From a virus: a stretch of DNA of 43,204 bases. Both the position numbers and the translations under genes were made by a program. The notes beneath the pieces are model-generated. The model was not told the origin of the DNA. It did no database searches and saw nothing but the letters and a program-made list of their open reading frames with translations. The stretch lies in the UHGV virus genome UHGV-0865506; one strand, given 5' to 3'. This document shows, one piece after another, positions 1 through 43,204 of the stretch (its first letter is position 1; every line of letters begins with the position of its first letter).

Positions 1-182
1 ATCCAGTGTGATGGCTTCCACGAAGCTCCGGGAATTAACCACCCATCATCGGCATCAGGGTGCCCCGGAATATAGGTAGCCCACTTCATACGCCAATCAC
101 CTTTATGTCCGAACTCCGTTGCTACAAGAACGCCCGTAATTTTAGGCGGCATCCGCTCGCTACACTTAATCCACTCGCCCAT
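1..182 (-). CDS. DUF551-like protein, 5' portion; ORF runs off the window start
   Basis: ATG at 182..180 preceded by GAGGTGA Shine-Dalgarno; translation MGEWIKCSERMPPKITGVLVATEFGHKGDW... stays open to position 1. If the genome is circular the frame continues into 43204..43174 (MPLPEPPSLV, stop). DUF551 assignment is from memory of the family pattern. Confidence 0.4.
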   Translation of the reverse strand, partial: MGEWIKCSERMPPKITGVLVATEFGHKGDWRMKWATYIPGHPDADDGWLIPGASWKPSHW

Positions 183-185
183 ATC

Positions 186-383
186 TCACCTCGGATTCGC
201 AACAGACAACACACCAGCCTTCCACGCCCGCCACGCGAGACGCGTCTTAACGTTCAGGTACTCTTTCTTTGAACCCTTGTTAACCGGCAGCCCCTCGACG
301 ACGGCCCACCGTTCGAATGCTTCTCTCATAACTAATAACTCCGATAACTTTAGATTTCTCGCGCCTGGTGCAACCATGCTCAA
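186..383 (-). CDS. hypothetical protein; true start may be the internal Met (MREAFERW...) near 329
   Basis: Track ORF; its stop lies inside the Shine-Dalgarno of the downstream DUF551-like ORF, suggesting translational coupling. Overlaps 280..567 in another frame, so one of the two may be spurious. Confidence 0.35.
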   Translation of the reverse strand: MSMVAPGARNLKLSELLVMREAFERWAVVEGLPVNKGSKKEYLNVKTRLAWRAWKAGVLSVANPR

Positions 384-567
384 TGTAGTAGCGCGCCTGC
401 TTTACGCTTTCACAACGGGTCAGAGTAACCCACCAGAACAACCCGACCCGCACCTGTACCGCGGGCGTAATGCGTTTCTCACCGAAGGCGGTAACCCACT
501 CCTCGCTAACTATGCGGTATTTACTTAACACGGCAACCTCCATCAGAGTCGTCGGCACGAGCATCAT
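280..567 (-). CDS. hypothetical protein
   Basis: Track ORF in the leftward operon; overlaps neighbouring ORFs at both ends, start uncertain. Confidence 0.3.
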   Translation of the reverse strand: MMLVPTTLMEVAVLSKYRIVSEEWVTAFGEKRITPAVQVRVGLFWWVTLTRCESVKQARYYIEHGCTRREKSKVIGVISYERSIRTVGRRRGAAG

Positions 568-730
568 GATTAGATGCCGTGCGTAGTGCTCGTAAAACTT
601 TCAGCAAATCTTCACATGCCCAGGAAGAAATAGTTGAACCCCCTAATAAAGTAACCTTGTAATTGTTAGTTATGAAATGCACTTTCTCCAGTCTATGATG
701 TTTCAGATCTTCAAATAATTCTTCCATCAC
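521..730 (-). CDS. hypothetical protein
   Basis: Track ORF; start overlaps stop of upstream gene by 4 nt. Confidence 0.45.
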   Translation of the reverse strand: MMEELFEDLKHHRLEKVHFITNNYKVTLLGGSTISSWACEDLLKVLRALRTASNHDARADDSDGGCRVK

Positions 731-909
731 TTCACCCCTTTGAATTTAAAATTGTTGCCGATGAGTTCCATATCCTGTGCGTATAAAACGGTGAGATACG
801 ATCCTGTTAAAGATGCAGCAAAATAATATCTATTTTCTTTGTGGGACGCGAATATAACCGAGAGTTCTTTGGTCTCTTTAATTTTAACCAACTGACCCTT
901 CTTAAACAT
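727..909 (-). CDS. hypothetical protein
   Basis: Track ORF 727..936 trimmed to the internal Met (MFKKGQLVKIKE...), which has a GGAG/GAGGG Shine-Dalgarno; the first ATG sits at the predicted transcription start. Confidence 0.5.
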   Translation of the reverse strand: MFKKGQLVKIKETKELSVIFASHKENRYYFAASLTGSYLTVLYAQDMELIGNNFKFKGVK

Positions 910-944
910 AACCCTCACTCCTCTGTCTCGTTCCAATAAGTGAA

Positions 945-972
945 TAGTATCCTATTATGTTGGGGTGCGCAA
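945..972 (-). promoter_or_regulatory. sigma70-like promoter, TTGCGC-N17-TACTAT, member of the TACTATTCA family
   Basis: Reverse complement reads TTGCGCACCCCAACATAATAGGATACTATTCA; near-identical motif at 23504, 32569 and 42842. Confidence 0.45.
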
Positions 973-1136
973 GAGAATAGTTACGTTGCCGTTGTGATTC
1001 TTTCGTTTCTTAAAAGAGTACGCAACGCAGTGGGTGGGCGTTAGCCCACCCCAGCGGAGTGAAGTACTCTCTACCTTGCTCACGGCAACTATAGAAACTT
1101 TTAATTATCAGTGACTTGGATATTTAGGCGGGATTA

Positions 1137-1290
1137 ACAATAGACTTTGACCCTTCCGAAAGCGTCAGCGGAACTACACTCAAGTGCCTAATGGCACGCG
1201 TTGCGTTCCCTGCCGCTCCGCGGTCGCTTGCGATATCTCACAAGCTCAGTGAAGCTTAGCATATTTTTAAGTAAAAGTCAATACTAGTAG
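1137..1290. repeat. conserved intergenic element, copy 1 (structured leader with embedded minus-strand promoter)
   Basis: About 150 bp, roughly 80% identical to 32359..32512, with compensatory changes in a hairpin (GTGCC-TAAT-GGCAC here, GGAC-TTAC-GTCC in copy 2). Confidence 0.6.
1253..1281 (-). promoter_or_regulatory. sigma70-like promoter TTGACT-N17-TAAGCT inside repeat copy 1
   Basis: Minus-strand hexamers with 17-nt spacer, conserved in both repeat copies. Confidence 0.4.
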
Positions 1291-1328
1291 CATCTTTTGC
1301 ATCTTAGTAACTTTGTGTGGTGTTTTGG

Positions 1329-1357
1329 TTGCTTTTACAAAGTTACCGCCTTATACT
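1329..1357 (+). promoter_or_regulatory. sigma70-like promoter TTGCTT-N17-TATACT for the rightward early operon
   Basis: Hexamers with 17-nt spacer about 30 nt upstream of the first rightward gene. Confidence 0.4.
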
Positions 1358-1386
1358 TCGATACATCTTACACAGGAGAGCGCGAA

Positions 1387-1557
1387 ATGACTATCAATGA
1401 AGTTGCAGAATTAATCGGCGTCACCCGCCAGACAATCAATAACTGGATTAAGAGTGGAAAGTTTCCTGATTGCAGCGTTAAAGTAATGGGCCGCCGGATG
1501 CCAGGAACATTTGACCGTAATAAAGTTGAAGCATGGATTAAGGAGAACGTGAAATGA
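1387..1557 (+). CDS. helix-turn-helix DNA-binding protein, AlpA/excisionase-like
   Basis: MTINEVAELIGVTRQTINNWIKSGKF is a typical HTH_17/AlpA motif; AGGAGA Shine-Dalgarno; start taken at the internal Met of track ORF 1297..1557. Confidence 0.6.
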   Translation: MTINEVAELIGVTRQTINNWIKSGKFPDCSVKVMGRRMPGTFDRNKVEAWIKENVK

Positions 1558-1844
1558 AAGGTGTAATTTTCCACGATAAAGAGAACGACAATGCTTATAT
1601 GGTTTATTTAGTGCAAGGTGAATACGCGTTGTGTTTCAACGTTTCCTGTAAACTGGACTCATATTTGCCGTTTTGCGTTACAGAAGAATTGCAGTTGATT
1701 AGTCTCCGAAGACTCAGCACAATGTCGGCTTCCATCGATGTCTCCGACCACCTATCCTACGTTTATCAGTATTTCGGTGATGAGATTGTCGCAGATTATT
1801 ATCGTAAGTACGCACATTTGATGGAATGTCTGGCTAAAAGATAA
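1554..1844 (+). CDS. hypothetical protein
   Basis: Track ORF, ATGA overlap with the upstream gene. Confidence 0.5.
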   Translation: MKGVIFHDKENDNAYMVYLVQGEYALCFNVSCKLDSYLPFCVTEELQLISLRRLSTMSASIDVSDHLSYVYQYFGDEIVADYYRKYAHLMECLAKR

Positions 1845-1902
1845 AAGAAAGCCCCGACGTTAGAGCGCCGAGGCCAAATTACTTGCTGAAGGAATATACA
1901 AC

Positions 1903-4170
1903 ATGTCCGATGTAATTTTATCCTACTCGTGGTCACGCCGCAACGCGCGAGCAGAGAAAAAGGATATAAACGTCAGAACCACACACACGGCAACACTGGA
2001 CGACCTGAAAGAGCTAATCAAGCCGCTCGATGCCGTTCGTGACGGGATTAACCCCAAGACTGCGGCCGGTTATATCACGGCCGCGTGCGATTCTACACAC
2101 AGCACCGTAAAAGACCCGGAAACCGGTGGCTTTAAACAAGCGCGTAAAGGCTTCTTCTATCGCTGTGACGCGTCTGTGAGCAAATCGTCGCTGGCGTATC
2201 TGGACTTCGACAGTGCAACACCGGAAGAGTACCAGGAAGCGGTGCGCCAGGTTAATCGCAGCCGCCGGGCGATGTGTCTCTACACCACGGCATCACATAC
2301 CGATGAGTCGCCGCGCTTTCGCGTCGTTATGCCGCTGGCCCGCCCGGTTGAGGGTGGTGATATCATCCGTGTTCGCCACGGATTGCTGGAACACTTCTTC
2401 AAAGGCATGGGTGCGGACCGCAGCGGGTTTACTCTGTCGCAGCCGATGTACCTACCACCGGTTGGCTCTCAGGTTATCTGGTCGCGCCGCAACGACCTGA
2501 TTGACCCGGACGAATTACTGGAAGGCGCCACCGCCGTTGACGTTAGCAGCGCATCGGATTACCAGATACCGGAAGAACTGCGCACAGCGTTTACAGACGC
2601 GTTCGAAGCGCTGGCGTTTGAGTACGGCGGCGTCATGACGCCGCGCGGCCTTAAGATGCCAGCTACACCGGAACACGCAGAGAACTACAGCGACCCTACG
2701 CCGCGCCCGGATGACTTCCTGCTGTGTTTCCCGCGTGAAGGGTACGAAGCGCCGAACGTAACCATGATTCACGACACCGACATTACGGCAACCGAAGGCA
2801 TGTCACCGAAAGAGGTGTGGAAATACGCGTGTGATGCGACCGGGCTGCCGTTCAGTGAAGTGGCTGAGGCTATAGGGTGGGGCGCGCGTGAATCTGTTTC
2901 ATGCAGCCTTGACGACCTGGAAGACGAGGATGACTCAGAGGAGGACGAGTTACCGGAACCGGTAAAGGCTGATTTCGTCGTTGAAGGGTACATGCCGTCG
3001 GATTGTATATGGGATATTGTCGGGGAATCAGGCACGTACAAATCGTTCTATACGCTGGGTATGATGTACCTTAGCGCGGCGGGATACCGGTTCGCAGGGG
3101 CTGATACCCAGCGTTGCCACCACTTCTATATCGACGGTGAGGGTGGTGCCGCTACGCGCACCCGTATCGACGCACTAGCGGCTAAATACGGCGTGGAAGG
3201 TAAAGATTATGTACACGTCATCGATATGGGTGAGGTCGGCAAACTGAAGAGCCTGATTAAGCTAATGCGCGAAACCGCGGGAGATGAACCTATTGGCATG
3301 GTCGCGTTCGACACACTAAACCAGACGCTGGCCCTGACGATTGATAAGTTCGACGAGAACAGTTCATCAACGGCAATCGGCATGGGTAAAGTTATCGCCA
3401 TCCTTAAAGAAGTGCGTGACGCGACTAAAGCCGCGGTAGGCGTTGTCCATCATACGCCGAAAGGCGGAAAGAAAGCCCGTGGCAGTGGGGCGCTGTATGC
3501 TGGTGTCGACGTGGAACTGACAATTGAACGCGCAACCGACCGCCAGATAAACGTATATCACTCTAAATTTAAGCACGGGCCTCAACAGAAGACGGTTGGC
3601 ATGGTGCTGGAGTCGGTACAGTTCCGTGAAGCACCGCCGCCGAAAGAGTACCGTGCGGTTGAGTTCATCGGTAGCACAGAGGAATACGGCACAATCGTAA
3701 ACCTCGACCTGCCTGAGCCGCACAAGGCGCTTGTGCTGATGCCGTGGGGCTTCGAGCCGTTCAAGACTGACGAGGAGAAAGAGCGGGAAGAAGGGCTGAC
3801 AAAGGAAGGTAAAGAAAACGTACGTAAAACCGTAGAGAACGCCGTCAACAGTTCGGAGGCCACGATACTGGCAGCGTTTGAGCTGGCAGAAGGAACCTAC
3901 AGCGGCAACGAAGGCATCACGGTAGCTGCAGCGAATAAGCTCGCGCAGTCTGACCCCAACGCGAAGGCGTTTAACTCCAAAGAAGCTATAGAACGCGGGA
4001 AGATTAAGAAAATGGTTGAGGCCGGGTATCTTGTTCCGGGTACTGACGAAAACAATCAGATAATCCCTGGTCGTTACAGGCTGAACACCCGAATAACTGA
4101 TAACAAGATTCCGAAGACAATATACGAACCGAATGAAATGTTGACAGTGACAGAGGAGGATTTGGAATGA
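1903..4170 (+). CDS. primase-polymerase (AEP-like) fused to a RecA-like helicase domain
   Basis: 755 aa. N-terminal LAYLDFDS (DxD) and TTASHTD (sxH) resemble archaeo-eukaryotic primase motifs; central GESGTYKS P-loop-like motif and VVHHTPKGG suggest an NTPase/helicase domain. Confidence 0.75.
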   Translation: MSDVILSYSWSRRNARAEKKDINVRTTHTATLDDLKELIKPLDAVRDGINPKTAAGYITAACDSTHSTVKDPETGGFKQARKGFFYRCDASVSKSSLAYLDFDSATPEEYQEAVRQVNRSRRAMCLYTTASHTDESPRFRVVMPLARPVEGGDIIRVRHGLLEHFFKGMGADRSGFTLSQPMYLPPVGSQVIWSRRNDLIDPDELLEGATAVDVSSASDYQIPEELRTAFTDAFEALAFEYGGVMTPRGLKMPATPEHAENYSDPTPRPDDFLLCFPREGYEAPNVTMIHDTDITATEGMSPKEVWKYACDATGLPFSEVAEAIGWGARESVSCSLDDLEDEDDSEEDELPEPVKADFVVEGYMPSDCIWDIVGESGTYKSFYTLGMMYLSAAGYRFAGADTQRCHHFYIDGEGGAATRTRIDALAAKYGVEGKDYVHVIDMGEVGKLKSLIKLMRETAGDEPIGMVAFDTLNQTLALTIDKFDENSSSTAIGMGKVIAILKEVRDATKAAVGVVHHTPKGGKKARGSGALYAGVDVELTIERATDRQINVYHSKFKHGPQQKTVGMVLESVQFREAPPPKEYRAVEFIGSTEEYGTIVNLDLPEPHKALVLMPWGFEPFKTDEEKEREEGLTKEGKENVRKTVENAVNSSEATILAAFELAEGTYSGNEGITVAAANKLAQSDPNAKAFNSKEAIERGKIKKMVEAGYLVPGTDENNQIIPGRYRLNTRITDNKIPKTIYEPNEMLTVTEEDLE

Positions 4171-4364
4171 GCGGTAAATTTAAAGAAGTAAGCGACGAAC
4201 TGAAAGGTAATAAATACACCAACCACAGAGGCGAAGTAGTAGAAGTTCTTAACGTAGTTCCTTATGGGCGCGGGTATCATGTTGTGTTCAGTTACACAGA
4301 GGCTTACAGCGTGTACTGCGGGTTAGGTAAGTTTCGCAAAAGATACCCGATAAAGGTGCAATAA
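4167..4364 (+). CDS. hypothetical protein
   Basis: Track ORF, ATGA overlap with the primase gene; preceded by the junction repeat ACAGAGGAGGATTTGGAATGAG. Confidence 0.5.
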   Translation: MSGKFKEVSDELKGNKYTNHRGEVVEVLNVVPYGRGYHVVFSYTEAYSVYCGLGKFRKRYPIKVQ

Positions 4365-4390
4365 AAAGAAAGGGGCGTTAAGCCCCTTCA
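4362..4390. terminator. rho-independent terminator, mainly minus-strand (bidirectional position)
   Basis: Hairpin AGGGGC-loop-GCCCCT with A-tract on the plus strand (T-tract on minus) just after the stop of the HTH gene 4378..4593. Confidence 0.55.
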
Positions 4391-4593
4391 CCGAACGCCA
4401 GCCACTTAGCATCTACTTGCAGCACTTCCGCCAGTTTAAACAGCGTTGCCGGGCGGACGTCCTGAGTTACCCCGAGCGCAAGCTGGTTAATCGCGCCCTG
4501 GGAAACCCCGGCCAGGACAGCCAGACGACGCTGGGAGATGCCGAGTTCTTTGCGGCGTTGTTCTACACGGATACCTAGTTCTGATGGTTGCAT
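4378..4593 (-). CDS. XRE-family (Cro/CI-type) helix-turn-helix transcriptional regulator
   Basis: ELGISQRRLAVLAGVSQGAINQLALG is a canonical HTH_XRE motif; divergent from the rightward promoter at 4658. Confidence 0.75.
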   Translation of the reverse strand: MQPSELGIRVEQRRKELGISQRRLAVLAGVSQGAINQLALGVTQDVRPATLFKLAEVLQVDAKWLAFGEGA

Positions 4594-4624
4594 GTCAGTT
4601 ACTCCTTAGTCAGTTGATACGTGA

Positions 4625-4653
4625 ATAGTACCATATTAATTATTTTAGAAAAG
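4625..4653 (-). promoter_or_regulatory. candidate promoter for the XRE regulator gene (TACTATTCA family, extended -10 TGGTACTAT, weak -35)
   Basis: Reverse complement contains TGGTACTATTCAC immediately upstream of the gene. Confidence 0.35.
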
Positions 4654-4657
4654 CCCA

Positions 4658-4687
4658 TTGACAACATGAATAGTTCGCTATTATAGT
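4658..4687 (+). promoter_or_regulatory. sigma70 promoter TTGACA-N18-TATAGT
   Basis: Consensus -35 and near-consensus -10; back-to-back with the regulator promoter. Confidence 0.55.
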
Positions 4688-4718
4688 TAACCAATACCAA
4701 ACGAGAGGAGAGAAACAA

Positions 4719-4922
4719 ATGTTAGAGAAATTTTTGAAATTACCTGAAAAACAGTTCGTTGCAGTATGGTTCATTGGTGGCAACCCATTTTCAATGACCT
4801 TCAACTGGGTTAATGGCGTTCTTAAGGCATACGACTTCACCGCAGATAAATTCGAAGCAGAGCACGGGATAACATCAGAATTTCTTTCTAAAGTAAACGC
4901 ACAGATTATTGAAACTAAATAA
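4719..4922 (+). CDS. hypothetical protein; N-terminus paralogous to 4938..5438
   Basis: Strong GAGAGGAGAG Shine-Dalgarno; begins MLEKFLKLPEKQFVA, matching MLEQFLKLLERFVVA of the next gene. Confidence 0.5.
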   Translation: MLEKFLKLPEKQFVAVWFIGGNPFSMTFNWVNGVLKAYDFTADKFEAEHGITSEFLSKVNAQIIETK

Positions 4923-4937
4923 ACAGGAGAACAAATA

Positions 4938-5438
4938 ATGTTAGAACAATTCTTAAAATTACTGGAACGTTTCGTAGTTGCGCATGAACTGATTGCTGCG
5001 AACAGTGCGAAACAAGTTGTTCAGGCTTCCGCACCGATGGAAGTAGAGACGGTAGTGTATACCAAAGAAGCGGTAGCCGAGTGCGCCGAAGAAGAAACAA
5101 AAGAAATCCCGGTTGAAGGCGAAGACGTCGTTGACACCAAACCGACAGAAGACGAGAAGCCTAAACGCAAGCCGCGTAAAGCTAAAGTAGAGGAACCAAC
5201 GCCAGAGCCGGAAGAAGTGAAAGAAGAGGTAGATTACCAGTCTCTTCGTGACCAGATTCAGGCTATCGATGATGCCATTAACGAAGGCCCGAGCGATGCC
5301 GCGTGCGATGATTCCGATGAACTGCTGGAAGAGTTCACCGGCAAGAAGATGAAGATTGCCGCGATTAAAGACGAAGACCTGGCCGAGTACCTGAAGCGTC
5401 TGACAGCAATCAAGAACAAGTATTTCGAAGAAGAATAA
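4938..5438 (+). CDS. acidic low-complexity protein
   Basis: AGGAGA Shine-Dalgarno; long Glu/Asp/Pro/Lys-rich region. Confidence 0.55.
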   Translation: MLEQFLKLLERFVVAHELIAANSAKQVVQASAPMEVETVVYTKEAVAECAEEETKEIPVEGEDVVDTKPTEDEKPKRKPRKAKVEEPTPEPEEVKEEVDYQSLRDQIQAIDDAINEGPSDAACDDSDELLEEFTGKKMKIAAIKDEDLAEYLKRLTAIKNKYFEEE

Positions 5439-5481
5439 CTATCTCGCGGCCTTCGGGTCGCTTTAACTGAGGGTCGGAATT

Positions 5482-5718
5482 ATGATTATTAAAGATATTA
5501 ACAACGATGAAGCCAGAGTTAGCCTTGAGGTTCGCAACACGATACAGGGAAAGCAGAAAAGAGTAACCCTAGATTTCGACCCTGCGGATGAGATGAACGG
5601 GCTTTCGTTCATGGAATATACTCCTGATATGGCGAGAGAACTTGCTAAAGCGCTTATTTCCGCAGCGGATGAGGCGGAGGCTATGCTGGACGAACTTGAC
5701 TTTGATAGTTTTGAATGA
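5482..5718 (+). CDS. hypothetical acidic protein
   Basis: Track ORF; preceded by the repeated initiation region TGAGGGTCGGAATTATG. Confidence 0.5.
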   Translation: MIIKDINNDEARVSLEVRNTIQGKQKRVTLDFDPADEMNGLSFMEYTPDMARELAKALISAADEAEAMLDELDFDSFE

Positions 5719-5729
5719 GGGTCGGAAAT

Positions 5730-6002
5730 ATGATTTATCAACTATACCGCGCCATCGACAGGCGGGATAACACCGAGGCGATATGGCTGTTGCGTGCGCC
5801 GTCCGGTGCACACCAGATGGAAGAGATGGCGTACTTAGGCAAAGTACCGCGGCCTAAAGATATAGGCCGTCACGTGTCGCAGATTAAGCGCACGACTTTC
5901 GCCAAACCTGACTTTTATGTCTTCGAGTCGATGTATGGATGGGCTATGCACCGCCAGCACCAGACACAACATTTAATTGACCAGTGGGAGAACAGGGTAT
6001 GA
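5730..6002 (+). CDS. hypothetical protein
   Basis: Track ORF 5715..6002 with start moved to the internal Met that follows the repeated TGAGGGTCGGAAATATG initiation region. Confidence 0.5.
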   Translation: MIYQLYRAIDRRDNTEAIWLLRAPSGAHQMEEMAYLGKVPRPKDIGRHVSQIKRTTFAKPDFYVFESMYGWAMHRQHQTQHLIDQWENRV

Positions 6003-7264
6003 TTTTAAAGGAACGCGGCGGCAATAACGACGTACACGCTTTACTGTCGCCGTCAGGCGCTAAGAAGTGGCTAAGTTGCGCCGCATCGCTGGCTTGTGAA
6101 AAAGATATTCCTAACACGTCGGGTAAATCCGCCGTTACGGGGACAGCGTGTCACACAATAGCTGAGGTACATCTAAACCAGTACATCAAAGGCACTGCGC
6201 TGCCGTTAGAGCGTGAAGTCGGTGCGTACGTGCTGGATGAGGGTAAAGGACAGATTAAGGCACTAATCAGTCCGATGAAAGGTGCGGTACTGATTACGGC
6301 TGACATGATTGAGCAGGTGCGCAAGTATACCGACTACTGTAAACCGATTATCGATGTAGCGACTTACGCCAAGCTGGAAATGCGTGTCAATCTTACTGAG
6401 GTATTGCATCCGGGATACATCCATAGCCCCGGTGGGAGGCAAGAAGAAATTCAAACCTTCGGAACCGCTGACCTTGTTGCCGTGCAGGAACTGGCCAACA
6501 CTGATGAGCACATGTTAATTATCGGCGACCTGAAAACCGGACGGCATCGTGTCGAAGCGAAAGAAAACAAGCAGCTTATGCTTTACGCTCTCGGTGTTTA
6601 TCGCCGACTCAAGAGACGTTATAACATAACAACCGTTCGTCTGGTCATCTTCCAGCCGTACGCGGGCGGTGCGTCGGAGTGGGACATCTCGGTTGAAGGT
6701 CTGGAACTGTTCGCTAAGTTCGCCCAGAAGCGCGCACTGTTAGCGCTTGATGCGTATTTCCGCGGTAAGAAGAACCTGAAAGCGTCGGACTTCAAGCCGT
6801 CGGTAGATGGTTGTCAGTGGTGTCGGTTCTCAGAACAGTGCGCAGCGCGTACAAAAACCGTTAACGCGGTACTGGCGGAAGAACTGGAGGACGACTTTGC
6901 TCTTGAAATGACACCTGAGCAACTCGTAGCTGAGTATGAGAAGTTGCCGTTGTTGCGCCAGCACATCGACAAGGTTGAGAAAGCTATGGCTGCCGCGCTG
7001 CATTCGGGTAAGAAAGTTCCGGGGTACAAGCTGGTTGAAGGTCGCCCGGGTAATCGTGCATGGAAAGACACTGATGCGGTATTCGAGAAGTACGGTACTA
7101 TGCTGCAAAAGGTAGTGCTCATGACGCCAACCGAAGCTGTTAAAGTTGTGCCGGAAGAAGAACTGAAAGACTTCATTACTCGTAAGCCAGGAGCGCCGTG
7201 CGTCACAACGGCAGATGACAAACGGCCTGAGTGGAATCAGGTAACAGAGGAGGATTTGGAATGA
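5999..7264 (+). CDS. PD-(D/E)XK nuclease, Cas4/RecB-like (DUF2800-type)
   Basis: N-terminal LSPSGAKKWLSC, central IIGDLKTG and C-terminal cysteine cluster CQWCRFSEQC are typical of Cas4-like nucleases; ATGA coupling to the upstream gene. Confidence 0.7.
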   Translation: MILKERGGNNDVHALLSPSGAKKWLSCAASLACEKDIPNTSGKSAVTGTACHTIAEVHLNQYIKGTALPLEREVGAYVLDEGKGQIKALISPMKGAVLITADMIEQVRKYTDYCKPIIDVATYAKLEMRVNLTEVLHPGYIHSPGGRQEEIQTFGTADLVAVQELANTDEHMLIIGDLKTGRHRVEAKENKQLMLYALGVYRRLKRRYNITTVRLVIFQPYAGGASEWDISVEGLELFAKFAQKRALLALDAYFRGKKNLKASDFKPSVDGCQWCRFSEQCAARTKTVNAVLAEELEDDFALEMTPEQLVAEYEKLPLLRQHIDKVEKAMAAALHSGKKVPGYKLVEGRPGNRAWKDTDAVFEKYGTMLQKVVLMTPTEAVKVVPEEELKDFITRKPGAPCVTTADDKRPEWNQVTEEDLE

Positions 7265-7761
7265 GTTTAGTTCGGGAGCGTTTCATTTATGAAAACGGGA
7301 AACTAATCTATCGCCACAATACAAAAAGAATGTTAGCTGGTCAGGAGGCAGGAAGCCTCCACCATTCAGGGTATGTGCAGATCTACATTAATCGTAAGTC
7401 CTACCAAAGAAGCCGTTTAATATGGGAGTACCACAACGGCCCTATACCTGAAGGGTTTGAGGTGGACCATATAAATGCGATAAGAAATGATGACAGGATA
7501 GAGAATCTCCAGTTAATCGCTCATAGCGATAATGTGGCTAAAGGCGGCATTCAAACCGGAAGAAGTCATAACAAAAGCGGGTACACTGGCGTGTTTTGGC
7601 GCAAAAGCCATGGTAAATGGCAGGCTGGAATTACCGTAAACGGGCAATATCGTTACCTTGGACTATTCGAAACTCCTGAACAGGCTAACGTGGCGAGAAA
7701 GAATTTTGAAAGTAATTTGCTAAAAGAAGTTGACTACCGAATAGCGAACTATTATAGTTAA
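7261..7761 (+). CDS. HNH homing endonuclease with AP2 DNA-binding domain
   Basis: HNH motifs (YHNGPIPEGFEVDHINAIRNDDRIENLQLIAHSDN) followed by an AP2-like segment (GVFWRKSHGKWQAGITVNGQYRYLGLFETPEQA). Confidence 0.8.
   Translation: MSLVRERFIYENGKLIYRHNTKRMLAGQEAGSLHHSGYVQIYINRKSYQRSRLIWEYHNGPIPEGFEVDHINAIRNDDRIENLQLIAHSDNVAKGGIQTGRSHNKSGYTGVFWRKSHGKWQAGITVNGQYRYLGLFETPEQANVARKNFESNLLKEVDYRIANYYS
7730..7758 (+). promoter_or_regulatory. sigma70 promoter TTGACT-N17-TATAGT embedded in the 3' end of the HNH gene
   Basis: Near-consensus hexamers; part of a 32-bp repeat shared with 11631..11660. Confidence 0.5.
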
Positions 7762-7821
7762 ATCACTGGCCGGGCAGTTCCCGGAGTAAACTTAAAATCT
7801 AAACTTAATGAGGGCTGAACT

Positions 7822-8448
7822 GTGGGACTGAAATTAAATCTGCGTAAAGTAAACACTGCATGGGTTAACGTATTTGAACGCGAAAAAGACCGTGAAAACG
7901 ATGATGGCTCAATCACTAAAGGCCAGTACAGCGCGACTATCATCCTGCAGTCTGGCCATGCTCAAATCGACGCACTCTACGACACTGTTTACGCTGTAGT
8001 TGAAGAAGCGTTAGGTGCAGCCGCCGCCGAGAAATGGATGAAGTCCAACTACGGCGAAGGTAAGCACATGGATAAATGCGCGATTAAAGATATTGCCGAG
8101 CGTGACAATCCGTTTGAAGACTTCCCTGAAGGCTTCTACTTCAAAGCGAAGGCACAGAAACAACCGCTGATTGTAACATCTAAAAAAGGTGAGACTCAGG
8201 TAGAGCAGGATTTCAATGTAGACGGCGAACAGATTGAAGGCGAACAGGTTTACAGCGGCTGCGTCGCTAACGTAAGCGTTGAAATCTGGTTCAGCCAGAA
8301 ATACAAAGTACTCGGTGTTAACCTGCTGGCAATTAAGTACGTTGGTGAAGGTAAAGCGTTTGGTGGTTCTAAAGTAGCTGCGAGTGTCGAGGACCTGGAA
8401 GACGACGAAGAAGATGAAGCACCGCGCCGCGAACGTCGTCGCCGTTAA
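7822..8448 (+). CDS. single-stranded DNA-binding protein-like (DUF2815-type)
   Basis: GTG start with GAGGG Shine-Dalgarno; acidic C-terminal tail DLEDDEEDEAP typical of SSBs; sits between Cas4-like nuclease and DNA polymerase as in the conserved replication module. Confidence 0.55.
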   Translation: MGLKLNLRKVNTAWVNVFEREKDRENDDGSITKGQYSATIILQSGHAQIDALYDTVYAVVEEALGAAAAEKWMKSNYGEGKHMDKCAIKDIAERDNPFEDFPEGFYFKAKAQKQPLIVTSKKGETQVEQDFNVDGEQIEGEQVYSGCVANVSVEIWFSQKYKVLGVNLLAIKYVGEGKAFGGSKVAASVEDLEDDEEDEAPRRERRRR

Positions 8449-8468
8449 TATCTGAACCAATTTAACTA

Positions 8469-8491
8469 AGGCCCTTCATTGGGCCTTTTTA
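8469..8491 (+). terminator. rho-independent terminator
   Basis: Hairpin AGGCCC-TTCATT-GGGCCT followed by TTTTT. Confidence 0.6.
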
Positions 8492-8502
8492 CCGGAGTCA
8501 GA

Positions 8503-8976
8503 ATGGAACATATAAAAGATTTTCTTAGTTATAACCGAGAAACCGGAATATTCACATGGATACAACCTACGTACAGACGAGGGAGACCCGGAGACATTGC
8601 GGGATGTATGAATAGTAGCGGATACTGGCGCATACCCTACATGGGTAGATACTACATGGCCCATAGGCTTGCTTGGTTTTTCGAGTACGGCGAATGGCCT
8701 GAGGGGCCTCTTGACCATATAAACCGTGACAGGTTAGACAATAGGATTTCTAACCTAAGGAAAGCAACCACAGCGGATAATGTGCGAAACGCTAAAAATA
8801 AGGGAGCTAGAACGGGAGTTAAGGGAGTAGTTAAAAACGGCAACCGGTTTTATGGGCGTGTACATTTTAACTACAAAAGTTATAACGCTGGTAGCTACGG
8901 AACTCTTGAAGAAGCAGAAAGCGCTGTAAAGAAATTAAGAGAAAAACTGCATAAGGAATTTTATTGCCATGACTAG
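8503..8976 (+). CDS. HNH homing endonuclease with AP2-like domain (second copy)
   Basis: HNH motifs (EGPLDHINRDRLDNRISNLR) plus AP2-like GVKGVVKNGNRFYGRVHF; start at internal Met with GGAG Shine-Dalgarno. Confidence 0.8.
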   Translation: MEHIKDFLSYNRETGIFTWIQPTYRRGRPGDIAGCMNSSGYWRIPYMGRYYMAHRLAWFFEYGEWPEGPLDHINRDRLDNRISNLRKATTADNVRNAKNKGARTGVKGVVKNGNRFYGRVHFNYKSYNAGSYGTLEEAESAVKKLREKLHKEFYCHD

Positions 8977-11173
8977 TTTATTGTACCTGGATACCGAGAC
9001 ATTCTCCGAAGCAGACTTAAAGAAAGTCGGGTCGTATGCGTATGCGGAGCACCCAACGACAGAGGTTATAATTTGTACGTATGCCGTTGATGACGGTCCT
9101 GTAGAAGTATGGGATTGCACTTCCGAATCAGTAATGCCGATAAGCCTCCGTGTGGCTCTCCGTAATGTTATGCGTGGACGTATGAAAATCGTGGGCCATA
9201 ACTTTTTAATGTTCGATCGCCTAATCATGAAACACTGCTGGGGCTTCGATATACCGGTAAGCAACACCATTGACACGATGATTTGGGCGTTTCGTCACGC
9301 GCTGCCAGGTTCACTTGATGCGCTGTGTGAAGTGCTTGGCGTGTCCGCTGATAATGCGAAAGACAAACGCGGCAAGGCGCTGATTCAGCGTTTCTCTAAA
9401 CCGACACCGAAGAACTACAAAATTCGCCGCTACACCGCCGAAACACACCCTGACGAGTGGGCGCTGTTCATCAAGTACGCCGTGAGTGACATTACTGCTA
9501 TGCGTGAAGTCTTCCATAAGCTTCCGCGGTGGGGTAACTCTGAGTTTGAAGACCGTGTACTGGAACTGGACCAGTTAATCAATGACCGTGGGTTTAAGGT
9601 TGACGTTGCACTGGCGGAAGCCGCGATTGAAGCCGTGGAGAAACACAAAGCACAGTTACAGGAAGAAGCCCAACGCAAATACGGCGGCTCGCTTACGGGT
9701 AAAGACTTTCTGCCGATTCTGCGTGAACTTGCCCCAGCGCACCACATACACAATGCGCAGAAGTCGACGCTTAACGACCTGTTGGTGGACGATGATTTAC
9801 CTGACGACGCCCGCACGATTATCGAAATGCGCCTCGGGGCCGCGTCCACAGCGTCAACGAAATATAACCCGCTGCTGTTGGGCCGCTCGTCGGACGACCG
9901 ACGCCGCGGTTGTTTACAGTACGGCGGGGCAAAACGTACTTTGCGGTGGGCGGGTAAAGGCTTTCAGCCGCAGAACCTGGCCCGCGGGTACTATCATGAT
10001 GATGAACTGGATAAAGGCATTTCAGCGTTACTTAAGGGTCGTGCTCACCGCCGATTTGACGTAGCCAAGCTGACGGCATCGACGGTCCGTAGCTGCATCA
10101 TACCGGAAGCCGGGCACAAGTTTGTCGTAGCTGATTACTCTAACGTCGAAGGTCGTGGGTTAGCGTGGTTAGCAGGAGAAGAAACCGCGCTCGATACGTT
10201 CCGTGCCGGACTGGATATTTACTGTGTAACCGCAGGTAAGATGTTTGGCATGGACCCTGACGATATTAAGAAAAACTTTAAGGAAATCAGACAGATAGGC
10301 AAGGCTTGCGAACTGGGCCTCGGCTACGAGGGGGGTGTCGGAGCGTTCGTTACGTTTGCTAAAAACTTAGGTCTTGACCTTATTGAGATGGCAAAAACAA
10401 TGGACGGGACTTTCCCTGACCACATCTGGGCCGCTACCGCGAGAGGATATGAATGGGCGCGCATCCAGGAAGCCAAGCGCCCCCCACATCCAGGTGAAAA
10501 GGACGATAGGCCATCGTATATTCTTGATAAAAAAGTATGGCGTACTTGTGATGCTATCAAGCGTATGTGGCGCGAGTCACACCCGGAAACAGTAGCGTTC
10601 TGGCGCGACCTTAAAGACGGAATTTTAGCCGCTGTGCGTAATCCTGGCCGTGAATTTTGGGCGGGGGCACACTTGCGCAGGAATGGGGAAAGGGCTATCC
10701 GTATATGGCGTACTGTAGAATTTGATTCATCCGGCAGGAAGGTTCCTGGTTGGTGGTTGTGTATGGAGCTGCCGTCAGGCCGTATCCTCTCGTATCCAGG
10801 AATAGGCGTTAGTGTGACTGTGACAAAGGAAACAGACGAAGGCGGACGGGTAAACACGGATGTGCGAATCAAGTATCAGGGTGAAAACCAGTTAACCCGC
10901 CAATGGACTACCCTGTACACCCATGGCGGCAAAGCCTGCGAAAACATTGTCCAGGCGTTGTGTCGTGATTTACTCGCGTATGCGATGATTAATGTTGAGG
11001 GTGGCGGGTACCCCATCGTGCTTTCGGTACACGATGAACTGGTATGTGAAACTCCCGACACACCTGAGTACACGGTGGCCGAACTGGAAAAATTAATGTG
11101 CGCATTGCCGGAGTGGGCCGAGGGGTTCCCTCTTGTAGCAGAAGGCGCGGAGATGATGCGTTATGCCAAGTAA
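8969..11173 (+). CDS. family A DNA polymerase with 3'-5' exonuclease domain
   Basis: Exo motif LYLDTETF; Pol A motif A (VVADYSNVEGRGLA), motif B (RQIGKACELGLGYEGG), motif C (VHDELV). Confidence 0.9.
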   Translation: MTSLLYLDTETFSEADLKKVGSYAYAEHPTTEVIICTYAVDDGPVEVWDCTSESVMPISLRVALRNVMRGRMKIVGHNFLMFDRLIMKHCWGFDIPVSNTIDTMIWAFRHALPGSLDALCEVLGVSADNAKDKRGKALIQRFSKPTPKNYKIRRYTAETHPDEWALFIKYAVSDITAMREVFHKLPRWGNSEFEDRVLELDQLINDRGFKVDVALAEAAIEAVEKHKAQLQEEAQRKYGGSLTGKDFLPILRELAPAHHIHNAQKSTLNDLLVDDDLPDDARTIIEMRLGAASTASTKYNPLLLGRSSDDRRRGCLQYGGAKRTLRWAGKGFQPQNLARGYYHDDELDKGISALLKGRAHRRFDVAKLTASTVRSCIIPEAGHKFVVADYSNVEGRGLAWLAGEETALDTFRAGLDIYCVTAGKMFGMDPDDIKKNFKEIRQIGKACELGLGYEGGVGAFVTFAKNLGLDLIEMAKTMDGTFPDHIWAATARGYEWARIQEAKRPPHPGEKDDRPSYILDKKVWRTCDAIKRMWRESHPETVAFWRDLKDGILAAVRNPGREFWAGAHLRRNGERAIRIWRTVEFDSSGRKVPGWWLCMELPSGRILSYPGIGVSVTVTKETDEGGRVNTDVRIKYQGENQLTRQWTTLYTHGGKACENIVQALCRDLLAYAMINVEGGGYPIVLSVHDELVCETPDTPEYTVAELEKLMCALPEWAEGFPLVAEGAEMMRYAK

Positions 11174-11294
11174 ACTGATTATAGCGGTACTGGCAGGGTT
11201 TGCTGCCGGTGTCTACTGTCACGAGGGCCAATACGGCATGATGGCTGCTGTATTAGGTATGTTCATCGCAATTCATCTGTGGGTGATGGAATGA
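11163..11294 (+). CDS. small hydrophobic protein (about 43 aa), candidate
   Basis: Hand-derived ORF overlapping the polymerase stop; sequence MPSKLIIAVLAGFAAGVYCHEGQYGMMAAVLGMFIAIHLWVME. Confidence 0.25.
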   Translation: MPSKLIIAVLAGFAAGVYCHEGQYGMMAAVLGMFIAIHLWVME

Positions 11295-11389
11295 AAATTT
11301 ACTGGTTCTACGAAGAAGACTGTCGAATCTGCCCGCGCTGTGGTATCGAGCATACGAAACGGGAGGGGTGCATAGATGAGTACGCCTGA
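11291..11389 (+). CDS. small Cys-rich zinc-ribbon-like peptide (about 32 aa), candidate
   Basis: Hand-derived ORF MKIYWFYEEDCRICPRCGIEHTKREGCIDEYA, coupled by ATGA overlaps on both sides. Confidence 0.25.
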   Translation: MKIYWFYEEDCRICPRCGIEHTKREGCIDEYA

Positions 11390-11663
11390 GGGGCGCATCC
11401 AGAAATACGCAAAAGAGCGATTCGAGGCTATCGGCGGCCTCGTACGCAAATTGTCGTACGAAAATAGAGCGGGCGCTCCTGACCTGCTGGTAATTCTCCC
11501 CGGCGGCATCATCTGGTTCGTCGAGGTTAAGAAAGACGAAAACACGAAGCCAGACCCACACCAGCTACGAGAGCACGAGCGGATGCGTAAACGTGGAGCA
11601 AATGTTTTTGTCGTTGGTTCGTTTAAACAGGTTGACGACCTAATAGCGAACTATTATAGTTAG
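11376..11663 (+). CDS. VRR-NUC domain nuclease
   Basis: GAPDLLV...WFVEVKKD matches the PD-(D/E)XK core of VRR-NUC proteins; position after DNA polymerase is typical. Confidence 0.7.
   Translation: MSTPEGRIQKYAKERFEAIGGLVRKLSYENRAGAPDLLVILPGGIIWFVEVKKDENTKPDPHQLREHERMRKRGANVFVVGSFKQVDDLIANYYS
11632..11660 (+). promoter_or_regulatory. sigma70 promoter TTGACG-N17-TATAGT embedded in the 3' end of the VRR-NUC gene
   Basis: Part of the 32-bp repeat shared with 7730..7758. Confidence 0.5.
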
Positions 11664-11693
11664 CCATACACCAACAATATAAGGAATTGAGAA

Positions 11694-11885
11694 ATGAAAC
11701 ACGAATATGACCGTAAACCAGCACGTGACATCGTACCTGGCGACATGATTTTCAACGTTAAGACACGTCGCCCTGTTGCCGTTGATACGGTGTTCGTCGA
11801 GTCGAACGGTAAACTGGTTATCGAAGATGTAACTGGTAACGTTACGGCGTTCGGGCGTAAAGAGCTGGTGCTGGTGGCAAAATGA
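11694..11885 (+). CDS. hypothetical protein
   Basis: Track ORF with AAGGAA Shine-Dalgarno. Confidence 0.5.
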   Translation: MKHEYDRKPARDIVPGDMIFNVKTRRPVAVDTVFVESNGKLVIEDVTGNVTAFGRKELVLVAK

Positions 11886-12565
11886 TTGTCTGGTCATTGT
11901 TTGACGGTTCGGGCCTTATGGCCCAACCGTGGGCAGAAGCGGGCCATACTTGCTATTGTTTCAACTACGATGGTGCCGACCACGGCGACTACGCGCGATT
12001 GGGCGCAAAAGTTGAACACGAGAACATCCACTATATAAACGCGTGGATTGATAATAAGTTCGACTTCGAGGTTTCGCCAGATATTATTTTTGCGTTCCCT
12101 CCTTGCACAGATTTAGCCGTTAGTGGCGCGGCGCATTTCGAAACGAAGCGTAAGAAGAACCCAACGTTTCAGGTAGAGGCTGTTATCACATGCAAAGTGG
12201 CGGCACGCCTGGCTAAAAGGTATAACGTACCTTATATGATTGAGAACCCAGTTAGCGTCCTCTCGTCTTTGTGGCGTAAGCCCGATTATGTGTTCAATCC
12301 TTACGAATACGGCGGCTATCTACCGGAAGACGATACGCATCCAATGTTCCCTGAATACATAAAACCCCGAGACGCGTACCCTAAAAAGACATGTCTTTGG
12401 ACGGGTAATGGTTTCGTAATGCCGGTTAAGTCAGGTGTTGCCGTGGGTGATGGGTATTCTGACCAGCACAACAAACTTGGCGGTAAATCAGTGCGGACAA
12501 AAACAATCCGCAGCCTTACTCCTCGGGGTTTCGCAAAAGCAGTTTACGAGGCTAATCATGTCTAA
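11882..12565 (+). CDS. DNA (cytosine-5)-methyltransferase-like protein, compact, no obvious target-recognition domain
   Basis: LFDGSG (motif I-like), FAFPPCTDLAVSG (PC catalytic motif IV-like), MIENPVS (ENV motif VI-like); only 227 aa. Confidence 0.5.
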   Translation: MIVWSLFDGSGLMAQPWAEAGHTCYCFNYDGADHGDYARLGAKVEHENIHYINAWIDNKFDFEVSPDIIFAFPPCTDLAVSGAAHFETKRKKNPTFQVEAVITCKVAARLAKRYNVPYMIENPVSVLSSLWRKPDYVFNPYEYGGYLPEDDTHPMFPEYIKPRDAYPKKTCLWTGNGFVMPVKSGVAVGDGYSDQHNKLGGKSVRTKTIRSLTPRGFAKAVYEANHV

Positions 12566-13982
12566 GTTTCAAAGACGCGAGTACCAGAAACTCATGACCT
12601 CGTTCATGTTGCAACACCATCGCTGCAACATATGGGCAAGCATGGGCGCCGGGAAGACTGGCAGCGTACTGTGGGCATTAAACCGACTGTTCCGAAACGG
12701 GCAGCTTAATGACGAGGACCGCGTGTTAATCCTCGCCCCGTTACGTGTTGCGTCTGGCACATGGCCAGCAGAACAAGAGAAATGGAATTTCCCATGCCTG
12801 AGTGTCGTCGATGCTACCGGTTCAGAGAAGCGCCGCATCGCGGCGCTGGAGTCAGACGCTAATGTAATTTGTATTAACTATGAGGTTATAGAGTGGCTTA
12901 TCGACTATTACGGGGTAGATGACTGGCCCTTTACTGTGATAGTTAACGATGAAAGTACAAAGTTGAAATCGTACCGTAGCCGTTCTGGCGGGAGCAAGAG
13001 GGCAAAGGCGCTTAGTAAAGTAGCATTTAGAAATGTTAAGCGGCTGATAAACCTTACGGGAACACCGTCGCCGAACGGCCTCAAAGACTTGTGGGGGCAG
13101 AACTGGTTTATTGACGCTGGCGAGCGCCTCGGTTCTTCATACACGGCATTCACCGACCGATGGTTTAACTCTGTACAGAAAGGCAAATCGGCTATGGCGC
13201 GTGAGTACCATGCCCGCCCTGGTGCTGATAATGAGATTCACCAGAAGATGAAGGACATCAGTCTTACGATTGATGCTGCCGAGTGGTTCGGTTGTGAAGC
13301 ACCTATTATCGTGCCGGTGGAAATTGACCTGCCGAAGAAAGCACGTCAGGCGTACATCGATATGGAGGAGAAGTTATTCGCTGAACTTGAGAGCGGGGAA
13401 GTTGAAGCGGCTAACGCAGCGGCGAAGACGTCGAAGTGTTTGCAGATTGCATCCGGTGCCGTATATGTGTCCGGGCCGGATGGTGAAGCAACGAAAGAAT
13501 GGGAGAAAGTGCACGACACGAAACTGGATGCGCTGGAGTCCATTGTTGAGGAGTTACAGGGCGCGCCGTTACTGGTGGCCTATCAGTTCAAGCATGAACT
13601 GGAGCGTATCCTTAAGCGATTCCCACAGGCCCAGGCGTTTGCAAAAGGCGCTAAGGGCAATAAGCAGATGGAAGCGTGGAACCGCGGTGAAATCGAGATT
13701 TTGTGTGTGCATCCCGCATCAGCCGGGCATGGTTTGAATTTACAGGACGGCGGGCATCATCTGGCGTTTATTTCACAAGGGTGGAACCTTGAGCACTATT
13801 TGCAGGTTGTCGAGCGTATAGGCCCAGTACGCCAGAAACAGGCAGGCCATGAGCGCCCGGTGTTCCTGTATCACATCGTAGCTAAAGACACGCTGGACGA
13901 GGTTGTTGCCGCGCGTACCGACGAGAAGAAATCGGTGCAGGAAGAATTGCTTAATTACATGAAGAGACGAGGTAAGAAATGA
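12558..13982 (+). CDS. SNF2-family helicase
   Basis: Walker A ASMGAGKT, DExx box VNDEST, C-terminal helicase motifs; start at internal Met overlapping the upstream stop. Confidence 0.8.
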   Translation: MSKFQRREYQKLMTSFMLQHHRCNIWASMGAGKTGSVLWALNRLFRNGQLNDEDRVLILAPLRVASGTWPAEQEKWNFPCLSVVDATGSEKRRIAALESDANVICINYEVIEWLIDYYGVDDWPFTVIVNDESTKLKSYRSRSGGSKRAKALSKVAFRNVKRLINLTGTPSPNGLKDLWGQNWFIDAGERLGSSYTAFTDRWFNSVQKGKSAMAREYHARPGADNEIHQKMKDISLTIDAAEWFGCEAPIIVPVEIDLPKKARQAYIDMEEKLFAELESGEVEAANAAAKTSKCLQIASGAVYVSGPDGEATKEWEKVHDTKLDALESIVEELQGAPLLVAYQFKHELERILKRFPQAQAFAKGAKGNKQMEAWNRGEIEILCVHPASAGHGLNLQDGGHHLAFISQGWNLEHYLQVVERIGPVRQKQAGHERPVFLYHIVAKDTLDEVVAARTDEKKSVQEELLNYMKRRGKK

Positions 13983-14164
13983 AACTTAATGTTGGCGATG
14001 AGATATACAGCATACACTCATTCAATACTTTCACCATCGAGTACATATCGAAAGACGGCAACAGCTTTGTTTTGGTAAGCTCGGACGGTAAATACGAAAA
14101 GTCACGCTGCTACACGCTGCCGGACATAAAGCGCAGTTTCAAGAAAAGCGAAGGTAAGAAATGA
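13979..14164 (+). CDS. hypothetical protein
   Basis: Track ORF, ATGA overlap, junction repeat GGTAAGAAATGAA. Confidence 0.45.
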   Translation: MKLNVGDEIYSIHSFNTFTIEYISKDGNSFVLVSSDGKYEKSRCYTLPDIKRSFKKSEGKK

Positions 14165-14298
14165 ACATCATAGCCCCGATTCCAGCATTGCAAAAACGTA
14201 TCAAGGAACTTGAAGAAGAGGTTCTACGGCTACGGCAACAAAGAGACGCCGCTAATGCGCAACTGGCGTTTGTACTGGAGAAGTTACCTGAAGAGTAG
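14161..14298 (+). CDS. small coiled-coil protein (45 aa), candidate
   Basis: Hand-derived ORF MNIIAPIPALQKRIKELEEEVLRLRQQRDAANAQLAFVLEKLPEE, coupled by the same junction repeat. Confidence 0.3.
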   Translation: MNIIAPIPALQKRIKELEEEVLRLRQQRDAANAQLAFVLEKLPEE

Positions 14299-14301
14299 AG
14301 A

Positions 14302-14326
14302 AAAGGCCCCGTTTGGGGCCTAATCA
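14302..14326. terminator. bidirectional rho-independent terminator between the convergent early and late arms
   Basis: Hairpin AGGCCCC-GTTT-GGGGCCT flanked by A-tract upstream and T-rich sequence on the minus strand. Confidence 0.6.
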
Positions 14327-14335
14327 CTTCTTACG

Positions 14336-16423
14336 CTATACCACCCATGTCCCGTATGAGCTTATTATTTCTGAAAATGTGCCCTCATTGTTCTTGAACG
14401 TTAGTCTTGCTGAAAAATCAGCGCTGTGCATGGAAGCACCGCTGGGTGTGTTAAGTCCGGAAACATAAACGCTATTTACCACGTCAGAGTTAGGAAACTT
14501 ACCGACTGTCAATTCCCGAAAATCGCCAGTGGTGTCTACCGTTATGTTGCCGGATTGAGCTAAAGTGTTGCAGCGTATAGTGCTGTTGTATAACTTGCTC
14601 TTTATACCGGTGGTATTGGTTGTGGTGTACACACCCCCTATAAAACCTCGCATTTGAGCTGGCCCGGTGTCGCCTGCCGTATAAGCAAGAGACGTCACTA
14701 TAGGGTCGTTTTTCTGACCTATATTTATGTCGAGGAAGTATTGTTCAAGGCTTATACCTGCTAGTAGCGTGAATGTAGATATTTTTGACGAACATTTACC
14801 TACGCTTATGTTGCTAAAGTTTCGGGACAGACCTTGCCCGACAGGGTCTGCCGTTCTAGGTAACAGCCGTATATTCCTGTCACCGCCAGCGGTTGTGCTC
14901 TCGTCAGAAATTTCACCTATTTCTACAAAAAGTCTATCATTACCTAACATCTCAAAAACACAAAAATCGATTGGAAGTGTTTTAAATACCACACGGTTAA
15001 TAAATATTTTCCCTATACCGTTAGGCTGAACTCTGGTAGCTGTTACCCCCCTATTAGTCACGTTAACCAATGTTGTGTTACCTGATACCACCACATCGGC
15101 AACAAGACTGTTTGGGAAAATATTAAGTTCAAGACCTGTATACGCGCCGTTAATATACGGGTTTGAAATTTCGCAGTTAATTAACCGCGGAACAGTATAT
15201 CCCGGGGTTCCTTCGTCTGCTTCCGGCTCAATATCTATACCAGATTTCGGCATGGCACCCGTTACCCCACCATAGTCACCTATGTTATAAATCTCGGGGT
15301 TAACTATCAGGACATTCTCTCCAGAAGTTAGGCTTATGCCATTACGGCGGCATTGTCGTATGACTGGTTTTTCTATGTAAATGTTTCCAGGTACTGTGCC
15401 GTCTGTCGTGCCCCATTTCATGCCGATGTATATTCCATCTCCGAACATGTTTGTGAAGGTGCCGCCTATAACTCGGATGTTGGAAGATTGGAGTATTGTA
15501 AGCCCCCAGCCATGTTCCCCTATTGTGGTGTTTGTGAGCCTGTCCCCCTCTAGTACAGGGTTGTAAATATTTACGTTTTGAACACCATTTGCGACGTAAA
15601 TGATGTGGCTTTGAGGTCTGCCTTGATTAGCCAGACGTAGTGCGCCATCACCTACGAAACGTATTGTTGAGTTGCTAACGCAACAAATAACTGACTTAAA
15701 GGCGTTATTACCTGGGCTTACAGGGTCATCTGTAGATGCCATCAGACCCGTCATATTTTTATCAATAATAAAATCGCACGCTAGTGCAACGGATGCGGTG
15801 TACGCTTTCATAAGAGAAGTGGTATCCGTACAAAAATCAGACGCGTATATCCCAGTCGCGGATGTTAACTCCCACACGCCCCCATCGGCGGATGCTATTT
15901 TTGTAATCCCGTCAACCGCTCCGGTGGACCTGGAATATACGTAGCGAGACCCAACACATACAGTATCGTAGATAGCACTAATATCGGCGGTAGATATCTC
16001 GGACACTTCCATAAAGTAAGCGGATACCAGTCTTAAATCATTCCGCAGGTTTGGGTCAGTCTGTGGCTTCCAGTCCGCGTTTCCTACTGGGTTAAGTCCT
16101 GCAGGAACTACTACAGGCAGAGTCCCGGCATACGAGTACCACGTTTTACTCACAGGGTCGTACACCACTTTGTCGCGGTCATTAACTGTTAACGTACCGC
16201 CAGTGGAGAAATCCCACGATACAGGAGAAAAACCAGCATCACGCAACACGGCGGGTAACGTCTTCTGGGTCTGTCCCGTAACCTGATTAGTTGCGTAATC
16301 AATATCGGCGCCCGTAGCAACGCCGCCGGATTTACCCGTGATAACCTCGGCCTCGAAAATCTGGTGTTTCTTGGCGGTTTGTAAGTCCGCCAGGCTTAAA
16401 ACGTCACCGCATCCGCTTGACAT
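14336..16423 (-). CDS. tailspike or tail fibre protein with probable beta-helix depolymerase domain
   Basis: 695 aa, last gene of the tail operon, Gly/Asn/Thr-rich repetitive central region typical of right-handed beta-helix tailspikes. Confidence 0.7.
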   Translation of the reverse strand: MSSGCGDVLSLADLQTAKKHQIFEAEVITGKSGGVATGADIDYATNQVTGQTQKTLPAVLRDAGFSPVSWDFSTGGTLTVNDRDKVVYDPVSKTWYSYAGTLPVVVPAGLNPVGNADWKPQTDPNLRNDLRLVSAYFMEVSEISTADISAIYDTVCVGSRYVYSRSTGAVDGITKIASADGGVWELTSATGIYASDFCTDTTSLMKAYTASVALACDFIIDKNMTGLMASTDDPVSPGNNAFKSVICCVSNSTIRFVGDGALRLANQGRPQSHIIYVANGVQNVNIYNPVLEGDRLTNTTIGEHGWGLTILQSSNIRVIGGTFTNMFGDGIYIGMKWGTTDGTVPGNIYIEKPVIRQCRRNGISLTSGENVLIVNPEIYNIGDYGGVTGAMPKSGIDIEPEADEGTPGYTVPRLINCEISNPYINGAYTGLELNIFPNSLVADVVVSGNTTLVNVTNRGVTATRVQPNGIGKIFINRVVFKTLPIDFCVFEMLGNDRLFVEIGEISDESTTAGGDRNIRLLPRTADPVGQGLSRNFSNISVGKCSSKISTFTLLAGISLEQYFLDINIGQKNDPIVTSLAYTAGDTGPAQMRGFIGGVYTTTNTTGIKSKLYNSTIRCNTLAQSGNITVDTTGDFRELTVGKFPNSDVVNSVYVSGLNTPSGASMHSADFSARLTFKNNEGTFSEIISSYGTWVV

Positions 16424-16435
16424 ATAGAGTCCTCT

Positions 16436-18985
16436 TTAATTAAAACCATTGCCGAATCCGTCGGAGAAACCGCTGCCGTATGGCGCGACGCCGTCGTATT
16501 TATAGAAATCCGCTTCGTAGTTAATCCCGGTAATCTTAACTGTTCTGTCATCTCCGGGGTCAACTGTAGAAACGAGAATCATCTGAGCATTATGCCTTGC
16601 TTCGTTGCCGAATGAAAACTCAGTTTTTAGCGCGCTATTCCCCGTGTAAATCGCTTCTTGAGGCGCCGATAACATAATCACTTCACGGTCGTGACTCCCC
16701 GGCACAACTGCAACACTCTGAACTCCGCCATCACGCTTCTTAAGGATGAGTGAATGGTCATCCCCGGAGGTAAACGTAACCGGCTGTGATAACGTAAGCG
16801 TCAGCCCGTTAACGGCGATTATATAGCCATCCTGAGGGGCTATGCGAGAACCTTTCACCACACTTACGGCACGTCCTGGCATCGCAAAAATCCCTTCTTC
16901 TGTAGCCGTGAAAGATACCGTGACCTTTTTCAGCAGGTTTTTCTGGTATCGACGATATGCGGCCCAGTACGCCTGTCGATAATTACGGATACCTTTAGAG
17001 TCGTACGTTTCAGTATTAACCCCACCTTCGGCCGGGATGCTGATTGTCTCTTTGACGTTAGTATCCGGGTCGATGTATGAAAACTTAAGGCTATCGTATA
17101 CCTGGGCATCGTTAAACGTGCGCGTCCACTTCTCCGTAGCGGTAGTTTTGCTGCGGTGGGTGAATACCATCTCAGGGCCAATCCGCGGGCGTTCAAAGTC
17201 CAGAAGAATATCTGCACCTCTCCGATATGGGGTACAGAAAATTGCTTCCGCTATCGTGGTTACTATGTCCTGCATCGTAGTTTTGTAATCGTCGAATGTG
17301 TAGCAGAACTGACCGGCGGATGCGCTTCCGAAATAGCTTTCAATTTCGCTCTGTACCGCTAACAGTTTATCCATATTTGCCGTTGTCAGATTCAACGCGC
17401 CGACATCCGGGTCGCGAGCAAGCCGTATCAGGGACTGTACCGCTTGCGTGTTTGGCGTTCTTACGGAGTCAAAAACACCGTTACCGAGGTACTTGTATAC
17501 CATCTCAGTTACTACCATTCGCAATTGTGGTTGTTTAACCTCTGCGGCCCGTGGCGTCTGTTTACGTGCGGAATGCACGGTGGTTCTGTTGCCGAAGTTA
17601 GGTGTGGTGTCGCGTATTTGCCCGTACAGGTTTATGTAAGAAACCTCGTCCACTACTGTACCCTCAAAAGCAAGGTCAAGGTTTGTCACCCTGCGCGCCC
17701 GTACACGAACGTTAGACGGTGATGGCAGGTCAGCGTAGATTGTCACGCCTGTGTAATCCGAGGAGCGCCCGGAGATAGTGCCTTGTTTACTATATACAGG
17801 CCCGTAGGGTGTTCCGGTGTCGTCGAGTAACTGGTACTGCAACTCGACGGTAACGGAAGCCCTTAGTTTACTGCCGTTGTCTTTATACATGCCGTTAGCG
17901 GCGGCGATATTGGCGACGATGCGCTCTACCGGCAGACGGTTAAGCGTAGTCCAGTCCGTTAATGACTTATCATATGTGTTTGAGGGTGAAATCCACGCCT
18001 CGTTACCCTGTGTCAGCCGTGTGAAACCAGACGGCAACTTCTGCCATTCGGTGAGCATACCACCTACAGCGACTCTAACCTCGAAATCATCGACGTAAGT
18101 GACCACATAATTACCGCTTACGTTAGCGACATCTTTTACCAGAATGAGATTGAAAACAGCCACATCGCCAACTGACAGAATTTCTGTAAACGCGGAATCT
18201 CCGGTCGCGTCACGTACAATACCCGTTGTCCCTTGCAGCGATATCTCACCGGTATCGCTGGGGTTTACCCTTATGCCGTTTTGCGCTTTCAGTACCGCGC
18301 CATCTACTTCATTAGATGCGATGGTGGTATACAACTTTTGGTCGATAGGTTCGCCAACAAGAAGTTGAGGGGAGCTTGTGTTATTGGGTGATGTGTACGG
18401 GGCATACACCGCGACAGAAGTTCCGGTTATCTCCTGGACTTTGGTGTCACCGTCGGTGATGTCTTCTGCTTTAACGTCAAGATACCCGCGCCCGGCATCA
18501 TAGTAGCCATACTCAATGATGCGGCCCGCGTTATCGAAAACCTTATAAGTGGTCATAAGGTTATTAGGTATTGTCTGCACCCTACCGCAGATGTCATAAG
18601 TTCGCTCGTACGGGCGAGCTTTGTTATTCCGGTCTGTCAGGCTGTTATTCGGCGAGTCCGCTTGCTGGTTAGCGAGATTGTTAGACGCGCCCTTTGTTGA
18701 CGGTGTGAGTAATTTAGCTAGAGGTTTAAGGATTATGCTGAACACTTTCATCACACCCTTGATAGCACCGCCGCCAGCACCTTCCAGGACGTGGAAAACA
18801 GCATCCTGTTTTAACGCGTCGAAATTTTCTGTTACGTCGTTATCCTCTCCTATCTCTTCGAGGAAAACGCGAAACGGCACACCATCAGGGATATGTTTTA
18901 CGACGAAATTCAGCGGCGAGTCGTTATGCCGTTTTTGCGAGAACGTCCCGTCTTCGTTGCGGGTGTAGTGGATGACTATCGCCAA
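16436..18985 (-). CDS. tail tip / host specificity protein (lambda J-like)
   Basis: 849 aa, directly downstream of the K/L/M-like tail genes; assignment by size and position. Confidence 0.65.
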   Translation of the reverse strand: MAIVIHYTRNEDGTFSQKRHNDSPLNFVVKHIPDGVPFRVFLEEIGEDNDVTENFDALKQDAVFHVLEGAGGGAIKGVMKVFSIILKPLAKLLTPSTKGASNNLANQQADSPNNSLTDRNNKARPYERTYDICGRVQTIPNNLMTTYKVFDNAGRIIEYGYYDAGRGYLDVKAEDITDGDTKVQEITGTSVAVYAPYTSPNNTSSPQLLVGEPIDQKLYTTIASNEVDGAVLKAQNGIRVNPSDTGEISLQGTTGIVRDATGDSAFTEILSVGDVAVFNLILVKDVANVSGNYVVTYVDDFEVRVAVGGMLTEWQKLPSGFTRLTQGNEAWISPSNTYDKSLTDWTTLNRLPVERIVANIAAANGMYKDNGSKLRASVTVELQYQLLDDTGTPYGPVYSKQGTISGRSSDYTGVTIYADLPSPSNVRVRARRVTNLDLAFEGTVVDEVSYINLYGQIRDTTPNFGNRTTVHSARKQTPRAAEVKQPQLRMVVTEMVYKYLGNGVFDSVRTPNTQAVQSLIRLARDPDVGALNLTTANMDKLLAVQSEIESYFGSASAGQFCYTFDDYKTTMQDIVTTIAEAIFCTPYRRGADILLDFERPRIGPEMVFTHRSKTTATEKWTRTFNDAQVYDSLKFSYIDPDTNVKETISIPAEGGVNTETYDSKGIRNYRQAYWAAYRRYQKNLLKKVTVSFTATEEGIFAMPGRAVSVVKGSRIAPQDGYIIAVNGLTLTLSQPVTFTSGDDHSLILKKRDGGVQSVAVVPGSHDREVIMLSAPQEAIYTGNSALKTEFSFGNEARHNAQMILVSTVDPGDDRTVKITGINYEADFYKYDGVAPYGSGFSDGFGNGFN

Positions 18986-19341
18986 AATTCAATCTCCTGA
19001 TATGTGTCGCGTAAATCGTCAAGGCGGTCGAGACGCACTTGTCTGGATGCTAACTCACAGTGGCTCACCATTCCATCATAATACACGCCTGCATGCCACA
19101 CTACACGCCCTCTGTGATAAGTGCCCAGCAACACGGCATCATAATTCTGCGGACTGGTGGTGCGTTCCAGACCTTTAGGGTTGGAGTGCCCAGCATCAAA
19201 CGCCGCGGGTATTGCAGTTGGTGATGTTACGTCGAAAGCGGGCGTAGATAGGCCAACATCACCGCGCACCCTGCGCACGTGATGCCAACAATTGTAACGA
19301 CGGAAGTCATAAGGGGTGCCCGTATAATCGGTGATACTCAT
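18976..19341 (-). CDS. tail assembly protein, NlpC/P60-like (lambda K-like)
   Basis: YNCWHHV Cys-His motif; position between L-like and J-like genes. Confidence 0.6.
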   Translation of the reverse strand: MSITDYTGTPYDFRRYNCWHHVRRVRGDVGLSTPAFDVTSPTAIPAAFDAGHSNPKGLERTTSPQNYDAVLLGTYHRGRVVWHAGVYYDGMVSHCELASRQVRLDRLDDLRDTYQEIEFWR

Positions 19342-19868
19342 GACAAAAGTACCCCACGCAGCAGCGGTATTTCTTCCGGTGTCATCAGGATTCCGGTCTG
19401 CCGCTGGTTGAGCATAGGCGTTCCGGTCTCGGCGGTGAACACGCCTTTTTCTTGCGTCAACGTCTGCAACTCATATACCACTGGGCCGTCGCACGGGTAC
19501 GACAGGTCCGTGCTTACGTAGCGGCGGAATATGAATTTAGGCAACTCTGTGTTGCTGTAGGGGATGCGGTCCATCTCTTCATCGAGAATGTTAAGGACAT
19601 CCGGCAGCGAGAATGACGCTGTCTGGTCCATGTCATTATTGTTCGCGGCGTTCTTGGCGTCCATAGGCGTGGCCTCGAACGTAACGGTTTCGCCAGTCTC
19701 AAGCGTAGCGGTAAGGTCAGACGTACCGCGCACAAGCAACCACCGCTTTGAGAGAAGCGGGTGTGTTATTTCAAGCGTAATGTAATCCAGTTCGCCGTCT
19801 GGGTTTGATGCCAGTTTACGGCGATATGCAGCTTCTACTGATTCCTGACTCATTGCATCGGGTCCCAA
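19338..19868 (-). CDS. minor tail protein (lambda L-like)
   Basis: Positional call within the H-M-L-K-J order. Confidence 0.5.
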   Translation of the reverse strand: MGPDAMSQESVEAAYRRKLASNPDGELDYITLEITHPLLSKRWLLVRGTSDLTATLETGETVTFEATPMDAKNAANNNDMDQTASFSLPDVLNILDEEMDRIPYSNTELPKFIFRRYVSTDLSYPCDGPVVYELQTLTQEKGVFTAETGTPMLNQRQTGILMTPEEIPLLRGVLLS

Positions 19869-20344
19869 ATTCGTGGAAACGTTGATTGCGCGGTTCCGTA
19901 TGCTTTAAGGAATCCGCCTAAGCAATCCCCATAACAGCCGAACAAATCCGGTAGATTCTTAGTAAGGCATGTATCTTCCTGAATCGCTGTTCTCTCTGCC
20001 GTAGCAGTGAACGTAATCACCCAGTTCTTTCCGTCGTCGGTGCTGTCACTAATCGTCGACGTGATGAGTATCTGGTGGTCCTCGATGCCCATACCTGTAT
20101 CATGCGGCATGATAAACGAGGACGCCCCGCCGTCGATGTTGTTCAGGAAGCTATAAAACGCCTGGCGCCCGAGAGAAGACACGACGAGCGTTACACTAAT
20201 AGGAACCGGTTCGAAGTACGTGTCCCTCCCCTGTCGAGGTAACCCACCCTGAACCTCGGTGCGCCAGATATTACTCCCCCTGGTCTGGGAGTACCCCTTC
20301 GACACTATCGGGCGAAGGGACATTGGGAATCTCAAATCGCTCAT
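19850..20344 (-). CDS. minor tail protein (lambda M-like / distal tail protein)
   Basis: Immediately downstream of the tape measure gene. Confidence 0.5.
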   Translation of the reverse strand: MSDLRFPMSLRPIVSKGYSQTRGSNIWRTEVQGGLPRQGRDTYFEPVPISVTLVVSSLGRQAFYSFLNNIDGGASSFIMPHDTGMGIEDHQILITSTISDSTDDGKNWVITFTATAERTAIQEDTCLTKNLPDLFGCYGDCLGGFLKAYGTAQSTFPRIWDPMQ

Positions 20345-20347
20345 TAA

Positions 20348-22633
20348 TTAATACCCCGGCTGACCGCGAGTAGAGCGGCGAGCTTTAGAAATCGGTGAGT
20401 TGTTATCCTGTAACTGCGACGCTACTGTTTCACTGATTATAATACGTAAACGCCCTTCGTCATCACGTTCTGTTACAGCAGAATCTACGCGCCCCGTAGT
20501 GTTATTAACTATAGTGACGTTATCACCGCCGGACTGGCCGCCGTTTTGCCCCATAATCTCTTTCATCTGCTGCGCAGTTCGTACGCGCGATGCGCCAGCA
20601 GGCATGATAACTTCCGGTTTGCCGCGTTCTGCGATGGTAGACATCTGCCCCGCTGATAACTGACCGCCCTGCTCACGTGCCGAGCGGATTTTGGCGATAT
20701 TAGCCAGCCCCGCGGCAACGGCAGTAGCTGCGGCAACCGGCGCCAGGAATGGGCCGACAACAGGGATGGCAGCCGTTGACTTATATGCCTCAATAGCCGA
20801 TGTGTACGTGGCGATAGTGGCCTGTGCAATAGCGAACGCTTTATACGCGGTGGACGCCTCGCCAAATGCAGTTTTAGCATTAGCCGCCATGTCACCGAAA
20901 GAACTACCTAAAGCATCTGCACGTTTCGTGGCATACTGCTCATTTATAGCGTTAAGCGCCGCCTGATACTGTTCCTCGTTAATCAGACCCTGTTCGCGGT
21001 ATTTATCGGCTACCGCCAGTTTCTGCTGTTCCTGGATGTCGAGAAGCTCAAGCTCAGTAGCGTTCTGGCCCATAATCTGAGCCATGAAGTCGTCACCTTT
21101 CTGTTGCTTTTCCTGCCGTTCTTTCTCTCGCTTATCCAGCTCTTCCTGCCGTGCTTGCCCGGCTTCGAGGACAATAGCCGTTTTTGCTTGCTCGTATTCT
21201 TTCAGCGACAACGCGCCCTGGCTGTAGAACTCTTTTGCTTTAGCCAGTTTCTGCTGTTCCTGCGCGTCAATAGCCTTTAACTCGTCGTTATTCTGACGGG
21301 CCAGAGTATCGAGGTAATCTTGCGCCTGTTTACGCAATTGCTCCGCTTTCTTAGCCGCGGCTTTCGCGTCTTTGTCGTTGGTGTTTCCGGCTCCGCCATT
21401 TTCACCCTTTTTATTAACAAGGCTGGCTAAGTCAATCTCTTGCTTCTTGCGCTCATCATACTGCTTGCGTTGTTCCTCAATTTCTTTCTTACGCTGCTTA
21501 GACCTGTTGGTAATGGCCTGCGACTCGGCCTCCGCCCGTTTTATGCTGGCATCGTATGCGGCATCAGCCTCTGCGGTAAGGTTTTTAAATGTGAGCGCTG
21601 CCGTTTTGCTCGGGTCAAACACATCAGCAAGGGTCTGACCTAACGCTACGGCGTAATCGTCAATACGCTGGAACCACGCGATAACCTCGTGGAATGTCTG
21701 CTGGATGTCAGGCAACCACTCCCTGATGGCATCAGGGATAGTTCCCAGCGAGTCTGACATATCTGCGGATTTGTCCTCGGTGTCAAATGCCAGGTCGTTC
21801 AAGGCATCAGAAATAAACTTGAACGATTCATTGAACAGTGTCACCCAATCCTGGAGCGTGGCGACTATCTCATTAGACGCTATGGCGTCGGTGAGTGACG
21901 TGATAGCATCTTCCGCTGTTGCAGCTTGCTCGCCTACGGCGTCGCCAAAACCTGATTGCGCTACGGCAAGAACAAGGCCGTCGAAGGAGTCGGCGAGGCT
22001 CGACAACTGACCATCTAATGTCTTCGAGCGCGTCTCCATCGCCCCGGCGAAATCAGTATTGCCGATGTTTAGCAGGTATTTCTGAATCTCTTCGGAGTTC
22101 TTTTTAACCGTGGTGGTAACGCCGCGGAACGTGAACGAAACTGTATCTGCCTGCTGTGACGACTTAATGCCGAACTCTTTCAGCCGCTCAAACTCAAAGG
22201 TACTGGCGTCCGCCACGGCCTCAATCATCTGATTAAGGTCTTTACCCATAGCCGCTGCGGTGTTGCCGTAGGAGATTAACGCTTCTTTGCTGGGGTTCAG
22301 ACCCAGAGCCACCAGCTTAGTAAAGCCTTCCACCGCCTGGTTAAGCCCGTATGGGGTTTCTTTCGCGAACTGTTGCAGGACGCTGAAAGCCTTAGCCGCG
22401 TTCTCAGCACTCCCGGTCATTGTGATTAGGCCGGAGTTCAGCTTATCGAAGTTGCGCTGGGAGTCCACCAGCGCGCTGAACACCTGCTTAGCGGTTTCCA
22501 GACTGACGACGGCAGCCGCGGCGGCGCCTGCGGCTTTAGTAAGCCCGTTCAGTTGTGATGTGACTTTATCGACGCCGGTTGCGGATACTCGTACTATCAA
22601 GCTAGCGATATCAGCCATGATTTCTACCTTCAA
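20348..22633 (-). CDS. tail tape measure protein
   Basis: 761 aa, Ala/Gln/Glu/Lys-rich coiled-coil character, preceded by chaperone-like ORFs. Confidence 0.85.
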   Translation of the reverse strand: MKVEIMADIASLIVRVSATGVDKVTSQLNGLTKAAGAAAAAVVSLETAKQVFSALVDSQRNFDKLNSGLITMTGSAENAAKAFSVLQQFAKETPYGLNQAVEGFTKLVALGLNPSKEALISYGNTAAAMGKDLNQMIEAVADASTFEFERLKEFGIKSSQQADTVSFTFRGVTTTVKKNSEEIQKYLLNIGNTDFAGAMETRSKTLDGQLSSLADSFDGLVLAVAQSGFGDAVGEQAATAEDAITSLTDAIASNEIVATLQDWVTLFNESFKFISDALNDLAFDTEDKSADMSDSLGTIPDAIREWLPDIQQTFHEVIAWFQRIDDYAVALGQTLADVFDPSKTAALTFKNLTAEADAAYDASIKRAEAESQAITNRSKQRKKEIEEQRKQYDERKKQEIDLASLVNKKGENGGAGNTNDKDAKAAAKKAEQLRKQAQDYLDTLARQNNDELKAIDAQEQQKLAKAKEFYSQGALSLKEYEQAKTAIVLEAGQARQEELDKREKERQEKQQKGDDFMAQIMGQNATELELLDIQEQQKLAVADKYREQGLINEEQYQAALNAINEQYATKRADALGSSFGDMAANAKTAFGEASTAYKAFAIAQATIATYTSAIEAYKSTAAIPVVGPFLAPVAAATAVAAGLANIAKIRSAREQGGQLSAGQMSTIAERGKPEVIMPAGASRVRTAQQMKEIMGQNGGQSGGDNVTIVNNTTGRVDSAVTERDDEGRLRIIISETVASQLQDNNSPISKARRSTRGQPGY

Positions 22634-22943
22634 AGATTGCTTCTAAGCCCATGATAATGTCTATCTCGAACAGGCTAAGCTGTTTTTGCGTAACATCGAG
22701 ATAGGCTTTCAGGTCTTGCCACGTAACGGATTCTCTTGCAAACAATACTACAGCGTCCTTGCGCACGTGTCGCGTAAACTTAATGTCGCAATACGTCTCA
22801 AAGGTGGATATAAAAAGGGGCGGGCATTCTGGCCCACCCCGTCGCGCTGCACGTTTTTTCTTATCGATTACACCCATCGCGATAAGCGCCTGCTCGTGAC
22901 CGTCAGCTATAGAATCAAACTCTCTGATTTTATGCTTATCCAC
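22611..22943 (-). CDS. tail assembly chaperone, T-like portion (possibly made as G-T fusion by -1 frameshift)
   Basis: ORF in the -1 frame relative to the upstream chaperone-like gene, open across that gene's stop codon. Confidence 0.45.
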   Translation of the reverse strand: MDKHKIREFDSIADGHEQALIAMGVIDKKKRAARRGGPECPPLFISTFETYCDIKFTRHVRKDAVVLFARESVTWQDLKAYLDVTQKQLSLFEIDIIMGLEAIFEGRNHG

Positions 22944-22975
22944 AAACTCGTAGGTGGCGAACCTGTACAGCGCGT

Positions 22976-23395
22976 CTACTTTTCCTGTAATGCTTTGCGC
23001 TCAGCGTTATGGAACGACGCCACCTGGGTTCCAAGCCCTTTGAACTGGTCCAGCAATTTGTTAAACGCATCCTTAGAGAAAGGCTCGTCGTCAAAACTCC
23101 AGCCGTTTACTACTTCTGCCGCGAGTTGTCTGTTGAGGTCTTCCGCCAGTTCATTAACAGCCAGGTTATATTCAGTATAGTCGCCGGATTCTTTGGCTGC
23201 TTTTTCCAGTTCTTCGAAACGTGCCAACCCGCGACGGTACGCGATAATGAAAGCACGCCCTGCTTTAACGGCGGCATCCGCATCAGGGCTTACAACGTTA
23301 AGCCACTCCCCTGAGTCTTCGCCGTTCGGTAGCAGAATCGGCATCTTCTTGCCTACCAGTGCTTTCTCTTCGAAATAAAAATCAGAAAGTTTCAT
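22976..23395 (-). CDS. tail assembly chaperone (lambda G-like)
   Basis: 139 aa acidic protein immediately upstream of the tape measure region. Confidence 0.5.
   Translation of the reverse strand: MKLSDFYFEEKALVGKKMPILLPNGEDSGEWLNVVSPDADAAVKAGRAFIIAYRRGLARFEELEKAAKESGDYTEYNLAVNELAEDLNRQLAAEVVNGWSFDDEPFSKDAFNKLLDQFKGLGTQVASFHNAERKALQEK
22979..22985 (-). other. candidate -1 programmed ribosomal frameshift site (G GAA AAG)
   Basis: Heptamer immediately before the stop codon of the G-like gene; the -1 frame stays open into ORF 22611..22943. Confidence 0.3.
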
Positions 23396-23503
23396 TCTTT
23401 AATCCTTTGGTTAAGAGGTTACAGGTTAAAGGTAAATGCGCCAGACGGGAACCACCCGCTTTTCGTGTGCGACACTAGGCGCAAAATTATTCTATCACAT
23501 TAC

Positions 23504-23532
23504 TTGCACACCCCAATATAATAGGGTACTAT
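23504..23532 (+). promoter_or_regulatory. sigma70-like promoter TTGCAC-N17-TACTAT (TACTATTCA family) driving the rightward cassette
   Basis: TTGCACACCCCAATATAATAGGGTACTATTCA; near-identical to 32569..32600. Confidence 0.5.
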
Positions 23533-23562
23533 TCACTTACACCAACAATGAAGGGGTTTAAA

Positions 23563-23754
23563 ATGTCAAGTTTACCAGTTTCCTTAATTCTGTTTGCACT
23601 TCTCGCTTATTTCGCGCCTTTCCTGGTTGCGTATTTCCGCAACCATAAAGCGAAGTTGGCAATATTTATGGCTAACCTGTTTCTTGGTTGGGTTCTGCTG
23701 CCGTGGGTATTTATTTTAATCTGGGCGTGCAACTCGAATGTTAACGAGAAGTGA
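23563..23754 (+). CDS. small membrane protein
   Basis: Two predicted transmembrane helices; start at the internal Met with AAGGGG Shine-Dalgarno. Confidence 0.5.
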   Translation: MSSLPVSLILFALLAYFAPFLVAYFRNHKAKLAIFMANLFLGWVLLPWVFILIWACNSNVNEK

Positions 23755-23792
23755 GCTAGTATAGGACAAATCCTAAACACGAGGAAGTAAGC

Positions 23793-24932
23793 ATGGCCCA
23801 GAAGAAAATAACCGACGAACAGTTACAGGAAGAATTGAACGCCGGGATGAAGAATGTAGACATCGCCCGTAAATACGGCATCTCAGACCGCGTAATTCGT
23901 ATCCGTAAAGCGAAGCTGGCAAAGAAAGGCGTAGGTCACGGGCGTGATGTTAGTCACCTTGTACCGGACGGCTACAAGATTAAAGGGACGTCGTCCCTGG
24001 TGGACGAGTTTGGCAACACTAAGTTGCAATGGGTTAAGACCGACACCGATGCCGAACGTCAGGTCGAGTTGATGAAAGCCGTGATTGAAGGTATGAAGTC
24101 AGAGATTACACCGGTTGCGCCTGTTAAACCTGTTCGCGCCAAACGTGACGATAAACTGCTCAATCTCTACACTGTATCTGATTTCCATCTCGGTATGCTT
24201 GCATGGGCTGACGAGAGCGGCGATGACTGGGATATGAAGATTGCAGAAGACCTGTTCTCCCGCTGGTTCGATGCCGCGTTTCAGAAAGCACCGGATGCGG
24301 GGACTGGGGTTATTAACCTGCTGGGCGACTTCGCGCACTTCGATAGTCTTGATGCCGTTACCCCTGAGTCGCGTCATGTGTTAGACGCCGATACTCGCTA
24401 TCAGAAACTAGTTCGCTACATGATTCGTATGGTGCGTCGTGTTGTCGATATGGCGCTTGTTAAACATCACACAGTCAAACTTTTAATAGTTCAAGGTAAC
24501 CACGACCCTGTAGGCTCTGTATGGCTCGCCGAAATGTTCTGTACATTGTACGACAACGAACCTCGCGTATTTGTGGACACCTCCCCAGACGTATACAAGA
24601 TGGTCCAGCACGGGAAAACTACGCTATTCATGCATCATGGACACCGTGCGAGATTCGACGCCATAGAGTCAGTAATGATTTCTAAATTCCGTAAGGCTTT
24701 TGGAGAAAGCACATACAGCTACGCTCATGTAGGGCATCTACATCATCAGAAATTAGTAGAAAGCCGCAATATGGTAGTCGAACAACACCGAACCCTGGCT
24801 GCGAAAGATGCTTACGCATCGCGAGGGGGCTGGATGTCCGGTCGTAGTGCTAACGTGATAACTTATAGTGCCGAATATGGGGAGGTGGCACGTTTAACAA
24901 TATCACCAGAAATGATAGGGGGTATAAATTGA
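23793..24932 (+). CDS. calcineurin-like metallophosphoesterase with N-terminal helix-turn-helix-like region
   Basis: Motifs DFHLG, GDFAHFD, GNHD, HHGH and GHLHH match the metallophosphoesterase signature; N-terminus resembles an HTH. Confidence 0.65.
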   Translation: MAQKKITDEQLQEELNAGMKNVDIARKYGISDRVIRIRKAKLAKKGVGHGRDVSHLVPDGYKIKGTSSLVDEFGNTKLQWVKTDTDAERQVELMKAVIEGMKSEITPVAPVKPVRAKRDDKLLNLYTVSDFHLGMLAWADESGDDWDMKIAEDLFSRWFDAAFQKAPDAGTGVINLLGDFAHFDSLDAVTPESRHVLDADTRYQKLVRYMIRMVRRVVDMALVKHHTVKLLIVQGNHDPVGSVWLAEMFCTLYDNEPRVFVDTSPDVYKMVQHGKTTLFMHHGHRARFDAIESVMISKFRKAFGESTYSYAHVGHLHHQKLVESRNMVVEQHRTLAAKDAYASRGGWMSGRSANVITYSAEYGEVARLTISPEMIGGIN

Positions 24933-25402
24933 CATGGAATGATGTTTACGAATACGAAAACGGGAATCTTTACGCTAAGGACAGCGTAAACCCTAAGTAC
25001 CCGAAAGGACGTAAAGTAGGGTATGTGGACCAACGAGGGTATGTAAGAACTAAACTAGGGTCAAAAATGACATTCGCCCACAGAATTATATGGGAAATGT
25101 TTAACGGAGCTATACCAGAAGGCAAGGAGATTGACCATATAAACGGTGTGAAAAGCGATAACCGTATAGAGAATCTTCGACTGTGTGACCGGCGCATAAA
25201 CTGCAAAAATGCAGCAAAGCGCAGGGATAACTCGTCTGGCGTTACCGGGGTTAGTAAAACATATAACGGTAAGTGGGTAGTTCAAATTCAATATAACGGA
25301 AATAGAATAGCCAAGCGTTTCGACAACAAAGAAGACGCCGTAAGATATGCCGAAGGTTTTTACAAAGAAAAGAAAGACTTTACTGAGAGGCACGGAAAAT
25401 GA
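24929..25402 (+). CDS. HNH homing endonuclease with AP2-like domain (third copy)
   Basis: HNH motifs (EIDHINGVKSDNRIENLR) plus AP2-like GVSKTYNGKWVVQIQYNGNRIAKRF. Confidence 0.8.
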   Translation: MTWNDVYEYENGNLYAKDSVNPKYPKGRKVGYVDQRGYVRTKLGSKMTFAHRIIWEMFNGAIPEGKEIDHINGVKSDNRIENLRLCDRRINCKNAAKRRDNSSGVTGVSKTYNGKWVVQIQYNGNRIAKRFDNKEDAVRYAEGFYKEKKDFTERHGK

Positions 25403-25629
25403 CTTCAAAATACAACCGCACAATGACAAACACCCACGGCAGCACCATGACAGTAGACGTCTATGATGTGCTACGCGCCTTCGATATCCGTGACCCGGCG
25501 CTACAGCATGCGTTAAAGAAACTGCTGTGTATGGGTCTGCGCGGTCACAAAGACACCGGAACCGACTTAGCAGAAGCAATTGAAAGTCTGGAGAAGTTAC
25601 GGGAGTACAGGAGTAATATTGATGAGTGA
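25399..25629 (+). CDS. hypothetical protein
   Basis: Track ORF with ATGA overlap. Confidence 0.45.
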   Translation: MTSKYNRTMTNTHGSTMTVDVYDVLRAFDIRDPALQHALKKLLCMGLRGHKDTGTDLAEAIESLEKLREYRSNIDE

Positions 25630-25798
25630 AAATATTATGAAAACAATATATGTAATCCGTGTATATGACGAAGAATGGGATGAGTGGGTTGATATTTATG
25701 CTGTCGGTAGCAAGGAAGAGGCCTCGAAAGAAATGACAGAACGAAGTGACCGAGGCCAGTTAACTAACTTCTACGAAATGCCGTTCAAAAGTGAGTAA
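25622..25798 (+). CDS. hypothetical protein
   Basis: Track ORF 25580..25798 with start moved to the Met overlapping the upstream stop. Confidence 0.4.
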   Translation: MSENIMKTIYVIRVYDEEWDEWVDIYAVGSKEEASKEMTERSDRGQLTNFYEMPFKSE

Positions 25799-25802
25799 GA
25801 AA

Positions 25803-25830
25803 AAGGCCCCTTTCGGGGCCTTAGTTTTAT
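25803..25830. terminator. bidirectional rho-independent terminator
   Basis: Hairpin AGGCCCC-TTTC-GGGGCCT with T-rich flanks on both strands; separates the rightward cassette from the tail tube gene. Confidence 0.6.
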
Positions 25831-27002
25831 ACGTAACTAATACGTTGAATTACGATAGACGACTGATACTGGTTGCCTGTGGACTGTCCTTCTATGCTTT
25901 GGGTAATTGATTCCGGGCCAGATATTTCTGGTGTGACCGCCGTAAGCTCTGCGCGTTTTAAACTGAAAGACATAGCCCCGTTTACCCCCGCCAGAATAGA
26001 GTTAATCTCTACCTGCTGCTCGTTGATAAACTTCTGAATCATCGCCATGTCGTACAGCTTACCAGAGATGGAGAAGGTGTTAGCTGCGCGACCACGTTCC
26101 ACGAACGCGACGCTACTGTTGCCGAGTTCGAACTGCGCGGAAGCACCGTTGTCGTTGGTGATGGTCAGAGTATCGCAACGCAACGGCGTAGAACCGTCGA
26201 ACACAGACACATCTACAGAAGAGAACGGCTCGTCAGTGAATGTGACCTGGGAGAAGTCGGAACCTGCTGGCGCCGCGGTAAGAATCTCCTGACTCAGACC
26301 GATGAATGGGAAGCTGCCGGTTACCATCGCATTTACGGCTTGCTCGATAGTAAAACCGGAGATTTCCACACCTTTGGTCAACATGTACGCGTCCGGGTTC
26401 CCGCACTGTCCTTTGAACCACGTCAGGATGGAGAATGTCTTACACGCGTTACCGGTTTCCAGCTTGTCACCCGTTTTACCGTCGGTCTCGATAGGGCCTT
26501 CGGCGGTCAGGGTGTGTTGGATACCCGCACCCGTAACAACCGTAGCAGTTACCGCGGTAACGATAAACGGCTTGGCGTTGTCTCCGGTTAAGCCGTCGAA
26601 GTACAGAAGGTCGCCGACTTCAACGCCATCGGTAATGAAGCTACCGGCGGCGCGGGTGAAGGTTTTCGCTACCGGGTCTACCGTAATACCTACCGCAGTT
26701 AAGGTTACGCCATCCTGCCACGTAGACGTCATCGCGCCTGCGAGGAAATCATCCTGGCTACGTGAGCTAAGTTCGATTGCGTACTCACCACTAACCTGCT
26801 TGTTACCGGTGCGGATGGATGTGGTTTCACGGCTGCCGTCCAGTTCGTTGGAGGTCAGCGCGTCGCGGGTTACCGCAGGAACGCCGCCGGTGTTTCGCAA
26901 CGGCGACCAGACCGGGTTACTTGGTGTTACGCCCGGGGTCACTTCCGCCACATAGAATTGCGCGGTATTCGCGCCCTTAAAAGGAGTTGTAGCCATATTC
27001 AC
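25827..27002 (-). CDS. major tail (tube) protein
   Basis: 391 aa, in the major tail position of the lambda/HK97 gene order; Thr/Gly/Ser-rich. Confidence 0.6.
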   Translation of the reverse strand: MNMATTPFKGANTAQFYVAEVTPGVTPSNPVWSPLRNTGGVPAVTRDALTSNELDGSRETTSIRTGNKQVSGEYAIELSSRSQDDFLAGAMTSTWQDGVTLTAVGITVDPVAKTFTRAAGSFITDGVEVGDLLYFDGLTGDNAKPFIVTAVTATVVTGAGIQHTLTAEGPIETDGKTGDKLETGNACKTFSILTWFKGQCGNPDAYMLTKGVEISGFTIEQAVNAMVTGSFPFIGLSQEILTAAPAGSDFSQVTFTDEPFSSVDVSVFDGSTPLRCDTLTITNDNGASAQFELGNSSVAFVERGRAANTFSISGKLYDMAMIQKFINEQQVEINSILAGVNGAMSFSLKRAELTAVTPEISGPESITQSIEGQSTGNQYQSSIVIQRISYV

Positions 27003-27415
27003 AGCCTCTTGGTGAATGCGATAAAGTTAATTGACAATGGCCGTTTGGCCCATCCGTTTTCTACAATCAGCGGCCCCAGGCTAACCGATTGAACCTCGGC
27101 GCAGATGTCGTTACGTGAAAATGACTTACCTGCTTTAAACGCCGTGTTAAGTAAGTCTGCCATTTTATTGATTGGCGCGCTACCTTTCACCGATGCGTAG
27201 TTAATGTCAACCTGATAAATACCAGAGCGTTGTTCCGTGAAGAACAAATCCGCCTGCTCGGTGTCCGCAAGTAACATGTAACTTGCCAGATACGGTGTGT
27301 CGGTTGACGTCGGTGTGTCGATGTTTTCAAGCGCAACCTTGATGCCGTTGGTTGTTCCGAAGGCTACCAGCGGCACATCGAACGCTTTTGTTAAGTCCTC
27401 GAAATAGCCCATCAA
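26999..27415 (-). CDS. tail terminator / tail completion protein
   Basis: Positional call. Confidence 0.45.
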   Translation of the reverse strand: MMGYFEDLTKAFDVPLVAFGTTNGIKVALENIDTPTSTDTPYLASYMLLADTEQADLFFTEQRSGIYQVDINYASVKGSAPINKMADLLNTAFKAGKSFSRNDICAEVQSVSLGPLIVENGWAKRPLSINFIAFTKRL

Positions 27416-27810
27416 TCTGCCCTCGCCGCAGCTTCGTTGAGTAGACGTTGGAATCTGGCGACAGTCACACGGACCATGCCTTGAGGTGCTTGCTGTGAGT
27501 ACCCATATTCTAACCTTTCCGCATATGGCAAATTATTTGTAAAACAGAAATTTTCCCACTCAGGAGATGACATAACGTAACTTGTCATCCGACCTATGGC
27601 TCTGCTCCCGGAAGGGTCGTTGGCTATTAAAACACCCGTTGCTGGCGTGTTATTACTGACCTGCCAATTCATCCGGAATCTACCCGTGTCAACGGGACTT
27701 GCCATTATAATCTGAGAATATAATTTAATCGTGACCTGGCGAACCACCAGTTCAGGGTTCTTTTTGGCCTTCTTTATAAAATTCTGAATAGACTGTTCAA
27801 ATGGTGTCAT
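27412..27810 (-). CDS. HK97 gp10-like head-tail joining protein
   Basis: VDTGRFRMNW resembles the conserved gp10-family motif. Confidence 0.55.
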   Translation of the reverse strand: MTPFEQSIQNFIKKAKKNPELVVRQVTIKLYSQIIMASPVDTGRFRMNWQVSNNTPATGVLIANDPSGSRAIGRMTSYVMSSPEWENFCFTNNLPYAERLEYGYSQQAPQGMVRVTVARFQRLLNEAAARAD

Positions 27811-28166
27811 TTTCTTACCTGAATAAAGTAGGCTACGACATCATCATTAACCATCTTCTTCTCAATAGCTTCGATAGACCATTGCTCGCCGCCGAATTGT
27901 ACCTTGTCTTCCATCTTCGGTACGACGCGGTAATCGGCTTTAACAATCATGTCACCGGCCTGAATCGTCGTACCGTTTACCAGTCCCGCGTTTACCGGAA
28001 CCGGAACGGCCTTCAACGGCAGCACTTCATCCGCAGACCAGACGTACTCACCGAGAACTTCATCCCATACTTTCGAACCAGCGCGAACAAGAGATACCGT
28101 GCTGCCGAATTTGGTTAGCAGGCGTGTGCCAACGCCTTGCATACGTTTACTGAAAGCGGTGCTCAT
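27807..28166 (-). CDS. head closure / head-tail adaptor protein
   Basis: Positional call. Confidence 0.45.
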   Translation of the reverse strand: MSTAFSKRMQGVGTRLLTKFGSTVSLVRAGSKVWDEVLGEYVWSADEVLPLKAVPVPVNAGLVNGTTIQAGDMIVKADYRVVPKMEDKVQFGGEQWSIEAIEKKMVNDDVVAYFIQVRK

Positions 28167-28786
28167 CAGGCGGCCTCCAGTCTAGAGATAACCAGTAGCG
28201 CGGACGGTGCAGTGCCCCATGCGGTTACGGTAGCCGCTTGCGGGTATACGCCACCGTAGTTGCTTCCGGAGCTATCTCGCATAATCTGAACGGCAAACGT
28301 CTGGCCTGCTGTCGGGTTAATAACGACGCGGGATTCAATCGGAATCGTTACGTCGGCGCTGACCAGTTTAGTAGCTGCGGGGGAGCCGTACTGAGCGCCG
28401 TTAAGGAGAATGCGTGATAAAAGGATTGATGTACCACTCGCCCCCGTACGCCCGGCCTGTAACTTGATGCGAACGGCGTAGTTACCCGCGGTGTTAAACG
28501 TAACCAGCCCAGCGGCATTAATCATTACCGGGTCAGATGCGCTTCCCTGAGCGGAGCCGAAAGTTAACTGCAACGCTGTGTCCACTGCGGATGGCACTTG
28601 TGCTACGGTCGACGCTGCGCGGAGAACTTCAACCTCTTTAACGCCAGGAGTGGCGTAAATAGGTGAGTCAGCCATCTGCGTCATTACCTCGCGTAGTTTC
28701 GCGGGGGTAATAAGTCCGGTGGTGTTATCGGGGAGGTTCGCGCCGATAAGGGTAAACATCTCTGTTTTTGTCTTCGCCATTTTCAA
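28166..28786 (-). CDS. hypothetical virion structural protein
   Basis: Track ORF within the neck gene block. Confidence 0.45.
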   Translation of the reverse strand: MKMAKTKTEMFTLIGANLPDNTTGLITPAKLREVMTQMADSPIYATPGVKEVEVLRAASTVAQVPSAVDTALQLTFGSAQGSASDPVMINAAGLVTFNTAGNYAVRIKLQAGRTGASGTSILLSRILLNGAQYGSPAATKLVSADVTIPIESRVVINPTAGQTFAVQIMRDSSGSNYGGVYPQAATVTAWGTAPSALLVISRLEAA

Positions 28787-29295
28787 CCCCGGTACACGTT
28801 AAACGAGAAGCCATTGTTAAGACCACCACACAATAACGGGCGTAGAGCGTCGTCAGCAGCGGTAATCGCGGTTGTAGTGCCACTGTTGCCGTTGTTGAAG
28901 TAGGTCACTGTTACTGCACCTTCTACGCGCTCGGTCTGCACGGAACGCCCATCAGAGTTAGCCCGCACTTCTGTACCCGCACCATATGTAGCAGAGGCGA
29001 TTACCTGCGCAAGAATAACCTGTTTTGGGATGGCATTGTTCGCTACAGGGAACCCGTTTAGCGTAACACCAGTGCGAGGATACGCCAGAGACTGTTCAGC
29101 GGATACACGACGACCGCACATCTGCGGTTCTGCAAGCCCGATATACGTAGCGCCGTTGCGCAGGGCCACCTCTGCGGCGGTATCGTCTTCCGGCAGTTCA
29201 AGGCCATAATTAGCCGCTAACGCGCGGGCGTCAGCCAGACTAACGTAACTGTCGGCATTCGGGACGATTGCCCCAGTTTCCACGATTAGCGGCAT
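28783..29295 (-). CDS. head-tail connector protein (gp6-like)
   Basis: Position after the capsid block; GAGGAA Shine-Dalgarno. Confidence 0.5.
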   Translation of the reverse strand: MPLIVETGAIVPNADSYVSLADARALAANYGLELPEDDTAAEVALRNGATYIGLAEPQMCGRRVSAEQSLAYPRTGVTLNGFPVANNAIPKQVILAQVIASATYGAGTEVRANSDGRSVQTERVEGAVTVTYFNNGNSGTTTAITAADDALRPLLCGGLNNGFSFNVYRG

Positions 29296-29298
29296 AAA

Positions 29299-29478
29299 TT
29301 ATTCCTCTGACTTACGGCGACGACGCTTAGTACCACCGCCGTTGTTGTGCGCTTCTTCGTTGTCCGGTTGAGTCGCAACCAGTTCATCCGCTTCTACCAC
29401 ACCGCGAACAGGCATCACCTGACCGTCAACAATATCGACGTGGGTGTACTTTTCGCGGATTACATAATTATCTGCCAT
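29299..29478 (-). CDS. small basic-tailed protein (about 59 aa), candidate
   Basis: Hand-derived ORF MADNYVIREKYTHVDIVDGQ...KRRRRKSEE between the Ig-like and connector genes. Confidence 0.3.
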   Translation of the reverse strand: MADNYVIREKYTHVDIVDGQVMPVRGVVEADELVATQPDNEEAHNNGGGTKRRRRKSEE

Positions 29479-29514
29479 GACCTTTCCTTATTACGGCCCC
29501 GAAGGGCCGTTGTA

Positions 29515-29856
29515 TTAAGACACAGTTGCTACAGTGCTGCTGGAGATAATATTACCATACACATCGTGAACAACCACTTTATACGTGCCGGAGTCGGCGG
29601 TAGTGGTCGACGCTTTAGCATAGGAAGCAGCGTTTGCCCCGGCGATGGCGTTGTTATTCTTGTACCACTGGTAGGAATACGGCTCCAGACCGCCGGTTAC
29701 GGTTACGGTCAGTGTCATGGTTTCACCCGCGGTTACTGTGGTAGTAGCCGCCAGCGCGGATGAGAAAGACGCAGGAGAAATAGTAGCCATGTCAATCTTA
29801 GCACCCGGGGTATCAGCGGAGACGCCGGTGATGCGTCGCTTCAATACGTCTGCCAT
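29515..29856 (-). CDS. Ig-like domain protein, probable head decoration protein
   Basis: Thr-rich beta-strand pattern with YSYQWYKNNNAI, an Ig-like (Big_2-type) signature; immediately downstream of the capsid gene. Confidence 0.55.
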   Translation of the reverse strand: MADVLKRRITGVSADTPGAKIDMATISPASFSSALAATTTVTAGETMTLTVTVTGGLEPYSYQWYKNNNAIAGANAASYAKASTTTADSGTYKVVVHDVYGNIISSSTVATVS

Positions 29857-29871
29857 TTAGGAATCCTCTTA

Positions 29872-29899
29872 GTAAATGAAAAGAGGGACCGAAGTCCCT
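29872..29899 (-). terminator. rho-independent terminator after the major capsid gene
   Basis: Hairpin AGGGAC-CGAA-GTCCCT followed on the minus strand by TTTTCATTT. Confidence 0.5.
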
Positions 29900-29917
29900 C
29901 TCGATTATAGCTTAACC

Positions 29918-30967
29918 TTAAGCCCCTACACCAGTTACCAGGAAGGCAATCGGTACATGCTTACGGTCAACCACACGGTTCCAGTTGGAGGCGTTCGCCA
30001 GGTCCTGCCAGGAAGCAGAGCGTGCTACGGTCTCGGTGCCATTGCCGGTGATTACTGCGCTGGTGAAGCTGTAACCAAACGGATGCAGCAACCAGGTCTT
30101 GCGAGTCCACAAAGTTTCAACGCCACCACCGTTGCCGCGAGACGCTTCGCGCTCGTATTCCAGCGGGTTGGACGGAGAACCTTCGCCGTAACCGATAGCG
30201 CCGTTACCGAAGATGATGGAAATGAACTTACGGCTCGGGCCAGTACCGACTACGGTCATGCTGTCGTCAACAATCACGCGGTAGCCCTGGTAGGTGGCGA
30301 ACAAGGTGTCGTTGTCAGCGTCTTTGATGAAGTCGATAAGCTGCTGTTTACGCGCCTGTGCATAAACGAAGCTGTGCATCGCGATAGCGCCGAGCACTTC
30401 GCCACCATTACCCATCAGTGCGTCGCCCATAGTCTGGGTAGCGTCGATGAATGCTCCAGCGTCGAAGCCAAGAGTAGCGGACACGTCAATTACCATGTCG
30501 TTCTGCTCGTGGTATGCGTCGGTAGCGGCTACGTTGTCATTGTACAGGCCGAGCGCGGTAGCAATCAGACGGCGTTGTGCCTGGCGCTGCCAGAAGTTAT
30601 CCAGACGGGACGCTACTGATTGCAGCGGGTTCTGGCTGGTCAGTTCAACAGTCAGGTCAGCCTGACCGAATCCTTCGTTCAGATACGCTACGCGCGCCAT
30701 CATCTCACTGGTCTGCACGTTACGTGGGGTTGCGATGTCCTGGTATACGTCGTTCGAGTAGTTTGGCTCGATAGAGGTATCAATCGCTTTCCAGAAAGGA
30801 ATGTTAGCGATGTTGGACGGGCCGCGGGCAATCTCGGCAGCGTACGGAGTCGGGGTCAGAATGCCGGACTGGAAGAACGCGGTTTTTTCTACCGGGTCCT
30901 CGGTCATGTAAGACGCCAGGACCGGGATGTTGCCAGTTACGATATCGCCGATAGTGGTAATTGCCAT
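29918..30967 (-). CDS. major capsid protein (HK97 fold)
   Basis: 349 aa, follows the scaffold gene and precedes a terminator. Confidence 0.8.
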   Translation of the reverse strand: MAITTIGDIVTGNIPVLASYMTEDPVEKTAFFQSGILTPTPYAAEIARGPSNIANIPFWKAIDTSIEPNYSNDVYQDIATPRNVQTSEMMARVAYLNEGFGQADLTVELTSQNPLQSVASRLDNFWQRQAQRRLIATALGLYNDNVAATDAYHEQNDMVIDVSATLGFDAGAFIDATQTMGDALMGNGGEVLGAIAMHSFVYAQARKQQLIDFIKDADNDTLFATYQGYRVIVDDSMTVVGTGPSRKFISIIFGNGAIGYGEGSPSNPLEYEREASRGNGGGVETLWTRKTWLLHPFGYSFTSAVITGNGTETVARSASWQDLANASNWNRVVDRKHVPIAFLVTGVGA

Positions 30968-30969
30968 TA

Positions 30970-31671
30970 TTATTTCCTCAGGGCTTTAAGTTGCCGTTCA
31001 AATTCGGCAGGGTTCGATTTATGCAGGGCTAAACGCTCTGCTTCACTCATGTCTTTAAACGCTGGTGCGGCCCCGCCGCCTTTGCTACCGGAAGCCCCGC
31101 CGCCGGAAGCTGCATTTGCTTTAATCAAATGCGAAAACGCTTTGTGTTCGCGCAGGTATTTGCGGAACTGTTCCGTGTCAGTCGTGATTACGTTGCCATC
31201 TGCGCCAACAAACTTAGTAACCACGTCATCGCCTTCGAACTCAGTCTTAACGAACGGTGCAAGAATGTCCACTGCTTCCGGGGTGATAAAGTCACCTGCG
31301 AAAGAACCTAACACCGCTTTACGTTCGCTGCCGAGGATGCGCTCTGCCATTCTGGAGATACGACCATCTTTCTCAGCTAACACCGGGTCATACTGGCTAC
31401 GAATCGTCTTTTCGAACTCGTCCATCTTACCAGCAGCTTTTAATGCCTCCTGGTGCGCGCGCTGCCGTTCTTCTTCGGCCTCTTTTGCTTTACGGGCGGC
31501 TTCTTTTTTCTCCGCCAGCAATGCTTCCTGATTGGCCTTAAGCCCGGCAACTTCTTTCTCAATCAGCGCCTGAACTTCTTCAGCGGTGAACATTTTTGGC
31601 GCGCCACCGCCGCCAGCTTTATCTTCTGCCCCAGCTTCTTCCTGGAACGGGTAACGTAAAAAACGATTCAT
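30970..31671 (-). CDS. scaffolding protein
   Basis: Ala/Glu/Lys-rich coiled-coil protein immediately upstream of the capsid gene; start at internal ATG because the track start is TTG. Confidence 0.6.
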   Translation of the reverse strand: MNRFLRYPFQEEAGAEDKAGGGGAPKMFTAEEVQALIEKEVAGLKANQEALLAEKKEAARKAKEAEEERQRAHQEALKAAGKMDEFEKTIRSQYDPVLAEKDGRISRMAERILGSERKAVLGSFAGDFITPEAVDILAPFVKTEFEGDDVVTKFVGADGNVITTDTEQFRKYLREHKAFSHLIKANAASGGGASGSKGGGAAPAFKDMSEAERLALHKSNPAEFERQLKALRK

Positions 31672-31753
31672 AGTCAGTATGTCCCCTGGACGTTGGAACC
31701 CGGCCCCCCCGGATTTACATGTCAAGAATAAATTATTCCAACATGCAAGGCAA

Positions 31754-32017
31754 CTATTCCAGAATATTCCTCACGTAATCCTGCAGCATGAACACTTTCA
31801 GTCTTAGTTGCCGTATGCATTCAGCGTTCTGAACGTCGATAGCTAAATCCTCGTCCGAGTCGCTACTTGGCAGCGCCAGTTTGCACGGCGGCTGCATCAT
31901 CGTCGTATCCGGGGATGGAATTGGCGTTGGTGACAGCGCGGGACTTGAGCAGGACGCGAGCATCGTCGAAAGTGCACACGCTGCGGCCAGGCGTTTTAAT
32001 GTACTTAACGACTTCAC
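31754..32017 (-). CDS. o-spanin (Rz1-like outer-membrane lipoprotein), overlapped arrangement
   Basis: Signal peptide with lipobox (MLASC) followed by a Pro-rich segment; reading frame begins inside the i-spanin gene and extends beyond it. Confidence 0.55.
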   Translation of the reverse strand: MKSLSTLKRLAAACALSTMLASCSSPALSPTPIPSPDTTMMQPPCKLALPSSDSDEDLAIDVQNAECIRQLRLKVFMLQDYVRNILE

Positions 32018-32249
32018 GGGTAATCACCTCCGATTTCGTCTTGCCTTCGTTGTCAGCGGCTGCGGCCTTCGATTCGTCCTGCTGCTGCCGTTGTGTTTTC
32101 TTCGCTAACTCAGCCTGTGCTTTCTGCTGTTGCTGCGAAACGAGATTAGCGCGGCCTTCGCCCCAGCCGCTGCGATACTGGTAGATGCCGTGTGCGTAGG
32201 CCAGGATGATGAAACATGCTCCCGCTACGACAGTTGCTTTAAGATTCAT
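31863..32249 (-). CDS. i-spanin (Rz-like)
   Basis: N-terminal transmembrane helix followed by Gln/Ala/Lys-rich coiled coil; AAGGAGAAAC Shine-Dalgarno. Confidence 0.6.
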   Translation of the reverse strand: MNLKATVVAGACFIILAYAHGIYQYRSGWGEGRANLVSQQQQKAQAELAKKTQRQQQDESKAAAADNEGKTKSEVITREVVKYIKTPGRSVCTFDDARVLLKSRAVTNANSIPGYDDDAAAVQTGAAK

Positions 32250-32358
32250 GTTTCTCCTTTCTCGATAAGTAAAGCCCCGCCTTAAAGCGGGGCGCTAGTC
32301 CTTATCATTTAAACATAGAAACGGCGTAATCTCCGTAAACCAGTTACTTTTTACACAA

Positions 32359-32512
32359 GCAATAGACTATGGCCCTTCCGAACGCGTCAGCGTAACTACA
32401 CTCAGGACTTACGTCCCGCTCCGTTACCTGCCCGCGCCGCGGTCGCTTGTTCATACTTCACAAGCTCAGGTGGAGCTTAGCACATTTTTAGTGAAAAGTC
32501 AACTATTCGAAT
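32359..32512. repeat. conserved intergenic element, copy 2
   Basis: Homologous to 1137..1290; lies in the 5' leader region of the spanin/late operon. Confidence 0.6.
32474..32502 (-). promoter_or_regulatory. sigma70-like promoter TTGACT-N17-TAAGCT inside repeat copy 2
   Basis: Same hexamers and spacing as in copy 1. Confidence 0.4.
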
Positions 32513-32568
32513 AGTTTATTCCAACATTTACAATTAGGTGGAATAACAGGAATACGTAAACAAATAGT

Positions 32569-32597
32569 TTGCACACACCAATATAATAGGGTACTAT
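32569..32597 (+). promoter_or_regulatory. sigma70-like promoter TTGCAC-N17-TACTAT (TACTATTCA family)
   Basis: TTGCACACACCAATATAATAGGGTACTATTCA, about 28 nt upstream of the 32625 gene. Confidence 0.5.
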
Positions 32598-32624
32598 TCA
32601 GTTAACTTAAACAGGAGATGGAAA

Positions 32625-32909
32625 ATGACACACAAATTTAAAGGTACAGACGGTGCATGGGTTAATCGCGGAACGGCTATCTGGGCAGGACATGTTTATG
32701 TGGCCGAGGTAATGAGTGTGCGGGAAAATGACTCAGTAAAATTGGCTAACGCAAAACTTATTTCCTCGGCACCAGAGTTACTCGAAGCACTTCGCCAGCT
32801 TCGCGATTACGTCGAGGATGTTTGCGAGGTATCCTCCGATGATTGCCATGAAGACCATCCATTAAATCAGGCCAGCAGAGCAATTAAGAAAGCATTAGGA
32901 AAGCAATAA
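32625..32909 (+). CDS. hypothetical protein in a moron-like cassette
   Basis: AGGAGA Shine-Dalgarno; own promoter and terminator; opposite strand to the flanking late genes. Confidence 0.55.
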   Translation: MTHKFKGTDGAWVNRGTAIWAGHVYVAEVMSVRENDSVKLANAKLISSAPELLEALRQLRDYVEDVCEVSSDDCHEDHPLNQASRAIKKALGKQ

Positions 32910-32913
32910 AACT

Positions 32914-32938
32914 AAGGCCCCGTAAGGGGCCTTTTATC
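32914..32938. terminator. bidirectional rho-independent terminator
   Basis: Hairpin AAGGCCCC-GTAA-GGGGCCTT followed by TTTTAT; T-rich on the minus side as well. Confidence 0.6.
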
Positions 32939-33398
32939 ATTCTGGCTTAGTGACCTTCGCCGCTTTGCTTACCGCCTCTACACCATCGGCATCAGTAACT
33001 TTAACGAAGTATTCACCAACTGCGTTAACAGTCAGAGACAAGGCCTCTTCCGGGGCGTTTACCACTTCTTTGCCGTCTTTGTACCAGGTCAGCACATACG
33101 GCGCTTTGCCCGCCTTAACTTCGACAGCGATAGTTGCGCTGCCGTCGGTCAGTTCAGTGTCTTTTGGTTGCGCAGAGAAATACACATCGCCCGCGTCAGC
33201 CAGATACGGAATCTCATATAGCATGCCCGCCGCGGGCAGCGCAATACCAGTCTTGTCCGCAAACGGCATATCATCTACCGGCGTACCCAGTTCACTTTCA
33301 TCCTCAATAAACACCACGTTCTCGCCAGAGCCAGACACACGGGCAAACTGGACTACGCGACGCGACGGTACATCAGTAATTTTGAAAAAGCCCATCAT
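32937..33398 (-). CDS. Ig-like domain protein (second)
   Basis: C-terminal YVLTWYKDGKEV Ig-like pattern, similar to 29515..29856. Confidence 0.5.
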   Translation of the reverse strand: MMGFFKITDVPSRRVVQFARVSGSGENVVFIEDESELGTPVDDMPFADKTGIALPAAGMLYEIPYLADAGDVYFSAQPKDTELTDGSATIAVEVKAGKAPYVLTWYKDGKEVVNAPEEALSLTVNAVGEYFVKVTDADGVEAVSKAAKVTKPE

Positions 33399-34453
33399 TA
33401 TTCCCCTTTCAGATAATCAGCAACACGTTTATCGAGTTCCGCCATCTGCTTAAGCGTGAGCGGGTTCCCGAAACCATCTACAGATATTACGCGAAACTCT
33501 TCCGGCGATATACCGCTGTTGCGGAAAATCTTACCGCGAACAGGTCCTAGAGCCTGGTCCTGAAACCATGCAGGCTGTTGTTTCAGGAACTCGTAATAGG
33601 TTGTATCTGCGCTTACCTGAGTACCGCCGTCTGCGCCCTTAGCCGCCCGCTTAGCCCCCTCGTCTAGAAAGTCCAGGAAGTCATCTTCGATTACCGGGAT
33701 AGTGGTACTGCGGCAGTTTGGGTGTGCAGGGGGCATAGGCCCTCTACCTACGTCATATTTCTGGCCGTCGCGCGACTTACATACAGTCGAAGTGCGGCTG
33801 TCGAGCGTAGATACCCACTGATATTTGCGCACAATATCGCTGTTGCTGTCGTACACAGAATCTCGCGCCGTGTTCGATACGTGGCTCACTGCTGTTCGGA
33901 CTACCGTCATTACGTTGCGCTCAGAGATATCAGCCAGGCCGCCAGGGCCTGCAACGGCAGAGACAATCTGGCGGGTTGTCTGTCCCTGCACAAAGCCGGT
34001 CTGTACGCCACGCACAAGGCGGTTACGCTCAGTCTGCGCCCAACCGGACATCAGGTCCATAACGCCAACAGGTGCGTTACCCAGCGCCAGTGGTGCGAAC
34101 TTGATACGCGACCACAGTTCTTCAGCCGTAGGTCCAGTAATGAACGTTTTTGGCTTCGTGTTGGCCCCCAGCGTATGGATAAACCACTTATTCTCGTAGT
34201 CGGCAATCTCGCGCAGGCTCTTCTCTATCGTGCTCTTCCAGTCGCTGGTGACGTCATCCAGGACGCCATCCAGGCTTGCCAGCATTTTATTCAGCTTCTT
34301 CACTGTTCGCGCGTCGTCACCGAACCTAAGCACCGCGTCGCGCACCTCAGCCCGCATCTTATTGACGAAGGGGACGGACAGCGACGCTGTTTGCGTTCCG
34401 AGTCTCTGTAGCCATATTTGATGGCTGATAATCATCTGCGATAGCTGGCTCAT
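33398..34453 (-). CDS. head morphogenesis protein (Mu F / SPP1 gp7 family)
   Basis: HPNCRS motif and position directly downstream of portal. Confidence 0.75.
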   Translation of the reverse strand: MSQLSQMIISHQIWLQRLGTQTASLSVPFVNKMRAEVRDAVLRFGDDARTVKKLNKMLASLDGVLDDVTSDWKSTIEKSLREIADYENKWFIHTLGANTKPKTFITGPTAEELWSRIKFAPLALGNAPVGVMDLMSGWAQTERNRLVRGVQTGFVQGQTTRQIVSAVAGPGGLADISERNVMTVVRTAVSHVSNTARDSVYDSNSDIVRKYQWVSTLDSRTSTVCKSRDGQKYDVGRGPMPPAHPNCRSTTIPVIEDDFLDFLDEGAKRAAKGADGGTQVSADTTYYEFLKQQPAWFQDQALGPVRGKIFRNSGISPEEFRVISVDGFGNPLTLKQMAELDKRVADYLKGE

Positions 34454-35925
34454 TGCTCCGCCTCTTCATCCTGCTGCGCTGTAGCCGGAATCTCCCCGGT
34501 AGTCTGTGTAACCAACGGCAGAGGCGCATCCTCGATAGCATTCTGGATGTCCTCGTCGGTCCAGTCAGTCACCCCCGCCTTACGCAACGCCGCGTAGTAA
34601 GCGGTAGCTGGTAGCAGGCCTGCGTTAATGTCTGCCATCCACTGAGCACGGTCTTGCGCAGTCATCGGTTGCAGGAAGAACTCCATATTCAGCTTGAACT
34701 CAATTTCTGTGCCTTCACGTAGCCCAAGCATCGCCGCCGCCCAGCGCAACGCATCGGTGTACGCCATGCTTACGTTCCGTGCGATTGTTGCCATAACGGA
34801 CGTATCCGCGCCGCGTTGTAGGCGGGCCGATTCAGCGGTGATTTGCTGTGTAGGGGTGATAAGCTGAGCACCAATCTGGATGGCCTGGTTCTCCTTATCC
34901 AGCATATTCTGCTTAGCCAGGTTGTTCTCTCCCGCCTGAACCAGAAACGCATTGCCGCCGTACCCGATGTTATGGCCTGAACGCGACCCCATGCGCACGC
35001 CGTGCGGGTTGGCTTCTTTCCACTGCTCCATGCTCATGTTATCGCCGGGGGCAATGAACAGAGTTGGTTGCCCAACAACGAAGCTGGACTCCTCATTGTC
35101 CGCGCTATTACGGAAATGCCCGATATTAAGTTCAGCCAACGGCAGCAAAGGTGCGTCGTCAATGGTTGCATCGTTGTTGCTTGCCCCAATGAACGTGAAC
35201 GGGATTTTGCCGCGCAACTGTTCGCCAAGTTCCGGGAAGATTTCGATTACTTGGCCCTGTGCACCACCTTCGGCATCGAAGCGGTAAATGCGCTGGCGGT
35301 AGCGTCCGTCAATCAAATCGAGAACGCGATACTGCTCGCCGAACTTTGTTTCAAACTCTGCACCAGGTTCCGAGTATTCCCATGCCTCACGCAACACGAC
35401 CATCGTCACGCGGTTAACAGAACCGACGCGAGTCAGCCGCCAGTTGATGATGTTCTCTGCGGTGTAGAATGCGATGACCGGGTTTAATAATCCCGCGTTC
35501 TGCTCTGCCGCCGTTGCCGCGGCCGTCTCCGGGGCGTCCACCAGCAACCCACCACGGCCCACCGAGTCAATCTCCATTAACGTATCCTGCGCGTGCTGCC
35601 ACAGCCCGACGCCGGAACCATCGGCATTGCGTAGCAGGTACTCCAGTTCAGGCGGGATAATTTGCTCGGGGTCTTTGCGCATTACGGACCCGACCATCCC
35701 CGCCAGCGTTCTCTTAGTGAAGTTGTAGCAGATAGCGCCGTTCTCGTATTCTTCCTGGCGCTGTGCTGCGTAGGCCGGGTCCGGTTCGTTCTTCCCGACG
35801 TTGCGAAGATAGCGAATAAGGTCGCCTTCCAGTGCGTGGCGTACCTTCTGCCATTTATCGAAGTGATGCAGCCATTCCCGGTGTTTTGTCTTAACACCCT
35901 GATTCTGACCGTTCATAGTTAACAT
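34450..35925 (-). CDS. portal protein
   Basis: 491 aa, between terminase large subunit and head morphogenesis gene. Confidence 0.85.
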   Translation of the reverse strand: MLTMNGQNQGVKTKHREWLHHFDKWQKVRHALEGDLIRYLRNVGKNEPDPAYAAQRQEEYENGAICYNFTKRTLAGMVGSVMRKDPEQIIPPELEYLLRNADGSGVGLWQHAQDTLMEIDSVGRGGLLVDAPETAAATAAEQNAGLLNPVIAFYTAENIINWRLTRVGSVNRVTMVVLREAWEYSEPGAEFETKFGEQYRVLDLIDGRYRQRIYRFDAEGGAQGQVIEIFPELGEQLRGKIPFTFIGASNNDATIDDAPLLPLAELNIGHFRNSADNEESSFVVGQPTLFIAPGDNMSMEQWKEANPHGVRMGSRSGHNIGYGGNAFLVQAGENNLAKQNMLDKENQAIQIGAQLITPTQQITAESARLQRGADTSVMATIARNVSMAYTDALRWAAAMLGLREGTEIEFKLNMEFFLQPMTAQDRAQWMADINAGLLPATAYYAALRKAGVTDWTDEDIQNAIEDAPLPLVTQTTGEIPATAQQDEEAEQ

Positions 35926-35937
35926 TGAATAATCCTC

Positions 35938-37209
35938 TTAAAGTGCGAAAGTCACCGGGACGTTAATAACTGGTTTGCGAATCGGCATTTCATACGCGAT
36001 AGGGTATGTGGTTCCATCATTCTGGTGGTCCACACCACCTGATTTATCCGGTTCGCCGTTCTTGTCGTAAGCCTGTTGCTCGAGACATCGCGCCGTAACC
36101 GGACAAGCCTGCTCGTTAATCATGACCATACCAGATTCAAGCGCCTTATTCATCGCCGATACGCGGTCTTTAACCGGTGGGTTTGTCGATTTTGCACGCA
36201 CTTCGAACCCGGCCTGCTGTAACTGAGCAATATCGGATGTACTGGCGTTGTTGCTTTTACGGTTCTTGCCGCTGGCGTCCGGGTACATAACGATATAGTG
36301 GCCCTTACTTTTCCAGCGCTCGGTTATGGCCCGCACTACATCCGGCGTATCGAACATATCCACCAACTCGGCAACCGCGTGCCAGACCTTACCGCGTTGC
36401 ACGTAAACTGTGCTCGCCATGTGCCCTACGTTAAAGTCCTGCCCAATATACAGAGTCTCGCCAGGCTTGATTGTTTCGCGGCTGCTGTTTTTCCTGCGGT
36501 CGTAAGCGTAGTAGACCGTCCCCGCCGTGAGGTTTACGAACTCGCCGTTAATGTAAGCATCAATCAATTGCCCGGGGTAGGTATCTCGTAAGGACTGCAC
36601 ATAATCTTCTGGCAGGAACGGGTTAGACAGGGTGGACGCCTGAATCATCTCGTAACCAGGATTCTTTTTAACAACCCAGCGGTCATGCACGAAACGGAAT
36701 CCTTCCGGCGTAGTGAACACGGAAACGGTGTTAGCCGGTTTTGGCGTAATAGGTTTATATGTCCGTGGTAACTGGCGGTTACGGGCGATGACTTTGTTCC
36801 ACGCGTGTTCTGCGTGCTCCATGTTAAGGGTATCTAACTCGTCGATTTTTGCCCGAAACGATTCGTAGCCAACGATTCGTGCGGGGTTATCAAGCGTACG
36901 CAGAACAAAATCCCCGAATTGTCCGGATGACGTATATATTATGTTGTCAGACTTGTTGTATTTGTACCGGATACCCCAGTCTGTCAGCTTCTCTTCCATA
37001 CGGGGAGCAAGGATAAGGCGTACAAGGTCATAGGTCGGCTCATACATGGCAATGATAGAATCGCTACCACCTTCCATGCTGTCGAGTAGTGCAGAGTTAC
37101 ACATAACTTCGGATTTACCCGTACCGAAGCCCGCTACGAAGGCAGGGAACTTGCAATGCATGCCGAGAAACGCGCCTTGCGGTTCCGTTGCCGTGATATT
37201 AACGTTCAC
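35938..37209 (-). CDS. terminase large subunit
   Basis: Walker A-like FVAGFGTGKS near the N-terminus; size and position. Confidence 0.85.
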   Translation of the reverse strand: MNVNITATEPQGAFLGMHCKFPAFVAGFGTGKSEVMCNSALLDSMEGGSDSIIAMYEPTYDLVRLILAPRMEEKLTDWGIRYKYNKSDNIIYTSSGQFGDFVLRTLDNPARIVGYESFRAKIDELDTLNMEHAEHAWNKVIARNRQLPRTYKPITPKPANTVSVFTTPEGFRFVHDRWVVKKNPGYEMIQASTLSNPFLPEDYVQSLRDTYPGQLIDAYINGEFVNLTAGTVYYAYDRRKNSSRETIKPGETLYIGQDFNVGHMASTVYVQRGKVWHAVAELVDMFDTPDVVRAITERWKSKGHYIVMYPDASGKNRKSNNASTSDIAQLQQAGFEVRAKSTNPPVKDRVSAMNKALESGMVMINEQACPVTARCLEQQAYDKNGEPDKSGGVDHQNDGTTYPIAYEMPIRKPVINVPVTFAL

Positions 37210-37708
37210 CGGACACCACCTTAATGGTTACTTCACTGATTGGCTCGTCACGTACTTCTTCGGCGGTAACAGTTTTATTCAACCCCAGCTTAGCTGCGGC
37301 AAACGTAGCAGAGATGCCAGCGGCTCCTGTCTCAGTGAAATAGGCCTCTTCCAGTGCCTGGGCTGTCTCCCAGGCTTCTGCAAATGCAGGAATCTCGCGC
37401 AGCCACAGCTTAATAATTGGGATAGTGACGCCGATGTGTAGTGCGAAGCGGGCCAGTGACGGTGGTTTATCCTGAATCAGTGGGCGTTCGTCACCCTTAG
37501 ACGTAGGCACAAGCTCCCACGACGTGCGGTCGAAGAACTCGATTAATTCGTCACAATAGTCCGGGTCCCACAGCGCGGCGGAATTACGGGATGATTGATA
37601 AAGGCTCTGTTTGCCGCGCGGTCGTTTACGGCGACGGTTTGCGCTAACAGCTTCTTCATGTGCAGCTTGCACCACCTCTGGCGATGGCTGCTTGAGTTTC
37701 AGCTTCAT
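37199..37708 (-). CDS. terminase small subunit
   Basis: HTH-like segment; start at internal Met with AAGGGGA Shine-Dalgarno; overlaps the large subunit start. Confidence 0.55.
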   Translation of the reverse strand: MKLKLKQPSPEVVQAAHEEAVSANRRRKRPRGKQSLYQSSRNSAALWDPDYCDELIEFFDRTSWELVPTSKGDERPLIQDKPPSLARFALHIGVTIPIIKLWLREIPAFAEAWETAQALEEAYFTETGAAGISATFAAAKLGLNKTVTAEEVRDEPISEVTIKVVSGER

Positions 37709-37773
37709 AGAATCCCCTTGCATATGCGTCTGACCATCAGAGCGCACCAGACGCGCCCTACGCGTCTAAAGGG

Positions 37774-37803
37774 ATTATATAAGGGGATTGGGCTGTATGT
37801 ACA
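37774..37803 (-). promoter_or_regulatory. candidate promoter for the terminase genes (TGTACA-N18-TATAAT)
   Basis: Consensus -10 on the minus strand directly downstream of a terminator hairpin. Confidence 0.3.
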
Positions 37804-37826
37804 GAAAAGCCCTCCGTAGAGGGCTT
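37801..37826 (-). terminator. rho-independent terminator
   Basis: Hairpin AAGCCCTC-CGTA-GAGGGCTT followed on the minus strand by TTTTCTGT. Confidence 0.5.
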
Positions 37827-37927
37827 GTATCAGTTATATAGGCCGTGTCGTGGTGCTCTTTTACCATCGCCGCCATAATGGTCGTTGGCTACGGCGATAA
37901 CCCAAGCGTTAGGTATGATTAGTAGTC

Positions 37928-38107
37928 TCATTTGAAGAACCACAAAAGGATGCCTGCGATACCAGATAGCCCCATGCCTAAAACCATGGGCCACCAGATA
38001 TACCGTGGCAAATTGTAAAATACATCACTGTAGGCAGTGAAAGCTACTAGAAACGCCAGCCAAAACACCAGGTCACCGATGTTATTAAGTAATTTCAAGA
38101 TAATCAT
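37928..38107 (-). CDS. small membrane protein (about 59 aa), candidate
   Basis: Hand-derived ORF MIILKLLNNIGDLVFWLAFLVAF..., ATGA-coupled to the upstream gene. Confidence 0.3.
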   Translation of the reverse strand: MIILKLLNNIGDLVFWLAFLVAFTAYSDVFYNLPRYIWWPMVLGMGLSGIAGILLWFFK

Positions 38108-38364
38108 TCCCCACTCTCCCCTTTAGCAATGCGTTGTTCAGTTTTAGTAATACCGCGGCGCGTGAATAACACCGGGCTTGTTTTAACGTGCGTCATCAGA
38201 CGATTGTTATAAATTACGTGGCGCTCGCAATCAACGTCTTTGCTATACTTCGCAATCGTCATTTCGTTTATGCCGGTTTGTCGGCATGTCTCCGCCATCG
38301 TGCCATATTCTTTAATCAGGTTCGGAATGCTGGTAATCATCCTAAGAAATTCCTCGTTGTCCAC
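38104..38364 (-). CDS. hypothetical protein
   Basis: Track ORF. Confidence 0.45.
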   Translation of the reverse strand: MDNEEFLRMITSIPNLIKEYGTMAETCRQTGINEMTIAKYSKDVDCERHVIYNNRLMTHVKTSPVLFTRRGITKTEQRIAKGESGE

Positions 38365-38509
38365 ATCGCATTCGGATATTTATTATCGCGGTCCTGCACT
38401 ACGGAAACCATGTTCCCACGTTGCACCAGGCAGAAGTGCCGTTGCTGCTCGCCGTTGTAGCGACGCCAGATTGCCTCTTCAATTGCTGCGTTAATGTCAC
38501 TGAACATAA

Positions 38510-38701
38510 CTACCCCACTATCTCATCGCCTAACCACGCCGTTTCTCGTATATCGTCGACCACACAGGCTGCGTGCTCACGGCTAATCGCAAAAATGTAG
38601 AAGCTAAACTTCTTCCCGTCGGCGTCGATATGGTTAACAGAGTATGGTTTCCACAGGACGCCATCAATCACTACTGGTTCAGGCGCTTTCATGACCATCA
38701 C
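38510..38701 (-). CDS. hypothetical protein
   Basis: Track ORF with alternative start codon. Confidence 0.35.
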   Translation of the reverse strand: MMVMKAPEPVVIDGVLWKPYSVNHIDADGKKFSFYIFAISREHAACVVDDIRETAWLGDEIVG

Positions 38702-38891
38702 CGGAGGCTTTGTTCAGGTTGAAGCGGTTAATCAGTTCACGGCGCGTCTCATAAAGCGACTCAACCATTTGCTCAGCTACCGCGATTTTAGTATTCAGGA
38801 CGTGCATCACGTGGCTAATGTCTACACCGCTATTAACGGCCTCCACCATCATCTTTTCGTATTCACGGTCGGTCATATGCTTACGCCTCAA
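38679..38891 (-). CDS. hypothetical protein
   Basis: Track ORF with alternative start codon; true start may be an internal Met. Confidence 0.35.
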   Translation of the reverse strand: MRRKHMTDREYEKMMVEAVNSGVDISHVMHVLNTKIAVAEQMVESLYETRRELINRFNLNKASGDGHESA

Positions 38892-39103
38892 TTAATCAAA
38901 TAATAAATATCATCACGGGCGAACTCATCCGCATCATCCTGGCAGTCGATATCGTAGTCGCCGTCGCCCCACTCAATCGCCATTACTCGCGCTAACTGTC
39001 GGCGCATCCGCTTGTTGTTCTTTAGGTCTGTAAATATCTTAAGTTCTTTGTCGTACGCACGTACCATCATCTTCATTTTGCTTTTCATTTCTTCTCTCCC
39101 CAC
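38888..39103 (-). CDS. hypothetical acidic protein
   Basis: Track ORF. Confidence 0.4.
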   Translation of the reverse strand: MGREEMKSKMKMMVRAYDKELKIFTDLKNNKRMRRQLARVMAIEWGDGDYDIDCQDDADEFARDDIYYLIN

Positions 39104-39382
39104 ATGCGATTGAGATACTTGTTCTTGTCTGGCCCCTGGAAACTGTTGCGTTTCATCAGTTCCTCACGTGTCGGGAACGGAGTGTGACTGACTTTACGGC
39201 CTACTCGTAATGGTTGGCTAACTGGACCTTGTTCGCTCATTTCTTCTCTCCTGCATAAGCTGCTTTCAGTGTCTGCATCGCAGCGAACCAGAACGCGGCC
39301 GCCGGGATGCTGTTGCTCAGGTTACTAACGGCGATGCGTGCCATCAGTTGTGCGTCTTTGAATGCTTCTATATCTGTGATTT

Positions 39383-39580
39383 TCATTCGTAACCCCCAAA
39401 CTTACGTAAAGTGCCTTTAGTTATATATTTATAGCGAGCCACTACCGTATCCACGTCATAATCCATTAGTGCGCCTGTTTCTTCTCCTTCTGGTGTCATA
39501 CTCGGCCCGTAAACAGAAAGACCCATCTCGTTAAGGTACTCCATAAACTGCTCTACCGTTTTCTTCTGGTAACGCTTCAT
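39383..39580 (-). CDS. hypothetical protein
   Basis: Track ORF, first gene after the promoter at 39614..39642. Confidence 0.45.
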   Translation of the reverse strand: MKRYQKKTVEQFMEYLNEMGLSVYGPSMTPEGEETGALMDYDVDTVVARYKYITKGTLRKFGGYE

Positions 39581-39613
39581 CTTCTCTACTCCGTTCTCGT
39601 TGTTGATGGAGTA

Positions 39614-39642
39614 AATATAGTAGGGTCGATGGTAATAGTCAA
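39614..39642 (-). promoter_or_regulatory. sigma70 promoter TTGACT-N17-TATATT
   Basis: Near-consensus hexamers on the minus strand, immediately after the lysis-cassette terminator. Confidence 0.5.
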
Positions 39643-39662
39643 CTAGTCATTGCAGAAAATAG

Positions 39663-39694
39663 ATAAAAAAATACCCGGCTGGGTCAGGGCCGGG
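39663..39694 (-). terminator. rho-independent terminator after the endolysin gene
   Basis: Hairpin CCCGGC-loop-GCCGGG followed on the minus strand by TATTTTTTTATCTATTTT. Confidence 0.65.
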
Positions 39695-39760
39695 ATAAAA
39701 CTGGAGAGCAGAGGGATGGAGCAGGAGGTGATTTAAGTATCGTCTGATTACTCTCAGGTG

Positions 39761-40267
39761 TCAACCTTTCACCGCGCGCCCGATAGCTTCTGCCTCCCGC
39801 CATGGTTTACCGTCGAACAGTGCCAGACGTCCGGCTACGCGACGGCGTAGGCCAAGCACAGGCTCGAGTTTACCGGTTTTCGGGTTGCGTTGGTTGATGA
39901 ACTGGCTCAACTTATGCCGTAAGGTGGGGATGTCCCCGCTACGTAGTGCCTTACCGGTTCCGGTATTAGCAGCAATAACGCCAGTTCCTGCGTTAAACAC
40001 CAGGTCAACAACAGCATCAAACTGGGCCTGGGTCAGTGAGGGGTGCGCTACCTCGTCGACTGCTTTCACAGCCCACTGCATATCGCGGTTCAGTAGCAGA
40101 AGCCCCTGACCCTCAGTAATCTTCTGCCCTTCATACACATCCGGCCCGGTATGGCCCCAGCCTATAGTCCAGTATTTCTCGTTCTTTGTGGCTTTGTATG
40201 CAGTTCCGCGAAACTTCTCCCACGCTTTCTTGAACTGCAATCCATTATCTGAAATGTTTCGAGACAC
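39761..40267 (-). CDS. endolysin, GH24 lysozyme
   Basis: YWTIGWGHTG resembles the T4-lysozyme-type signature; GTG start with GGAGGA Shine-Dalgarno. Confidence 0.8.
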   Translation of the reverse strand: MSRNISDNGLQFKKAWEKFRGTAYKATKNEKYWTIGWGHTGPDVYEGQKITEGQGLLLLNRDMQWAVKAVDEVAHPSLTQAQFDAVVDLVFNAGTGVIAANTGTGKALRSGDIPTLRHKLSQFINQRNPKTGKLEPVLGLRRRVAGRLALFDGKPWREAEAIGRAVKG

Positions 40268-40517
40268 GCTTATGTCCTCCGTATGACAGCCACGCCTGGC
40301 GAATCTGGCGCAGCGCAACTAATGTGATTAATGTCTCAGGCAGCGTTGGTGACATGCTGCCCTGTAACAGGTGGATACATCCGGCGGCGCAGACGATAGC
40401 TGTCAGGATATAGAGCACCCGACCGAACAGCCCGTCGTCCACGCTGGGGTGATAAACATTAAACAGCGATGTGCCTCCGATTGCCAGCATACCGCCGAAC
40501 CAGAATAACTCATTCAT
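40245..40517 (-). CDS. holin-like membrane protein (possible second holin or antiholin)
   Basis: Two hydrophobic helices, immediately upstream of the endolysin gene. Confidence 0.5.
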   Translation of the reverse strand: MNELFWFGGMLAIGGTSLFNVYHPSVDDGLFGRVLYILTAIVCAAGCIHLLQGSMSPTLPETLITLVALRQIRQAWLSYGGHKRVSKHFR

Positions 40518-40818
40518 CCGGGCCTCCTCGACGTGCGATGTATTCTCCGGCGACGATGCCAGAAAGGCGGGAATAGATGGGCATCCAGAGGACAGCGATG
40601 ATAAATCCGAGGCCAGCTATCTCGCGTTCCCCGGTAATGCCGAACCATTGAGCCGCGAGGGGTGCGCCAAATACGGCGCAGGTGAAGCCAGTTGCGATAA
40701 AGCAGAAGCCGTCGATAGGGCCAGAAATAACGGACTTATGTTGTCGTAGCCCGATTACCCCTCCTGCTAGTGCGGCAGCCAGAAGCCACCCCGTCACTGT
40801 TTCAGTAAATTTATCCAA
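40510..40818 (-). CDS. holin
   Basis: Three predicted transmembrane segments and a charged C-terminus; first gene of the lysis block. Confidence 0.55.
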   Translation of the reverse strand: MDKFTETVTGWLLAAALAGGVIGLRQHKSVISGPIDGFCFIATGFTCAVFGAPLAAQWFGITGEREIAGLGFIIAVLWMPIYSRLSGIVAGEYIARRGGPDE

Positions 40819-40877
40819 GATGAATCCTCCAGGTGCGTATTAAGTATGCAGTAACTGGAGGATAGCACGGTTAGGAT

Positions 40878-41318
40878 TTATCCTAATAGTTGTTTGGTAA
40901 TAATCTTGCCACCTGTGTCAGTGTTAAACTTCGACGCCACAGCTACGCCACCATGTGCAGAATACCCGCATTCCATAGCCGCTAGCGCATAAGGCGCACC
41001 GGAGCCGACGGCGGCAAAGCCGTCTGCGATCGGAATAACCGAACTAAGCTCACAATCCCATGATTTGTAGAACTCCACCTTACACAACGTTTCGATGTCT
41101 TTAACCCACACCAAAGCAGAGAAATCAAAATCATAATGCTTAGGCACTAAAATACTATCGTCCTTCACTAAAAGGATTCCAACCCCAGCATCACCAGCCA
41201 CCCCGATAACAACAAATTCGTTCTCATATATCTTTGTGTCTGTGTTGTAATAGTTACTTCCACTCACAACACGGGTGTCACATGCCATCGTCTTTCCGTC
41301 AAACGCGATAGTAGTCAT
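40878..41318 (-). CDS. HslV-like N-terminal nucleophile hydrolase
   Basis: N-terminal MTTIAF (Thr after Met), KIYENEFVVIGVAGDAG and AVGSGAPYALAAM parallel the HslV motifs. Confidence 0.5.
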   Translation of the reverse strand: MTTIAFDGKTMACDTRVVSGSNYYNTDTKIYENEFVVIGVAGDAGVGILLVKDDSILVPKHYDFDFSALVWVKDIETLCKVEFYKSWDCELSSVIPIADGFAAVGSGAPYALAAMECGYSAHGGVAVASKFNTDTGGKIITKQLLG

Positions 41319-41614
41319 TTATGTCTCCAGATGTATTGTCGTCTCTGCGGTTTCGTCGGAATATCTTCATATCCCAGCGATTTCCAGTATTTAAATAGCC
41401 GATTAGCGATTGCTGCGCGTTCCTTTGTTTTAAACTCACCGAGATTCACGGCCTTCCCGTTCTGGAATCCGCAGGCACGGACAGCTTTGCGTCTGGCCTG
41501 AATCTCGGGGTACAGCGCATTACGGCGGCGCTTGTATATTCGTGTTTTAGCTCTCGGCGACAGCGGCACAAGGCCGCTTCGCTTCAGGATGTCAGTTGCC
41601 AGGCTCATTTTCAT
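41315..41614 (-). CDS. basic protein with AP2-like DNA-binding segment
   Basis: ACGFQNGKAVNLGEFKTKERAAIANRLF resembles the AP2 segments of the three HNH endonucleases. Confidence 0.4.
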   Translation of the reverse strand: MKMSLATDILKRSGLVPLSPRAKTRIYKRRRNALYPEIQARRKAVRACGFQNGKAVNLGEFKTKERAAIANRLFKYWKSLGYEDIPTKPQRRQYIWRHK

Positions 41615-41942
41615 CCTCCGCAGGAAATACTTCCCATAGCCCTACTCCTTCCCAGTAGCCGTAAGCACACCGCTGCGCCGTAAACGTGCGCCCAAACAAT
41701 TCGTAGTTAGCGAGGAATAGCCTTAACCAGTTGTGTACTTTAATCCTGTGCGCTTTTCCGATTCTTCGGTAGTACCGCGCCATGCTGGCCGCTTCTACGG
41801 CGGGGAACAGTACCCAACACCAAAGCACCCAAAGAACCGCAGCGACAAGGGTAAAATTAAAAGCTATCCCGCTCCAATAGATATATGCGTCAATCATCAC
41901 TCCACCCCTTCCACATGTGTGACCGACCCACAGTTCGCGCAC
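41592..41942 (-). CDS. membrane protein
   Basis: Hydrophobic helix FNFTLVAAVLWVLWCWVLF; true start probably an internal Met. Confidence 0.4.
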   Translation of the reverse strand: MRELWVGHTCGRGGVMIDAYIYWSGIAFNFTLVAAVLWVLWCWVLFPAVEAASMARYYRRIGKAHRIKVHNWLRLFLANYELFGRTFTAQRCAYGYWEGVGLWEVFPAEDENEPGN

Positions 41943-42151
41943 TCTACATAATCCGGGAACTGGTCCTTGTATTTCTGTAACTCTTTTTGCTGTTCGTCAA
42001 TAATCCAGTCGCGATACGCCAACTCCGCGGCGATAGCCGATTTGCTGTTTAACCCTTCTCCGGTCATTGCCATCACATGTCTTGAATAGTAATTGTTAGT
42101 CATGTCGAGCATTTCTAAATCGCGCTCTGCGTATAATTTAATCATAATCAC
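41897..42151 (-). CDS. hypothetical protein
   Basis: Track ORF, ATGA-coupled. Confidence 0.45.
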   Translation of the reverse strand: MIMIKLYAERDLEMLDMTNNYYSRHVMAMTGEGLNSKSAIAAELAYRDWIIDEQQKELQKYKDQFPDYVECANCGSVTHVEGVE

Positions 42152-42366
42152 TTCTCCTGTTTACCAAGTCGCTTAGGTGAGCAGATAGCACGTACCTCTG
42201 AATCGTTTGGCTTGTCACCCTGAAACAGAAAGTGCGCGTTCTCCGCGGCGCGTGCCGCTGACTGGCACGCCTCCATTGAGTAAAACGTTTCTGCTGCCGC
42301 TAGTTGCATCTGGCCTGCGGACAATACCCAGATAAATAAGATGCTGGTCATTTCTTTAACCCGCAT
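42148..42366 (-). CDS. predicted secreted protein
   Basis: N-terminal signal-peptide-like segment MTSILFIWVLSAGQMQLAAA. Confidence 0.45.
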   Translation of the reverse strand: MRVKEMTSILFIWVLSAGQMQLAAAETFYSMEACQSAARAAENAHFLFQGDKPNDSEVRAICSPKRLGKQEK

Positions 42367-42701
42367 TTAACGCACATACACGGAAATCCTACTCCGTAAA
42401 ATTGCCATTCGTGCTCGCATTCTTCAGGTTTAGCCACACCACATTTACGGCAACCGGATTGCTCGTGACCAAGCGCACCCTTGCGGATAAGTTTGTACGC
42501 CTCCACGTCACCAGTAGCTTGGGCCAGCGCCAGTTGCAGCTCCTTAATCTGCGCCGACGCATCACGTAACTGATTCTTAAGTGACTGCACCTCATGCGCC
42601 AGGTCTTCGCTCCGGCTGTTATTTACCTGCTGCCGTAGCTGGTCGATCAGGTACTCGAATACTTCGTTTTTGTTACTCATCAGCTTCACCCATTTTCTCA
42701 T
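42348..42701 (-). CDS. coiled-coil protein with C-terminal Cys-rich zinc-finger-like motif
   Basis: CRKCG...CEHEW...CMCVKCG; true start may be Met at about 42680. Confidence 0.45.
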   Translation of the reverse strand: MRKWVKLMSNKNEVFEYLIDQLRQQVNNSRSEDLAHEVQSLKNQLRDASAQIKELQLALAQATGDVEAYKLIRKGALGHEQSGCRKCGVAKPEECEHEWQFYGVGFPCMCVKCGLKK

Positions 42702-42810
42702 CCGCCCCGACTAGAAGCGATTTAGTGTCTCCGTTGCACACCGAAGTGCTGCCCATTATTTCGTAAGCATCTACCAGTTCGCCTAAAGTCCAGCTACCGT
42801 ACCCGCCCAT
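42673..42810 (-). CDS. small protein (about 45 aa), candidate
   Basis: Hand-derived ORF with strong GAGGAGA Shine-Dalgarno, directly downstream of the promoter at 42842..42870. Confidence 0.3.
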   Translation of the reverse strand: MGGYGSWTLGELVDAYEIMGSTSVCNGDTKSLLVGADEKMGEADE

Positions 42811-42841
42811 CTTCCGTCTCTCCTCTCGTTTGTGTAAATGA

Positions 42842-42870
42842 ATAGTAGCCTATTCTATCTTAGCATGCAA
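42842..42870 (-). promoter_or_regulatory. sigma70-like promoter TTGCAT-N17-TACTAT (TACTATTCA family)
   Basis: Reverse complement reads TTGCATGCTAAGATAGAATAGGCTACTATTCA. Confidence 0.45.
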
Positions 42871-42877
42871 GTAAATT

Positions 42878-43048
42878 TTATTGGTGTTTTAAAGATAATC
42901 GTTCACTGCGAATCCAGTAGTACCTCGGGCGGCGTGCCCACTGACGCCATCGCATAACACGGTACTTGTTGCCGTCTGACTCAACAATAAGCCCGAATCG
43001 CTTTTCTCCGTTTCTACCGGTCCAGGTTACGATGTCATTCAGTTTCAT
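42878..43048 (-). CDS. small basic protein (56 aa), candidate
   Basis: Hand-derived ORF MKLNDIVTWTGRNGEKRFGLIVESDGNKYRVMRW... with AGGAGA Shine-Dalgarno. Confidence 0.3.
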   Translation of the reverse strand: MKLNDIVTWTGRNGEKRFGLIVESDGNKYRVMRWRQWARRPRYYWIRSERLSLKHQ

Positions 43049-43100
43049 TGTTGCATCTCCTGCAATAGTCGCTTCGATTGTTGCGTTTGGTGAAATAGAA

Positions 43101-43139
43101 CAAAAATGAGAAAAATGATACGCTGCTGTGTAGCAGCGT
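43101..43139 (-). terminator. rho-independent terminator
   Basis: Hairpin ACGCTGCT-GTGT-AGCAGCGT followed on the minus strand by ATCATTTTTCTCATTTTTG; lies just after the stop of the junction-spanning ORF if the genome is circular. Confidence 0.55.
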
Positions 43140-43204
43140 AAGTCACAAAGCCAAATAGTAAACTATTGACCTGTTACACCAGCGATGGCGGCTCTGGTAA
43201 CGGC

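What the first reader, a model, noticed from the sequence alone, without database searches (positions are those of the whole stretch)
945..972. Family of promoters sharing a GG(N)TACTATTCA core
Sites at 945..972 (-), 4625..4653 (-), 23504..23535 (+), 32569..32600 (+) and 42842..42870 (-) share TTGCNC-N17-TACTAT followed by TCA, with an additional conserved ATAATAGG spacer segment in several. Conservation beyond what sigma70 requires hints at a second recognition layer, such as a phage-encoded regulator (the XRE or excisionase-like HTH proteins are candidates) or a specific host factor.
Basis: seen in the sequence. Interest (0 to 1): 0.5.

Follow-up and report, generated by a model that had tools for sequence, protein, structure and literature searches.

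The report
Phage promoters sharing one operator palindrome
This lytic Kagunavirus phage has at least eight host-type promoters that all carry the same 14-bp palindrome, most likely the docking site of the phage's own small Cro-like repressor, so one protein could shut down early and middle genes together; the repeated motif was already listed in published genome papers, but not explained.

Summary
The window is a complete Kagunavirus (Guernseyvirinae) genome. The GG(N)TACTATTCA core is real: TACTATTCA occurs 7 times against 0.25 expected, and five copies sit before genes. One of the five sites (4622-4637) lacks the claimed TTGC -35 and has an extended -10 (TGgTACTAT) instead.

The unit that repeats is not the promoter but a 14-bp dyad, (T/G)AATAG-N4-CTATT(A/C). 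It has 8 exact copies against 0.03 expected, all at spacing 4. It also sits in the spacer of three stronger, unreported "class II" promoters (TTGACN-N17/18-TATAGT) before replication genes.

In relatives the arms are invariant, while the centre and the register to the -35 vary. Related lineages carry different promoter palindromes: Cornellvirus TATTA-N6-TAATA and Eiauvirus GTTAA-N6-TTAAC. Each lineage also encodes a diverged ortholog of a 71-aa XRE protein that is 41% identical to phage 434 Cro. That gene lies directly behind an imperfect copy of the dyad.

Best reading: a Cro-type repressor-operator regulon, inferred but not shown experimentally. The motif was published as a PHIRE "phage RNAP promoter", but these phages have no annotated RNA polymerase gene. 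This is a new member of a known kind and of moderate interest.

The parts
941..972 (-). Class I promoter plus operator. -35 TTGCGC at 967-972, dyad AATAGGATACTATT at 943-956, -10 TACTAT at 944-949, TCA at 941-943. It drives a block of small early-type ORFs that starts at ATG 908.
   Evidence: first gene matches phrog_12538
4622..4637 (-). Promoter of the XRE gene. Imperfect dyad AATATGGTACTATT at 4624-4637, -10 TACTAT at 4625-4630, extended -10 TG at 4632-4633, no -35. The single arm mismatch (G to T) is the base that creates the TG.
   Evidence: identical layout in RP180, K1G and fBC-Eco01
4378..4593 (-). Gene for the 71-aa XRE / Cro-like HTH_3 protein, the candidate operator-binding repressor. 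It is monocistronic and followed by a terminator-like hairpin at 4369-4389.
   Evidence: Pfam HTH_3 E=1.2e-12; best PDB sequence hit is 434 Cro, E=4.9e-7; 41% identity over 63 aa; AF2 model pLDDT 84 with five helices, best Foldseek hit 2cro; terminator
4658..4687 (+). Class II promoter plus operator, divergent from the XRE gene. TTGACA-N18-TATAGT, dyad AATAGTTCGCTATT at 4669-4682 in the spacer, abutting the -10. It drives ORFs from 4719 onward, including the PD-(D/E)XK exonuclease.
   Evidence: 11/12 match to the sigma-70 consensus
7730..7758 (+). Class II promoter plus operator. TTGACT-N17-TATAGT, dyad AATAGCGAACTATT at 7740-7753. It drives the DUF2815 gene (7822) and DNA polymerase (8969-11173).
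   Evidence: cross-genus comparison of the orthologous promoter
11632..11660 (+). Class II promoter plus operator. TTGACG-N17-TATAGT, dyad AATAGCGAACTATT at 11642-11655. It drives the resolvase, methyltransferase and helicase block.
23504..23535 (+). Class I promoter plus operator. TTGCAC at 23504-23509, dyad AATAGGGTACTATT at 23520-23533, -10 at 23527-23532. It drives the superinfection-immunity gene and the exonuclease block, which is embedded between the tail and head genes.
   Evidence: Imm_superinfect E=7.5e-13
32569..32600 (+). Class I promoter plus operator. TTGCAC at 32569-32574, dyad at 32585-32598, -10 at 32592-32597. It drives a 94-aa ORF (32625-32909, phrog_1273) that runs antisense to the structural genes.
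42839..42870 (-). Class I promoter plus operator. TTGCAT at 42865-42870, dyad AATAGGCTACTATT at 42841-42854 (6-bp arms GAATAG/CTATTC), -10 at 42842-42847. It drives small ORFs from ATG 42810.
43154..43167 (.). Exact dyad AATAGTAAACTATT without a convincing -35. It lies just upstream (on the - strand) of a terminator hairpin at 43119-43140. It could be an orphan operator or a weak promoter.
39614..39647 (-). Promoter TTGACT-N17-TATATT downstream of a terminator-like element. A degenerate dyad, ACTAGTTGACTATT (one mismatch), overlaps its -35. Conserved in RP180, K1G, fBC-Eco01 and Jerseyvirus.
32494..32516 (.). Perfect 16-bp palindrome AACTATTCGAATAGTT, with half-sites in the outward CTATT-N2-AATAG arrangement. 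It abuts and overlaps the -35 of a leftward TTGACT-N17-TGcTAAGCT promoter before the late head genes.
1387..1557 (+). Gene for the 56-aa HTH_17 (excisionase/MerR-like) protein, the first gene of the helicase-primase operon. It is the rival candidate regulator. Its own promoter-like site (TTGCTT-N17-TATACT, about 1328-1356) carries no dyad.

Best explanation
The sites are sigma-70-type promoters of a virulent Kagunavirus, read by host RNA polymerase. Each has a 14-bp dyad operator, (T/G)AATAG-N4-CTATT(A/C), laid over its core.

**Two promoter classes carry the operator.**
The right arm of the dyad is part of the -10.
- Class II is new here: TTGACN-N17/18-TATAGT, a 10-11/12 match. The dyad fills the spacer and abuts the -10.

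**Proposed mechanism (inferred).**
- A dimer of the phage's 71-aa 434-Cro-like XRE protein (gene 4378-4593, - strand) binds these operators.
- Because every operator overlaps the RNA polymerase footprint, binding represses transcription.
- As XRE accumulates it would turn down the small early genes, the superinfection-immunity/exonuclease cassette and the three replication operons.
- It would also turn down its own gene, through an imperfect operator on an extended -10 promoter.
- Promoters without the dyad would escape. These are the HTH_17/helicase-primase operon and the TTGACT-N17-TGcTAAGCT promoter before the head genes.

**What is shown and what is inferred.**
- Shown: the motif statistics, the dyad symmetry, its position on promoters, its conservation pattern, and the homology and fold of XRE.
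- Inferred: that XRE is the binder, that binding represses, and the timing.
For: 1. **Statistics.** AATAG-N4-CTATT has 8 exact copies against 0.031 expected (P about 2e-17). Spacings 0-3 and 5-8 have none. It is the top 5-mer inverted repeat in an unbiased scan of the window, RP180, fBC-Eco01 and K1G, and ties for top in a Jerseyvirus.
2. **Location.** Seven of the eight exact copies, plus the one-mismatch copy, lie between the -35 and +1 of a promoter-like site facing a gene.
3. **The dyad is separable from the promoter hexamers.** It starts 10 nt after the -35 in class I, 4-5 nt after it in class II, and 7 nt after it in the Jerseyvirus superinfection-immunity promoter.
4. **Arms conserved, surroundings free.** In orthologous class II promoters of Kaguna- and Jerseyviruses both arms are invariant, while the 4 nt on either side of the left arm are fully diverged (ACCG/CCCG/AGTT and CGAA/TTAG/TACT/AACA). 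In Cornellvirus the same promoter keeps its -35, -10 and downstream hairpin but has lost the left arm, so AATAG is not needed for promoter function.
5. **Lineage-specific palindromes.** Each comes with a diverged XRE ortholog:
   - Kagunavirus: helix-3 SQGAINQ, TAATAG-type dyad.
   - Cornellvirus and SE1: helix-3 TQSAISH, TATTA-N6-TAATA (one symmetric base change), 3 observed against 0.04 expected.
   - Eiauvirus: helix-3 SRPFISQ, GTTAA-N6-TTAAC, 5 observed against 0.08 expected, all just after TTGCAM-N17-TATAGT promoters.
   - Dhillonvirus HK578: no XRE ortholog and no repeated promoter palindrome.
6. **XRE resembles 434 Cro.** It has the same length, 41% identity and the same five-helix fold. 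From established knowledge, 434 Cro binds 14-bp dyad operators as a dimer.
7. **Control-region layout.** The XRE gene sits behind an imperfect operator, 45 bp centre-to-centre from a perfect operator on the divergent class II promoter.
Against: - No binding, footprint or transcription-start data exist. The only RNA-seq study of a Kagunavirus is too coarse to help: it places one HTH gene among four 'early' genes without saying which one.
- Kaguna- and Jerseyvirus XRE proteins differ at four helix-3 positions (GA.NQ against SL.TH) yet share the same dyad. Jersey and Cornell helices are more alike yet their dyads differ. The protein-DNA covariation is therefore not clean.
- The Cornellvirus dyad has few copies. 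After correction for about 4,600 possible dyads its P is only about 0.06.
- The XRE promoters of eiAU-183 and the Jerseyvirus carry at best a half-site or a degenerate dyad.
- The loci were selected through XRE, so its presence there is by construction.
- Class I promoters are weak consensus matches (7/12). Part of their 80-nt similarity, including the 5'UTR, could reflect cassette duplication.
Confidence: 0.55

Rival explanations
1. The operator is real but the binder is a different protein. Candidates are the 56-aa HTH_17 (excisionase-like) protein encoded at 1387-1557, another small phage protein, or a host transcription factor.
For: - HTH_17 is encoded from a dyad-free promoter at the head of the helicase-primase operon, as an immediate-early regulator would be.
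- It is present in exactly the two genera that share the TAATAG dyad.
- The XRE helix-3 differences between Kaguna- and Jerseyviruses do not track the dyad.
Against: - HTH_17 is missing from Kagunavirus contigs L020 and L033. There it is replaced by a 47-aa Zn-ribbon protein plus a 149-aa protein, yet L033 keeps six exact dyads and L020 three.
- It is also missing from Cornellvirus, SE1 and eiAU-183, which still have promoter palindromes.
- From general knowledge of the family, HTH_17/Xis-type proteins usually bind as monomers to direct repeats, not to 5-4-5 dyads.
- Host factor: Jerseyvirus and Cornellvirus both infect Salmonella but use different dyads. I know of no enterobacterial regulator with this site (from memory, not tested).
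Confidence: 0.2
2. There is no second layer. The sites are ordinary sigma-70 promoters that look alike because promoter plus 5'UTR cassettes were duplicated and spread with moron-like genes, and the dyad is incidental.
For: - Similarity extends about 40 nt beyond the promoter into the 5'UTR (ACACCAACAAT, AAACGAGAGGAGAG).
- fBC-Eco01 has an extra class I cassette in front of an inserted gene at 3919.
- -10-like hexamers are intrinsically AT-rich and partly self-complementary.
Against: - The dyad occurs only at spacing 4.
- It occurs in three different registers relative to the -35.
- The left arm lies in the spacer, which sigma-70 does not read. It is invariant across genera while its neighbours are randomised, and it is dispensable in the orthologous Cornellvirus promoter.
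- Independent lineages have different palindromes in the same kind of place.
Confidence: 0.13
3. XRE, or whichever protein binds, acts positively or in a dual way like a restriction-modification controller (C) protein. It would activate the weak class I promoters and/or the late promoters that have half-sites next to their -35, and repress others.
For: - Class I promoters are poor consensus matches, 7/12.
- Half-sites or palindromes abut the -35 of the promoters at 39614-39642 and at about 32488-32516.
- C.AhdI, C.BclI and C.Esp1396I are among the structural neighbours of the XRE model.
Against: - At all class I and II sites the dyad overlaps the -10 or the spacer with a 17-18 nt spacing. From general knowledge, that is a repressing position and not a class I/II activator or MerR-type position.
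- The -35-adjacent elements are degenerate or differently spaced (N2).
Confidence: 0.1
4. The motif is the promoter of a phage-encoded RNA polymerase, as annotated for fBC-Eco01 (PHIRE 'phage RNAP promoter' PP1-PP7).
For: The fBC-Eco01 paper and its GenBank record label exactly this motif (tgAATAGTa-ccTATTat-T) as phage-RNAP promoters.
Against: - No RNA polymerase gene is annotated in RP180, K1G or fBC-Eco01.
- In the syntenic relatives RP180, K1G and fBC-Eco01, the large genes are annotated as helicase-primase, DNA polymerase, helicases, tail and head proteins, with no RNA polymerase among them.
- The motif sits inside complete sigma-70-type -35/-10 frames.
- PHIRE only reports repeated 20-mers.
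Confidence: 0.02

Closest known systems
Phage 434 Cro (and the 434 / P22 c2 repressor DNA-binding domains) with their 14-bp OR/OL operators
   Same: - The XRE protein has the same length (71 aa), 41% identity and the same five-helix HTH_3 fold.
- The operator is a 14-bp dyad with conserved outer arms and a free centre, and it overlaps the promoter.
- The regulator gene lies next to a divergent promoter pair with two operators.
- The first helix-3 glutamine (Q32) is invariant.
   Different: - The host phage is virulent, with no CI partner, integrase or immunity region annotated.
- Operators are single and scattered over at least 8 promoters around the genome, instead of tripartite OR/OL clusters.
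- The half-site sequence is AATAG, not ACAA.
- Binding is untested.
Distributed repressor sites of temperate actinophages: phiC31 conserved inverted repeats and mycobacteriophage L5 gp71 'stoperators' (from memory, not checked here)
   Same: One phage-encoded regulator has many copies of a short conserved site spread through the genome at or near early promoters.
   Different: - Those phages are temperate and the sites maintain lysogeny.
- L5 sites are asymmetric and act on elongation.
- The proteins are unrelated to or larger than the 71-aa Cro-like protein here.
PHIRE 'phage promoters' reported for Kagunaviruses fBC-Eco01 (PMC9825357, Table S2) and VB_EcoS-Golestan (PMC7203180)
   Same: The seven Golestan sequences were not read.
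   Different: - It was published as a promoter for a phage RNA polymerase that these phages do not encode.
- The palindrome, the class II members, the link to the XRE gene and the lineage-specific variants were not noted.
Restriction-modification controller (C) proteins and C-boxes
   Same: - They are small XRE-family dimers that are structural neighbours of the model.
- Their palindromic boxes overlap their own promoter, giving autoregulation.
   Different: - No adjacent restriction-modification gene pair is present. The only methyltransferase (11882-12565) is 7 kb away and no endonuclease partner was seen.
- The sites are spread over many operons.
T4 MotA/AsiA middle promoters and phi29 p4 (temporal switches of virulent phages; from memory)
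   Same: A phage-encoded DNA-binding protein recognises a box shared by one temporal class of host-polymerase promoters.
   Different: MotA boxes replace the -35 and activate. The p4 sites lie upstream and bend DNA. Here the dyad overlaps the -10 or the spacer and suggests repression.

Membership tests
Sigma-70-type bacterial promoter | -35 hexamer beginning TTG, a 16-18 nt spacer, and a -10 hexamer TAnnnT | tested here: met
   - Class I: TTGC[GA][CT]-N17-TACTAT at 4 sites.
- XRE promoter: an extended -10, TGgTACTAT, instead of a -35.
- Class II: TTGACN-N17/18-TATAGT, a 10-11/12 match.
- Class I is only 7/12 and falls below the scan threshold.
Sigma-70-type bacterial promoter | Placed upstream of, and facing, a gene or operon with a ribosome-binding site | tested here: met
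   All eight sites lie 25-65 nt before an SD plus start codon, at the head of a co-directional block.
Sigma-70-type bacterial promoter | Transcription initiates 6-8 nt downstream of the -10 | not testable with these tools
   No 5'-end data are available. The published K1B4 RNA-seq gives only gene-level time classes.
Cro/CI-type (XRE, HTH_3) repressor-operator system | Regulator has an HTH_3 domain with the five-helix 434 Cro/repressor fold | tested here: met
   - Pfam HTH_3, E=1.2e-12.
- 434 Cro is the best PDB sequence hit, E=4.9e-7, 41% identity.
- AF2 model pLDDT 84 with helices 5-17, 21-28, 32-39, 48-57 and 62-66; top Foldseek hit 2cro, TM 0.72-0.78.
Cro/CI-type (XRE, HTH_3) repressor-operator system | Dyad-symmetric operator of about 14-17 bp with conserved arms and a variable centre | tested here: met
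   AATAG-N4-CTATT has 8 exact copies, only at spacing 4, with centres GGAT, GGTA, CGAA, TTCG, GCTA and TAAA. The arms are invariant across Kaguna- and Jerseyviruses.
Cro/CI-type (XRE, HTH_3) repressor-operator system | Operators overlap the core promoter, so that binding excludes RNA polymerase | tested here: met
   The dyad covers the -10 in class I, and the spacer up to the -10 in class II. In eiAU-183 the lineage's own dyad covers the -10 edge and the transcription start region.
Cro/CI-type (XRE, HTH_3) repressor-operator system | Regulator gene adjacent to its own operator(s) (autoregulation) | tested here: met
   The XRE gene lies directly downstream of the imperfect dyad at 4624-4637. 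A perfect dyad at 4669-4682 sits on the divergent promoter. The layout is the same in RP180, K1G and fBC-Eco01, but degenerate in the Jerseyvirus and eiAU-183.
Cro/CI-type (XRE, HTH_3) repressor-operator system | The protein binds the operator specifically as a dimer and represses transcription | not testable with these tools
   This needs EMSA, footprinting or reporter assays. It is supported only indirectly, by lineage-specific dyads that accompany diverged XRE orthologs.
Temperate-phage immunity switch (CI/Cro with lysogeny module) | A CI-type repressor with a C-terminal oligomerisation/cleavage domain, an integrase, and clustered OR/OL | tested here: not met
   No integrase or long CI is annotated in RP180, K1G or fBC-Eco01. 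The operators are single and dispersed.
Phage-encoded RNA polymerase promoter (T7-like) | The genome encodes a single-subunit or other phage RNA polymerase | tested here: not met
   No RNAP is annotated in three close relatives. The large genes of the three syntenic relatives are all annotated as replication or structural proteins.
Restriction-modification controller (C protein / C-box) | The C gene is immediately upstream of, or overlapping, an R-M gene pair | tested here: not met
   The XRE gene is flanked by the helicase-primase operon and by hypothetical and exonuclease genes. The methyltransferase is at 11882-12565 and no endonuclease is adjacent.

The most novel reading that the evidence does not exclude
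Virulent Guernseyvirinae and their Eiauvirus relatives run their whole early-to-late programme through one Cro-like master regulator. Its operator 'code' co-evolves lineage by lineage: TAATAG-N4-CTATTA, then TATTAG-N4-CTAATA, then GTTAA-N6-TTAAC. The same protein would repress every dyad-bearing early and middle promoter. It might also help switch on late promoters through the half-sites abutting their -35 (32494-32516, 39634-39647). If so, this would be a compact, swappable, orthogonal repressor/operator set from lytic phages.
Probability: 0.2. Interest if true: 0.55.

Novelty: new member of a known kind. Interest (0 to 1): 0.4.

Why it matters
- **Practical relevance.** Kaguna- and Jerseyviruses are widely isolated for phage therapy and food biocontrol, yet their gene-expression programme is essentially unstudied.
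- **A testable switch.** If the reading is right, the early/middle-to-late switch of this group reduces to one 71-aa protein and a 14-bp site present on at least eight promoters. EMSA, reporter fusions or an XRE knockout can test this directly.
- **Correction of the literature.** It corrects a published annotation (a 'phage RNA polymerase promoter' in a phage with no annotated RNA polymerase gene). It also shows that the XRE gene is left unannotated in the RefSeq records of K1G and RP180.
- **Engineering and specificity.** The lineage-specific dyads offer a small natural series of orthogonal Cro-like repressor/operator pairs, and a case study in how HTH specificity drifts.
- **Limits.** It is not a new principle. 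Cro-type repression of sigma-70 promoters is textbook, and the repeated motif was already in print.

Tried and rejected
- **Literal TTGCNC-N17-TACTAT family.** With one mismatch allowed the pattern is not above chance (4 against 2.4 expected). The significant unit is the TACTATTCA/dyad part, so the family was redefined around the palindrome.
- **Isolated half-sites.** GAATAG alone is not enriched (23 against 17.7 expected).
- **TACTATTCA at 8609 and 42083.** Neither has a -35, a dyad or a gene context, so both were set aside as chance.
- **Phage-RNAP promoter reading.** Rejected on gene content.
- **Bidirectional-promoter symmetry.** Read by eye, a reverse-strand TTGGTG-N17-TATTAT frame exists at site 3 only and is not general. 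Rejected.
- **Literature.**
  - No paper on operators or Cro in Guernseyvirinae was found. The 'Cro' hit opened for reading (PMC12919940) used CRO as the abbreviation for ceftriaxone; the other hits were not read.
  - The MB78 promoter papers I recall are not in the library. I recall a 1990s report of a phage MB78 promoter lacking a -35 that interacts with a phage factor. This is from memory and could not be checked.
- **IMG/VR scan for AATAG-N4-CTATTATAGT.** From the contig names and lengths in the scan output alone, the hits mixed multi-copy contigs of about 41-45 kb (several also recovered by the XRE search) with single matches in other contigs; these loci were not examined further. It was not informative beyond that.
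- **Information-content logo of selected sites.** It is biased by the selection rule, so it was replaced by orthologous-promoter comparison.
- **Markov-shuffle significance test.** It timed out and was replaced by an analytic Poisson estimate.
- **Rfam.** There were no hits at gathering score in the whole window.
Full report
**What the window is.** The 43,204-bp window is a complete, circularly permuted genome of a Kagunavirus (Guernseyvirinae, virulent siphophages of Enterobacteriaceae).
- It matches Raoultella phage RP180, K1G and relatives at about 86-89% identity over about 70% of the first 25 kb.
- Its DNA polymerase is 98.4% identical to that of Escherichia phage fBC-Eco01.
- The annotated relatives list replication, structural and lysis genes. 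They list no RNA polymerase and no integrase.

**Checking the observation.**
- All five named sites carry GG(N)TACTATTCA on the stated strand, 25-35 nt before a Shine-Dalgarno sequence and ATG.
- TACTATTCA occurs 7 times against 0.25 expected. ATAATAGGNTACTATTCA with up to 3 mismatches occurs 6 times against 0.07 expected.
- The stated -35 holds at four sites. One of them reads TTGCAT.
- The site at 4622-4637(-) has no -35. It reads TGgTACTAT, an extended -10.
- Two more TACTATTCA copies (8609, 42083) lie inside mechanically listed ORFs, without any other promoter feature, and look like chance.

**What the conserved block really is.**
- The 'spacer segment' ATAATAG and the -10 (TA)CTATT are the two arms of an inverted repeat.
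- AATAG-N4-CTATT occurs 8 times exactly, at 943, 4669, 7740, 11642, 23520, 32585, 42841 and 43154. No copy exists at any other spacing from 0 to 8.
- From the arm frequencies the expectation is 0.031 (P about 2e-17).
- The XRE-gene promoter carries a one-mismatch copy at 4624-4637.
These are the three best sigma-70 matches in the first 15 kb, at 10-11 of 12. They face the replication and recombination operons.
- In class I the right arm is part of the -10 and the dyad starts 10 nt after the -35. In class II the dyad fills the spacer, starts 4-5 nt after the -35 and abuts the -10.
- Class I promoters match consensus at only 7/12 and fall below the scan threshold.

**Comparative evidence that the dyad is a separate element.**
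- In an unbiased scan of all 5-mer inverted repeats at spacings 0-8, AATAG/4 is the top hit in the window (8), RP180 (8), fBC-Eco01 (7) and K1G (6). It ties for top in the Jerseyvirus blauehaus (4). It is absent from Cornellvirus VSiA, phage SE1 and Dhillonvirus HK578.
- In the orthologous promoter before the DUF2815 gene, Kaguna- and Jerseyviruses keep TTGAC, both arms and TATAGT. The 4 nt before the left arm (ACCG, CCCG, ACTG, AGTT) and the centre (CGAA, TTAG, TACT) are fully diverged.
- Cornellvirus and SE1 keep the -35, the -10 region and a downstream hairpin at that promoter but have lost the left arm. The left arm lies where sigma-70 reads no sequence, so it is not required for a promoter there.
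- The Jerseyvirus promoter of the superinfection-immunity operon carries the dyad 7 nt after its -35, with TATTAT as -10. That is a third register.

**Other lineages have other palindromes.**
- Cornellvirus-like genomes carry TATTA-N6-TAATA. Written as a 16-mer this is TATTAG-N4-CTAATA, one symmetric base change from TAATAG-N4-CTATTA.
- The copies sit at promoters in positions that correspond to class I sites of the window: VSiA 7554, 14749 and 37322; SE1 3781 and 25391; L057 13208.
- There are 3 copies against 0.043 expected in VSiA. This is marginal after correction for about 4,600 possible dyads.
- Edwardsiella phage eiAU-183 carries GTTAA-N6-TTAAC 5 times (expected 0.08, P about 3e-8). All copies are intergenic, each starts inside the last two bases of a TTGCAM-N17-TATAGT promoter, and each lies about 20 nt before an SD and ATG.
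- HK578 has no repeated promoter palindrome.

**Candidate binder.**
- Directly downstream of the imperfect dyad lies a monocistronic 71-aa gene (4378-4593, - strand), followed by a terminator-like hairpin.
- The protein is an HTH_3/XRE protein. Its best match among all PDB sequences is phage 434 Cro, also 71 aa (E=4.9e-7; 41% identity over 63 residues).
- A single-sequence AlphaFold model (pLDDT 84) has five helices, and its best Foldseek hit is 2cro.
- From established knowledge, 434 Cro binds 14-bp dyad operators as a dimer, with conserved outer bases and a free centre. That matches the anatomy seen here.
- The XRE promoter and the divergent class II promoter at 4658 each carry a dyad, 45 bp apart centre to centre. 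This is a Cro-like control region.

**Distribution of the two HTH proteins.** Orthologs of XRE occur in every palindrome-bearing lineage, with different recognition helices, and not in HK578.

| Lineage | XRE helix-3 | HTH_17 | Promoter dyad (exact copies) |
|---|---|---|---|
| Kagunavirus | SQGAINQ | mostly present; absent in L020, L033 | (T/G)AATAG-N4-CTATT(A/C), 6-8 |
| Jerseyvirus | SQSLITH | present | TAATAG-N4-CTATTA, 4 |
| Cornellvirus / SE1 | TQSAISH | absent | TATTA-N6-TAATA, 2-3 |
| Eiauvirus eiAU-183 | SRPFISQ | absent | GTTAA-N6-TTAAC, 5 |
| Dhillonvirus HK578 | no ortholog | absent | none |

- The other candidate is the 56-aa HTH_17 protein at 1387-1557.
- In the two Kagunavirus contigs that lack it, a different gene pair takes its place, yet those contigs keep three (L020) and six (L033) exact dyads.
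- Jersey- and Cornellviruses both infect Salmonella but use different dyads. This argues against a host factor.

**Weak points.**
- Nothing has been shown biochemically.
- The Kaguna and Jersey XRE helices differ at four positions yet share a dyad. The Jersey and Cornell helices are more alike yet their dyads differ.
- The XRE promoters of the Jerseyvirus and eiAU-183 carry only degenerate or half sites.
- The IMG/VR loci were chosen through XRE, so its presence there is by construction.
- Part of the class I similarity extends into the 5'UTR and may reflect cassette duplication. fBC-Eco01 has an extra class I cassette before an inserted gene.
- The only Kagunavirus RNA-seq study is too coarse. 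It only notes that one HTH gene is among four early genes.

**Mechanism proposed.**
- Host RNA polymerase starts at class I, class II and dyad-free promoters.
- XRE is made from its own extended -10 promoter and accumulates.
- As a dimer it occupies the dyads that overlap the -10 or the spacer. This represses the small early genes, the immunity/exonuclease cassette, the 94-aa antisense gene and the three replication operons. More weakly, it represses its own gene.
- Dyad-free promoters would be spared. These are the HTH_17/helicase-primase operon and the conserved TTGACT-N17-TGcTAAGCT promoter before the head genes.
- I give about 0.85 that the sites are promoters and about 0.7 that the dyad is a protein operator. 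I give about 0.55 to the whole statement with XRE as a repressor.

**Comparison with what is known.**
- The motif is in print. fBC-Eco01 Table S2 lists PP1-PP7 (TGAATAGTACCCTATTATAT and variants, consensus tgAATAGTa-ccTATTat-T) as 'phage RNAP promoters'. The Golestan paper lists seven PHIRE promoters.
- That attribution fails on gene content.
- I found no report of the palindrome, the class II members, the Cro-like gene link or the lineage-specific variants.
- Functionally this is a Cro-type repressor-operator system. It differs from the 434/lambda paradigm in sitting in a virulent phage and in having single operators dispersed over many promoters. In that respect it is closer to the distributed sites of phiC31 or L5 (from memory).
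- Verdict: a new member of a known kind, of moderate interest.

Noticed in passing
window 1121-1293 (-) and 32350-32519 (-): Two copies of a roughly 170-nt element. Each starts with a conserved TTGACT-N17-TGcTAAGCT promoter and is followed by a GC hairpin. Copy 2 precedes the late head genes.
- RNAalifold on six copies gives a long-range helix plus an inner hairpin. Of 30 pairs, 4 show compensatory changes, and the inner hairpin differs between the two window copies.
- No Rfam family matches.
- It is a candidate structured leader RNA. An antitermination-type role is speculation.
   Followed up: partly
L001 (RP180) 34870-35082; L003 (K1G) 33428-33640: The 71-aa XRE/Cro-like gene is not annotated in the RefSeq records of RP180 and K1G. 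In RP180 the HTH_17 match (37937-37770, - strand) overlaps gp44 'DNA-binding protein', which is annotated on the opposite strand (37657-37896, +).
   Followed up: partly
L033 12559-13144 and L020 3624-4209: In two Kagunavirus contigs the HTH_17 gene and its neighbour are replaced by a 47-aa CxxC...CxxC protein plus a 149-aa protein. This looks like module replacement at the head of the helicase-primase operon.
   Followed up: partly
L002 (fBC-Eco01) 3371-3936: fBC-Eco01 has an extra class I promoter/dyad cassette (3919) driving a gene inserted between the portal and head-morphogenesis genes. The window has no gene at that position. Class I cassettes seem to travel with moron-like genes that run antisense to the late operons.
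   Followed up: no
window 7765-7790 (+): A hairpin (CCGGGCAGTTCCCGG) in the 5'UTR of the DUF2815 gene is conserved from Kagunavirus to Cornellvirus and SE1, although the surrounding bases diverge. Its function is unknown.
   Followed up: no
window 32501-32516 and 39634-39647: A perfect 16-bp palindrome, AACTATTCGAATAGTT, has its half-sites in outward orientation at spacing 2. A degenerate dyad, ACTAGTTGACTATT, also occurs. Each overlaps the -35 of a leftward TTGACT promoter. Both are conserved in relatives, and it is unclear whether the same factor reads them.
   Followed up: partly
window 8609-8617 (-) and 42083-42091 (-): Two extra exact TACTATTCA copies lie inside mechanically listed ORFs, without a -35, a dyad or a downstream gene start. 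They are probably chance.
   Followed up: yes
L187 (eiAU-183) 13209, 14854, 27758, 28101, 42907: This Edwardsiella phage has its own five-member promoter family, TTGCAM-N17-TATAGT immediately followed by GTTAA-N6-TTAAC. Two further one-mismatch copies lie at 31163 and 31989.
   Followed up: partly

What the first reader, a model, noticed from the sequence alone, without database searches (positions are those of the whole stretch)
1137..1290. Two copies of a conserved ~150-bp promoter-plus-structured-leader element with compensatory base changes
1137..1290 and 32359..32512 align over about 150 bp. The hairpin GTGCC-TAAT-GGCAC (1184..1197) is replaced in copy 2 by GGAC-TTAC-GTCC (32405..32416): the sequence changes but pairing is kept, which is the signature of selection on structure. 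Both copies carry the same minus-strand TTGACT-N17-TAAGCT promoter and sit at the head of leftward operons. Two copies of a short structured RNA just downstream of promoters is the architecture of cis-acting antitermination RNAs such as the put elements of phage HK022; a small RNA or a regulator-binding platform are alternatives. I do not recognise this element as a described family.
Basis: partly seen in the sequence, partly recalled or inferred. Interest (0 to 1): 0.75.

Follow-up and report, generated by a model that had tools for sequence, protein, structure and literature searches.

The report
Conserved structured leader RNA of phage late operons
Two copies of a roughly 110-base folded RNA leader, each made from its own promoter at the head of a long phage gene block, belong to an undescribed RNA family found in about 450 related phage genomes; it most likely helps RNA polymerase read through stop signals, but this is untested.

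Summary
Window 1138-1290 and 32360-32512 are two copies of one module on the minus strand. Each has a sigma-70 promoter (TTGACT, 17 bases containing TGn, TAAGCT) followed at about +2 by a 108-110 nt structured RNA.

The RNA has a short hairpin P1, a long bulged hairpin P2 and a conserved single-stranded tail (GGAAGGGYC...CUAUUG). Seven sequence classes from relatives fold the same way. In the CM alignment 97.8% of cells are paired and 10 of 28 pairs change on both sides, which 0 of 500 shuffles reach.

The window is a Kagunavirus (Guernseyvirinae). Copy 2 sits upstream of the spanin-scaffold-capsid operon in all 181 K-type records and is the most conserved 150-nt bin locally. A diverged type with the same architecture (SETP3 type) occupies that site in 269 Salmonella phage records. 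Copy 1 occurs in only about 50 records.

There is no Rfam match, no similarity to HK022 put, no recognised antiterminator protein among the 20 small proteins scanned, and no description in the papers searched.

Both copies are followed by terminator-like hairpins, and the capsid operon has no other promoter-like site. My best reading is therefore a cis-acting, put-like antitermination or anti-pausing leader (about 0.35). A processing or stability element, a protein-binding leader and a stand-alone small RNA remain open.

The parts
1253..1281 (-). Copy 1 promoter. -35 TTGACT at 1281->1276; 17-nt spacer ending in TGc; -10 TAAGCT at 1258->1253. Inferred start near A1246/G1247.
   Evidence: Read directly from the sequence. 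The hexamers and TG are invariant across copy-1 and copy-2 homologues. The start site is inferred from spacing and is not mapped.
1138..1247 (-). Copy 1 leader RNA (class A, 110 nt). P1 hairpin 1245->1226; junction GA; long bulged hairpin P2 about 1223->1156, with apical hairpin GUGCC-AUUA-GGCAC at 1197->1184; tail AAGGGUC..GUCUAUUG at 1155->1138.
   Evidence: CM hits of 106.8 bits and 89.1 bits. MFE folds. Pair counts.
1010..1071 (-). Terminator-like composite hairpin after copy 1 (stem 1071->1014), followed by UUUU (1013->1010).
   Evidence: Folds (-36 kcal/mol for the region). The same hairpin is kept at 97.5% identity in phage BEU35, which has a different leader upstream. Termination itself is not shown.
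937..973 (-). Second promoter, TTGCAC-N17-TACTAT, between the copy-1 terminator and the first leftward ORF (936->727). It belongs to a repeated promoter family.
   Evidence: Repeat families I1, D7 and I12. The hexamers were read from the sequence. Function is inferred.
32474..32502 (-). Copy 2 promoter. -35 TTGACT at 32502->32497; 17-nt spacer ending in TGc; -10 TAAGCT at 32479->32474. Inferred start near 32467.
   Evidence: Sequence and alignment.
32360..32467 (-). Copy 2 leader RNA (class B, 108 nt). P1 32465->32445; P2 32442->32378 (CCG/CGG, GGCGCG/CGCGUU, CAG/CUG, GUAAC/GUUAC, internal loop GGAG/AGUGUA, apical CGGGAC-GUAA-GUCCUG); tail AAGGGCCAUAGUCUAUUG 32377->32360.
   Evidence: CM hits of 124 and 132.9 bits. 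Folds. This is the most conserved 150-nt bin in the region, 98-99% against four relatives.
32264..32293 (-). Terminator-like hairpin GCCCCGC-UUUAA-GGCGGGGC (32293->32274) with tail UUUACUUAUC. It ends 24 nt before the spanin start codon at 32249.
   Evidence: Terminator scan and fold. A GC-rich hairpin sits at the same position in the SETP3 and Cornellvirus types, but without a U-rich tail.
32517..32554 (-). Upstream repeats read on the minus strand: TATTCC (32554->32549), TATTCC (32545->32540) and GGAATA (32522->32517), ending 14 nt before the -35. Probably a binding site for a regulator of the capsid-operon promoter. Absent from copy 1.
   Evidence: Sequence. The same arrangement lies upstream of the SETP3-type and Cornellvirus-type promoters. 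Function is inferred.
25827..32249 (-). Operon headed by copy 2: spanin, scaffold, major capsid, head-tail and tail-tube genes. Internal minus-strand terminators lie at 29902->29881 (after the capsid gene) and 25822->25803.
   Evidence: ORFs. Annotation of relatives. Terminators, and no minus-strand promoter-like site between 32250 and 27810.

Best explanation
**What it is.** The element is a promoter-plus-leader module. Host sigma-70 RNA polymerase starts at an extended -10 promoter. From about +2 it transcribes a 108-110 nt RNA. The RNA folds into a short 5' hairpin (P1), a long bulged hairpin of about 23 bp (P2) with a conserved asymmetric internal loop, and a conserved unpaired tail (GGAAGGGYC...CUAUUG).

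**Proposed mechanism.** The nascent RNA acts in cis on the polymerase that made it, in the manner of HK022 put RNA. The polymerase then becomes resistant to pausing and termination.
- It would read through the hairpin and U-tract that follows each copy.
- It would also read through the strong terminators inside the capsid/tail operon.
- Transcripts from other promoters would stop at those sites.

**What is shown.** The promoter motifs, the RNA fold and its covariation, the fixed position at the head of the capsid operon in about 450 genomes, and the downstream terminator-like hairpins.

**What is inferred.** The transcription start site, termination at the hairpins, any contact with RNA polymerase, and read-through.
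For: 1. The RNA structure is real and strand-specific. 97.8% of cells pair and 10 of 28 pairs change on both sides, reached by 0 of 500 shuffles. Two invariant G-U pairs would be C-A mismatches on the other strand.
2. Seven K-type classes fold alike independently. RNAalifold on the diverged SETP3 type recovers the same P1, CCG/CGG, GGUGCG/CGCAUU and apical-hairpin plan from different sequences.
3. The shared block between the two copies runs exactly from the -35 to CUAUUG, and the sequences upstream and downstream differ. The unit is therefore promoter plus leader.
4. The RNA starts at the transcript's 5' end and has two stem-loops 1-2 nt apart. putL likewise starts at its transcript's 5' end and has two stems (PMC9378689).
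5. Terminator-like hairpins follow both copies. The copy-2 hairpin ends 24 nt before the spanin ATG. No promoter-like site was found on that strand down to the capsid gene. A bidirectional terminator (32914-32933) closes off the upstream side. Capsid expression must therefore pass this hairpin.
6. Strong internal terminators follow the capsid and tail-tube genes. Depositors annotated terminators at the equivalent sites in phage Shashou.
7. At locus 1 the terminator and the early promoter are retained at 97.5% identity even where a different structured leader replaces the element. Leaders look like exchangeable modules placed ahead of a fixed terminator.
8. No Q- or N-type antiterminator was found among 20 small proteins. 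No distant gene co-varies with leader type in 9 K-type versus 3 S-type genomes. Both results fit, weakly, a factor-independent RNA.
9. The copy-2 core is more conserved (98-99%) than the neighbouring capsid gene (81-95%).
Against: - There are no functional data of any kind.
- There is no sequence similarity to put and no CM hit in HK022.
- The element is longer than put and has a different stem plan.
- In the SETP3 and Cornellvirus types the hairpin before the spanin gene lacks a U-rich tail. A leader-proximal terminator is therefore not universal.
- Several other promoters lie inside the copy-1 unit, for example TTGACT-N17-TATATT at 39642->39614 just after a strong terminator. Long-range read-through is not strictly required there.
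- Leaders fall into discrete, internally uniform types (K, S, C, Sh, X). That pattern is also what co-evolution with a type-specific partner would give.
- Promoter, RNA, terminator is also the layout of a small-RNA gene.
Confidence: 0.35

Rival explanations
1. The leader is a recognition platform for a protein, in the manner of nut/N or a leader-binding regulator. A phage-encoded or host protein would bind the conserved internal loop or tail. It would then either load onto RNA polymerase for antitermination or control the adjacent hairpin.
For: - Leaders come in discrete types that are 93-100% uniform within a type but strongly diverged between types. Specificity modules such as Q/qut behave this way.
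- The conserved unpaired motifs (GGAAGGGYC; internal loop GGAG/AGUGUA in K, UGAAG/AGCGUA in S) look like binding sites.
- Most small phage proteins have no known function.
Against: - No known antiterminator family was found among the 20 proteins scanned.
- In 9 K-type versus 3 S-type genomes, the only ORFs that track leader type lie next to the leader itself.
- The same X-type locus-1 leader occurs with both K-type and S-type locus-2 leaders.
Confidence: 0.17
2. The leader is an mRNA processing and stability element. The 5'-terminal hairpin P1 would protect the late mRNA from 5'-end-dependent decay. The roughly two-turn P2 duplex with its internal loop would be an RNase III-type processing site. 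The hairpin just upstream of the ribosome-binding site would become the protective 5' end of the mature capsid-operon mRNA.
For: - P1 begins at about +2 of the transcript.
- P2 has about 20-23 bp with an internal loop in both K and S types. From general knowledge, that is the size of T7 and lambda RNase III sites.
- A GC-rich hairpin with compensatory changes lies 20-25 nt before the spanin start in K, S and C types, whether or not it has a U-tract.
Against: - At locus 1 a terminator-like hairpin and a separate promoter lie between the leader and the genes. The leader would then not be part of their mRNA unless termination is overcome.
- RNase III sites do not need 98-99% primary-sequence conservation or a conserved single-stranded tail.
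Confidence: 0.2
3. Each copy is a stand-alone small RNA gene. Transcription from each promoter would stop at the first hairpin, giving RNAs of about 190 nt (copy 2) or about 235 nt (copy 1). These would act in trans on host or phage targets, or titrate a protein. They could be by-products of antitermination control, like lambda 6S RNA or StxS.
For: - The order promoter, structured RNA, hairpin plus U-tract holds at both loci.
- At locus 1 the downstream genes have their own promoter.
- There is precedent: short PR'-tR' transcripts of Stx phages act as regulatory RNAs (PMC7547250, listed).
Against: - At locus 2 the capsid operon has no other promoter-like site, so full termination would be lethal.
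- The S and C types lack a U-tract after the hairpin.
- No conserved seed complementary to an identified target was found. A target search was not attempted.
Confidence: 0.13
4. The element has no RNA function. The similarity would reflect a duplicated promoter region or a conserved recombination linker between genome modules.
For: - The element sits at module junctions, next to a variable gene slot.
- Classes move between the two loci.
Against: - Substitutions are concentrated in paired positions and are compensatory.
- Invariant G-U pairs give strand asymmetry.
- Conservation exceeds that of neighbouring essential genes.
Confidence: 0.03

Closest known systems
HK022 put RNAs (putL, putR): cis-acting, protein-independent antiterminator RNAs
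   Same: - Each is made just downstream of a sigma-70 promoter at the head of a long phage operon.
- The RNA begins at, or close to, the transcript's 5' end.
- It has two stem-loops with bulges separated by 1-2 nt.
- There can be two diverged copies per genome whose stems keep pairing through compensatory change.
- Terminators lie downstream.
   Different: - There is no detectable sequence or CM similarity.
- It is about 108 nt rather than about 70 nt.
- It has one short and one very long stem rather than two similar stems, plus a conserved 3' single-stranded tail.
- It occurs in virulent siphoviruses (Guernseyvirinae), not lambdoid temperate phages.
- It heads late capsid and lysis/packaging units rather than early operons.
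- Most relatives have one copy.
- Activity and dependence on the beta' zinc-binding domain are untested.
Lambda late module: PR' promoter, 6S RNA, tR' terminator, with Q/qut antitermination
   Same: A sigma-70-type promoter is followed by a roughly 190-235 nt untranslated RNA and a terminator-like hairpin, placed directly ahead of lysis and structural genes.
   Different: - No Q-like protein was found among the proteins scanned.
- What is conserved here is a folded RNA, not a DNA qut site with a -10-like pause element.
- NANNAT-type pause motifs are not conserved between the copies (my own reading of the sequences).
Lambda nut/N; Bacillus EAR RNA; conAn (pLS20) and Tn916 leader antitermination systems
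   Same: In these systems promoter-proximal RNA elements confer processive antitermination on long operons of mobile elements (PMC8191782 and PMC11658703, listed).
   Different: - nut is a small boxA/boxB site that needs N and Nus factors.
- conAn needs a protein partner.
- The leader region matches no Rfam family at E <= 10 apart from noise hits.
- No boxA-like sequence was seen.
RNase III processing hairpins and 5' stabiliser hairpins of T7 and lambda mRNAs
   Same: It has a long irregular duplex of about two helical turns with an internal loop in an untranslated leader, and a hairpin at the extreme 5' end.
   Different: Primary sequence and the single-stranded tail are far more conserved than such sites need. 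Cleavage is untested.

Membership tests
HK022-type put RNA | Sequence or profile similarity to putL/putR | tested here: not met
   Local alignment of putL and putR against K copy 1, K copy 2 and the S type falls within the shuffle range in 5 of 6 comparisons, with one marginal case (2/500). putL versus putR, and K versus S, both give 0/500. CM R1 and R2 give no hit in the HK022 genome. Rfam has no put model: the HK022 put region gives only noise.
HK022-type put RNA | About 70 nt, two stem-loops of similar size, made just downstream of an operon promoter | tested here: inconclusive
   There are two stem-loops 1-2 nt apart that start at about +2. However the element is 108-110 nt, with a 6-8 bp P1, a roughly 23 bp P2 and a conserved 3' tail.
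HK022-type put RNA | Terminator read-through in cis without phage proteins, blocked by RNA polymerase beta' zinc-binding-domain mutations | not testable with these tools
   This needs reporter assays, in vitro transcription and rpoC mutants (criteria from PMC9378689).
Any Rfam 15 family | Score at or above the family's gathering threshold | tested here: not met
   There are 0 matches in the whole window. At E <= 10 around each copy there are only sub-threshold noise hits: ctRNA_p42d, OrzO-P, wcaG and others.
Lambda-type Q/qut late antitermination | A Q-family protein encoded by the phage | tested here: not met
   PHROGs scans of 20 small or regulatory-region proteins found no antitermination family. 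They found only an Xis/MerR-like HTH (1387-1557) and a Cro/DicA-like HTH (4378-4593). The remaining proteome was not scanned.
Lambda-type Q/qut late antitermination | Promoter, then a short terminated transcript, directly upstream of late genes | tested here: met
   Copy 2 has a promoter at 32502->32474, a hairpin plus U-rich tail at 32293->32264 and the spanin ATG at 32249. These are sequence features only; termination is not shown.
Conserved structured RNA (generic criterion) | Compensatory substitutions that maintain helices across homologues | tested here: met
   Within the S type the apical GGGCGU/ACGCCC becomes GGGCGC/GCGCCC. The third pair of helix P2b is C-G, U-A or A-U.

The most novel reading that the evidence does not exclude
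Guernseyvirinae phages carry a previously unrecognised class of self-sufficient RNA-polymerase-modifying leader RNAs, unrelated in sequence to put. These leaders come in several interchangeable types (K, SETP3-type, and possibly the Cornellvirus, Shemara and locus-1 'X' types). They would make transcripts from a dedicated promoter terminator-resistant. On this reading, RNA-only processive antitermination is a general strategy of virulent phages that rely on host polymerase, not a curiosity of HK022-like temperate phages.
Probability: 0.25. Interest if true: 0.85.

Novelty: new variant of a known kind. Interest (0 to 1): 0.62.

Why it matters
- **An open question becomes testable.** How virulent siphoviruses without their own RNA polymerase or sigma factor express long late operons through internal terminators is largely unknown. 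Protein-independent antiterminator RNAs are known mainly from HK022 and a few relatives. An independent RNA family with this activity would give a second system for studying how nascent RNA reprograms polymerase.
- **Many natural variants exist.** The family is present in about 450 sequenced phages, many of them phage-therapy candidates against E. coli K1/UTI strains and Salmonella. Compensatory variants are ready for testing.
- **It would have practical use.** A compact part for terminator-proof expression would result.
- **It matters even if the mechanism differs.** The leader is the most conserved non-coding sequence next to the capsid operon. It is currently unannotated, or overlapped by spurious ORF calls such as Shashou gene 007.

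Tried and rejected
- **Rfam.** A whole-window search at gathering threshold and permissive searches around both copies found nothing. Rfam also gives nothing for the HK022 put region, so it cannot test put membership.
- **Direct comparison with put.** Local alignment with shuffles and CM searches of HK022 show no similarity.
- **tRNA/tmRNA.** None found.
- **Known antiterminator proteins.** PHROGs on 20 proteins found none. One call failed on a frame error.
- **A phage gene that co-varies with leader type.** In 9 K-type versus 3 S-type genomes only leader-adjacent ORFs track the type, which is linkage rather than a partner.
- **Occurrence outside Guernseyvirinae.** A bacterial genome scan with a K/S-shared pattern gave one hit, a phage contig binned in a MAG. 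The nearest capsid relative outside the subfamily, Pseudomonas phage Almagne, has no intergenic gap at that site.
- **Unifying the Cornellvirus and Shemara leaders with the K/S structure.**
  - They share the genomic position, an extended -10 promoter (Cornellvirus type), and short motifs (ACCGCG..CGGAAGGGYC; AUAGUCUAUU).
  - Their hairpin plan differs and the K-type CM does not score them.
  - Homology is left open.
- **A sigma-dependent pause motif (NANNAT), as in putL.** It is present in copy 2 (AAGUAU at +10 to +15) but not in copy 1 or the S type, so I rejected it as a shared feature.
- **A small ORF using GGAAGGG as a ribosome-binding site.** No conserved reading frame exists.
- **An antiterminator/terminator alternative pairing (classical attenuation).** I found no convincing complementarity.
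- **Literature.**
  - Six searches found no description of this element.
  - A Kagunavirus RNA-seq paper reports only gene-level timing.
  - A Kagunavirus genome paper only counts predicted promoters and terminators.

Full report
**What the window is.** BLAST places the window in Kagunavirus (Guernseyvirinae). It is 96-98% identical to phages phiEc4, AV104 and others. In the window's orientation the replication genes are on the plus strand. The structural, lysis, packaging and many small genes are on the minus strand.

**The observation.**
- The two stretches align from the -35 hexamer to ...CTATTG.
- All stated details are correct: hairpin GTGCC-TAAT-GGCAC at 1184-1197, GGAC-TTAC-GTCC at 32405-32416, and the minus-strand TTGACT-N17-TAAGCT.
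- Both promoters also have TGn just upstream of TAAGCT, an extended -10. This explains why a weak hexamer, missed by the generic scan, can still serve.
- The shared block starts exactly at the -35 and ends at CUAUUG. Sequences upstream and downstream of it are unrelated between the copies.

**The RNA and its structure.**
- Read on the minus strand, the transcript should start near 1246/1247 (copy 1) and 32467 (copy 2).
- From +3 it forms hairpin P1 (GCUUGU...ACAAGC), then GA.
- A long bulged hairpin P2 follows. It contains CCG/CGG; GGNGCG/CGCNUU; CAG/CUG; GNAAC/GUNNC; an internal loop GGAG/AGUGUA; and a variable apical hairpin.
- It ends in the tail AAGGGYC-AUAGUCUAUUG.

A pattern scan of viral contigs plus fetched genomes gave 66 instances in 33 distinct cores. 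These fall into about seven classes, A to G. Each class folds into the same plan on its own.

RNAalifold on a plain MAFFT alignment finds 21 pairs, 4 of them with compensatory changes. The third pair of P2b is C-G, U-A or A-U.

On a CM-fitted alignment of 32 distinct sequences:
- 97.8% of cells pair, against 90.2% in shuffles and 30-37% when partners are slid by 1-3 columns.
- 10 of 28 pairs change on both sides.
- All six apical pairs covary.
- 0 of 500 shuffles reach the observed values.

The alignment is fitted to the model, and the sequences are related, so these numbers are not probabilities. The independent folds and the MAFFT result agree with them. Two invariant G-U pairs would be C-A on the plus strand, so the minus-strand RNA is the selected molecule.

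**Distribution.**
- The copy-2 site lies upstream of the spanin-scaffold-major-capsid operon. It carries this 'K-type' leader in 181 phage records from E. coli, Salmonella, Raoultella and Shigella, at 95-99% identity.
- The 150-nt bin holding its core is the most conserved in a 6-kb comparison with four relatives: 98-99%, against 75-97% for the flanking genes and 81-95% for the capsid gene.
- Capsid-protein searches find about 460 Guernseyvirinae records, so many lack the K-type.
- Phage SETP3 and 268 other records, mostly Salmonella, carry a diverged 'S-type' at the same site. Its promoter is TAGACT-N17(TGt)-TACGCT.
- The S-type has P1 UACGCU-UUC-AGCGUA, then CCG, GGUGCG/CGCAUU, (U)CGCG/CGCG(A), apical GGGCGU-CACA-ACGCCC, and tail CGGAAGGGCC..CUAUAYUG.
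- RNAalifold on six S-type variants recovers this plan independently. Within-type changes are compensatory.
- K and S are significantly similar in sequence (0/500 shuffles), and the K-type CM scores SETP3 at 37 bits.
- Cornellvirus-like phages (FSL SP-031, GRNsp27, phiEap-2, Hafnia TS33) and Shemara/St162 have yet other structured leaders at this site. These share only short motifs (ACCGCG..CGGAAGGGYC; AUAGUCUAUU) and are not scored by the K model. I leave their homology open.

**Copy 1.**
- It lies between the divergent HTH/helicase-primase genes and the small-gene block.
- It occurs in only about 50 records (235 places in 181 records). It is more variable, 74-80% between classes.
- It is absent from four fully searched relatives.
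- In such phages the locus holds a different structured leader ('X-type') behind a TTGACA-N17-TAAGKT promoter.
- The following spacer, terminator-like hairpin and early promoter are the same as in the window: 97.5% identity in BEU35.
- Class E occurs at locus 1 in some contigs and at locus 2 in another, so the loci exchange sequence.

**Context that bears on function.**
- Copy 1 is followed by a large hairpin plus UUUU (1071->1010). Next comes a TTGCAC-N17-TACTAT promoter (973->937), one of four copies in the window, and then the ORFs.
- Copy 2 is followed by GCCCCGC-UUUAA-GGCGGGGC-UUUACUUAUC (32293->32264). This ends 24 nt before the spanin ATG.
- No promoter-like site was found on that strand between 32250 and 27810.
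- A bidirectional terminator (32914-32933) and an oppositely oriented gene lie upstream. The copy-2 promoter is therefore the only evident promoter for the scaffold and capsid genes, and its transcripts must pass the hairpin.
- Strong minus-strand terminators follow the capsid gene (29902->29881) and the tail-tube gene (25822->25803). Equivalent terminators are annotated in phage Shashou.
- Upstream of the copy-2 promoter, but not copy 1, lie TATTCC, TATTCC and GGAATA repeats. These are conserved ahead of the K, S and Cornellvirus-type promoters. This suggests promoter-level control by a DNA-binding protein.
- In the S and C types the hairpin before the spanin gene is kept, with a compensatory G-C to A-U change, but it has no U-tract. 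A leader-proximal intrinsic terminator is thus not universal.

**Mechanism.** I rank a cis-acting, put-like antitermination or anti-pausing RNA first, at about 0.35. The reasons are:
- The promoter and leader are inherited as one unit.
- The RNA starts at the 5' end and has two adjacent stem-loops.
- It is placed ahead of terminator-like hairpins and of operons with internal terminators.
- Different leaders are swapped in front of an unchanged terminator at locus 1.
- I found neither a known antiterminator protein nor a distant gene that tracks leader type.

The rivals are:
- a protein-recognition leader (0.17), favoured by the discrete types;
- a 5' stabiliser or RNase III-type processing element (0.20), favoured by the 5'-terminal hairpin, the two-turn P2 and the conserved hairpin before the ribosome-binding site;
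- a stand-alone small RNA ending at the first hairpin (0.13);
- no RNA function (0.03), contradicted by the covariation.

None can be excluded by sequence analysis alone.

**Comparison with known systems.**
- The closest working analogue is HK022 put (features from PMC9378689).
- Membership fails on the one testable defining feature. There is no sequence or profile similarity, and the size and stem plan differ.
- The layout promoter, short RNA, terminator, late genes resembles lambda PR'-6S-tR', but no Q-like protein was found.
- No Rfam family matches.
- Searches of open-access papers found no description of this element. A Kagunavirus RNA-seq paper gives only gene-level timing. A Kagunavirus genome paper only counts predicted promoters and terminators.

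**Verdict.**
- The element is a genuine, strongly conserved, undescribed structured leader RNA family of Guernseyvirinae.

Noticed in passing
window 937-973 (-), 4618-4638 (-), 23504-23539 (+), 32569-32604 (+): A repeated promoter-like family, TTGCAC-N17-TACTAT, with about 35 conserved bases. It heads the small-gene block, the Cro-like gene, the plus-strand accessory gene block 23548-25798 and the gene divergent from copy 2. It is probably the phage's early promoter class, and is also conserved in Salmonella relatives (L058 at about 36097).
   Followed up: partly
window 4669-4693, 7716-7764, 11618-11666 (+): Three copies of TTGAC(T/G)-N-AATAGCGAACTATTATAGTTA in the replication-gene block. This looks like a second promoter class (TTGACT-N17-TATAGT) with a small palindrome (AATAG..CTATT) in the spacer, possibly an operator.
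   Followed up: no
window 32517-32554: TATTCC, TATTCC and GGAATA repeats sit 14-50 nt upstream of the copy-2 -35. They are conserved upstream of the K-, SETP3- and Cornellvirus-type capsid-operon promoters but absent from copy 1. They probably bind an unidentified activator or repressor.
   Followed up: partly
window 1307-1316 and 1337-1346: A perfect 10-bp inverted repeat, GTAACTTTGT / ACAAAGTTAC, lies upstream of the copy-1 promoter, next to the divergent HTH gene (1387-1557). Related GTAACTT/AAGTTAC motifs occur just after the promoter of the X-type leader in L058. It may be an operator.
   Followed up: no
L059 34230-34460; L058 35720-35960; L082 about 36620-36900: Phages lacking copy 1 carry a different structured leader ('X-type') at that locus. 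It has TTGACA-N17-TAAGKT, a long hairpin that covaries between L058 and L059, and the motif CUCUAUUCUCAUCGGCAG. The same terminator and early promoter follow it as in the window.
   Followed up: partly
window 32345-32359 and 32459-32465 (-): In copy 2 the tail continues as UUGCUUGUGUAA, repeating the 5' strand of P1 (GCUUGUG). The MFE fold of the longer leader pairs this repeat with the 3' strand of P1 instead. The S-type tail likewise repeats GCUUUCAG from its own P1. This could be an alternative-pairing switch or the trace of a hairpin duplication. It is absent from copy 1.
   Followed up: no
window 8464-8490, 25801-25830, 32906-32935: Near-identical bidirectional terminators, AAGGCCCC-N4-GGGGCCTT, stand at the boundaries between oppositely transcribed blocks.
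   Followed up: no
window 39660-39700 (-) and 39614-39642 (-): A strong terminator, CCCGGC-N9-GCCGGG-UAUUUUUUU, follows the endolysin gene; the scan missed it because the loop exceeds 8 nt. A TTGACT-N17-TATATT promoter follows directly, so the lysis and packaging clusters may be separate units.
   Followed up: no
L004 37780-37830 and homologues (alignment A2, columns 221-250): Between the copy-1 element and its downstream hairpin, relatives carry a CTCA tetranucleotide repeat of variable length, about 3 units in UKE1, RP180 and Shashou and about 6 in Golestan.
   Followed up: no
window 7435-7508 and 25103-25176: Two HNH endonuclease paralogues share a 74-nt stretch at 73% identity. One lies in the replication block (7231-7761) and one in the plus-strand accessory gene block 23548-25798.
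   Followed up: no
L006 (Shashou) 5621-5731; L003 7716-7826: Deposited annotations place short 'hypothetical protein' ORFs directly over the copy-2 leader RNA. These calls are probably spurious.
   Followed up: no

What the first reader, a model, noticed from the sequence alone, without database searches (positions are those of the whole stretch)
4147..4170. Recurrent gene-junction cassettes with identical ribosome-binding and overlap sequences
At least three junction types recur. (1) ACAGAGGAGGATTTGGAATGAG at 4147..4170 and 7240..7264, giving both the primase-helicase and the Cas4-like nuclease a VTEEDLE C-terminus and an ATGA-coupled downstream start. (2) GGTAAGAAATGAA at about 13969..13983 and 14149..14163, with both upstream proteins ending GKK. 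(3) TGAGGGTCGGAAWTATGATT at about 5463..5485 and 5712..5735. Such repeated boundary sequences are potential substrates for homologous recombination that shuffles or inserts small genes.
Basis: seen in the sequence. Interest (0 to 1): 0.5.

Follow-up and report, generated by a model that had tools for sequence, protein, structure and literature searches.

The report
Repeated ribosome-binding junctions at accessory-gene slots
The repeats are real and sit where related phages gain or lose small genes, but they are ordinary start signals for back-to-back genes: one pair comes from two replication proteins sharing an old tail, the others are local duplications left by small-gene insertion or loss.

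Summary
The window is a Kagunavirus-like (Guernseyvirinae) E. coli phage. All three repeats exist, a few bases from the stated coordinates, and two more pairs of the same kind turned up. In 77 related loci, gene presence/absence breakpoints fall exactly on every repeat.

There are two different things here.

**R1 (4147-4171 / 7241-7265)** is not a mobile cassette.
- Primase-helicase and the DUF2800/Cas4-like exonuclease each carry an old conserved tail, T-E-E-D-L-E.
- Its GAG-GAG-GAT codons form a Shine-Dalgarno site 7 nt before an ATG that overlaps the stop (ATGA).
- At the exonuclease end, the Shine-Dalgarno codon version occurs if and only if a coupled downstream ORF is present (45+25 loci against 2 exceptions, in at least two clades).
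- The two ends host disjoint sets of inserted ORFs and show no concerted evolution.

**R2, R3 and the new pair R4** each bracket one accessory ORF (182, 248 and 219 bp). Relatives lacking the ORF keep a single copy. This is the footprint of short-homology insertion or deletion, as described for mycobacteriophage Island3.

This is a known kind of feature and of modest interest.

The parts
4147..4171 (+). R1 copy 1. Last 7 codons of the primase-helicase (V-T-E-E-D-L-E), GGAGG at 4155-4159, and a TGA stop (4168-4170) overlapping the ATG (4167-4169) of the downstream accessory ORF.
   Evidence: tail conserved in relatives
7241..7265 (+). R1 copy 2. Last 7 codons of the DUF2800/Cas4-like exonuclease (V-T-E-E-D-L-E), with the same Shine-Dalgarno site and ATGA overlap onto the HNH endonuclease ORF.
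   Evidence: two haplotypes in relatives
1903..4170 (+). Primase-helicase (AAA_25 domain). Core gene.
4167..4364 (+). Accessory 65-aa ORF (phrog_36357, function unknown) in the slot between the primase-helicase stop and the terminator. Present in 7 of 49 relatives. Several other unrelated ORF families occupy the same slot elsewhere.
4368..4389 (.). Terminator hairpin (GAAGGGGC...GCCCCTTT) that forms the 3' edge of the primase-end slot.
4706..4748 (+). R4 copy 1 (new). Ribosome-binding site plus the first ~9 codons (MLEKFLKL) of accessory ORF 4719-4922.
4719..4922 (+). Accessory 67-aa ORF (phrog_6314). Cleanly absent (one-copy junction) in 23 relatives and not found at DNA level in any of the 75 loci examined at that point. 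Weakly homologous to an insert family found after the exonuclease in other phages.
4925..4967 (+). R4 copy 2. Ribosome-binding site plus the first ~9 codons (MLEQFLKL) of conserved gene 4938-5438. 33 of 43 identical to copy 1.
5462..5487 (+). R3 copy 1. TTTAACTGAGGGTCGGAATTATGATT, the ribosome-binding site and start of accessory ORF 5482-5718.
5482..5718 (+). Accessory 78-aa ORF (phrog_13316). Absent in 26 relatives, which keep one copy of the junction.
5710..5735 (+). R3 copy 2. TTTGAATGAGGGTCGGAAATATGATT, the stop of the accessory ORF plus the ribosome-binding site and start of conserved gene 5730-6002.
5984..7264 (+). PD-(D/E)XK / DUF2800 exonuclease with a C-x2-C-x5-C motif (Cas4-like). 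Core gene.
7261..7761 (+). HNH endonuclease ORF (HNH_3, phrog_99) in the slot between the exonuclease and the SSB promoter. Absent from all 75 loci examined at that point. A 98% copy is in phage PQ579973. A 74% nt homologue sits in the same slot in Cornellvirus FSL SP-031.
7730..7758 (+). Sigma-70-like promoter of the SSB gene (TTGACT-17-TATAGT). It is the 3' edge of the exonuclease-end slot and lies inside the HNH ORF.
12435..13982 (+). SNF2-type helicase ending RRGKK*. Core gene.
13970..13983 (+). R2 copy 1. AGGTAAGAAATGAA, the helicase end with ATGA overlap.
13979..14164 (+). Accessory 61-aa ORF (phrog_27617). 13 relatives have the empty site with one junction copy. At least 9 other inserts occupy this slot elsewhere.
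14152..14165 (+). R2 copy 2. AGGTAAGAAATGAA, the end of the accessory ORF (SEGKK*) with ATGA overlap onto conserved gene 14161-14298.
39085..39099 (-). R5 copy (new). GGAGAGAAGAAATGA on the minus strand, the end of ORF 39085-39240 (GEKK*) with ATGA overlap.
39237..39251 (-). R5 copy (new). The same 15-mer at the end of ORF 39237-39386 (GEKK*) with ATGA overlap.

Best explanation
The repeats are translational-coupling junctions. Each has a Shine-Dalgarno site written into the last codons of the upstream ORF, followed by an ATGA stop/start overlap or a short spacer. They lie at fixed slots in the early and replication operons where small promoter-less accessory ORFs come and go among related phages. 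The repeats arose in two different ways.

(a) R1 is parallel constraint, not a transferred cassette. Primase-helicase and the DUF2800/Cas4-like exonuclease each carry an old, conserved acidic tail, [ST]-[ED]-[EDG]-D-L-[E..]. Written as GAG-GAG-GAT-TTG-GAA, it places GGAGG 7 nt before an ATG that overlaps the TGA stop. That codon version is kept when a coupled ORF follows. So 22 nt become identical at two unrelated gene ends.

(b) R2, R3 and the newly found R4 are local duplications of the recipient junction. In each, the two copies bracket exactly one accessory ORF. The ORF borrows its start from one copy and its stop, or the next gene's ribosome-binding site, from the other. This is the structure left by insertion, or resolved by deletion, through recombination at 14-43 nt of homology. 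R5 looks the same in the window, but the ORF it brackets was not seen as a clean presence/absence difference in relatives.

Shown here: the anatomy, breakpoint coincidence, motif conservation, the link between Shine-Dalgarno codons and a downstream ORF, and the lack of exchange between the R1 copies.

Inferred: actual translational coupling, the direction of events (insertion or deletion), and which recombination enzymes act.
For: **Slots and breakpoints.**
- After the primase-helicase, relatives have either TAG/TAA plus terminator or ATGA plus one of several unrelated ORF families. The 3' edge is always at TAAAAAGAAAGGGG.
- After the exonuclease, relatives have either TAA plus promoter or ATGA plus one of at least 10 families.
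- After the helicase, there are 13 empty sites and at least 9 different inserts, all joined at ...GGTAAGAAATGA | ATGAACATC.
- Before gene 5730, 21 or more empty sites carry a single TGAGGGTCGGAAWTATGATT.

**R1.**
- The tail motif is conserved down to 48% identity for the primase-helicase (TTEGDLE*) and 39% identity for the exonuclease (ATDEDLSNE*, ASDEDLS*, VTEDDLEA*).
- [ED][ED]DL[ED] occurs only twice in all six reading frames of the window, at exactly these two C-termini.
- Exonuclease end: 45 loci have an insert and a Shine-Dalgarno core, 25 have neither, and there are 1+1 exceptions (Fisher p = 4e-17). The association is perfect in the Kaguna-like (22/21) and Jersey-like (3/6) clades.
- The block linked to insert presence is only the last 22 nt.
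- Primase end: the same trend, p = 0.056.
- No concerted evolution between the two ends. Insert families are disjoint between them.

**R2-R4.**
- Flanking alignments overlap in the relative by 14, 26 and 38 nt across clean 182-, 248- and 219-bp indels.
- Direct repeats of 13 nt or more within 300 bp: 3 observed against 0.13 expected.

**Other.**
- No promoter or terminator of their own flanks the inserts.
- ATGA/TGATG overlaps with intragenic Shine-Dalgarno sites are an established coupling arrangement (PMC6728339).
- The same repeat-flanked ORF structure was described for mycobacteriophage Island3 gp68 (PMC3029335).
Against: - The primase-helicase end keeps GAGGAGGAT in 14 of 23 Kaguna-like genomes with no downstream ORF. 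Need for a Shine-Dalgarno site therefore does not fully explain that copy.
- The Ser/Thr codon (AGT versus ACA) co-varies with insert presence although it is outside the Shine-Dalgarno core. I attribute this to tight physical linkage, which is not proven.
- The Fisher test is not corrected for shared ancestry.
- R2 is only 13-14 nt. G-K-K* and G-E-K-K* tails (R2, R5) could partly be convergent products of a Shine-Dalgarno site plus an A-rich spacer.
- Most accessory segments in the window have 6 nt or less of flanking repeat, including 4167-4364, both HNH ORFs and the methyltransferase. Duplication of the junction is one route, not the rule.
- No expression or recombination data exist.
Confidence: 0.7

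Rival explanations
1. The repeated junctions are linker sequences that act as the crossover sites for homologous recombination. They move small genes between sites and genomes, and R1 is a portable ribosome-binding-site and overlap cassette shared by two sites.
For: - Breakpoints coincide with every repeat.
- The insert-linked haplotype block at the exonuclease end is exactly the 22 nt of R1.
- Linkage between insert type and flanking sequence is weak and decays within about 300 nt, so crossovers occur close to the junctions.
- The phage encodes a gp2.5/Enc34-type SSB and a PD-(D/E)XK exonuclease. Such proteins could, in principle, support short-homology annealing.
- An empty allele such as L049 is chimeric between the two R3 copies: a TTTAAC left part with an AAAT right part.
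Against: - No insert family is shared between the primase-helicase end and the exonuclease end in 49 and 72 loci.
- There is no concerted evolution between the two R1 copies.
- Both tails are old and native to their genes.
- The only family seen at both the exonuclease-end and helicase-end slots is HNH, at 33-38% amino-acid identity, so not recent movement.
- Most alternative inserts at the same slots carry no flanking repeat.
- Same-insert pairs do show slightly raised identity in the nearest 25-300 nt upstream (delta 0.02-0.055). That fits crossovers inside the flanking genes rather than exactly at the junction.
Confidence: 0.17
2. Homing-endonuclease driven. The slots are homing sites of free-standing HNH genes. 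The sharp 22-nt haplotype at the exonuclease end is a cleavage-immunity or co-conversion polymorphism. The other small ORFs later replaced the endonuclease gene.
For: - HNH ORFs occupy the exonuclease-end slot in the window, in PQ579973 and in Cornellvirus FSL SP-031.
- HNH-like ORFs also occupy the helicase-end slot in L002, L010, L013, L028 and L048.
- The window carries three HNH ORFs.
- The HNH family at 7261 is sporadic, as homing genes are.
Against: - In the 77 loci compared, the Shine-Dalgarno haplotype accompanies every non-HNH insert at the exonuclease end and only two HNH-bearing genomes (the window and PQ579973).
- FSL SP-031 has the homologous HNH with a different junction: TGATG, tail ATDSDLDD*, no GGAGG.
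- The slots bracketed by R2, R3 and R4 hold non-endonuclease ORFs in the window.
- No cleavage data exist.
Confidence: 0.08
3. Pure convergence. All repeats are independent solutions to the same ribosome-binding requirement, with no duplication or recombination history.
For: - G-K-K* and G-E-K-K* tails recur (R2, R5), as expected from GGAG or AGG plus an A-rich spacer plus ATGA.
- ATGA overlaps are very common in this genome.
- R1 is indeed explained this way.
Against: - Convergence does not predict that similar junctions are neighbours. Yet R2, R3, R4 and R5 each bracket one ORF, giving 3 pairs of 13 nt or more within 300 bp against 0.13 expected.
- R3 includes a TGA with no stop function in copy 1 and in the empty allele.
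- R4 extends about 9 codons into two unrelated proteins.
Confidence: 0.05

Closest known systems
Overlapping ATGA/TGATG gene pairs with an intragenic Shine-Dalgarno site: termination-reinitiation coupling (Huber et al. 2019, PMC6728339)
   Same: Co-directional ORFs with a 4-nt ATGA overlap and GGAGG 7 nt upstream, inside the upstream coding sequence. The upstream codons are chosen to keep the Shine-Dalgarno site when a downstream ORF exists.
   Different: Here the arrangement marks variable slots where the downstream partner differs between genomes. Coupling itself was not measured.
Insertion of mycobacteriophage Island3 gene 68, flanked by ~50-bp repeats at the C-termini of adjacent genes (Pope et al. 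2011, PMC3029335)
   Same: A small ORF absent from a close relative is bracketed by a short direct repeat that includes coding sequence of the neighbouring gene. Deletion and intermolecular insertion are equally possible (R2, R3, R4).
   Different: The repeats here are shorter (14-43 nt). They include the ribosome-binding site and start or stop codons. Several occur in one genome.
Short conserved boundary (linker) sequences proposed for lambdoid phage mosaicism (Susskind and Botstein 1978; Clark et al. 2001; cited within PMC3029335; otherwise from my own knowledge)
   Same: Short repeated sequences at gene borders coincide with mosaic breakpoints.
   Different: No evidence here that distant copies (R1) exchange. 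Most slot variants lack shared linkers, which fits illegitimate recombination plus selection at gene borders.
Morons (Juhala/Hendrix; from my own knowledge)
   Same: Extra genes are inserted between conserved genes of a phage genome.
   Different: Morons bring their own promoter and terminator. These inserts have neither and depend on the upstream gene's ribosome-binding site and the operon's transcription.
Free-standing HNH homing endonuclease genes between conserved phage genes
   Same: The HNH_3 ORF at 7261-7761 is sporadic and occupies the same intergenic slot in two genera.
   Different: It accounts for only one of the inserts. Homing activity was not tested.
Acidic C-terminal tails of T7 gp4 helicase-primase and gp2.5 SSB that dock on the DNA polymerase (PMC5686142 for T7-type SSB tails; the rest from my own knowledge)
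   Same: The primase-helicase and a gp2.5/Enc34-type SSB carry acidic tails, here sharing a D-L-E core that is also on the exonuclease.
   Different: No terminal aromatic residue. The exonuclease also carries the tail. Binding was not tested.

Membership tests
Translationally coupled overlapping gene pair (ATGA type) | Co-directional ORFs whose stop and start overlap as ATGA | tested here: met
   Overlaps at 4167-4170, 7261-7264, 13979-13982, 14161-14164, and on the minus strand at 39237-39240.
Translationally coupled overlapping gene pair (ATGA type) | Shine-Dalgarno motif 5-10 nt upstream of the downstream start, inside the upstream ORF | tested here: met
   R1 has GGAGG at 4155-4159 and 7249-7253, 7 nt before the ATG. 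R2 has only AGG/GGTAAG, which is weak. R3 has GAGGG 8 nt before the ATG.
Translationally coupled overlapping gene pair (ATGA type) | Downstream translation depends on upstream translation | not testable with these tools
   Needs reporter fusions or ribosome profiling.
Boundary-sequence (linker) homologous recombination | Short repeated sequence at gene borders | tested here: met
   Five pairs, R1-R5.
Boundary-sequence (linker) homologous recombination | Mosaic or indel breakpoints among relatives coincide with the repeats | tested here: met
Boundary-sequence (linker) homologous recombination | Products of exchange between the copies (shared inserts, concerted evolution, deletions between copies) | tested here: not met
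   This applies to R1: insert families are disjoint and intra- and inter-genome distances are equal. For R2-R4 the empty alleles fit a crossover between the copies but do not prove it.
Moron | Own promoter and terminator flanking the inserted gene | tested here: not met
   No promoter-like or terminator-like sites belong to 4167-4364, 5482-5718 or 13979-14164.
Free-standing HNH homing endonuclease gene | HNH nuclease domain | tested here: met
   HNH_3, E = 8e-18; phrog_99, E = 2e-51.
Free-standing HNH homing endonuclease gene | Sporadic distribution at a fixed intergenic site among relatives | tested here: met
   Absent from the 75 loci examined at that point. Present in PQ579973 (98%) and in the same slot in FSL SP-031 (74% nt).
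Free-standing HNH homing endonuclease gene | Cleaves the endonuclease-less allele near the insertion site | not testable with these tools
   Needs an in vitro cleavage or co-infection assay.
Integron-like gene cassette | Site-specific recombinase plus attC/attI-type sites | tested here: not met
   No recombinase or integrase was found among the proteins scanned in or next to these slots, or in the annotation of relatives L001 and L002. The repeats are ribosome-binding and coding sequence, not structured sites.

The most novel reading that the evidence does not exclude
Small promoter-less ORFs bounded by copies of a ribosome-binding-site/ATGA junction behave as integrase-free cassettes. The phage's own annealing and exonuclease machinery inserts and excises them through 13-43 nt of junction homology. 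Gene ends whose conserved acidic tail already encodes a Shine-Dalgarno site (the TEEDLE ends) serve as preferred landing pads, because any ORF landing on the stop codon is translated at once.
Probability: 0.15. Interest if true: 0.6.

Novelty: new member of a known kind. Interest (0 to 1): 0.3.

Why it matters
- It gives a worked example, with about 75 related genomes, of where and how a lytic coliphage family takes up small accessory genes: at a few exact slots, in register with the stop codon of a core gene, using that gene's last codons as the ribosome-binding site.
- Synonymous codons in the exonuclease tail switch between a Shine-Dalgarno and a non-Shine-Dalgarno version according to whether a gene follows. 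This is a compact natural experiment on coupling.
- The slots are practical places to engineer payloads into therapeutic Kagunavirus phages.
- A D-L-E acidic tail shared by primase-helicase, exonuclease and SSB hints at a common docking partner.
- None of this overturns current views of phage mosaicism.

Tried and rejected
1. **Gene conversion between the two R1 copies.** Intra-genome and inter-genome Hamming distances are equal. Rejected.
2. **Insert exchange between slots.** Clustering of 130 slot ORFs shows slot-specific families. The exceptions are distant HNH paralogues (33-38% identity) and a weak link (E = 3e-6) between window ORF 4719-4922 and an exonuclease-end family.
3. **Moron model.** No promoters or terminators of their own.
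4. **Linkage test, to tell junction crossovers from flank crossovers.** There is only a small excess of identity for same-insert pairs within about 300 nt upstream (delta 0.02-0.055) and none at two slots. Pairs are not independent, so the result is inconclusive.
5. **Wide protein search for the exonuclease, to widen the view of the tail.** The 120 listed hits were all at least 85% identical, nearly all above 91%. They confirmed only the T/S split (52 NQVTEEDLE, 42 NQVSEEDLE).
6. **Structure prediction of the tails.** Not run. A monomer model would not test docking.
7. **Literature on Guernseyvirinae.** The searches returned no description of these junctions.
Full report
**What the window is.** Window 3000-9000 matches 447 phage records at 80-95% identity. 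Nearly all are Escherichia or Salmonella siphophages of the Guernseyvirinae: Kagunavirus, K1G/K1H and Jersey-like phages. I used two complete relatives (L001 PQ429079 and L002 OM272052). I also used 73 IMG/VR loci centred on the exonuclease gene with 10-kb flanks (L003-L075), plus FSL SP-031 and PQ579973 (L076, L077).

Family searches identify these genes:
- 1903-4170: primase-helicase (AAA_25)
- 5984-7264: PD-(D/E)XK / DUF2800 nuclease
- 7261-7761: HNH endonuclease
- 7822-8448: Enc34/gp2.5-type SSB
- 8969-11173: family-A DNA polymerase
- 12435-13982: SNF2 helicase

**Observation check.** All three repeats are real.
- R1: exact 22-mer at 4150-4171 and 7244-7265. It is 25 nt with one mismatch from 4147 / 7241.
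- R2: exact 13-mer at 13971 and 14153 (14 nt from 13970 / 14152).
- R3: 20-mer with one degenerate position at 5468 and 5716 (26 nt, 23 matches, from 5462 / 5710).
- The stated protein tails are correct: VTEEDLE* twice, and RRGKK* / SEGKK*.

The 22-mer is the second-longest exact direct repeat in the window. Markov shuffles give essentially no pairs of 20 nt or more. A 13-mer repeated somewhere is unremarkable (28 pairs seen, about 12 expected). Pairs of 13 nt or more lying within 300 bp are strongly enriched: 3 observed against 0.13 expected. With 12-mers the figures are 4 against 0.53.

That scan and an indel scan turned up two further junction pairs.
- R4: 4706-4748 / 4925-4967, 33 of 43 identical, covering the ribosome-binding site plus the first ~9 codons (MLEKFLKL / MLEQFLKL).
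- R5: 39085-39099 / 39237-39251 on the minus strand, GGAGAGAAGAAATGA, with both ORFs ending GEKK*.

**Breakpoints in relatives.**
- After the primase-helicase, relatives read ...GAGGAGGATTTGGAA followed by one of two things. One is TAG/TAA and the terminator. The other is TGA overlapping the ATG of one of several unrelated ORF families. The 3' edge is always at TAAAAAGAAAGGGG of the terminator.
- After the exonuclease there is either TAA followed directly by the SSB promoter, or ATGA followed by one of at least ten ORF families. All of these end at the promoter's -35 box.
- After the SNF2 helicase, 13 loci have the empty junction GGTAAGAAATGAACATC. The others carry inserts of 176, 182, 191, 230, 482/494 (HNH-like) or 512 bp, among others.
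- Upstream of gene 5730-6002, 21 or more loci have one copy of TTTAACTGAGGGTCGGAATTATGATTTACC. The window and a few loci carry inserts.

A systematic scan lists about 14 accessory segments in the window that are cleanly absent from relatives. The inserts have no promoter-like or terminator-like sites of their own.

**R1 is parallel constraint.** Five observations support this.
- *Both tails are native and old.* The primase-helicase ends VTEEDLE* in Kaguna-like phages and TTEGDLE* in Jersey-like phages (48% identity). The exonuclease ends V[ST]EEDLE*, VTEDDLEA*, ASDEDLS*, ATDEDLSNE* or ATDSDLDD*, down to 39% identity.
- *The motif is specific.* [ED][ED]DL[ED] occurs only twice in the six-frame translation of the window, at exactly these termini.
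- *Codon choice follows the downstream gene.* The exonuclease end has two codon versions. GTTAGTGAAGAAGATTTGGAATAA (VSEEDLE, no Shine-Dalgarno site) occurs when nothing follows. GTAACAGAGGAGGATTTRGAATGA (VTEEDLE, GGAGG 7 nt before the overlapping ATG) occurs when an ORF follows. The counts are 45 and 25 loci, with one exception each way. The association is perfect in the Kaguna-like (22/21) and Jersey-like (3/6) clades, which have different sequence backgrounds. The associated block is just the last 22 nt.
- *The primase end leans the same way.* GAGGAGGAT is present in 13 of 14 occupied and 14 of 23 empty genomes (p = 0.056).
- *The two ends do not exchange.* Their insert families are disjoint. 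Mean Hamming distance between the two tails is 2.95 within genomes and 2.99 between genomes (permutation p = 0.45).

Given the shared peptide, the Shine-Dalgarno-imposed GAG-GAG and the ATGA-imposed GAA, only the Thr, Asp and Leu codons are free. Six of 19 occupied genomes have one mismatch or fewer in 21 nt. The window's exact 22-mer is therefore an ordinary draw.

**R2, R3 and R4 are local duplications.**
- In each, the two copies bracket exactly one accessory ORF: 13979-14164, 5482-5718 and 4719-4922.
- Relatives lacking the ORF keep one copy.
- The flanking alignments overlap in the relative by 14, 26 and 38 nt.
- The ORF takes its start from the left copy and its stop, or the next gene's ribosome-binding site, from the right copy.
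- In R3, the TGA of the left copy has no stop function. In R4, the identity runs about 9 codons into two otherwise unrelated proteins.
- These details, and the fact that the copies are neighbours, argue for duplication or recombination rather than convergence.
- One exonuclease-end insert (L010) ends KEDLE* and retains GAAGATTTAGAATAAAGTGTTGAC, the old exonuclease end, at its 3' side. That is the same kind of footprint.

R5 brackets ORF 39085-39240 in the same way. That ORF was not flagged as a clean indel, although the ORFs on either side of the pair are absent from all loci examined.

The direction of the events, insertion or deletion, cannot be read from these data. Homologous inserts in L003 and L010, and most other inserts, lack the extended repeat. 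Junction duplication is therefore one route, not a requirement.

**Where crossovers fall.** Genomes sharing the same insert are only slightly more alike in the nearest 25-300 nt upstream. The difference is 0.02-0.055 at the exonuclease and helicase slots and fades by 600 nt. There is no difference at the other two slots. Recombination is therefore pervasive close to the slots. The test cannot separate crossovers at the junction from crossovers in the adjacent coding sequence, and the pairs are not independent.

**The HNH endonuclease.** The ORF at 7261-7761 is absent from all 75 loci examined at that point. It is 98% identical in PQ579973. A 74% nt homologue occupies the same exonuclease-to-SSB slot in Cornellvirus FSL SP-031, with a TGATG overlap and no GGAGG. 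This fits a site-specific homing gene. The Shine-Dalgarno haplotype, however, accompanies all non-HNH inserts too, so homing does not explain R1.

**Comparison with what is known.**
- ATGA overlaps with intragenic Shine-Dalgarno sites are a widespread coupling device (PMC6728339).
- A small ORF bracketed by a ~50-bp repeat of the neighbouring gene's end was described for mycobacteriophage Island3. It was interpreted through the boundary-sequence model (PMC3029335).
- The inserts are not morons (no signals of their own) and not integron cassettes (no recombinase or att sites).
- T7-type SSBs have acidic tails implicated in binding the polymerase and the primase-helicase (PMC5686142).
- Here the SSB tail (ASVEDLEDDEEDE...) shares the D-L-E core with the two TEEDLE tails. 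In a distant clade, the SSB (CSDEDLG...) and the exonuclease (ASDEDLS*) change together. This suggests a common docking peptide. That is inference only.

**Verdict.** The repeats mark accessory-gene slots. The adjacent pairs are plausible recombination footprints or substrates. The headline 22-mer is a by-product of a shared conserved protein tail that doubles as a ribosome-binding site. This is a new, well-documented instance of known phenomena and of modest interest.

Noticed in passing
window 4150-4170, 7244-7264, 8370-8448 (SSB tail): Primase-helicase, exonuclease and the gp2.5/Enc34-type SSB all carry an acidic tail with a [ST]-x-[DE]-D-L-E core. In the distant clade L052-L059, the exonuclease tail (ASDEDLS*) and the SSB tail (CSDEDLGDDDEDE) change together. 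This may be a shared docking peptide.
   Followed up: partly
window 4706-4748 / 4925-4967: A fourth junction repeat (ribosome-binding site plus the first ~9 codons, 33 of 43 identical) brackets accessory ORF 4719-4922. The ORF is cleanly absent (one-copy junction) in 23 relatives and was not found at DNA level in any of the 75 loci examined at that point.
   Followed up: yes
window 39085-39099 / 39237-39251 (minus strand): A fifth junction repeat, GGAGAGAAGAAATGA. Two consecutive small ORFs both end GEKK* with an ATGA overlap. The ORFs on either side (38888-39103 and 39383-39580) are absent from all loci examined.
   Followed up: partly
window 7261-7761; L076 2400-2873: The HNH endonuclease ORF reads through the SSB promoter (-35/-10 at 7730-7758). 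A homologue sits in the same slot in Cornellvirus FSL SP-031 and also ends across the promoter.
   Followed up: partly
window 7261-7761, 8479-8976, 24929-25402: There are three HNH endonuclease ORFs, 33-38% identical to the 7261 copy. The 8479 copy is present in only 4 of the relatives examined.
   Followed up: partly
window 4658-4687, 7716-7760, 11618-11662; 23504-23539 / 32569-32604: Two families of repeated promoter-like sequences. One reads TTGAC...AATAGCGAACTATTATAGTTA. The other is a 36-nt, 94% repeat. These are longer than the junction repeats and could equally serve as recombination substrates.
   Followed up: no
window 1138-1182 / 32360-32404: A 45-nt direct repeat, 91% identical and 31 kb apart. 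Function unknown.
   Followed up: no
window 11882-12565: A DNA methyltransferase ORF (phrog_757) is accessory. It is absent from 15 relatives and joined to its upstream ORF by an ATGA overlap.
   Followed up: no
window 21015-21055 / 21243-21283: An internal 41-nt repeat (20 nt exact), 228 bp apart, inside the long minus-strand ORF 20348-22633, which is probably the tape measure gene.
   Followed up: no
exonuclease-end slot in L002, L005, L017, L026, L039, L043, L053 and others: Many inserts after the exonuclease are small predicted membrane proteins (MIRKMFR..., MIRKIVYW..., MKKFTWWLL...). They may be one fast-evolving family, for example for superinfection exclusion.
   Followed up: no

What the first reader, a model, noticed from the sequence alone, without database searches (positions are those of the whole stretch)
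7261..8976. Three free-standing AP2-HNH homing endonucleases plus a stand-alone AP2-like protein
HNH endonucleases with AP2-type DNA-binding segments occur at 7261..7761, 8503..8976 and 24929..25402, two of them flanking the SSB-like gene next to the DNA polymerase. A separate 99-aa basic protein (41315..41614) carries a similar AP2-like segment without the nuclease motifs. Their density and position next to conserved genes suggest active homing.
Basis: partly seen in the sequence, partly recalled or inferred. Interest (0 to 1): 0.45.

Follow-up and report, generated by a model that had tools for sequence, protein, structure and literature searches.

The report
Mobile HNH-AP2 homing endonuclease genes
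This phage genome carries three small selfish nuclease genes of a well-known type, each missing from most related phages and sitting at a recombination boundary, so the finding is real but ordinary; the separate 99-aa AP2-like protein is a conserved core gene, not a mobile one.

Summary
The window is a Kagunavirus-like (Guernseyvirinae) siphophage genome. All three ORFs exist as described. Each is a full-length phrog_99 protein with a Pfam HNH_3 domain and an intact D-H...N...N motif. Profile and fold evidence show a C-terminal AP2 DNA-binding domain, an architecture long known in phages (HNN-AP2, IPA-HNH).

- HNH1 is in 1 of 479 related records that share its flanks.
- HNH2 is in 6 of 324.
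- HNH3 is in 8 of 421, and all eight are Salmonella or Shigella phages.

Empty alleles with base-exact junctions exist at all three sites. Each gene drags a linked flank tract:
- HNH1 carries a variant SSB promoter and leader.
- HNH2 carries the first ~300 bp (about 83 codons) of polA.
- HNH3 carries ~500 bp of Jerseyvirus-type metallophosphatase sequence in an otherwise Kagunavirus gene.

This pattern is the signature of homing with co-conversion. dN/dS of 0.02-0.12 argues the genes are functional. Cleavage itself is untested.

The 99-aa protein is AP2-like only at family-profile level and lacks the first strand. It is conserved in about 495 records, so it is a core gene and probably a DNA-binding protein.

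Verdict: new members of a known kind, low-to-moderate interest.

The parts
5984..7264 (+). DUF2800 / PD-(D/E)XK exonuclease gene. It is the conserved left flank of insertion site 1.
   Evidence: Pfam DUF2800 E 5e-66 and PDDEXK_1. It is conserved in relatives at 82-89%.
7261..7761 (+). HNH1: free-standing HNH(N)-AP2 endonuclease gene, 166 aa.
   Evidence: HNH_3 E 8e-18 and AP2 at 24.7-27.2 bits, below the cutoff. phrog_99 E 2e-51. phmmer against PDB hits only the AP2 factor WRI1, E 0.006. Only one other record, Esher4, carries it, at 98% nt identity.
7263..7728 (+). The 466-bp segment absent from empty alleles at site 1.
   Evidence: In KMB36, TPH05A, P AB-2017 and FSL SP-101 the DUF2800 stop is followed about 5 bp later by the SSB promoter. 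SHAK7693 has a different HNH-AP2 gene (34% aa identity) at the same junction.
7730..7758 (+). Sigma-70-like promoter of the SSB-polA unit (TTGACT-17-TATAGT). The 3' end of HNH1 reads through it.
   Evidence: It is the only promoter-like site in 7000-9200. It is conserved as TTGACA-17-TATAGT in HNH1-less genomes. The 7729-7821 segment is 100% identical to Esher4 but 76-82% to HNH1-less genomes.
7822..8448 (+). Enc34/gp2.5-like ssDNA-binding protein gene between HNH1 and HNH2.
   Evidence: Pfam Enc34_ssDNA-bd E 2.6e-14. It is 92-94% identical in all relatives regardless of HNH status.
8468..8490 (+). Terminator-like hairpin (AAGGCCC-UUCAUU-GGGCCUU, then a U run) that forms the left edge of site 2.
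   Evidence: RNA fold -17.4 kcal/mol, z -3.1. It is annotated as a terminator in fBC-Eco01. It is conserved in HNH2+ and HNH2- genomes, and they diverge immediately after it. The simple terminator scan did not flag it.
8503..8976 (+). HNH2: free-standing HNH(N)-AP2 endonuclease gene, 157 aa.
   Evidence: HNH_3 E 2e-15. phrog_99 E 1e-57. The family profile hits I-HmuI (1.3e-7) and AP2 domains. AF2 pLDDT 93.6 with a beta-beta-alpha core and an AP2 fold. It is present in 6 records. dN/dS 0.02-0.04.
8969..9295 (+). The 5' ~300 bp of polA, an allele that co-segregates perfectly with HNH2.
   Evidence: 91-97% identical in HNH2+ genomes but 52-81% in HNH2- genomes, converging after about 9296. There are two discrete N-terminal protein alleles over residues 1 to about 83, including the ExoI motif, LDTETF against LDFETF. 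No HNH2-less record carries the linked allele.
8969..11173 (+). Family-A DNA polymerase gene. It is the right flank of site 2 and is the intein-less allele.
   Evidence: Pfam DNA_pol_A and the 3'-5' exonuclease domain. KMB36 and SP-101 carry a 299-aa intein-like insert after residue 446.
23793..24932 (+). Metallophosphatase gene. It is the left flank of site 3 and is a mosaic.
   Evidence: Weak Pfam Metallophos hits. 23800-24399 is 86-95% identical to Kagunaviruses and 54-85% to Jerseyvirus PST-H1.
24400..24914 (+). A Jerseyvirus-type tract of about 500 bp linked to HNH3. It is a one-sided co-conversion-like tract.
   Evidence: 91-100% identical to Salmonella phage PST-H1 but 67-82% to Kagunaviruses ZCEC5, JSSK01 and fBC-Eco01.
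24929..25402 (+). HNH3: free-standing HNH(N)-AP2 endonuclease gene, 157 aa, TTG start.
   Evidence: HNH_3 E 5e-22. phrog_99 E 3e-50. 94-98% nt identity to PST-H1 and S4lw. It is present in 8 records, all Salmonella or Shigella phages. It is absent, with a 4-bp gene overlap restored, in ZCEC5, JSSK01 and fBC-Eco01.
25399..25629 (+). A 76-aa conserved ORF that forms the right flank of site 3.
   Evidence: 100% identical to ZCEC5 and 73% to PST-H1 from the first base after HNH3. phrog_2452.
41315..41614 (-). Stand-alone basic AP2-like protein, a core gene that is not mobile. Its start is probably at 41608.
   Evidence: phrog_9632, unknown function, E 2e-53. It is conserved in 495 phage records. 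The family profile hits WRI1 at 9.4e-6. hhalign to the AP2 part of the HNH family gives 97% probability, E 1e-10. The window copy lacks the first strand. The AF2 model has pLDDT 68 with a beta-hairpin plus helix at 45-79.

Best explanation
HNH1, HNH2 and HNH3 are three independent free-standing homing endonuclease genes of the HNH(N)-AP2 class. The catalytic core is I-HmuI-like and the C-terminal DNA-binding domain is AP2. The three share only 33-38% identity with each other.

Proposed mechanism, step by step:
1. Each gene sits exactly at a gene boundary, translationally coupled to its neighbours or directly after a terminator.
2. In a mixed infection, the enzyme is proposed to cut or nick the HNH-less allele of a related phage close to the insertion site. 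The proposed targets are the SSB promoter/leader for HNH1, the first ~250 bp of polA for HNH2, and the 3' ~500 bp of the metallophosphatase gene for HNH3.
3. The break is repaired from the HNH-bearing genome. That copies the nuclease gene together with the adjacent tract, whose sequence differences make the carrier allele immune.

Shown here: the domain architecture, intact catalytic residues, purifying selection, rarity among relatives, exact empty junctions, and linked flank tracts that include one inter-genus mosaic.

Inferred: cleavage activity, the position of each target, nicking versus double-strand cutting, and immunity of the linked alleles.

The 99-aa protein is a separate matter. 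It is a conserved core protein with an N-terminally truncated AP2-like module, most likely a small DNA-binding or regulatory protein.
For: Architecture:
- HNH_3 lies well above the Pfam cutoff in all three, and all three match phrog_99 full length.
- The family profile hits the HNH homing endonuclease I-HmuI (1u3e, E 1.3e-7) and plant AP2 domains.
- The AF2 model has pLDDT 93.6 with beta-beta-alpha and AP2 folds.
- D-H, N and N are invariant in all three.

Sporadic distribution:
- tblastn finds copies at 95% identity or more in 1 (HNH1), 6 (HNH2) and 7 plus one at 90-95% (HNH3) records.
- The flanks are found in 421-479 records.

Empty alleles and exact junctions are shown.

Recurrent use of the same site: SHAK7693 carries a 34%-identical HNH-AP2 gene at precisely the HNH1 junction.

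Linked tracts:
- HNH1 and its surroundings are 96-100% identical to Esher4 over about 7200-7921, while more distal flanks are 84-91%.
- The polA N-terminal allele co-segregates perfectly with HNH2.
- The Jerseyvirus-type tract 24400-24914 ends abruptly at the HNH3 3' junction.

Function is maintained: no stops are present and dN/dS is 0.02-0.12.

Precedent: HNN-AP2 and IPA-HNH homing genes are described in Xanthomonas and ICP1-like phages, including nuclease genes at recombination boundaries (PMC2248197, PMC10448857).
Against: - No cleavage or nicking data exist for these proteins or close relatives, and the recognition sites are unknown.
- HNH2 has a dS (0.25-0.51) as deep as the neighbouring SSB gene. 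Among its seven carriers it looks like an old, vertically kept module rather than a recent invader.
- Sites 1 and 2 also hold unrelated small ORFs in other relatives. These boundaries are therefore general hot spots for accessory genes, and some of the mosaicism could arise without a nuclease.
- Only 7-8 genomes were aligned in detail. The wider counts come from BLAST coverage classes.
Confidence: 0.8

Rival explanations
1. The HNH genes are passive accessory cargo ('morons'). They are shuffled by ordinary homologous or illegitimate recombination at gene boundaries, and the nuclease plays no part in its own spread.
For: Sites 1 and 2 carry unrelated small ORFs of 51-92 aa in other relatives. 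Guernseyvirinae genomes are generally mosaic (PMC8425127).
Against: Mosaic breakpoints coincide with an HNH gene at three independent loci. The tracts are one-sided and end at the gene's edge. The genes keep intact catalytic residues under strong purifying selection, which passive cargo with no function would not. A second, different HNH-AP2 gene occupies exactly the same junction.
Confidence: 0.1
2. The HNH proteins are domesticated and serve the phage. Possible roles are nicking during replication or recombination next to SSB, polA and the exonuclease, exclusion of competing phages, or help with packaging as in the HK97 gp74-type HNH.
For: HNH2 has dN/dS as low as SSB and a comparable dS. 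Two of the three genes lie inside the replication module.
Against: Each gene is absent from more than 95% of related phages that replicate without it. None lies next to the terminase genes. They lack the Cys-box, Zn-type HNH of packaging-associated enzymes (PMC2248197). Competitor exclusion would work by the same cleavage mechanism, so it is not truly distinct from homing.
Confidence: 0.07
3. The 99-aa AP2-like ORF is a decayed remnant of a former HNH-AP2 homing gene, like the AP2-only fragments described in Xanthomonas phages. On this view it is not a functional protein.
For: It lacks the first AP2 strand and any nuclease motif. Degenerate AP2-only remnants are documented in Xoo phages (PMC2248197).
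Against: It is conserved in about 495 records across Kagunavirus and Jerseyvirus, at 90-97% within Kagunavirus. N-terminal (MSLATDILK) and C-terminal (DIPxKPxxRxY) motifs are nearly invariant among homologues that are only 35-45% identical. That is the pattern of a functional core gene.
Confidence: 0.1

Closest known systems
HNN-AP2 / 'IPA-HNH' free-standing homing endonuclease genes of phages (Xanthomonas phages Xp10, OP1 and Xop411; ICP1-like Vibrio phages; also T1, T5, RB43)
   Same: The architecture is the same: an HNH_3-type H-N-N core without Cys boxes plus a C-terminal AP2 domain. There are several diverged copies per genome, they lie next to essential genes, they vary between related phages, and they sit at recombination boundaries (PMC2248197, PMC10448857; here).
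   Different: The host lineage differs (Kagunavirus-like siphophage). The specific insertion sites and linked tracts mapped here were not found described in the papers searched. No experimental data exist for these members.
I-HmuI (PDB 1u3e), the intron-encoded HNH homing endonuclease of Bacillus phage SPO1
   Same: The N-terminal sheet plus the HNH catalytic region align with the family profile at E 1.3e-7. D-H, N and N fall in equivalent positions.
   Different: [quoted passage not shown] From my own knowledge of the literature it is a nicking enzyme. Whether these proteins nick or cut both strands is unknown.
Phage T4 free-standing homing endonucleases (Seg proteins, MobE)
   Same: They are intergenic genes next to conserved genes. 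They spread by cleaving the endonuclease-less allele in mixed infection, with co-conversion of flanking markers (PMC2790892 abstract). This matches the linked tracts seen here.
   Different: Seg proteins are GIY-YIG enzymes. MobE is an HNH enzyme, but no AP2 domain was examined or shown for it here. Homing has been shown genetically for T4 and only inferred here.
Plant AP2/ERF DNA-binding domains (AtERF1 1gcc, TEM1 7et4, WRI1 7wq5)
   Same: The fold is a three-stranded sheet plus a helix. The HNH2 model superposes at 0.9 A rmsd, and both the HNH family profile and the 99-aa family profile hit these structures.
   Different: Those are eukaryotic transcription factors. The window proteins score below Pfam's AP2 cutoff, and the 99-aa protein lacks the first strand.

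Membership tests
HNH / His-Me finger endonuclease (Pfam HNH_3, PF13392) | Profile match above the curated cutoff. | tested here: met
   64.2, 56.5 and 77.7 bits against a cutoff of 24.8. phrog_99 full length.
HNH / His-Me finger endonuclease (Pfam HNH_3, PF13392) | Catalytic D-H plus the two Asn residues (H-N-N variant) are conserved, with a beta-beta-alpha core. | tested here: met
   D69, H70, N82 and N91 (HNH1 numbering) are invariant in all three. They align to the DH...NLR...N of I-HmuI. The AF2 model of HNH2 has E70-72, E85-87 and H90-95. The fold was modelled for HNH2 only.
AP2 DNA-binding domain (PF00847) in the three HNH proteins | Pfam match at the gathering score. | tested here: not met
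   HNH1 scores 24.7-27.2 bits, below 33.3. HNH2 and HNH3 have no hit.
AP2 DNA-binding domain (PF00847) in the three HNH proteins | Homology to AP2 domains by family profile, and the three-strand-plus-helix fold. | tested here: met
   Profile A2 hits WRI1 at 1.2e-8, TEM1 at 8.8e-6, ERF096 at 0.002 and AtERF1 at 0.02. About 37 of 120 homologues carry PF00847. Foldseek's top hits are AP2 structures at rmsd 0.9 A over 44-48 columns, although the whole-chain E-values are weak at 0.01-0.4.
Free-standing homing endonuclease gene | It is a separate ORF that is not inside an intron or intein. | tested here: met
   All three are intergenic ORFs with their own Shine-Dalgarno sequence and start codon, sitting between complete flanking genes.
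Free-standing homing endonuclease gene | Presence/absence polymorphism at an otherwise conserved site, with empty alleles. | tested here: met
   1 of 479, 6 of 324 and 8 of 421 records carry the genes. Empty junctions were aligned base by base.
Free-standing homing endonuclease gene | Co-conversion of flanking sequence, or a linked resistant allele. | tested here: met
   Linked tracts are seen at all three sites. That they confer resistance is inferred.
Free-standing homing endonuclease gene | Site-specific cleavage or nicking of the gene-less allele, and super-Mendelian inheritance. | not testable with these tools
   This needs enzyme assays and phage crosses.
Terminase-associated packaging HNH (HK97 gp74 type) | The gene lies next to the terminase or cos region and is conserved across relatives. 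| tested here: not met
   The genes lie in the replication module and upstream of the tail genes. The terminase region homologous to the terminase genes of fBC-Eco01 is at about 35.9-37.7 kb. The genes are absent from most relatives.
AP2-like domain in the 99-aa protein | Pfam AP2 match for the window's own sequence. | tested here: not met
   No hit even at E 10. Ten of 44 family members give weak AP2 hits, best E 1e-5.
AP2-like domain in the 99-aa protein | Profile-level homology to AP2. | tested here: met
   Profile A4 hits WRI1 at 9.4e-6 and TEM1 at 0.008. hhalign of A4 against A2 gives 97% probability, E 1.1e-10, over 46 columns. The window copy covers only strands 2-3 and the helix.
AP2-like domain in the 99-aa protein | AP2 fold in a structure model. 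| tested here: inconclusive
   The AF2 model has pLDDT 68 with a beta-hairpin and helix at 45-79. Foldseek finds no significant match. AP2 structures appear only among the non-significant hits.

The most novel reading that the evidence does not exclude
The conserved 99-aa protein family (phrog_9632 and phrog_4947) is a domesticated AP2 DNA-binding module captured from an HNH-AP2 homing endonuclease. It now serves as a core regulator of Guernseyvirinae, or as a protector of homing target sites. Its invariant N-terminal MSLATDILK and C-terminal DIPxKPxxRxY motifs would act as partner-binding peptides. [quoted passage not shown]
Probability: 0.2. Interest if true: 0.45.

Novelty: new member of a known kind. 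Interest (0 to 1): 0.27.

Why it matters
The finding adds three clearly mapped examples of HNH-AP2 homing genes. Each has an exact insertion junction, an empty allele and a linked flank tract, in a phage group widely used for therapy and biocontrol work.

The flank tracts narrow the search for each enzyme's target to a few hundred bases. That makes cleavage assays and phage crosses straightforward to design.

The HNH3 mosaic documents sequence flow between Salmonella-type Jerseyviruses and an E. coli-type Kagunavirus. No new principle is involved.

The AP2-like assignment for a conserved protein of unknown function is a small annotation gain.

Tried and rejected
- Small ORFs at sites 1 and 2 in HNH-less relatives (57, 78, 51 and 92 aa) were tested as possible decayed HNH-AP2 remnants. 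BLASTP found no similarity and Pfam found no hits, so they are unrelated accessory genes.
- The fold search with the 99-aa model gave no significant hit because the model is low-confidence. The AP2 call for that protein therefore rests on profiles only.
- Several long multi-repeat proteins returned by the exhaustive search with the 99-aa query were checked. One is a true multi-AP2 protein (P0163). The rest are repetitive proteins with other domains (MucBP, INT_rpt and others) and were not used.
- Pfam found nothing in the 299-aa polA insert of relatives. Its intein nature rests on the terminal residues only.
- The simple terminator scan did not flag the hairpin after the SSB gene. RNA folding and the fBC-Eco01 annotation support it.
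- Other variable segments of the window were screened for further nuclease genes, and none was found.
- The packaging-HNH idea was rejected on position and distribution.


Full report
**What the window is.** The 5.3-kb stretch around the finding matches 459 phage records, nearly all Salmonella or Escherichia Guernseyvirinae. The best match is Escherichia phage fBC-Eco01 at 91%. The 99-aa protein is 90-97% identical to Kagunavirus proteins and only 30-37% to Jerseyvirus ones. The window is therefore a Kagunavirus-like siphophage genome of 43.2 kb with 50.4% G+C.

**Observation.** All four ORFs exist at the stated coordinates.
- HNH1 (7261..7761) starts at an ATG that overlaps the stop of the DUF2800/PD-(D/E)XK exonuclease gene.
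- HNH2 (8503..8976) starts 13 nt after a terminator-like hairpin, and its stop overlaps the polA ATG.
- HNH3 (24929..25402) starts at a TTG that overlaps the stop of a metallophosphatase gene. Its stop overlaps the ATG of the next ORF.

All three hit Pfam HNH_3 at 56-78 bits against a cutoff of 24.8. All three match phrog_99 'HNH endonuclease' end to end. A six-frame motif scan and screens of other variable segments found no further nuclease genes. The three proteins are only 33-38% identical to each other, so they are distinct lineages and not recent duplicates. D-H, N and N of the H-N-N motif are invariant.

**AP2 domain in the HNH proteins.** Pfam AP2 is sub-threshold in HNH1 (24.7-27.2 bits against 33.3) and silent in HNH2 and HNH3. 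More sensitive tests are positive.
- HNH1 alone finds only the plant AP2 factor WRI1 in the PDB, at E 0.006.
- A profile of 46 family members hits I-HmuI with its N-terminal/HNH part (E 1.3e-7). Its C-terminal 55 positions hit WRI1, TEM1, ERF096 and AtERF1 (1.2e-8 to 0.03).
- About a third of HNH2 homologues carry precomputed PF00847 plus PF13392.
- An AlphaFold2 model of HNH2 (pLDDT 93.6) shows a beta-beta-alpha core followed by three strands and a helix. Foldseek's best matches are AP2 domain structures at 0.9 A rmsd.

**Test of the homing idea: distribution.** tblastn against 50,697 phage records finds near-identical copies of HNH1 in 1 record, HNH2 in 6, and HNH3 in 8, of which 7 are at 95% identity or more and one at 90-95%. 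The flanks of each site are present in far more records: 479 for site 1, 324 for site 2 and 421 for site 3. All eight HNH3 carriers are Salmonella or Shigella phages. No other E. coli Kagunavirus in the collection has it.

**Junctions.** I fetched 14 related loci and aligned them.

Site 1:
- KMB36, TPH05A, P AB-2017 and FSL SP-101 lack window 7263..7728. In them the exonuclease stop is followed about 5 bp later by the SSB promoter (TTGACA-17-TATAGT).
- XY2 and fBC-Eco01 hold unrelated small ORFs there.
- SHAK7693 holds a different HNH-AP2 gene, 34% identical to HNH1, at exactly the same junction.

Site 2:
- Esher4, XY2 and SP-101 go from the conserved terminator hairpin to polA in about 40 bp.
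- Other relatives hold 51-aa or 92-aa unrelated ORFs.

Site 3:
- ZCEC5 and JSSK01 have the metallophosphatase gene and the 76-aa ORF overlapping by 4 bp, with nothing between them.
- fBC-Eco01 also lacks HNH3, although another small ORF follows its metallophosphatase gene.

**Linked tracts.** Sliding identity shows that each HNH gene marks a switch in relatedness.
- **HNH1.** With Esher4, the only other carrier, identity is 96-100% from about 7200 to 7921. This tract covers the gene, a variant promoter and leader, and the first 100 nt of the SSB gene. More distal flanks are 84-91%.
- **HNH2.** The SSB gene is 92-94% identical to every relative. The first ~300 bp of polA is 91-97% identical in HNH2 carriers and 52-81% in non-carriers, and the two groups converge after about 9296. 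At protein level there are two discrete alleles of polA residues 1 to about 83, including the ExoI motif. In the whole collection, the linked allele is found only in the six HNH2 carriers.
- **HNH3.** The metallophosphatase gene is Kagunavirus-like up to about 24400. It is then 91-100% identical to Salmonella Jerseyvirus PST-H1 up to the HNH3 gene, which is itself 94-98% identical. From the first base after HNH3 the sequence is 100% ZCEC5-like and 73% PST-H1-like.

This one-sided mosaic is what repair of a break upstream of the insertion, templated by a Jerseyvirus-type donor, would leave.

**Are the genes functional?** No copy has internal stops. dN/dS is 0.12 for HNH1, 0.02-0.04 for HNH2 and 0.10 for HNH3, against 0.02-0.07 for SSB. 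HNH1 is a recent arrival, with dS 0.06 to Esher4 against 0.31 for SSB. HNH2 has dS 0.25-0.51, as deep as SSB, so it is an old module kept under strong constraint in a minority of genomes.

**Mechanism.**

Shown:
- architecture and intact active-site residues;
- constraint on the coding sequence;
- rarity among relatives;
- exact empty sites;
- recurrent occupation of one site by different HNH-AP2 genes;
- linked tracts at all three sites.

Inferred:
- In mixed infection the enzymes cut or nick HNH-less alleles within the tract regions.
- Repair from the carrier genome copies the gene and tract.
- The tract's sequence differences protect the carrier.

The resemblance to I-HmuI, which I recall from the literature as a nicking enzyme, suggests nicking, but this is untested.

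Expression signals fit tight control:
- HNH3 has a TTG start.
- HNH2 is placed behind a terminator-like hairpin (annotated as a terminator in fBC-Eco01).
- HNH1 is translationally coupled to the exonuclease gene.

**Rivals.** Passive shuffling of accessory genes is possible, because the same boundaries hold unrelated small ORFs. It does not explain three coincident breakpoints, strong constraint on the nuclease, or repeated HNH-AP2 occupation of one junction. A domesticated housekeeping or packaging role is unlikely, because more than 95% of relatives lack each gene and none is near the terminase genes.

**The 99-aa protein.** It belongs to phrog_9632, of unknown function. It is present in about 495 records, so it is a core gene and not a mobile one. 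An exhaustive search found 55 cluster representatives. More distant members show the full 'GV...W.A...LG.F.T.ERA..A' pattern, while the Kagunavirus copies lack the first strand.
- The family profile hits WRI1 (9.4e-6) and TEM1 (0.008).
- It aligns to the AP2 part of the HNH family at 97% probability, E 1e-10.
- Ten of 44 members give weak Pfam AP2 hits.
- The structure model is low-confidence (pLDDT 68) and its fold search is inconclusive.

The protein is basic, with pI 11.2. Its N- and C-terminal motifs are nearly invariant across homologues that are only 35-45% identical. I read it as a small DNA-binding protein with a truncated AP2-like module. Descent from a homing endonuclease is possible but unproven.

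**Comparison with what is known.** HNH(N)-AP2 free-standing endonuclease genes have been described in Xanthomonas phages, T1, T5, RB43 and others. Those descriptions include multiple copies per genome and AP2-only remnants (PMC2248197). They have also been described as 'IPA-HNH' homing genes that sit near essential genes and at boundaries of genetic exchange (PMC10448857). Genome papers on Jerseyvirus and Kagunavirus phages already list homing endonucleases and inteins as accessory mobile elements, and note an HNH gene in phage P AB-2017 that phages G and L lack (PMC8425127, PMC5582158). The finding is therefore a set of new members of a known kind. What is added here is the base-level mapping of sites, empty alleles and tracts.

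**Verdict.** Novelty is low and interest is 0.27.

Noticed in passing
window ~10306-10309 (polA residue 446); L002:4217-5112, L007:3659-4554: polA of E. coli phage KMB36 and Salmonella phage FSL SP-101 carries a nearly identical 299-aa in-frame insert. It starts CLHRHT and ends LVAHN|C, which are canonical intein termini. It sits in the conserved QIGKA|CELGLGYEGG motif. The window has the intein-less allele. Pfam finds no domain in the insert.
   Followed up: partly
L012:543-1034 (Escherichia phage SHAK7693): A different HNH-AP2 gene occupies exactly the HNH1 junction, between the exonuclease stop and the SSB promoter. It is 34% identical to HNH1 and 52% identical to the HNH_3 gene that fBC-Eco01 carries upstream of DUF2800.
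   Followed up: yes
window ~6002-6068; L001:32914-33336; L004:400-747: The boundary upstream of the DUF2800 exonuclease gene is another variable site. fBC-Eco01 has an HNH_3 gene there and TPH05A has a 115-aa ORF. The window has neither.
   Followed up: partly
window ~11200-11880; L006:4800-5058, L002:6176-6296: XY2 and KMB36 carry annotated HNH endonuclease genes just downstream of polA, where the window has only small ORFs. This is a further HNH landing site in relatives.
   Followed up: no
window 11882..12565 (+): A 227-aa ORF matches phrog_757 (DNA methyltransferase, E 2e-87) but has no Pfam hit. It lies in a segment with no counterpart in fBC-Eco01.
   Followed up: partly
window 40878..41318 (-): A 146-aa HslV-family peptidase-like ORF (phrog_1040, E 9e-35) lies between the AP2-like gene and the lysis genes. 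It is absent from fBC-Eco01.
   Followed up: partly
window 41315..41614 (-) and homologues P0161-P0209: The 99-aa family keeps an almost invariant N-terminal MSLATDILK and a C-terminal DIPxKPxxRxY motif, while the middle is only 35-45% identical and varies in length. No explanation was found. They may be short partner-binding motifs.
   Followed up: no
window 7761-7800 (5' leader of the SSB gene): A conserved CCGGG-CAGTT-CCCGG inverted repeat lies just downstream of the SSB promoter in all relatives. It may be a leader hairpin or an operator.
   Followed up: no
OR594180.1 (L012 record header): Phage SHAK7693 is filed in GenBank under Autographiviridae/Kayfunavirus and named 'vB_EcoM'. Its replication module is nevertheless collinear with Kagunavirus genomes and 81-86% identical to them, so the record's taxonomy looks wrong.
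   Followed up: no

What the first reader, a model, noticed from the sequence alone, without database searches (positions are those of the whole stretch)
7730..7761. 32-bp repeat placing near-consensus promoters inside the 3' ends of two genes and giving them the same C-terminus
GTTGACTACCGAATAGCGAACTATTATAGTTA (7729..7760) and GTTGACGACCTAATAGCGAACTATTATAGTTA (11631..11662) differ at two positions. Each forms TTGAC(T/G)-N17-TATAGT and ends in the stop codon of an HNH endonuclease and the VRR-NUC nuclease respectively, so both proteins end in IANYYS. A related promoter, TTGACA-N18-TATAGT at 4658..4687, shares the -10 context. The promoter sequence appears to have been copied together with the coding end, which suggests a recombination junction, possibly linked to acquisition of the HNH gene.
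Basis: seen in the sequence. Interest (0 to 1): 0.55.

Follow-up and report, generated by a model that had tools for sequence, protein, structure and literature searches.

The report
Conserved phage promoters overlapping gene ends
The 32-bp repeat is two copies of a promoter motif that every related Kagunavirus phage carries at the same places, and the shared protein tail arises because two genes read into that motif in the same frame, so the finding is real but ordinary.

Summary
7729..7760 and 11631..11662 match at 30 of 32 bases, and 4658..4687 is a third, looser copy. All three fit TTGAC-N17/18-TATAGT.

The window is a Kagunavirus (Guernseyvirinae) coliphage. The three sites, called P1, P2 and P3 here, sit at the same positions in about 40 relatives whether or not they carry the HNH gene. 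The common form is TTGACx-N4-6-AATAG-NNNN-CTAT-TATAGT. The arms never vary and the central four bases vary freely.

The motif has a stop codon in each of its three reading frames, so any gene reading into it ends within 11 codons. The HNH and VRR-NUC genes enter in the same frame, which gives both the tail IANYYS.

The repeat was not made when the HNH gene arrived. HNH-less phages with an empty slot (GZMU_E2010, Ec1-ASingh) already carry this P2 allele. P2 is, however, the fixed right edge of a slot that holds at least six alternative inserts. The HNH gene behaves as a mobile insert there: 96-98% identical between phages whose flanking exonuclease gene is 82-87% identical.

The motif was already reported by PHIRE for phage fBC-Eco01. 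No transcription start has been mapped. The palindrome may be the operator of the adjacent 434-Cro-like protein, which is inference only.

The parts
7729..7760 (+). P2: promoter-like repeat copy. -35 TTGACT at 7730..7735, 14-bp palindrome AATAGCGAACTATT at 7740..7753, -10 TATAGT at 7753..7758. Predicted transcription start near 7765. It would drive the ssDNA-binding gene.
   Evidence: Found at the same position in 40 of 41 sequences. Intergenic in HNH-less relatives.
11631..11662 (+). P3: promoter-like repeat copy inside the last 11 codons of the VRR-NUC-like gene. -35 at 11632..11637, palindrome at 11642..11655, -10 at 11655..11660. Predicted start near 11667.
   Evidence: Found in 34 loci and in Jerseyvirus LP31. 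Synonymous sites are frozen in the overlap. Annotated as 'phage promoter4' in the GenBank record of fBC-Eco01.
4658..4689 (+). P1: third family member with an 18-nt spacer. -35 TTGACA at 4658..4663, palindrome AATAGTTCGCTATT at 4669..4682, -10 at 4682..4687. It lies ahead of the first rightward early gene and faces away from the HTH gene.
   Evidence: Found in 32 loci.
7261..7761 (+). Free-standing HNH_3 + AP2 endonuclease gene (166 aa). Its ATG overlaps the exonuclease stop (ATGA). Its last 11 codons are the P2 sequence.
   Evidence: Pfam HNH_3 8e-18 and AP2 3e-5. phrog_99 covers aa 4-157 only. Rare: 98% identical only in Esher4 among GenBank phages. 96-98% identical between genomes whose exonuclease 3' half is 82-87% identical.
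11376..11663 (+). VRR-NUC-like endonuclease gene (95 aa). Its C-terminal residues VDDLIANYYS are encoded by P3.
   Evidence: phrog_93 4e-33 over aa 2-94. Pfam VRR_NUC reaches only 18.2 bits, below the 23.8 cut-off. The tail is homologous to VDALVAELF in Cornellvirus SP-031, which has no promoter there.
5984..7264 (+). DUF2800 / PD-(D/E)XK exonuclease gene. Its stop codon is the left edge of the variable slot.
7822..8448 (+). ssDNA-binding and annealing protein gene (Enc34 / Gp2.5-like), the first gene downstream of P2.
11694..11885 (+). Conserved 63-aa gene of unknown function, the first gene downstream of P3.
   Evidence: phrog_4879. Present after P3 in relatives.
4378..4593 (-). 71-aa HTH_3 protein resembling 434 Cro, transcribed away from P1. 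Candidate binder of the palindrome (inference).
   Evidence: Pfam HTH_3 1e-12. Best solved-structure match is 434 Cro, E 5e-7. 45% identical to the cro gene of lambdoid phage RCIP0098, whose CI-cro region holds ACAA-N6-TTGT operators.
4624..4637 (-). One-mismatch copy of the palindrome (AATAGTACCATATT), ahead of the HTH gene.
   Evidence: Corresponds to 'phage promoter5' in the fBC-Eco01 record.
7241..7265 (+). Left junction of the HNH insert: GTAACAGAGGAGGATTTGGAATGAG, holding a ribosome-binding site and the ATGA overlap. A 24-of-25 copy lies at 4147..4171.
23520..23533 (+). Second promoter-like context for the same palindrome (TTGCAC-N17-TACTAT), ahead of a small accessory operon. Similar sites are at 943..956 (-), 32585..32598 (+) and 42841..42854 (-).
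   Evidence: The palindrome occurs 12 times against 1.1 expected.

Best explanation
P1, P2 and P3 are three members of a conserved family of host sigma-70-type promoters that drive the rightward replication and recombination genes of a Kagunavirus. Their form is TTGACx, a 17-18 nt spacer and TATAGT. The spacer holds a 14-bp palindrome, AATAG-NNNN-CTATT, with invariant arms and a freely varying centre.

The genome is tightly packed, so upstream genes run into these promoters. The motif has a stop in each frame: TGA inside TTGAC, TAG inside AATAG, and TAA or TAG just after TATAGT. Any ORF entering it therefore ends within 11 codons. The VRR-NUC-like gene has overlapped P3 since before Kagunavirus and Jerseyvirus diverged.

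The HNH gene is a mobile endonuclease cassette. It was inserted between the exonuclease stop codon and the -35 of a P2 that already existed. It is translationally coupled to the exonuclease through an ATGA overlap and reads through P2 in the same frame as VRR-NUC reads P3. That is why both proteins end in IANYYS.

Shown here: the anatomy, the conservation, the empty-site alleles and the mosaic identity pattern. Inferred: that transcription starts there, and that the palindrome is the operator of the neighbouring 434-Cro-like protein, which would shut off or tune these promoters.
For: - **Identity of the phage.** The window is a Kagunavirus, 91% identical to fBC-Eco01.
- **Conservation.** P1, P2 and P3 were found at the same positions in 32, 40 and 34 of 41 sequences. 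AATAG and CTATTATAGT are at least 90% conserved, while the centre takes 5 to 8 different values per site. The same arrangement occurs in Jerseyvirus LP31, with P3 again inside the VRR-NUC end, giving ..QVDKLIEHYYI*.
- **P2 is intergenic without the HNH gene.** Fifteen loci's printed table, and two more whose P2 its pattern missed, have only 4 bp between the exonuclease stop and the -35.
- **The P2 allele predates the HNH gene.** Empty-slot genomes GZMU_E2010 and Ec1-ASingh carry it.
- **Stops in all three frames**. Other slot ORFs end at the TGA in TTGAC or the TAG in AATAG.
- **DNA-level constraint beyond coding.** 58% of degenerate codons vary synonymously in the VRR-NUC body, against 1 of 11 in the promoter overlap, among 12 genes.
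- **The HNH tail is incidental.** The family profile ends at aa 157. Homologues 55-69% identical, found in the same slot wherever the context was checked, all read the -35 as V/I-D and then differ.
- **Mobile-element signature.** The HNH gene is 96-98% identical where the exonuclease 3' half is 82-87% identical, with a sharp left edge.
- **Prior report.** PHIRE gave the consensus tgAATAGTa-ccTATTat-T for seven sites in fBC-Eco01 (PMC9825357).
- **Operator idea.** The HTH protein best matches 434 Cro. From my own knowledge, 434 operators are 14 bp with a non-contacted centre. This is consistent with the ACAA-N6-TTGT sites beside a 45%-identical cro gene.
Against: - No transcription start has been mapped in any Guernseyvirinae. 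The one RNA-seq study (PMC12645636) resolves only genes and coarse time classes.
- The sigma-70 hexamer score is not exceptional on its own.
- Within this window P2 and P3 differ at 2 positions, against 6 to 14 (most often 8) in the other genomes of that table. Some P3-to-P2 sequence transfer in the history of this P2 lineage cannot be excluded.
- Cornellvirus SP-031 has an orthologous HTH gene but no enrichment of AATAG-N4-CTATT. This weakens the operator inference or implies a changed specificity.
Confidence: 0.8

Rival explanations
1. One reading: the promoter and the coding end were copied from P3/VRR-NUC to the end of the HNH gene, or the reverse, when the HNH gene was acquired. The repeat would then be a recombination scar of that event.
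For: In the two HNH-bearing genomes's table, P2 is unusually close to P3 (2 and 4 mismatches, against 6 to 14 in the others). A third HNH-bearing genome, L044, also differs at 2. All HNH-bearing genomes share one identical P2 allele.
Against: - The same P2 allele occurs with an empty slot in GZMU_E2010 (31 of 32 bases, P2-P3 distance 3) and, with the CGAA centre, in Ec1-ASingh.
- P2 exists at this position in all relatives.
- The left spacer TACCG and the G before AATAG are P2-type features. The TTA ending occurs in empty-slot alleles L011, L023, L026 and L031.
- Similarity does not extend past the 32 bp on either side.
Confidence: 0.04
2. Short-patch gene conversion from P3 to P2, independent of the HNH gene, produced the P3-like P2 lineage. 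Promoter copies would then exchange sequence within the genome (concerted evolution).
For: Seven of the nine family-variable positions agree between P2 and P3 in this window. The phage encodes its own exonuclease and annealing-protein pair, which could use short homologies.
Against: The P2 centres seen in relatives form a chain of single-base steps, TTAG > TAAG > CAAG > CAAA > CGAA, so ordinary drift is enough. The non-centre differences are P2-like. In most genomes P2 and P3 stay 6 to 14 mismatches apart, which argues against frequent homogenisation.
Confidence: 0.12
3. The repeats act mainly as portable recombination sites that shuffle accessory genes, like the PeSL cassettes of T4-type phages. 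Promoter activity would be secondary.
For: P2 is the invariant right border of a slot that is either empty or holds one of six unrelated inserts. Compared with the empty-slot genome L023, the window's sequence diverges to the left of the palindrome's right arm and is the same to its right. PeSLs are described in PMC2839356.
Against: Each cassette ORF is confined to one slot in 40 loci, so no movement between promoter copies is seen. There is no terminator stem-loop, and the 5-bp A/T palindrome folds weakly. P1 and P3 are not flanked in the same way. A border role follows naturally from any conserved sequence next to a variable one.
Confidence: 0.15
4. The motif is a promoter for a phage-encoded RNA polymerase, as stated in the fBC-Eco01 paper.
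For: The wording of PMC9825357. PHIRE is often used to find such promoters.
Against: No RNA polymerase gene is annotated in fBC-Eco01, LP31 or SP-031. The sites carry canonical -35 and -10 hexamers at sigma-70 spacing.
Confidence: 0.02

Closest known systems
PHIRE-predicted 'phage promoters' of Kagunavirus fBC-Eco01 and VB_EcoS-Golestan (PMC9825357, PMC7203180; GenBank OM272052 regulatory features)
   Same: Same motif: the published consensus tgAATAGTa-ccTATTat-T equals AATAG-N4-CTATT plus its flanks. About seven copies per genome. The P3 homologue is annotated inside the nuclease gene.
   Different: Those papers give only a consensus and assign it to a phage RNA polymerase that the genomes do not encode. 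They do not describe the -35/-10 architecture, the invariant arms with variable centre, the overlap with coding ends or the cassette slot. P1 and P2 themselves are not annotated in that record.
Operators of phage 434 Cro/cI and P22 c2 (14-18 bp palindromes with a non-contacted central 4 bp, lying over promoters)
   Same: A 14-bp palindrome with conserved 5-bp arms and a variable 4-bp centre, placed inside core promoters. A 71-aa protein whose best structural match is 434 Cro is encoded next to P1 and faces away from it.
   Different: The half-site is AATAG rather than ACAA. The sites are spread over at least eight promoters of a virulent phage rather than clustered in an immunity region. No cI partner is present. 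Binding is untested, and the operator properties of 434 and P22 come from my own knowledge.
PeSL (promoter-early stem-loop) cassettes of T4-type phages (Arbiol et al. 2010, PMC2839356; PMC4122927)
   Same: Repeated strong sigma-70-like early promoters that border variable accessory ORFs and can serve as crossover points.
   Different: No terminator stem-loop here. There are only three copies in the replication module. No exchange between copies and no mini-circles were detected.
Free-standing HNH homing endonuclease genes of phages (HNH_3/AP2 type, such as TLS EndY-like and I-HmuI-like enzymes)
   Same: The domain make-up, an intergenic insertion between conserved genes, a patchy distribution, and much higher identity than the flanking genes.
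   Different: Cleavage and homing have not been tested. This lineage consistently ends inside the downstream promoter, reading the -35 as Val/Ile-Asp.

Membership tests
Sigma-70-type bacterial or phage promoter | -35 TTGACA-like and -10 TATAAT-like hexamers separated by 17 +/- 1 nt | tested here: met
   10 to 11 of 12 matches at 17 or 18 nt spacing for all three sites.
Sigma-70-type bacterial or phage promoter | Lies upstream of, and points the same way as, a gene with a ribosome-binding site | tested here: met
   P1 precedes the ATG at 4719, P2 the GTG at 7822 and P3 the ATG at 11694, with 5'UTRs of about 25-57 nt.
Sigma-70-type bacterial or phage promoter | Conserved beyond the neutral expectation | tested here: met
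   Hexamers and arms are at least 90% conserved in 32 to 40 genomes whose flanks are 82-93% identical. Synonymous sites are frozen in the P3 overlap.
Sigma-70-type bacterial or phage promoter | A transcription start mapped about 7 nt after the -10 | not testable with these tools
   No start-site data exist for this subfamily. The only RNA-seq study is at gene level.
Kagunavirus PHIRE motif (tgAATAGTa-ccTATTat-T) | Matches the published consensus | tested here: met
   AATAG-N4-CTATT occurs perfectly at 8 sites in the window and 7 in fBC-Eco01.
434/P22-type Cro/CI operator | A 14-18 bp dyad with conserved outer bases and a variable centre | tested here: met
   Arms are invariant, and the centre takes 5 to 8 values per site.
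434/P22-type Cro/CI operator | A cognate HTH_3 Cro/CI-family protein encoded nearby | tested here: met
   The gene at 4378..4593(-) has HTH_3 at 1e-12 and best matches 434 Cro.
434/P22-type Cro/CI operator | The protein binds the dyad and represses the promoter | not testable with these tools
   This needs a gel-shift, footprinting or reporter assay. Co-variation was inconclusive: Jerseyvirus keeps the dyad with a 52%-identical protein, while Cornellvirus has a 42%-identical protein and no dyad enrichment.
PeSL-like recombination cassette | Promoter joined to a terminator stem-loop | tested here: not met
   Only a 5-bp A/T stem. Folding energies for the three promoter segments are -2.4 to -11.7 kcal/mol, no U-run follows, and the extended pairing is not conserved.
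PeSL-like recombination cassette | Copies flank variable ORFs, and exchange occurs between copies | tested here: inconclusive
   P2 borders a slot with six alternative inserts. No cassette is seen at more than one copy.
Free-standing HNH homing endonuclease gene | HNH catalytic domain with a DNA-binding module | tested here: met
   HNH_3 at 8e-18. AP2 at 3e-5, which is below Pfam's cut-off. phrog_99 at 2e-51.
Free-standing HNH homing endonuclease gene | Sporadic presence at a fixed site, more conserved than its flanks | tested here: met
   Present in the window, Esher4 and two Logan contigs only. 96-98% identical against 82-87% for the adjacent exonuclease segment.
Free-standing HNH homing endonuclease gene | Cleaves the allele that lacks it and converts it in co-infection | not testable with these tools
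   This needs enzyme assays or phage crosses.
VRR-NUC nuclease | Pfam VRR_NUC domain above the gathering score | tested here: not met
   18.2 bits against a cut-off of 23.8. The protein does match phrog_93 'endonuclease' at 4e-33 and is labelled VRR-NUC in relatives. The name is therefore plausible but not established here.

The most novel reading that the evidence does not exclude
The 14-bp dyad AATAG-N4-CTATT is the operator of the 71-aa 434-Cro-like protein. Through it, one small repressor would control the whole non-structural gene set of a strictly virulent phage subfamily: at least eight promoters in two different arrangements. The freely varying central 4 bp would set a graded order of shut-off. 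The same conserved promoter-operator units would double as the fixed borders at which mobile genes such as the HNH cassette are exchanged.
Probability: 0.35. Interest if true: 0.45.

Novelty: already known. Interest (0 to 1): 0.2.

Why it matters
It matters little beyond annotation.

- The repeat is a conserved early-promoter motif already listed for closely related phages. The identical protein tails are a side effect of compact gene packing.
- Gene callers and readers should expect short identical C-termini wherever ORFs run into a repeated regulatory motif. They should not take them as evidence of domain transfer.
- The published attribution of this motif to a phage RNA polymerase is unsupported, because no polymerase gene is annotated in the three complete Guernseyvirinae records read here (fBC-Eco01, LP31, SP-031).
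- Kagunavirus phages are being developed for therapy. A defined accessory-gene slot, bounded by the exonuclease stop and P2, and a possible Cro-type early-gene switch would be useful for engineering them.

Tried and rejected
- **Sigma-70 score as evidence.** Not significant against Markov resamples, so I relied on conservation instead.
- **RNA or DNA hairpin role for the palindrome.** The 5-bp A/T stem is weak. The stronger extended pairing at P3 (-11.7 kcal/mol) depends on downstream bases that vary among relatives. Rejected.
- **Known RNA families.** No Rfam match anywhere in the window.
- **5'UTR structure after P2.** No conserved structure by RNAalifold, and a z-score of 0.31 for the single sequence.
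- **Cassette movement between the helicase slot and the exonuclease slot.** No ORF was found in more than one slot.
- **Exact-match scans of IMG/VR for the window's P2 allele.** Nothing found. A BLAST search of GenBank phages then found the decisive empty-slot alleles.
- **Co-variation of the HTH protein with the dyad.** Recognition-helix differences are uninformative. No alternative enriched dyad was found in promoter positions in Cornellvirus SP-031.
- **The RNA-seq paper on Kagunavirus K1B4.** Too coarse to place transcription starts.

Full report
**1. The observation**

7729..7760 is GTTGACTACCGAATAGCGAACTATTATAGTTA and 11631..11662 is GTTGACGACCTAATAGCGAACTATTATAGTTA. They match at 30 of 32 bases, and no such pair appeared in 100 shuffles.

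Each reads TTGAC(T/G)-N17-TATAGT. A third site, TTGACA-N18-TATAGT, lies at 4658..4687. These are the three best sigma-70-like matches in the first 20 kb.

The HNH gene runs from ATG 7261 to TAA 7759..7761. It has an HNH_3 domain and an AP2 match (the AP2 score is below Pfam's cut-off). The 95-aa nuclease gene runs 11376..11663. Both read the repeat in one frame and end VDYRIANYYS* and VDDLIANYYS*.

Hexamer matching alone is not exceptional: 9 sites with at least 10 of 12 matches, against 6.6 +/- 2.4 in Markov resamples. The case for function has to rest on conservation.

**2. What the sequence is**

The window is a Kagunavirus (Guernseyvirinae) coliphage. Its best match is fBC-Eco01 at 91% identity, and hundreds of Escherichia and Salmonella relatives were found.

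I collected 36 IMG/VR loci, several GenBank relatives and two Logan contigs. I call the three sites P1, P2 and P3. They were found at the same positions in 32, 40 and 34 of 41 sequences.

- P1 lies ahead of the first rightward early gene and faces away from a small HTH gene.
- P2 lies between the DUF2800 exonuclease gene and the Enc34/Gp2.5-like ssDNA-binding gene.
- P3 lies inside the last 11 codons of the nuclease gene.

The family consensus is TTGACx-N4-6-(T/G)AATAG-NNNN-CTAT-TATAGT-T. AATAG and CTATTATAGT are at least 90% conserved. The central four bases take 5, 8 and 8 different values at P1, P2 and P3. The spacer therefore contains a 14-bp dyad with fixed arms and a free centre.

Jerseyvirus LP31 has the same design, and its P3 again lies inside the nuclease tail (..QVDKLIEHYYI*). 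The overlap is therefore older than the split between the two genera.

Among 12 alignable nuclease genes, 58% of degenerate codons vary synonymously in the gene body. Only 1 of 11 does so in the promoter overlap, and that one lies in the free centre. This shows a DNA-level constraint on top of the coding constraint.

The nuclease tail is real protein. The PHROG profile covers it to residue 94. Cornellvirus SP-031 has a homologous tail, VDALVAELF, without a promoter there. In some relatives the stop after the -10 is lost and the tail simply runs on for 6 to 19 more residues.

**3. Why the two proteins share a tail**

The motif carries a stop in every frame.

| Frame | Stop | Position |
|---|---|---|
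| 3 | TGA | inside TTGAC |
| 2 | TAG | inside AATAG |
| 1 | TAA or TAG | just after TATAGT |

Any ORF that enters the motif ends within 11 codons. Other ORFs that occupy the slot upstream of P2 end at the TGA or the TAG. The HNH and nuclease genes both happen to enter in frame 1, a 1-in-3 chance.

The HNH family profile stops at residue 157 of 166. Homologues 55-69% identical lie in the same exonuclease/ssDNA-binding slot where I could check the context (Cornellvirus SP-031 and an ENA contig). All of these homologues read the -35 as Val/Ile-Asp and then diverge: EVDWILLK, SIDWILVK, SIDLKIA, GIDGRLK. The HNH tail is imposed by the promoter and is not a transferred domain.

**4. Is the repeat a scar of HNH acquisition?**

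No.

- In HNH-less relatives P2 is intergenic, 4 bp after the exonuclease stop (GAATAAAGTG|TTGAC). Fifteen loci's printed table, and two more whose P2 its pattern missed, show this empty state.
- P2 and P3 are unusually alike in this window. They differ at 2 positions, against 4 in the other HNH-bearing genome of that table and 6 to 14 (most often 8) elsewhere.
- A BLAST search of the 101 bp around P2 then found two HNH-less genomes with an empty slot and this same allele. GZMU_E2010 has TTGACTACCGAATAGCGAACTAcTATAGTTAAATCACTGG. Ec1-ASingh has TTGACACCTGAATAGCGAACTATTATAGTTAAATC, followed by the window's exact 5'UTR. The allele is therefore independent of the HNH gene.
- Its non-centre features are P2-like. 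TTGACT-AC occurs in L032. The G before AATAG is a P1/P2 feature. The TTA ending occurs in empty-slot alleles L011, L023, L026 and L031.
- The P2 centres seen in relatives form a chain of single-base steps, TTAG > TAAG > CAAG > CAAA > CGAA. Drift is enough to explain the centre.
- A short P3-to-P2 conversion at some point cannot be excluded, but it is not needed.

**5.

P2 is the fixed right border of a variable slot. The gap between the exonuclease stop and the -35 falls into six length classes, plus the HNH-bearing state.

| Gap (bp) | Content |
|---|---|
| 4 | empty |
| 151 | 52-aa ORF |
| 174 | 57-aa ORF |
| 183 | 60-aa ORF |
| 185-188 | 67-aa ORF |
| 229-244 | 78- to 83-aa ORF |
| 465 | HNH gene |

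The HNH cassette behaves as a mobile element.

- It is 96-98% identical between the window, Esher4 and a Logan contig. The exonuclease 3' half in the same genomes is only 82-87% identical.
- Its left edge is sharp, inside the last codons of the exonuclease gene.
- On the right, compared with the empty-slot genome L023, the window's sequence diverges to the left of the palindrome's right arm and is the same to its right.

This is ordinary cassette exchange at a conserved flank. I found no cassette at more than one slot, so there is no evidence for PeSL-style shuffling between promoter copies (PMC2839356).

**6. How it probably works**

The following is inferred.

P1, P2 and P3 are host-polymerase promoters that re-initiate transcription along the rightward replication and recombination operon. 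The HNH gene is transcribed from P1 and is translationally coupled to the exonuclease gene through an ATGA overlap.

The dyad has the geometry of a 434/P22-type operator.

- The adjacent 71-aa HTH_3 protein has 434 Cro as its best solved-structure match, at E 5e-7.
- That protein is 45% identical to the cro gene of lambdoid phage RCIP0098. The CI-cro region of that phage holds ACAA-N6-TTGT dyads.
- The same dyad occurs in a second arrangement, TTGCAC-N17-TACTAT, in which the dyad overlaps the -10. These sites lie ahead of small accessory operons at 943(-), 23520(+), 32585(+) and 42841(-), and, with one mismatch, ahead of the HTH gene itself at 4624(-).
- In total the dyad occurs 12 times against 1.1 expected.

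A Cro-like repressor acting on all these promoters is my preferred mechanism, at about 0.35-0.4. Against it, Cornellvirus keeps the HTH gene but shows no enrichment of the dyad.

**7. Relation to what is known**

The motif is already published. PHIRE found seven copies in fBC-Eco01, with consensus tgAATAGTa-ccTATTat-T (PMC9825357), and seven in Golestan (PMC7203180). The GenBank record of fBC-Eco01 marks the P3 homologue inside the nuclease gene.

That paper assigns the motif to a phage RNA polymerase. No such gene is annotated in fBC-Eco01, LP31 or SP-031. No transcription-start mapping exists, and the K1B4 RNA-seq study is at gene level.

**8. Verdict**

This is a conserved, previously noted promoter family that overlaps gene ends in a compact phage genome, with a mobile HNH gene inserted just upstream of one copy.

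- Interest: 0.2.
- Novelty: already known.
- The only part with modest upside is the untested operator reading.

Noticed in passing
window 4147..4171 and 7241..7265: A second junction repeat, GT(G/A)ACAGAGGAGGATTTGGAATGAG, matches at 24 of 25 bases with none expected by chance. It makes the primase-helicase and the exonuclease both end in VTEEDLE*, and it places a ribosome-binding site and an ATGA overlap ahead of an optional small ORF (the 65-aa ORF at 4167..4364 and the HNH gene). The helicase tail has these codons in all relatives. The exonuclease has them only when its slot is occupied. Empty-slot alleles encode VSEEDLE with different codons (GTTAGTGAAGAAGAT..TAA). This could be convergence on a ribosome-binding site or an old copy of the helicase end.
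   Followed up: partly
window 943..956(-), 23520..23533(+), 32585..32598(+), 42841..42854(-), 4624..4637(-), 43154..43167: The AATAG-N4-CTATT dyad also occurs in a second promoter-like arrangement, TTGCAC-N17-TACTAT, in which the dyad overlaps the -10. Read in the direction of transcription, it is the reverse complement of the P1-P3 version. These sites lie ahead of small accessory operons and the HTH gene. The copy at 43154 has no obvious promoter context.
   Followed up: partly
window 7764..7777: The box CACTGGCCGGGCAG lies at about +1 to +14 of the predicted P2 transcript, in the 5'UTR of the ssDNA-binding gene. It is almost invariant across Kagunavirus, Jerseyvirus, Cornellvirus and a more distant ENA contig, while the rest of the UTR varies. 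No significant fold was found (z-score 0.31). Its function is unknown. It could be a translational or autoregulatory site for the ssDNA-binding protein.
   Followed up: partly
L032 about 5880..5915 and L006 about 5880..5915 (upstream of P2): Two of the alternative slot inserts end with a copy of the exonuclease 3' end (..AAGAAGATTTAGAATAAAGTG). The insert is therefore flanked by an imperfect direct repeat. The 60-aa ORF of L032 ends in the exonuclease tail (..KEDLE*), while the 57-aa ORF of L006 ends ..PKKLK*. This is the same kind of shared C-terminus through a duplicated junction.
   Followed up: no
window 8479..8976: A second HNH_3 endonuclease gene (165 aa) lies between the ssDNA-binding gene and the DNA polymerase gene. 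It is present in some relatives, such as fBC-Eco01, and absent in others, such as fFiEco03.
   Followed up: no
L005, L006, L011, L014, L017, L019, L021, L023, L025, L037 (P3 region): In about a third of relatives the stop codon after the P3 -10 is lost (TATAGTAAG.. or TATAGTAGT..). The nuclease then gains 4 to 19 extra residues read from the 5'UTR of the next gene, which shows that the extreme C-terminus is dispensable.
   Followed up: yes
literature: PMC9825357: The fBC-Eco01 paper attributes the seven PHIRE motifs to a 'phage-encoded RNA polymerase'. Neither its GenBank record nor those of LP31 and SP-031 contains an RNA polymerase gene.
   Followed up: yes
window 11376..11663: The 'VRR-NUC' label rests on a Pfam match below the gathering score (18.2 against 23.8 bits). 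PHROG calls the family endonuclease or Holliday-junction resolvase.
   Followed up: yes
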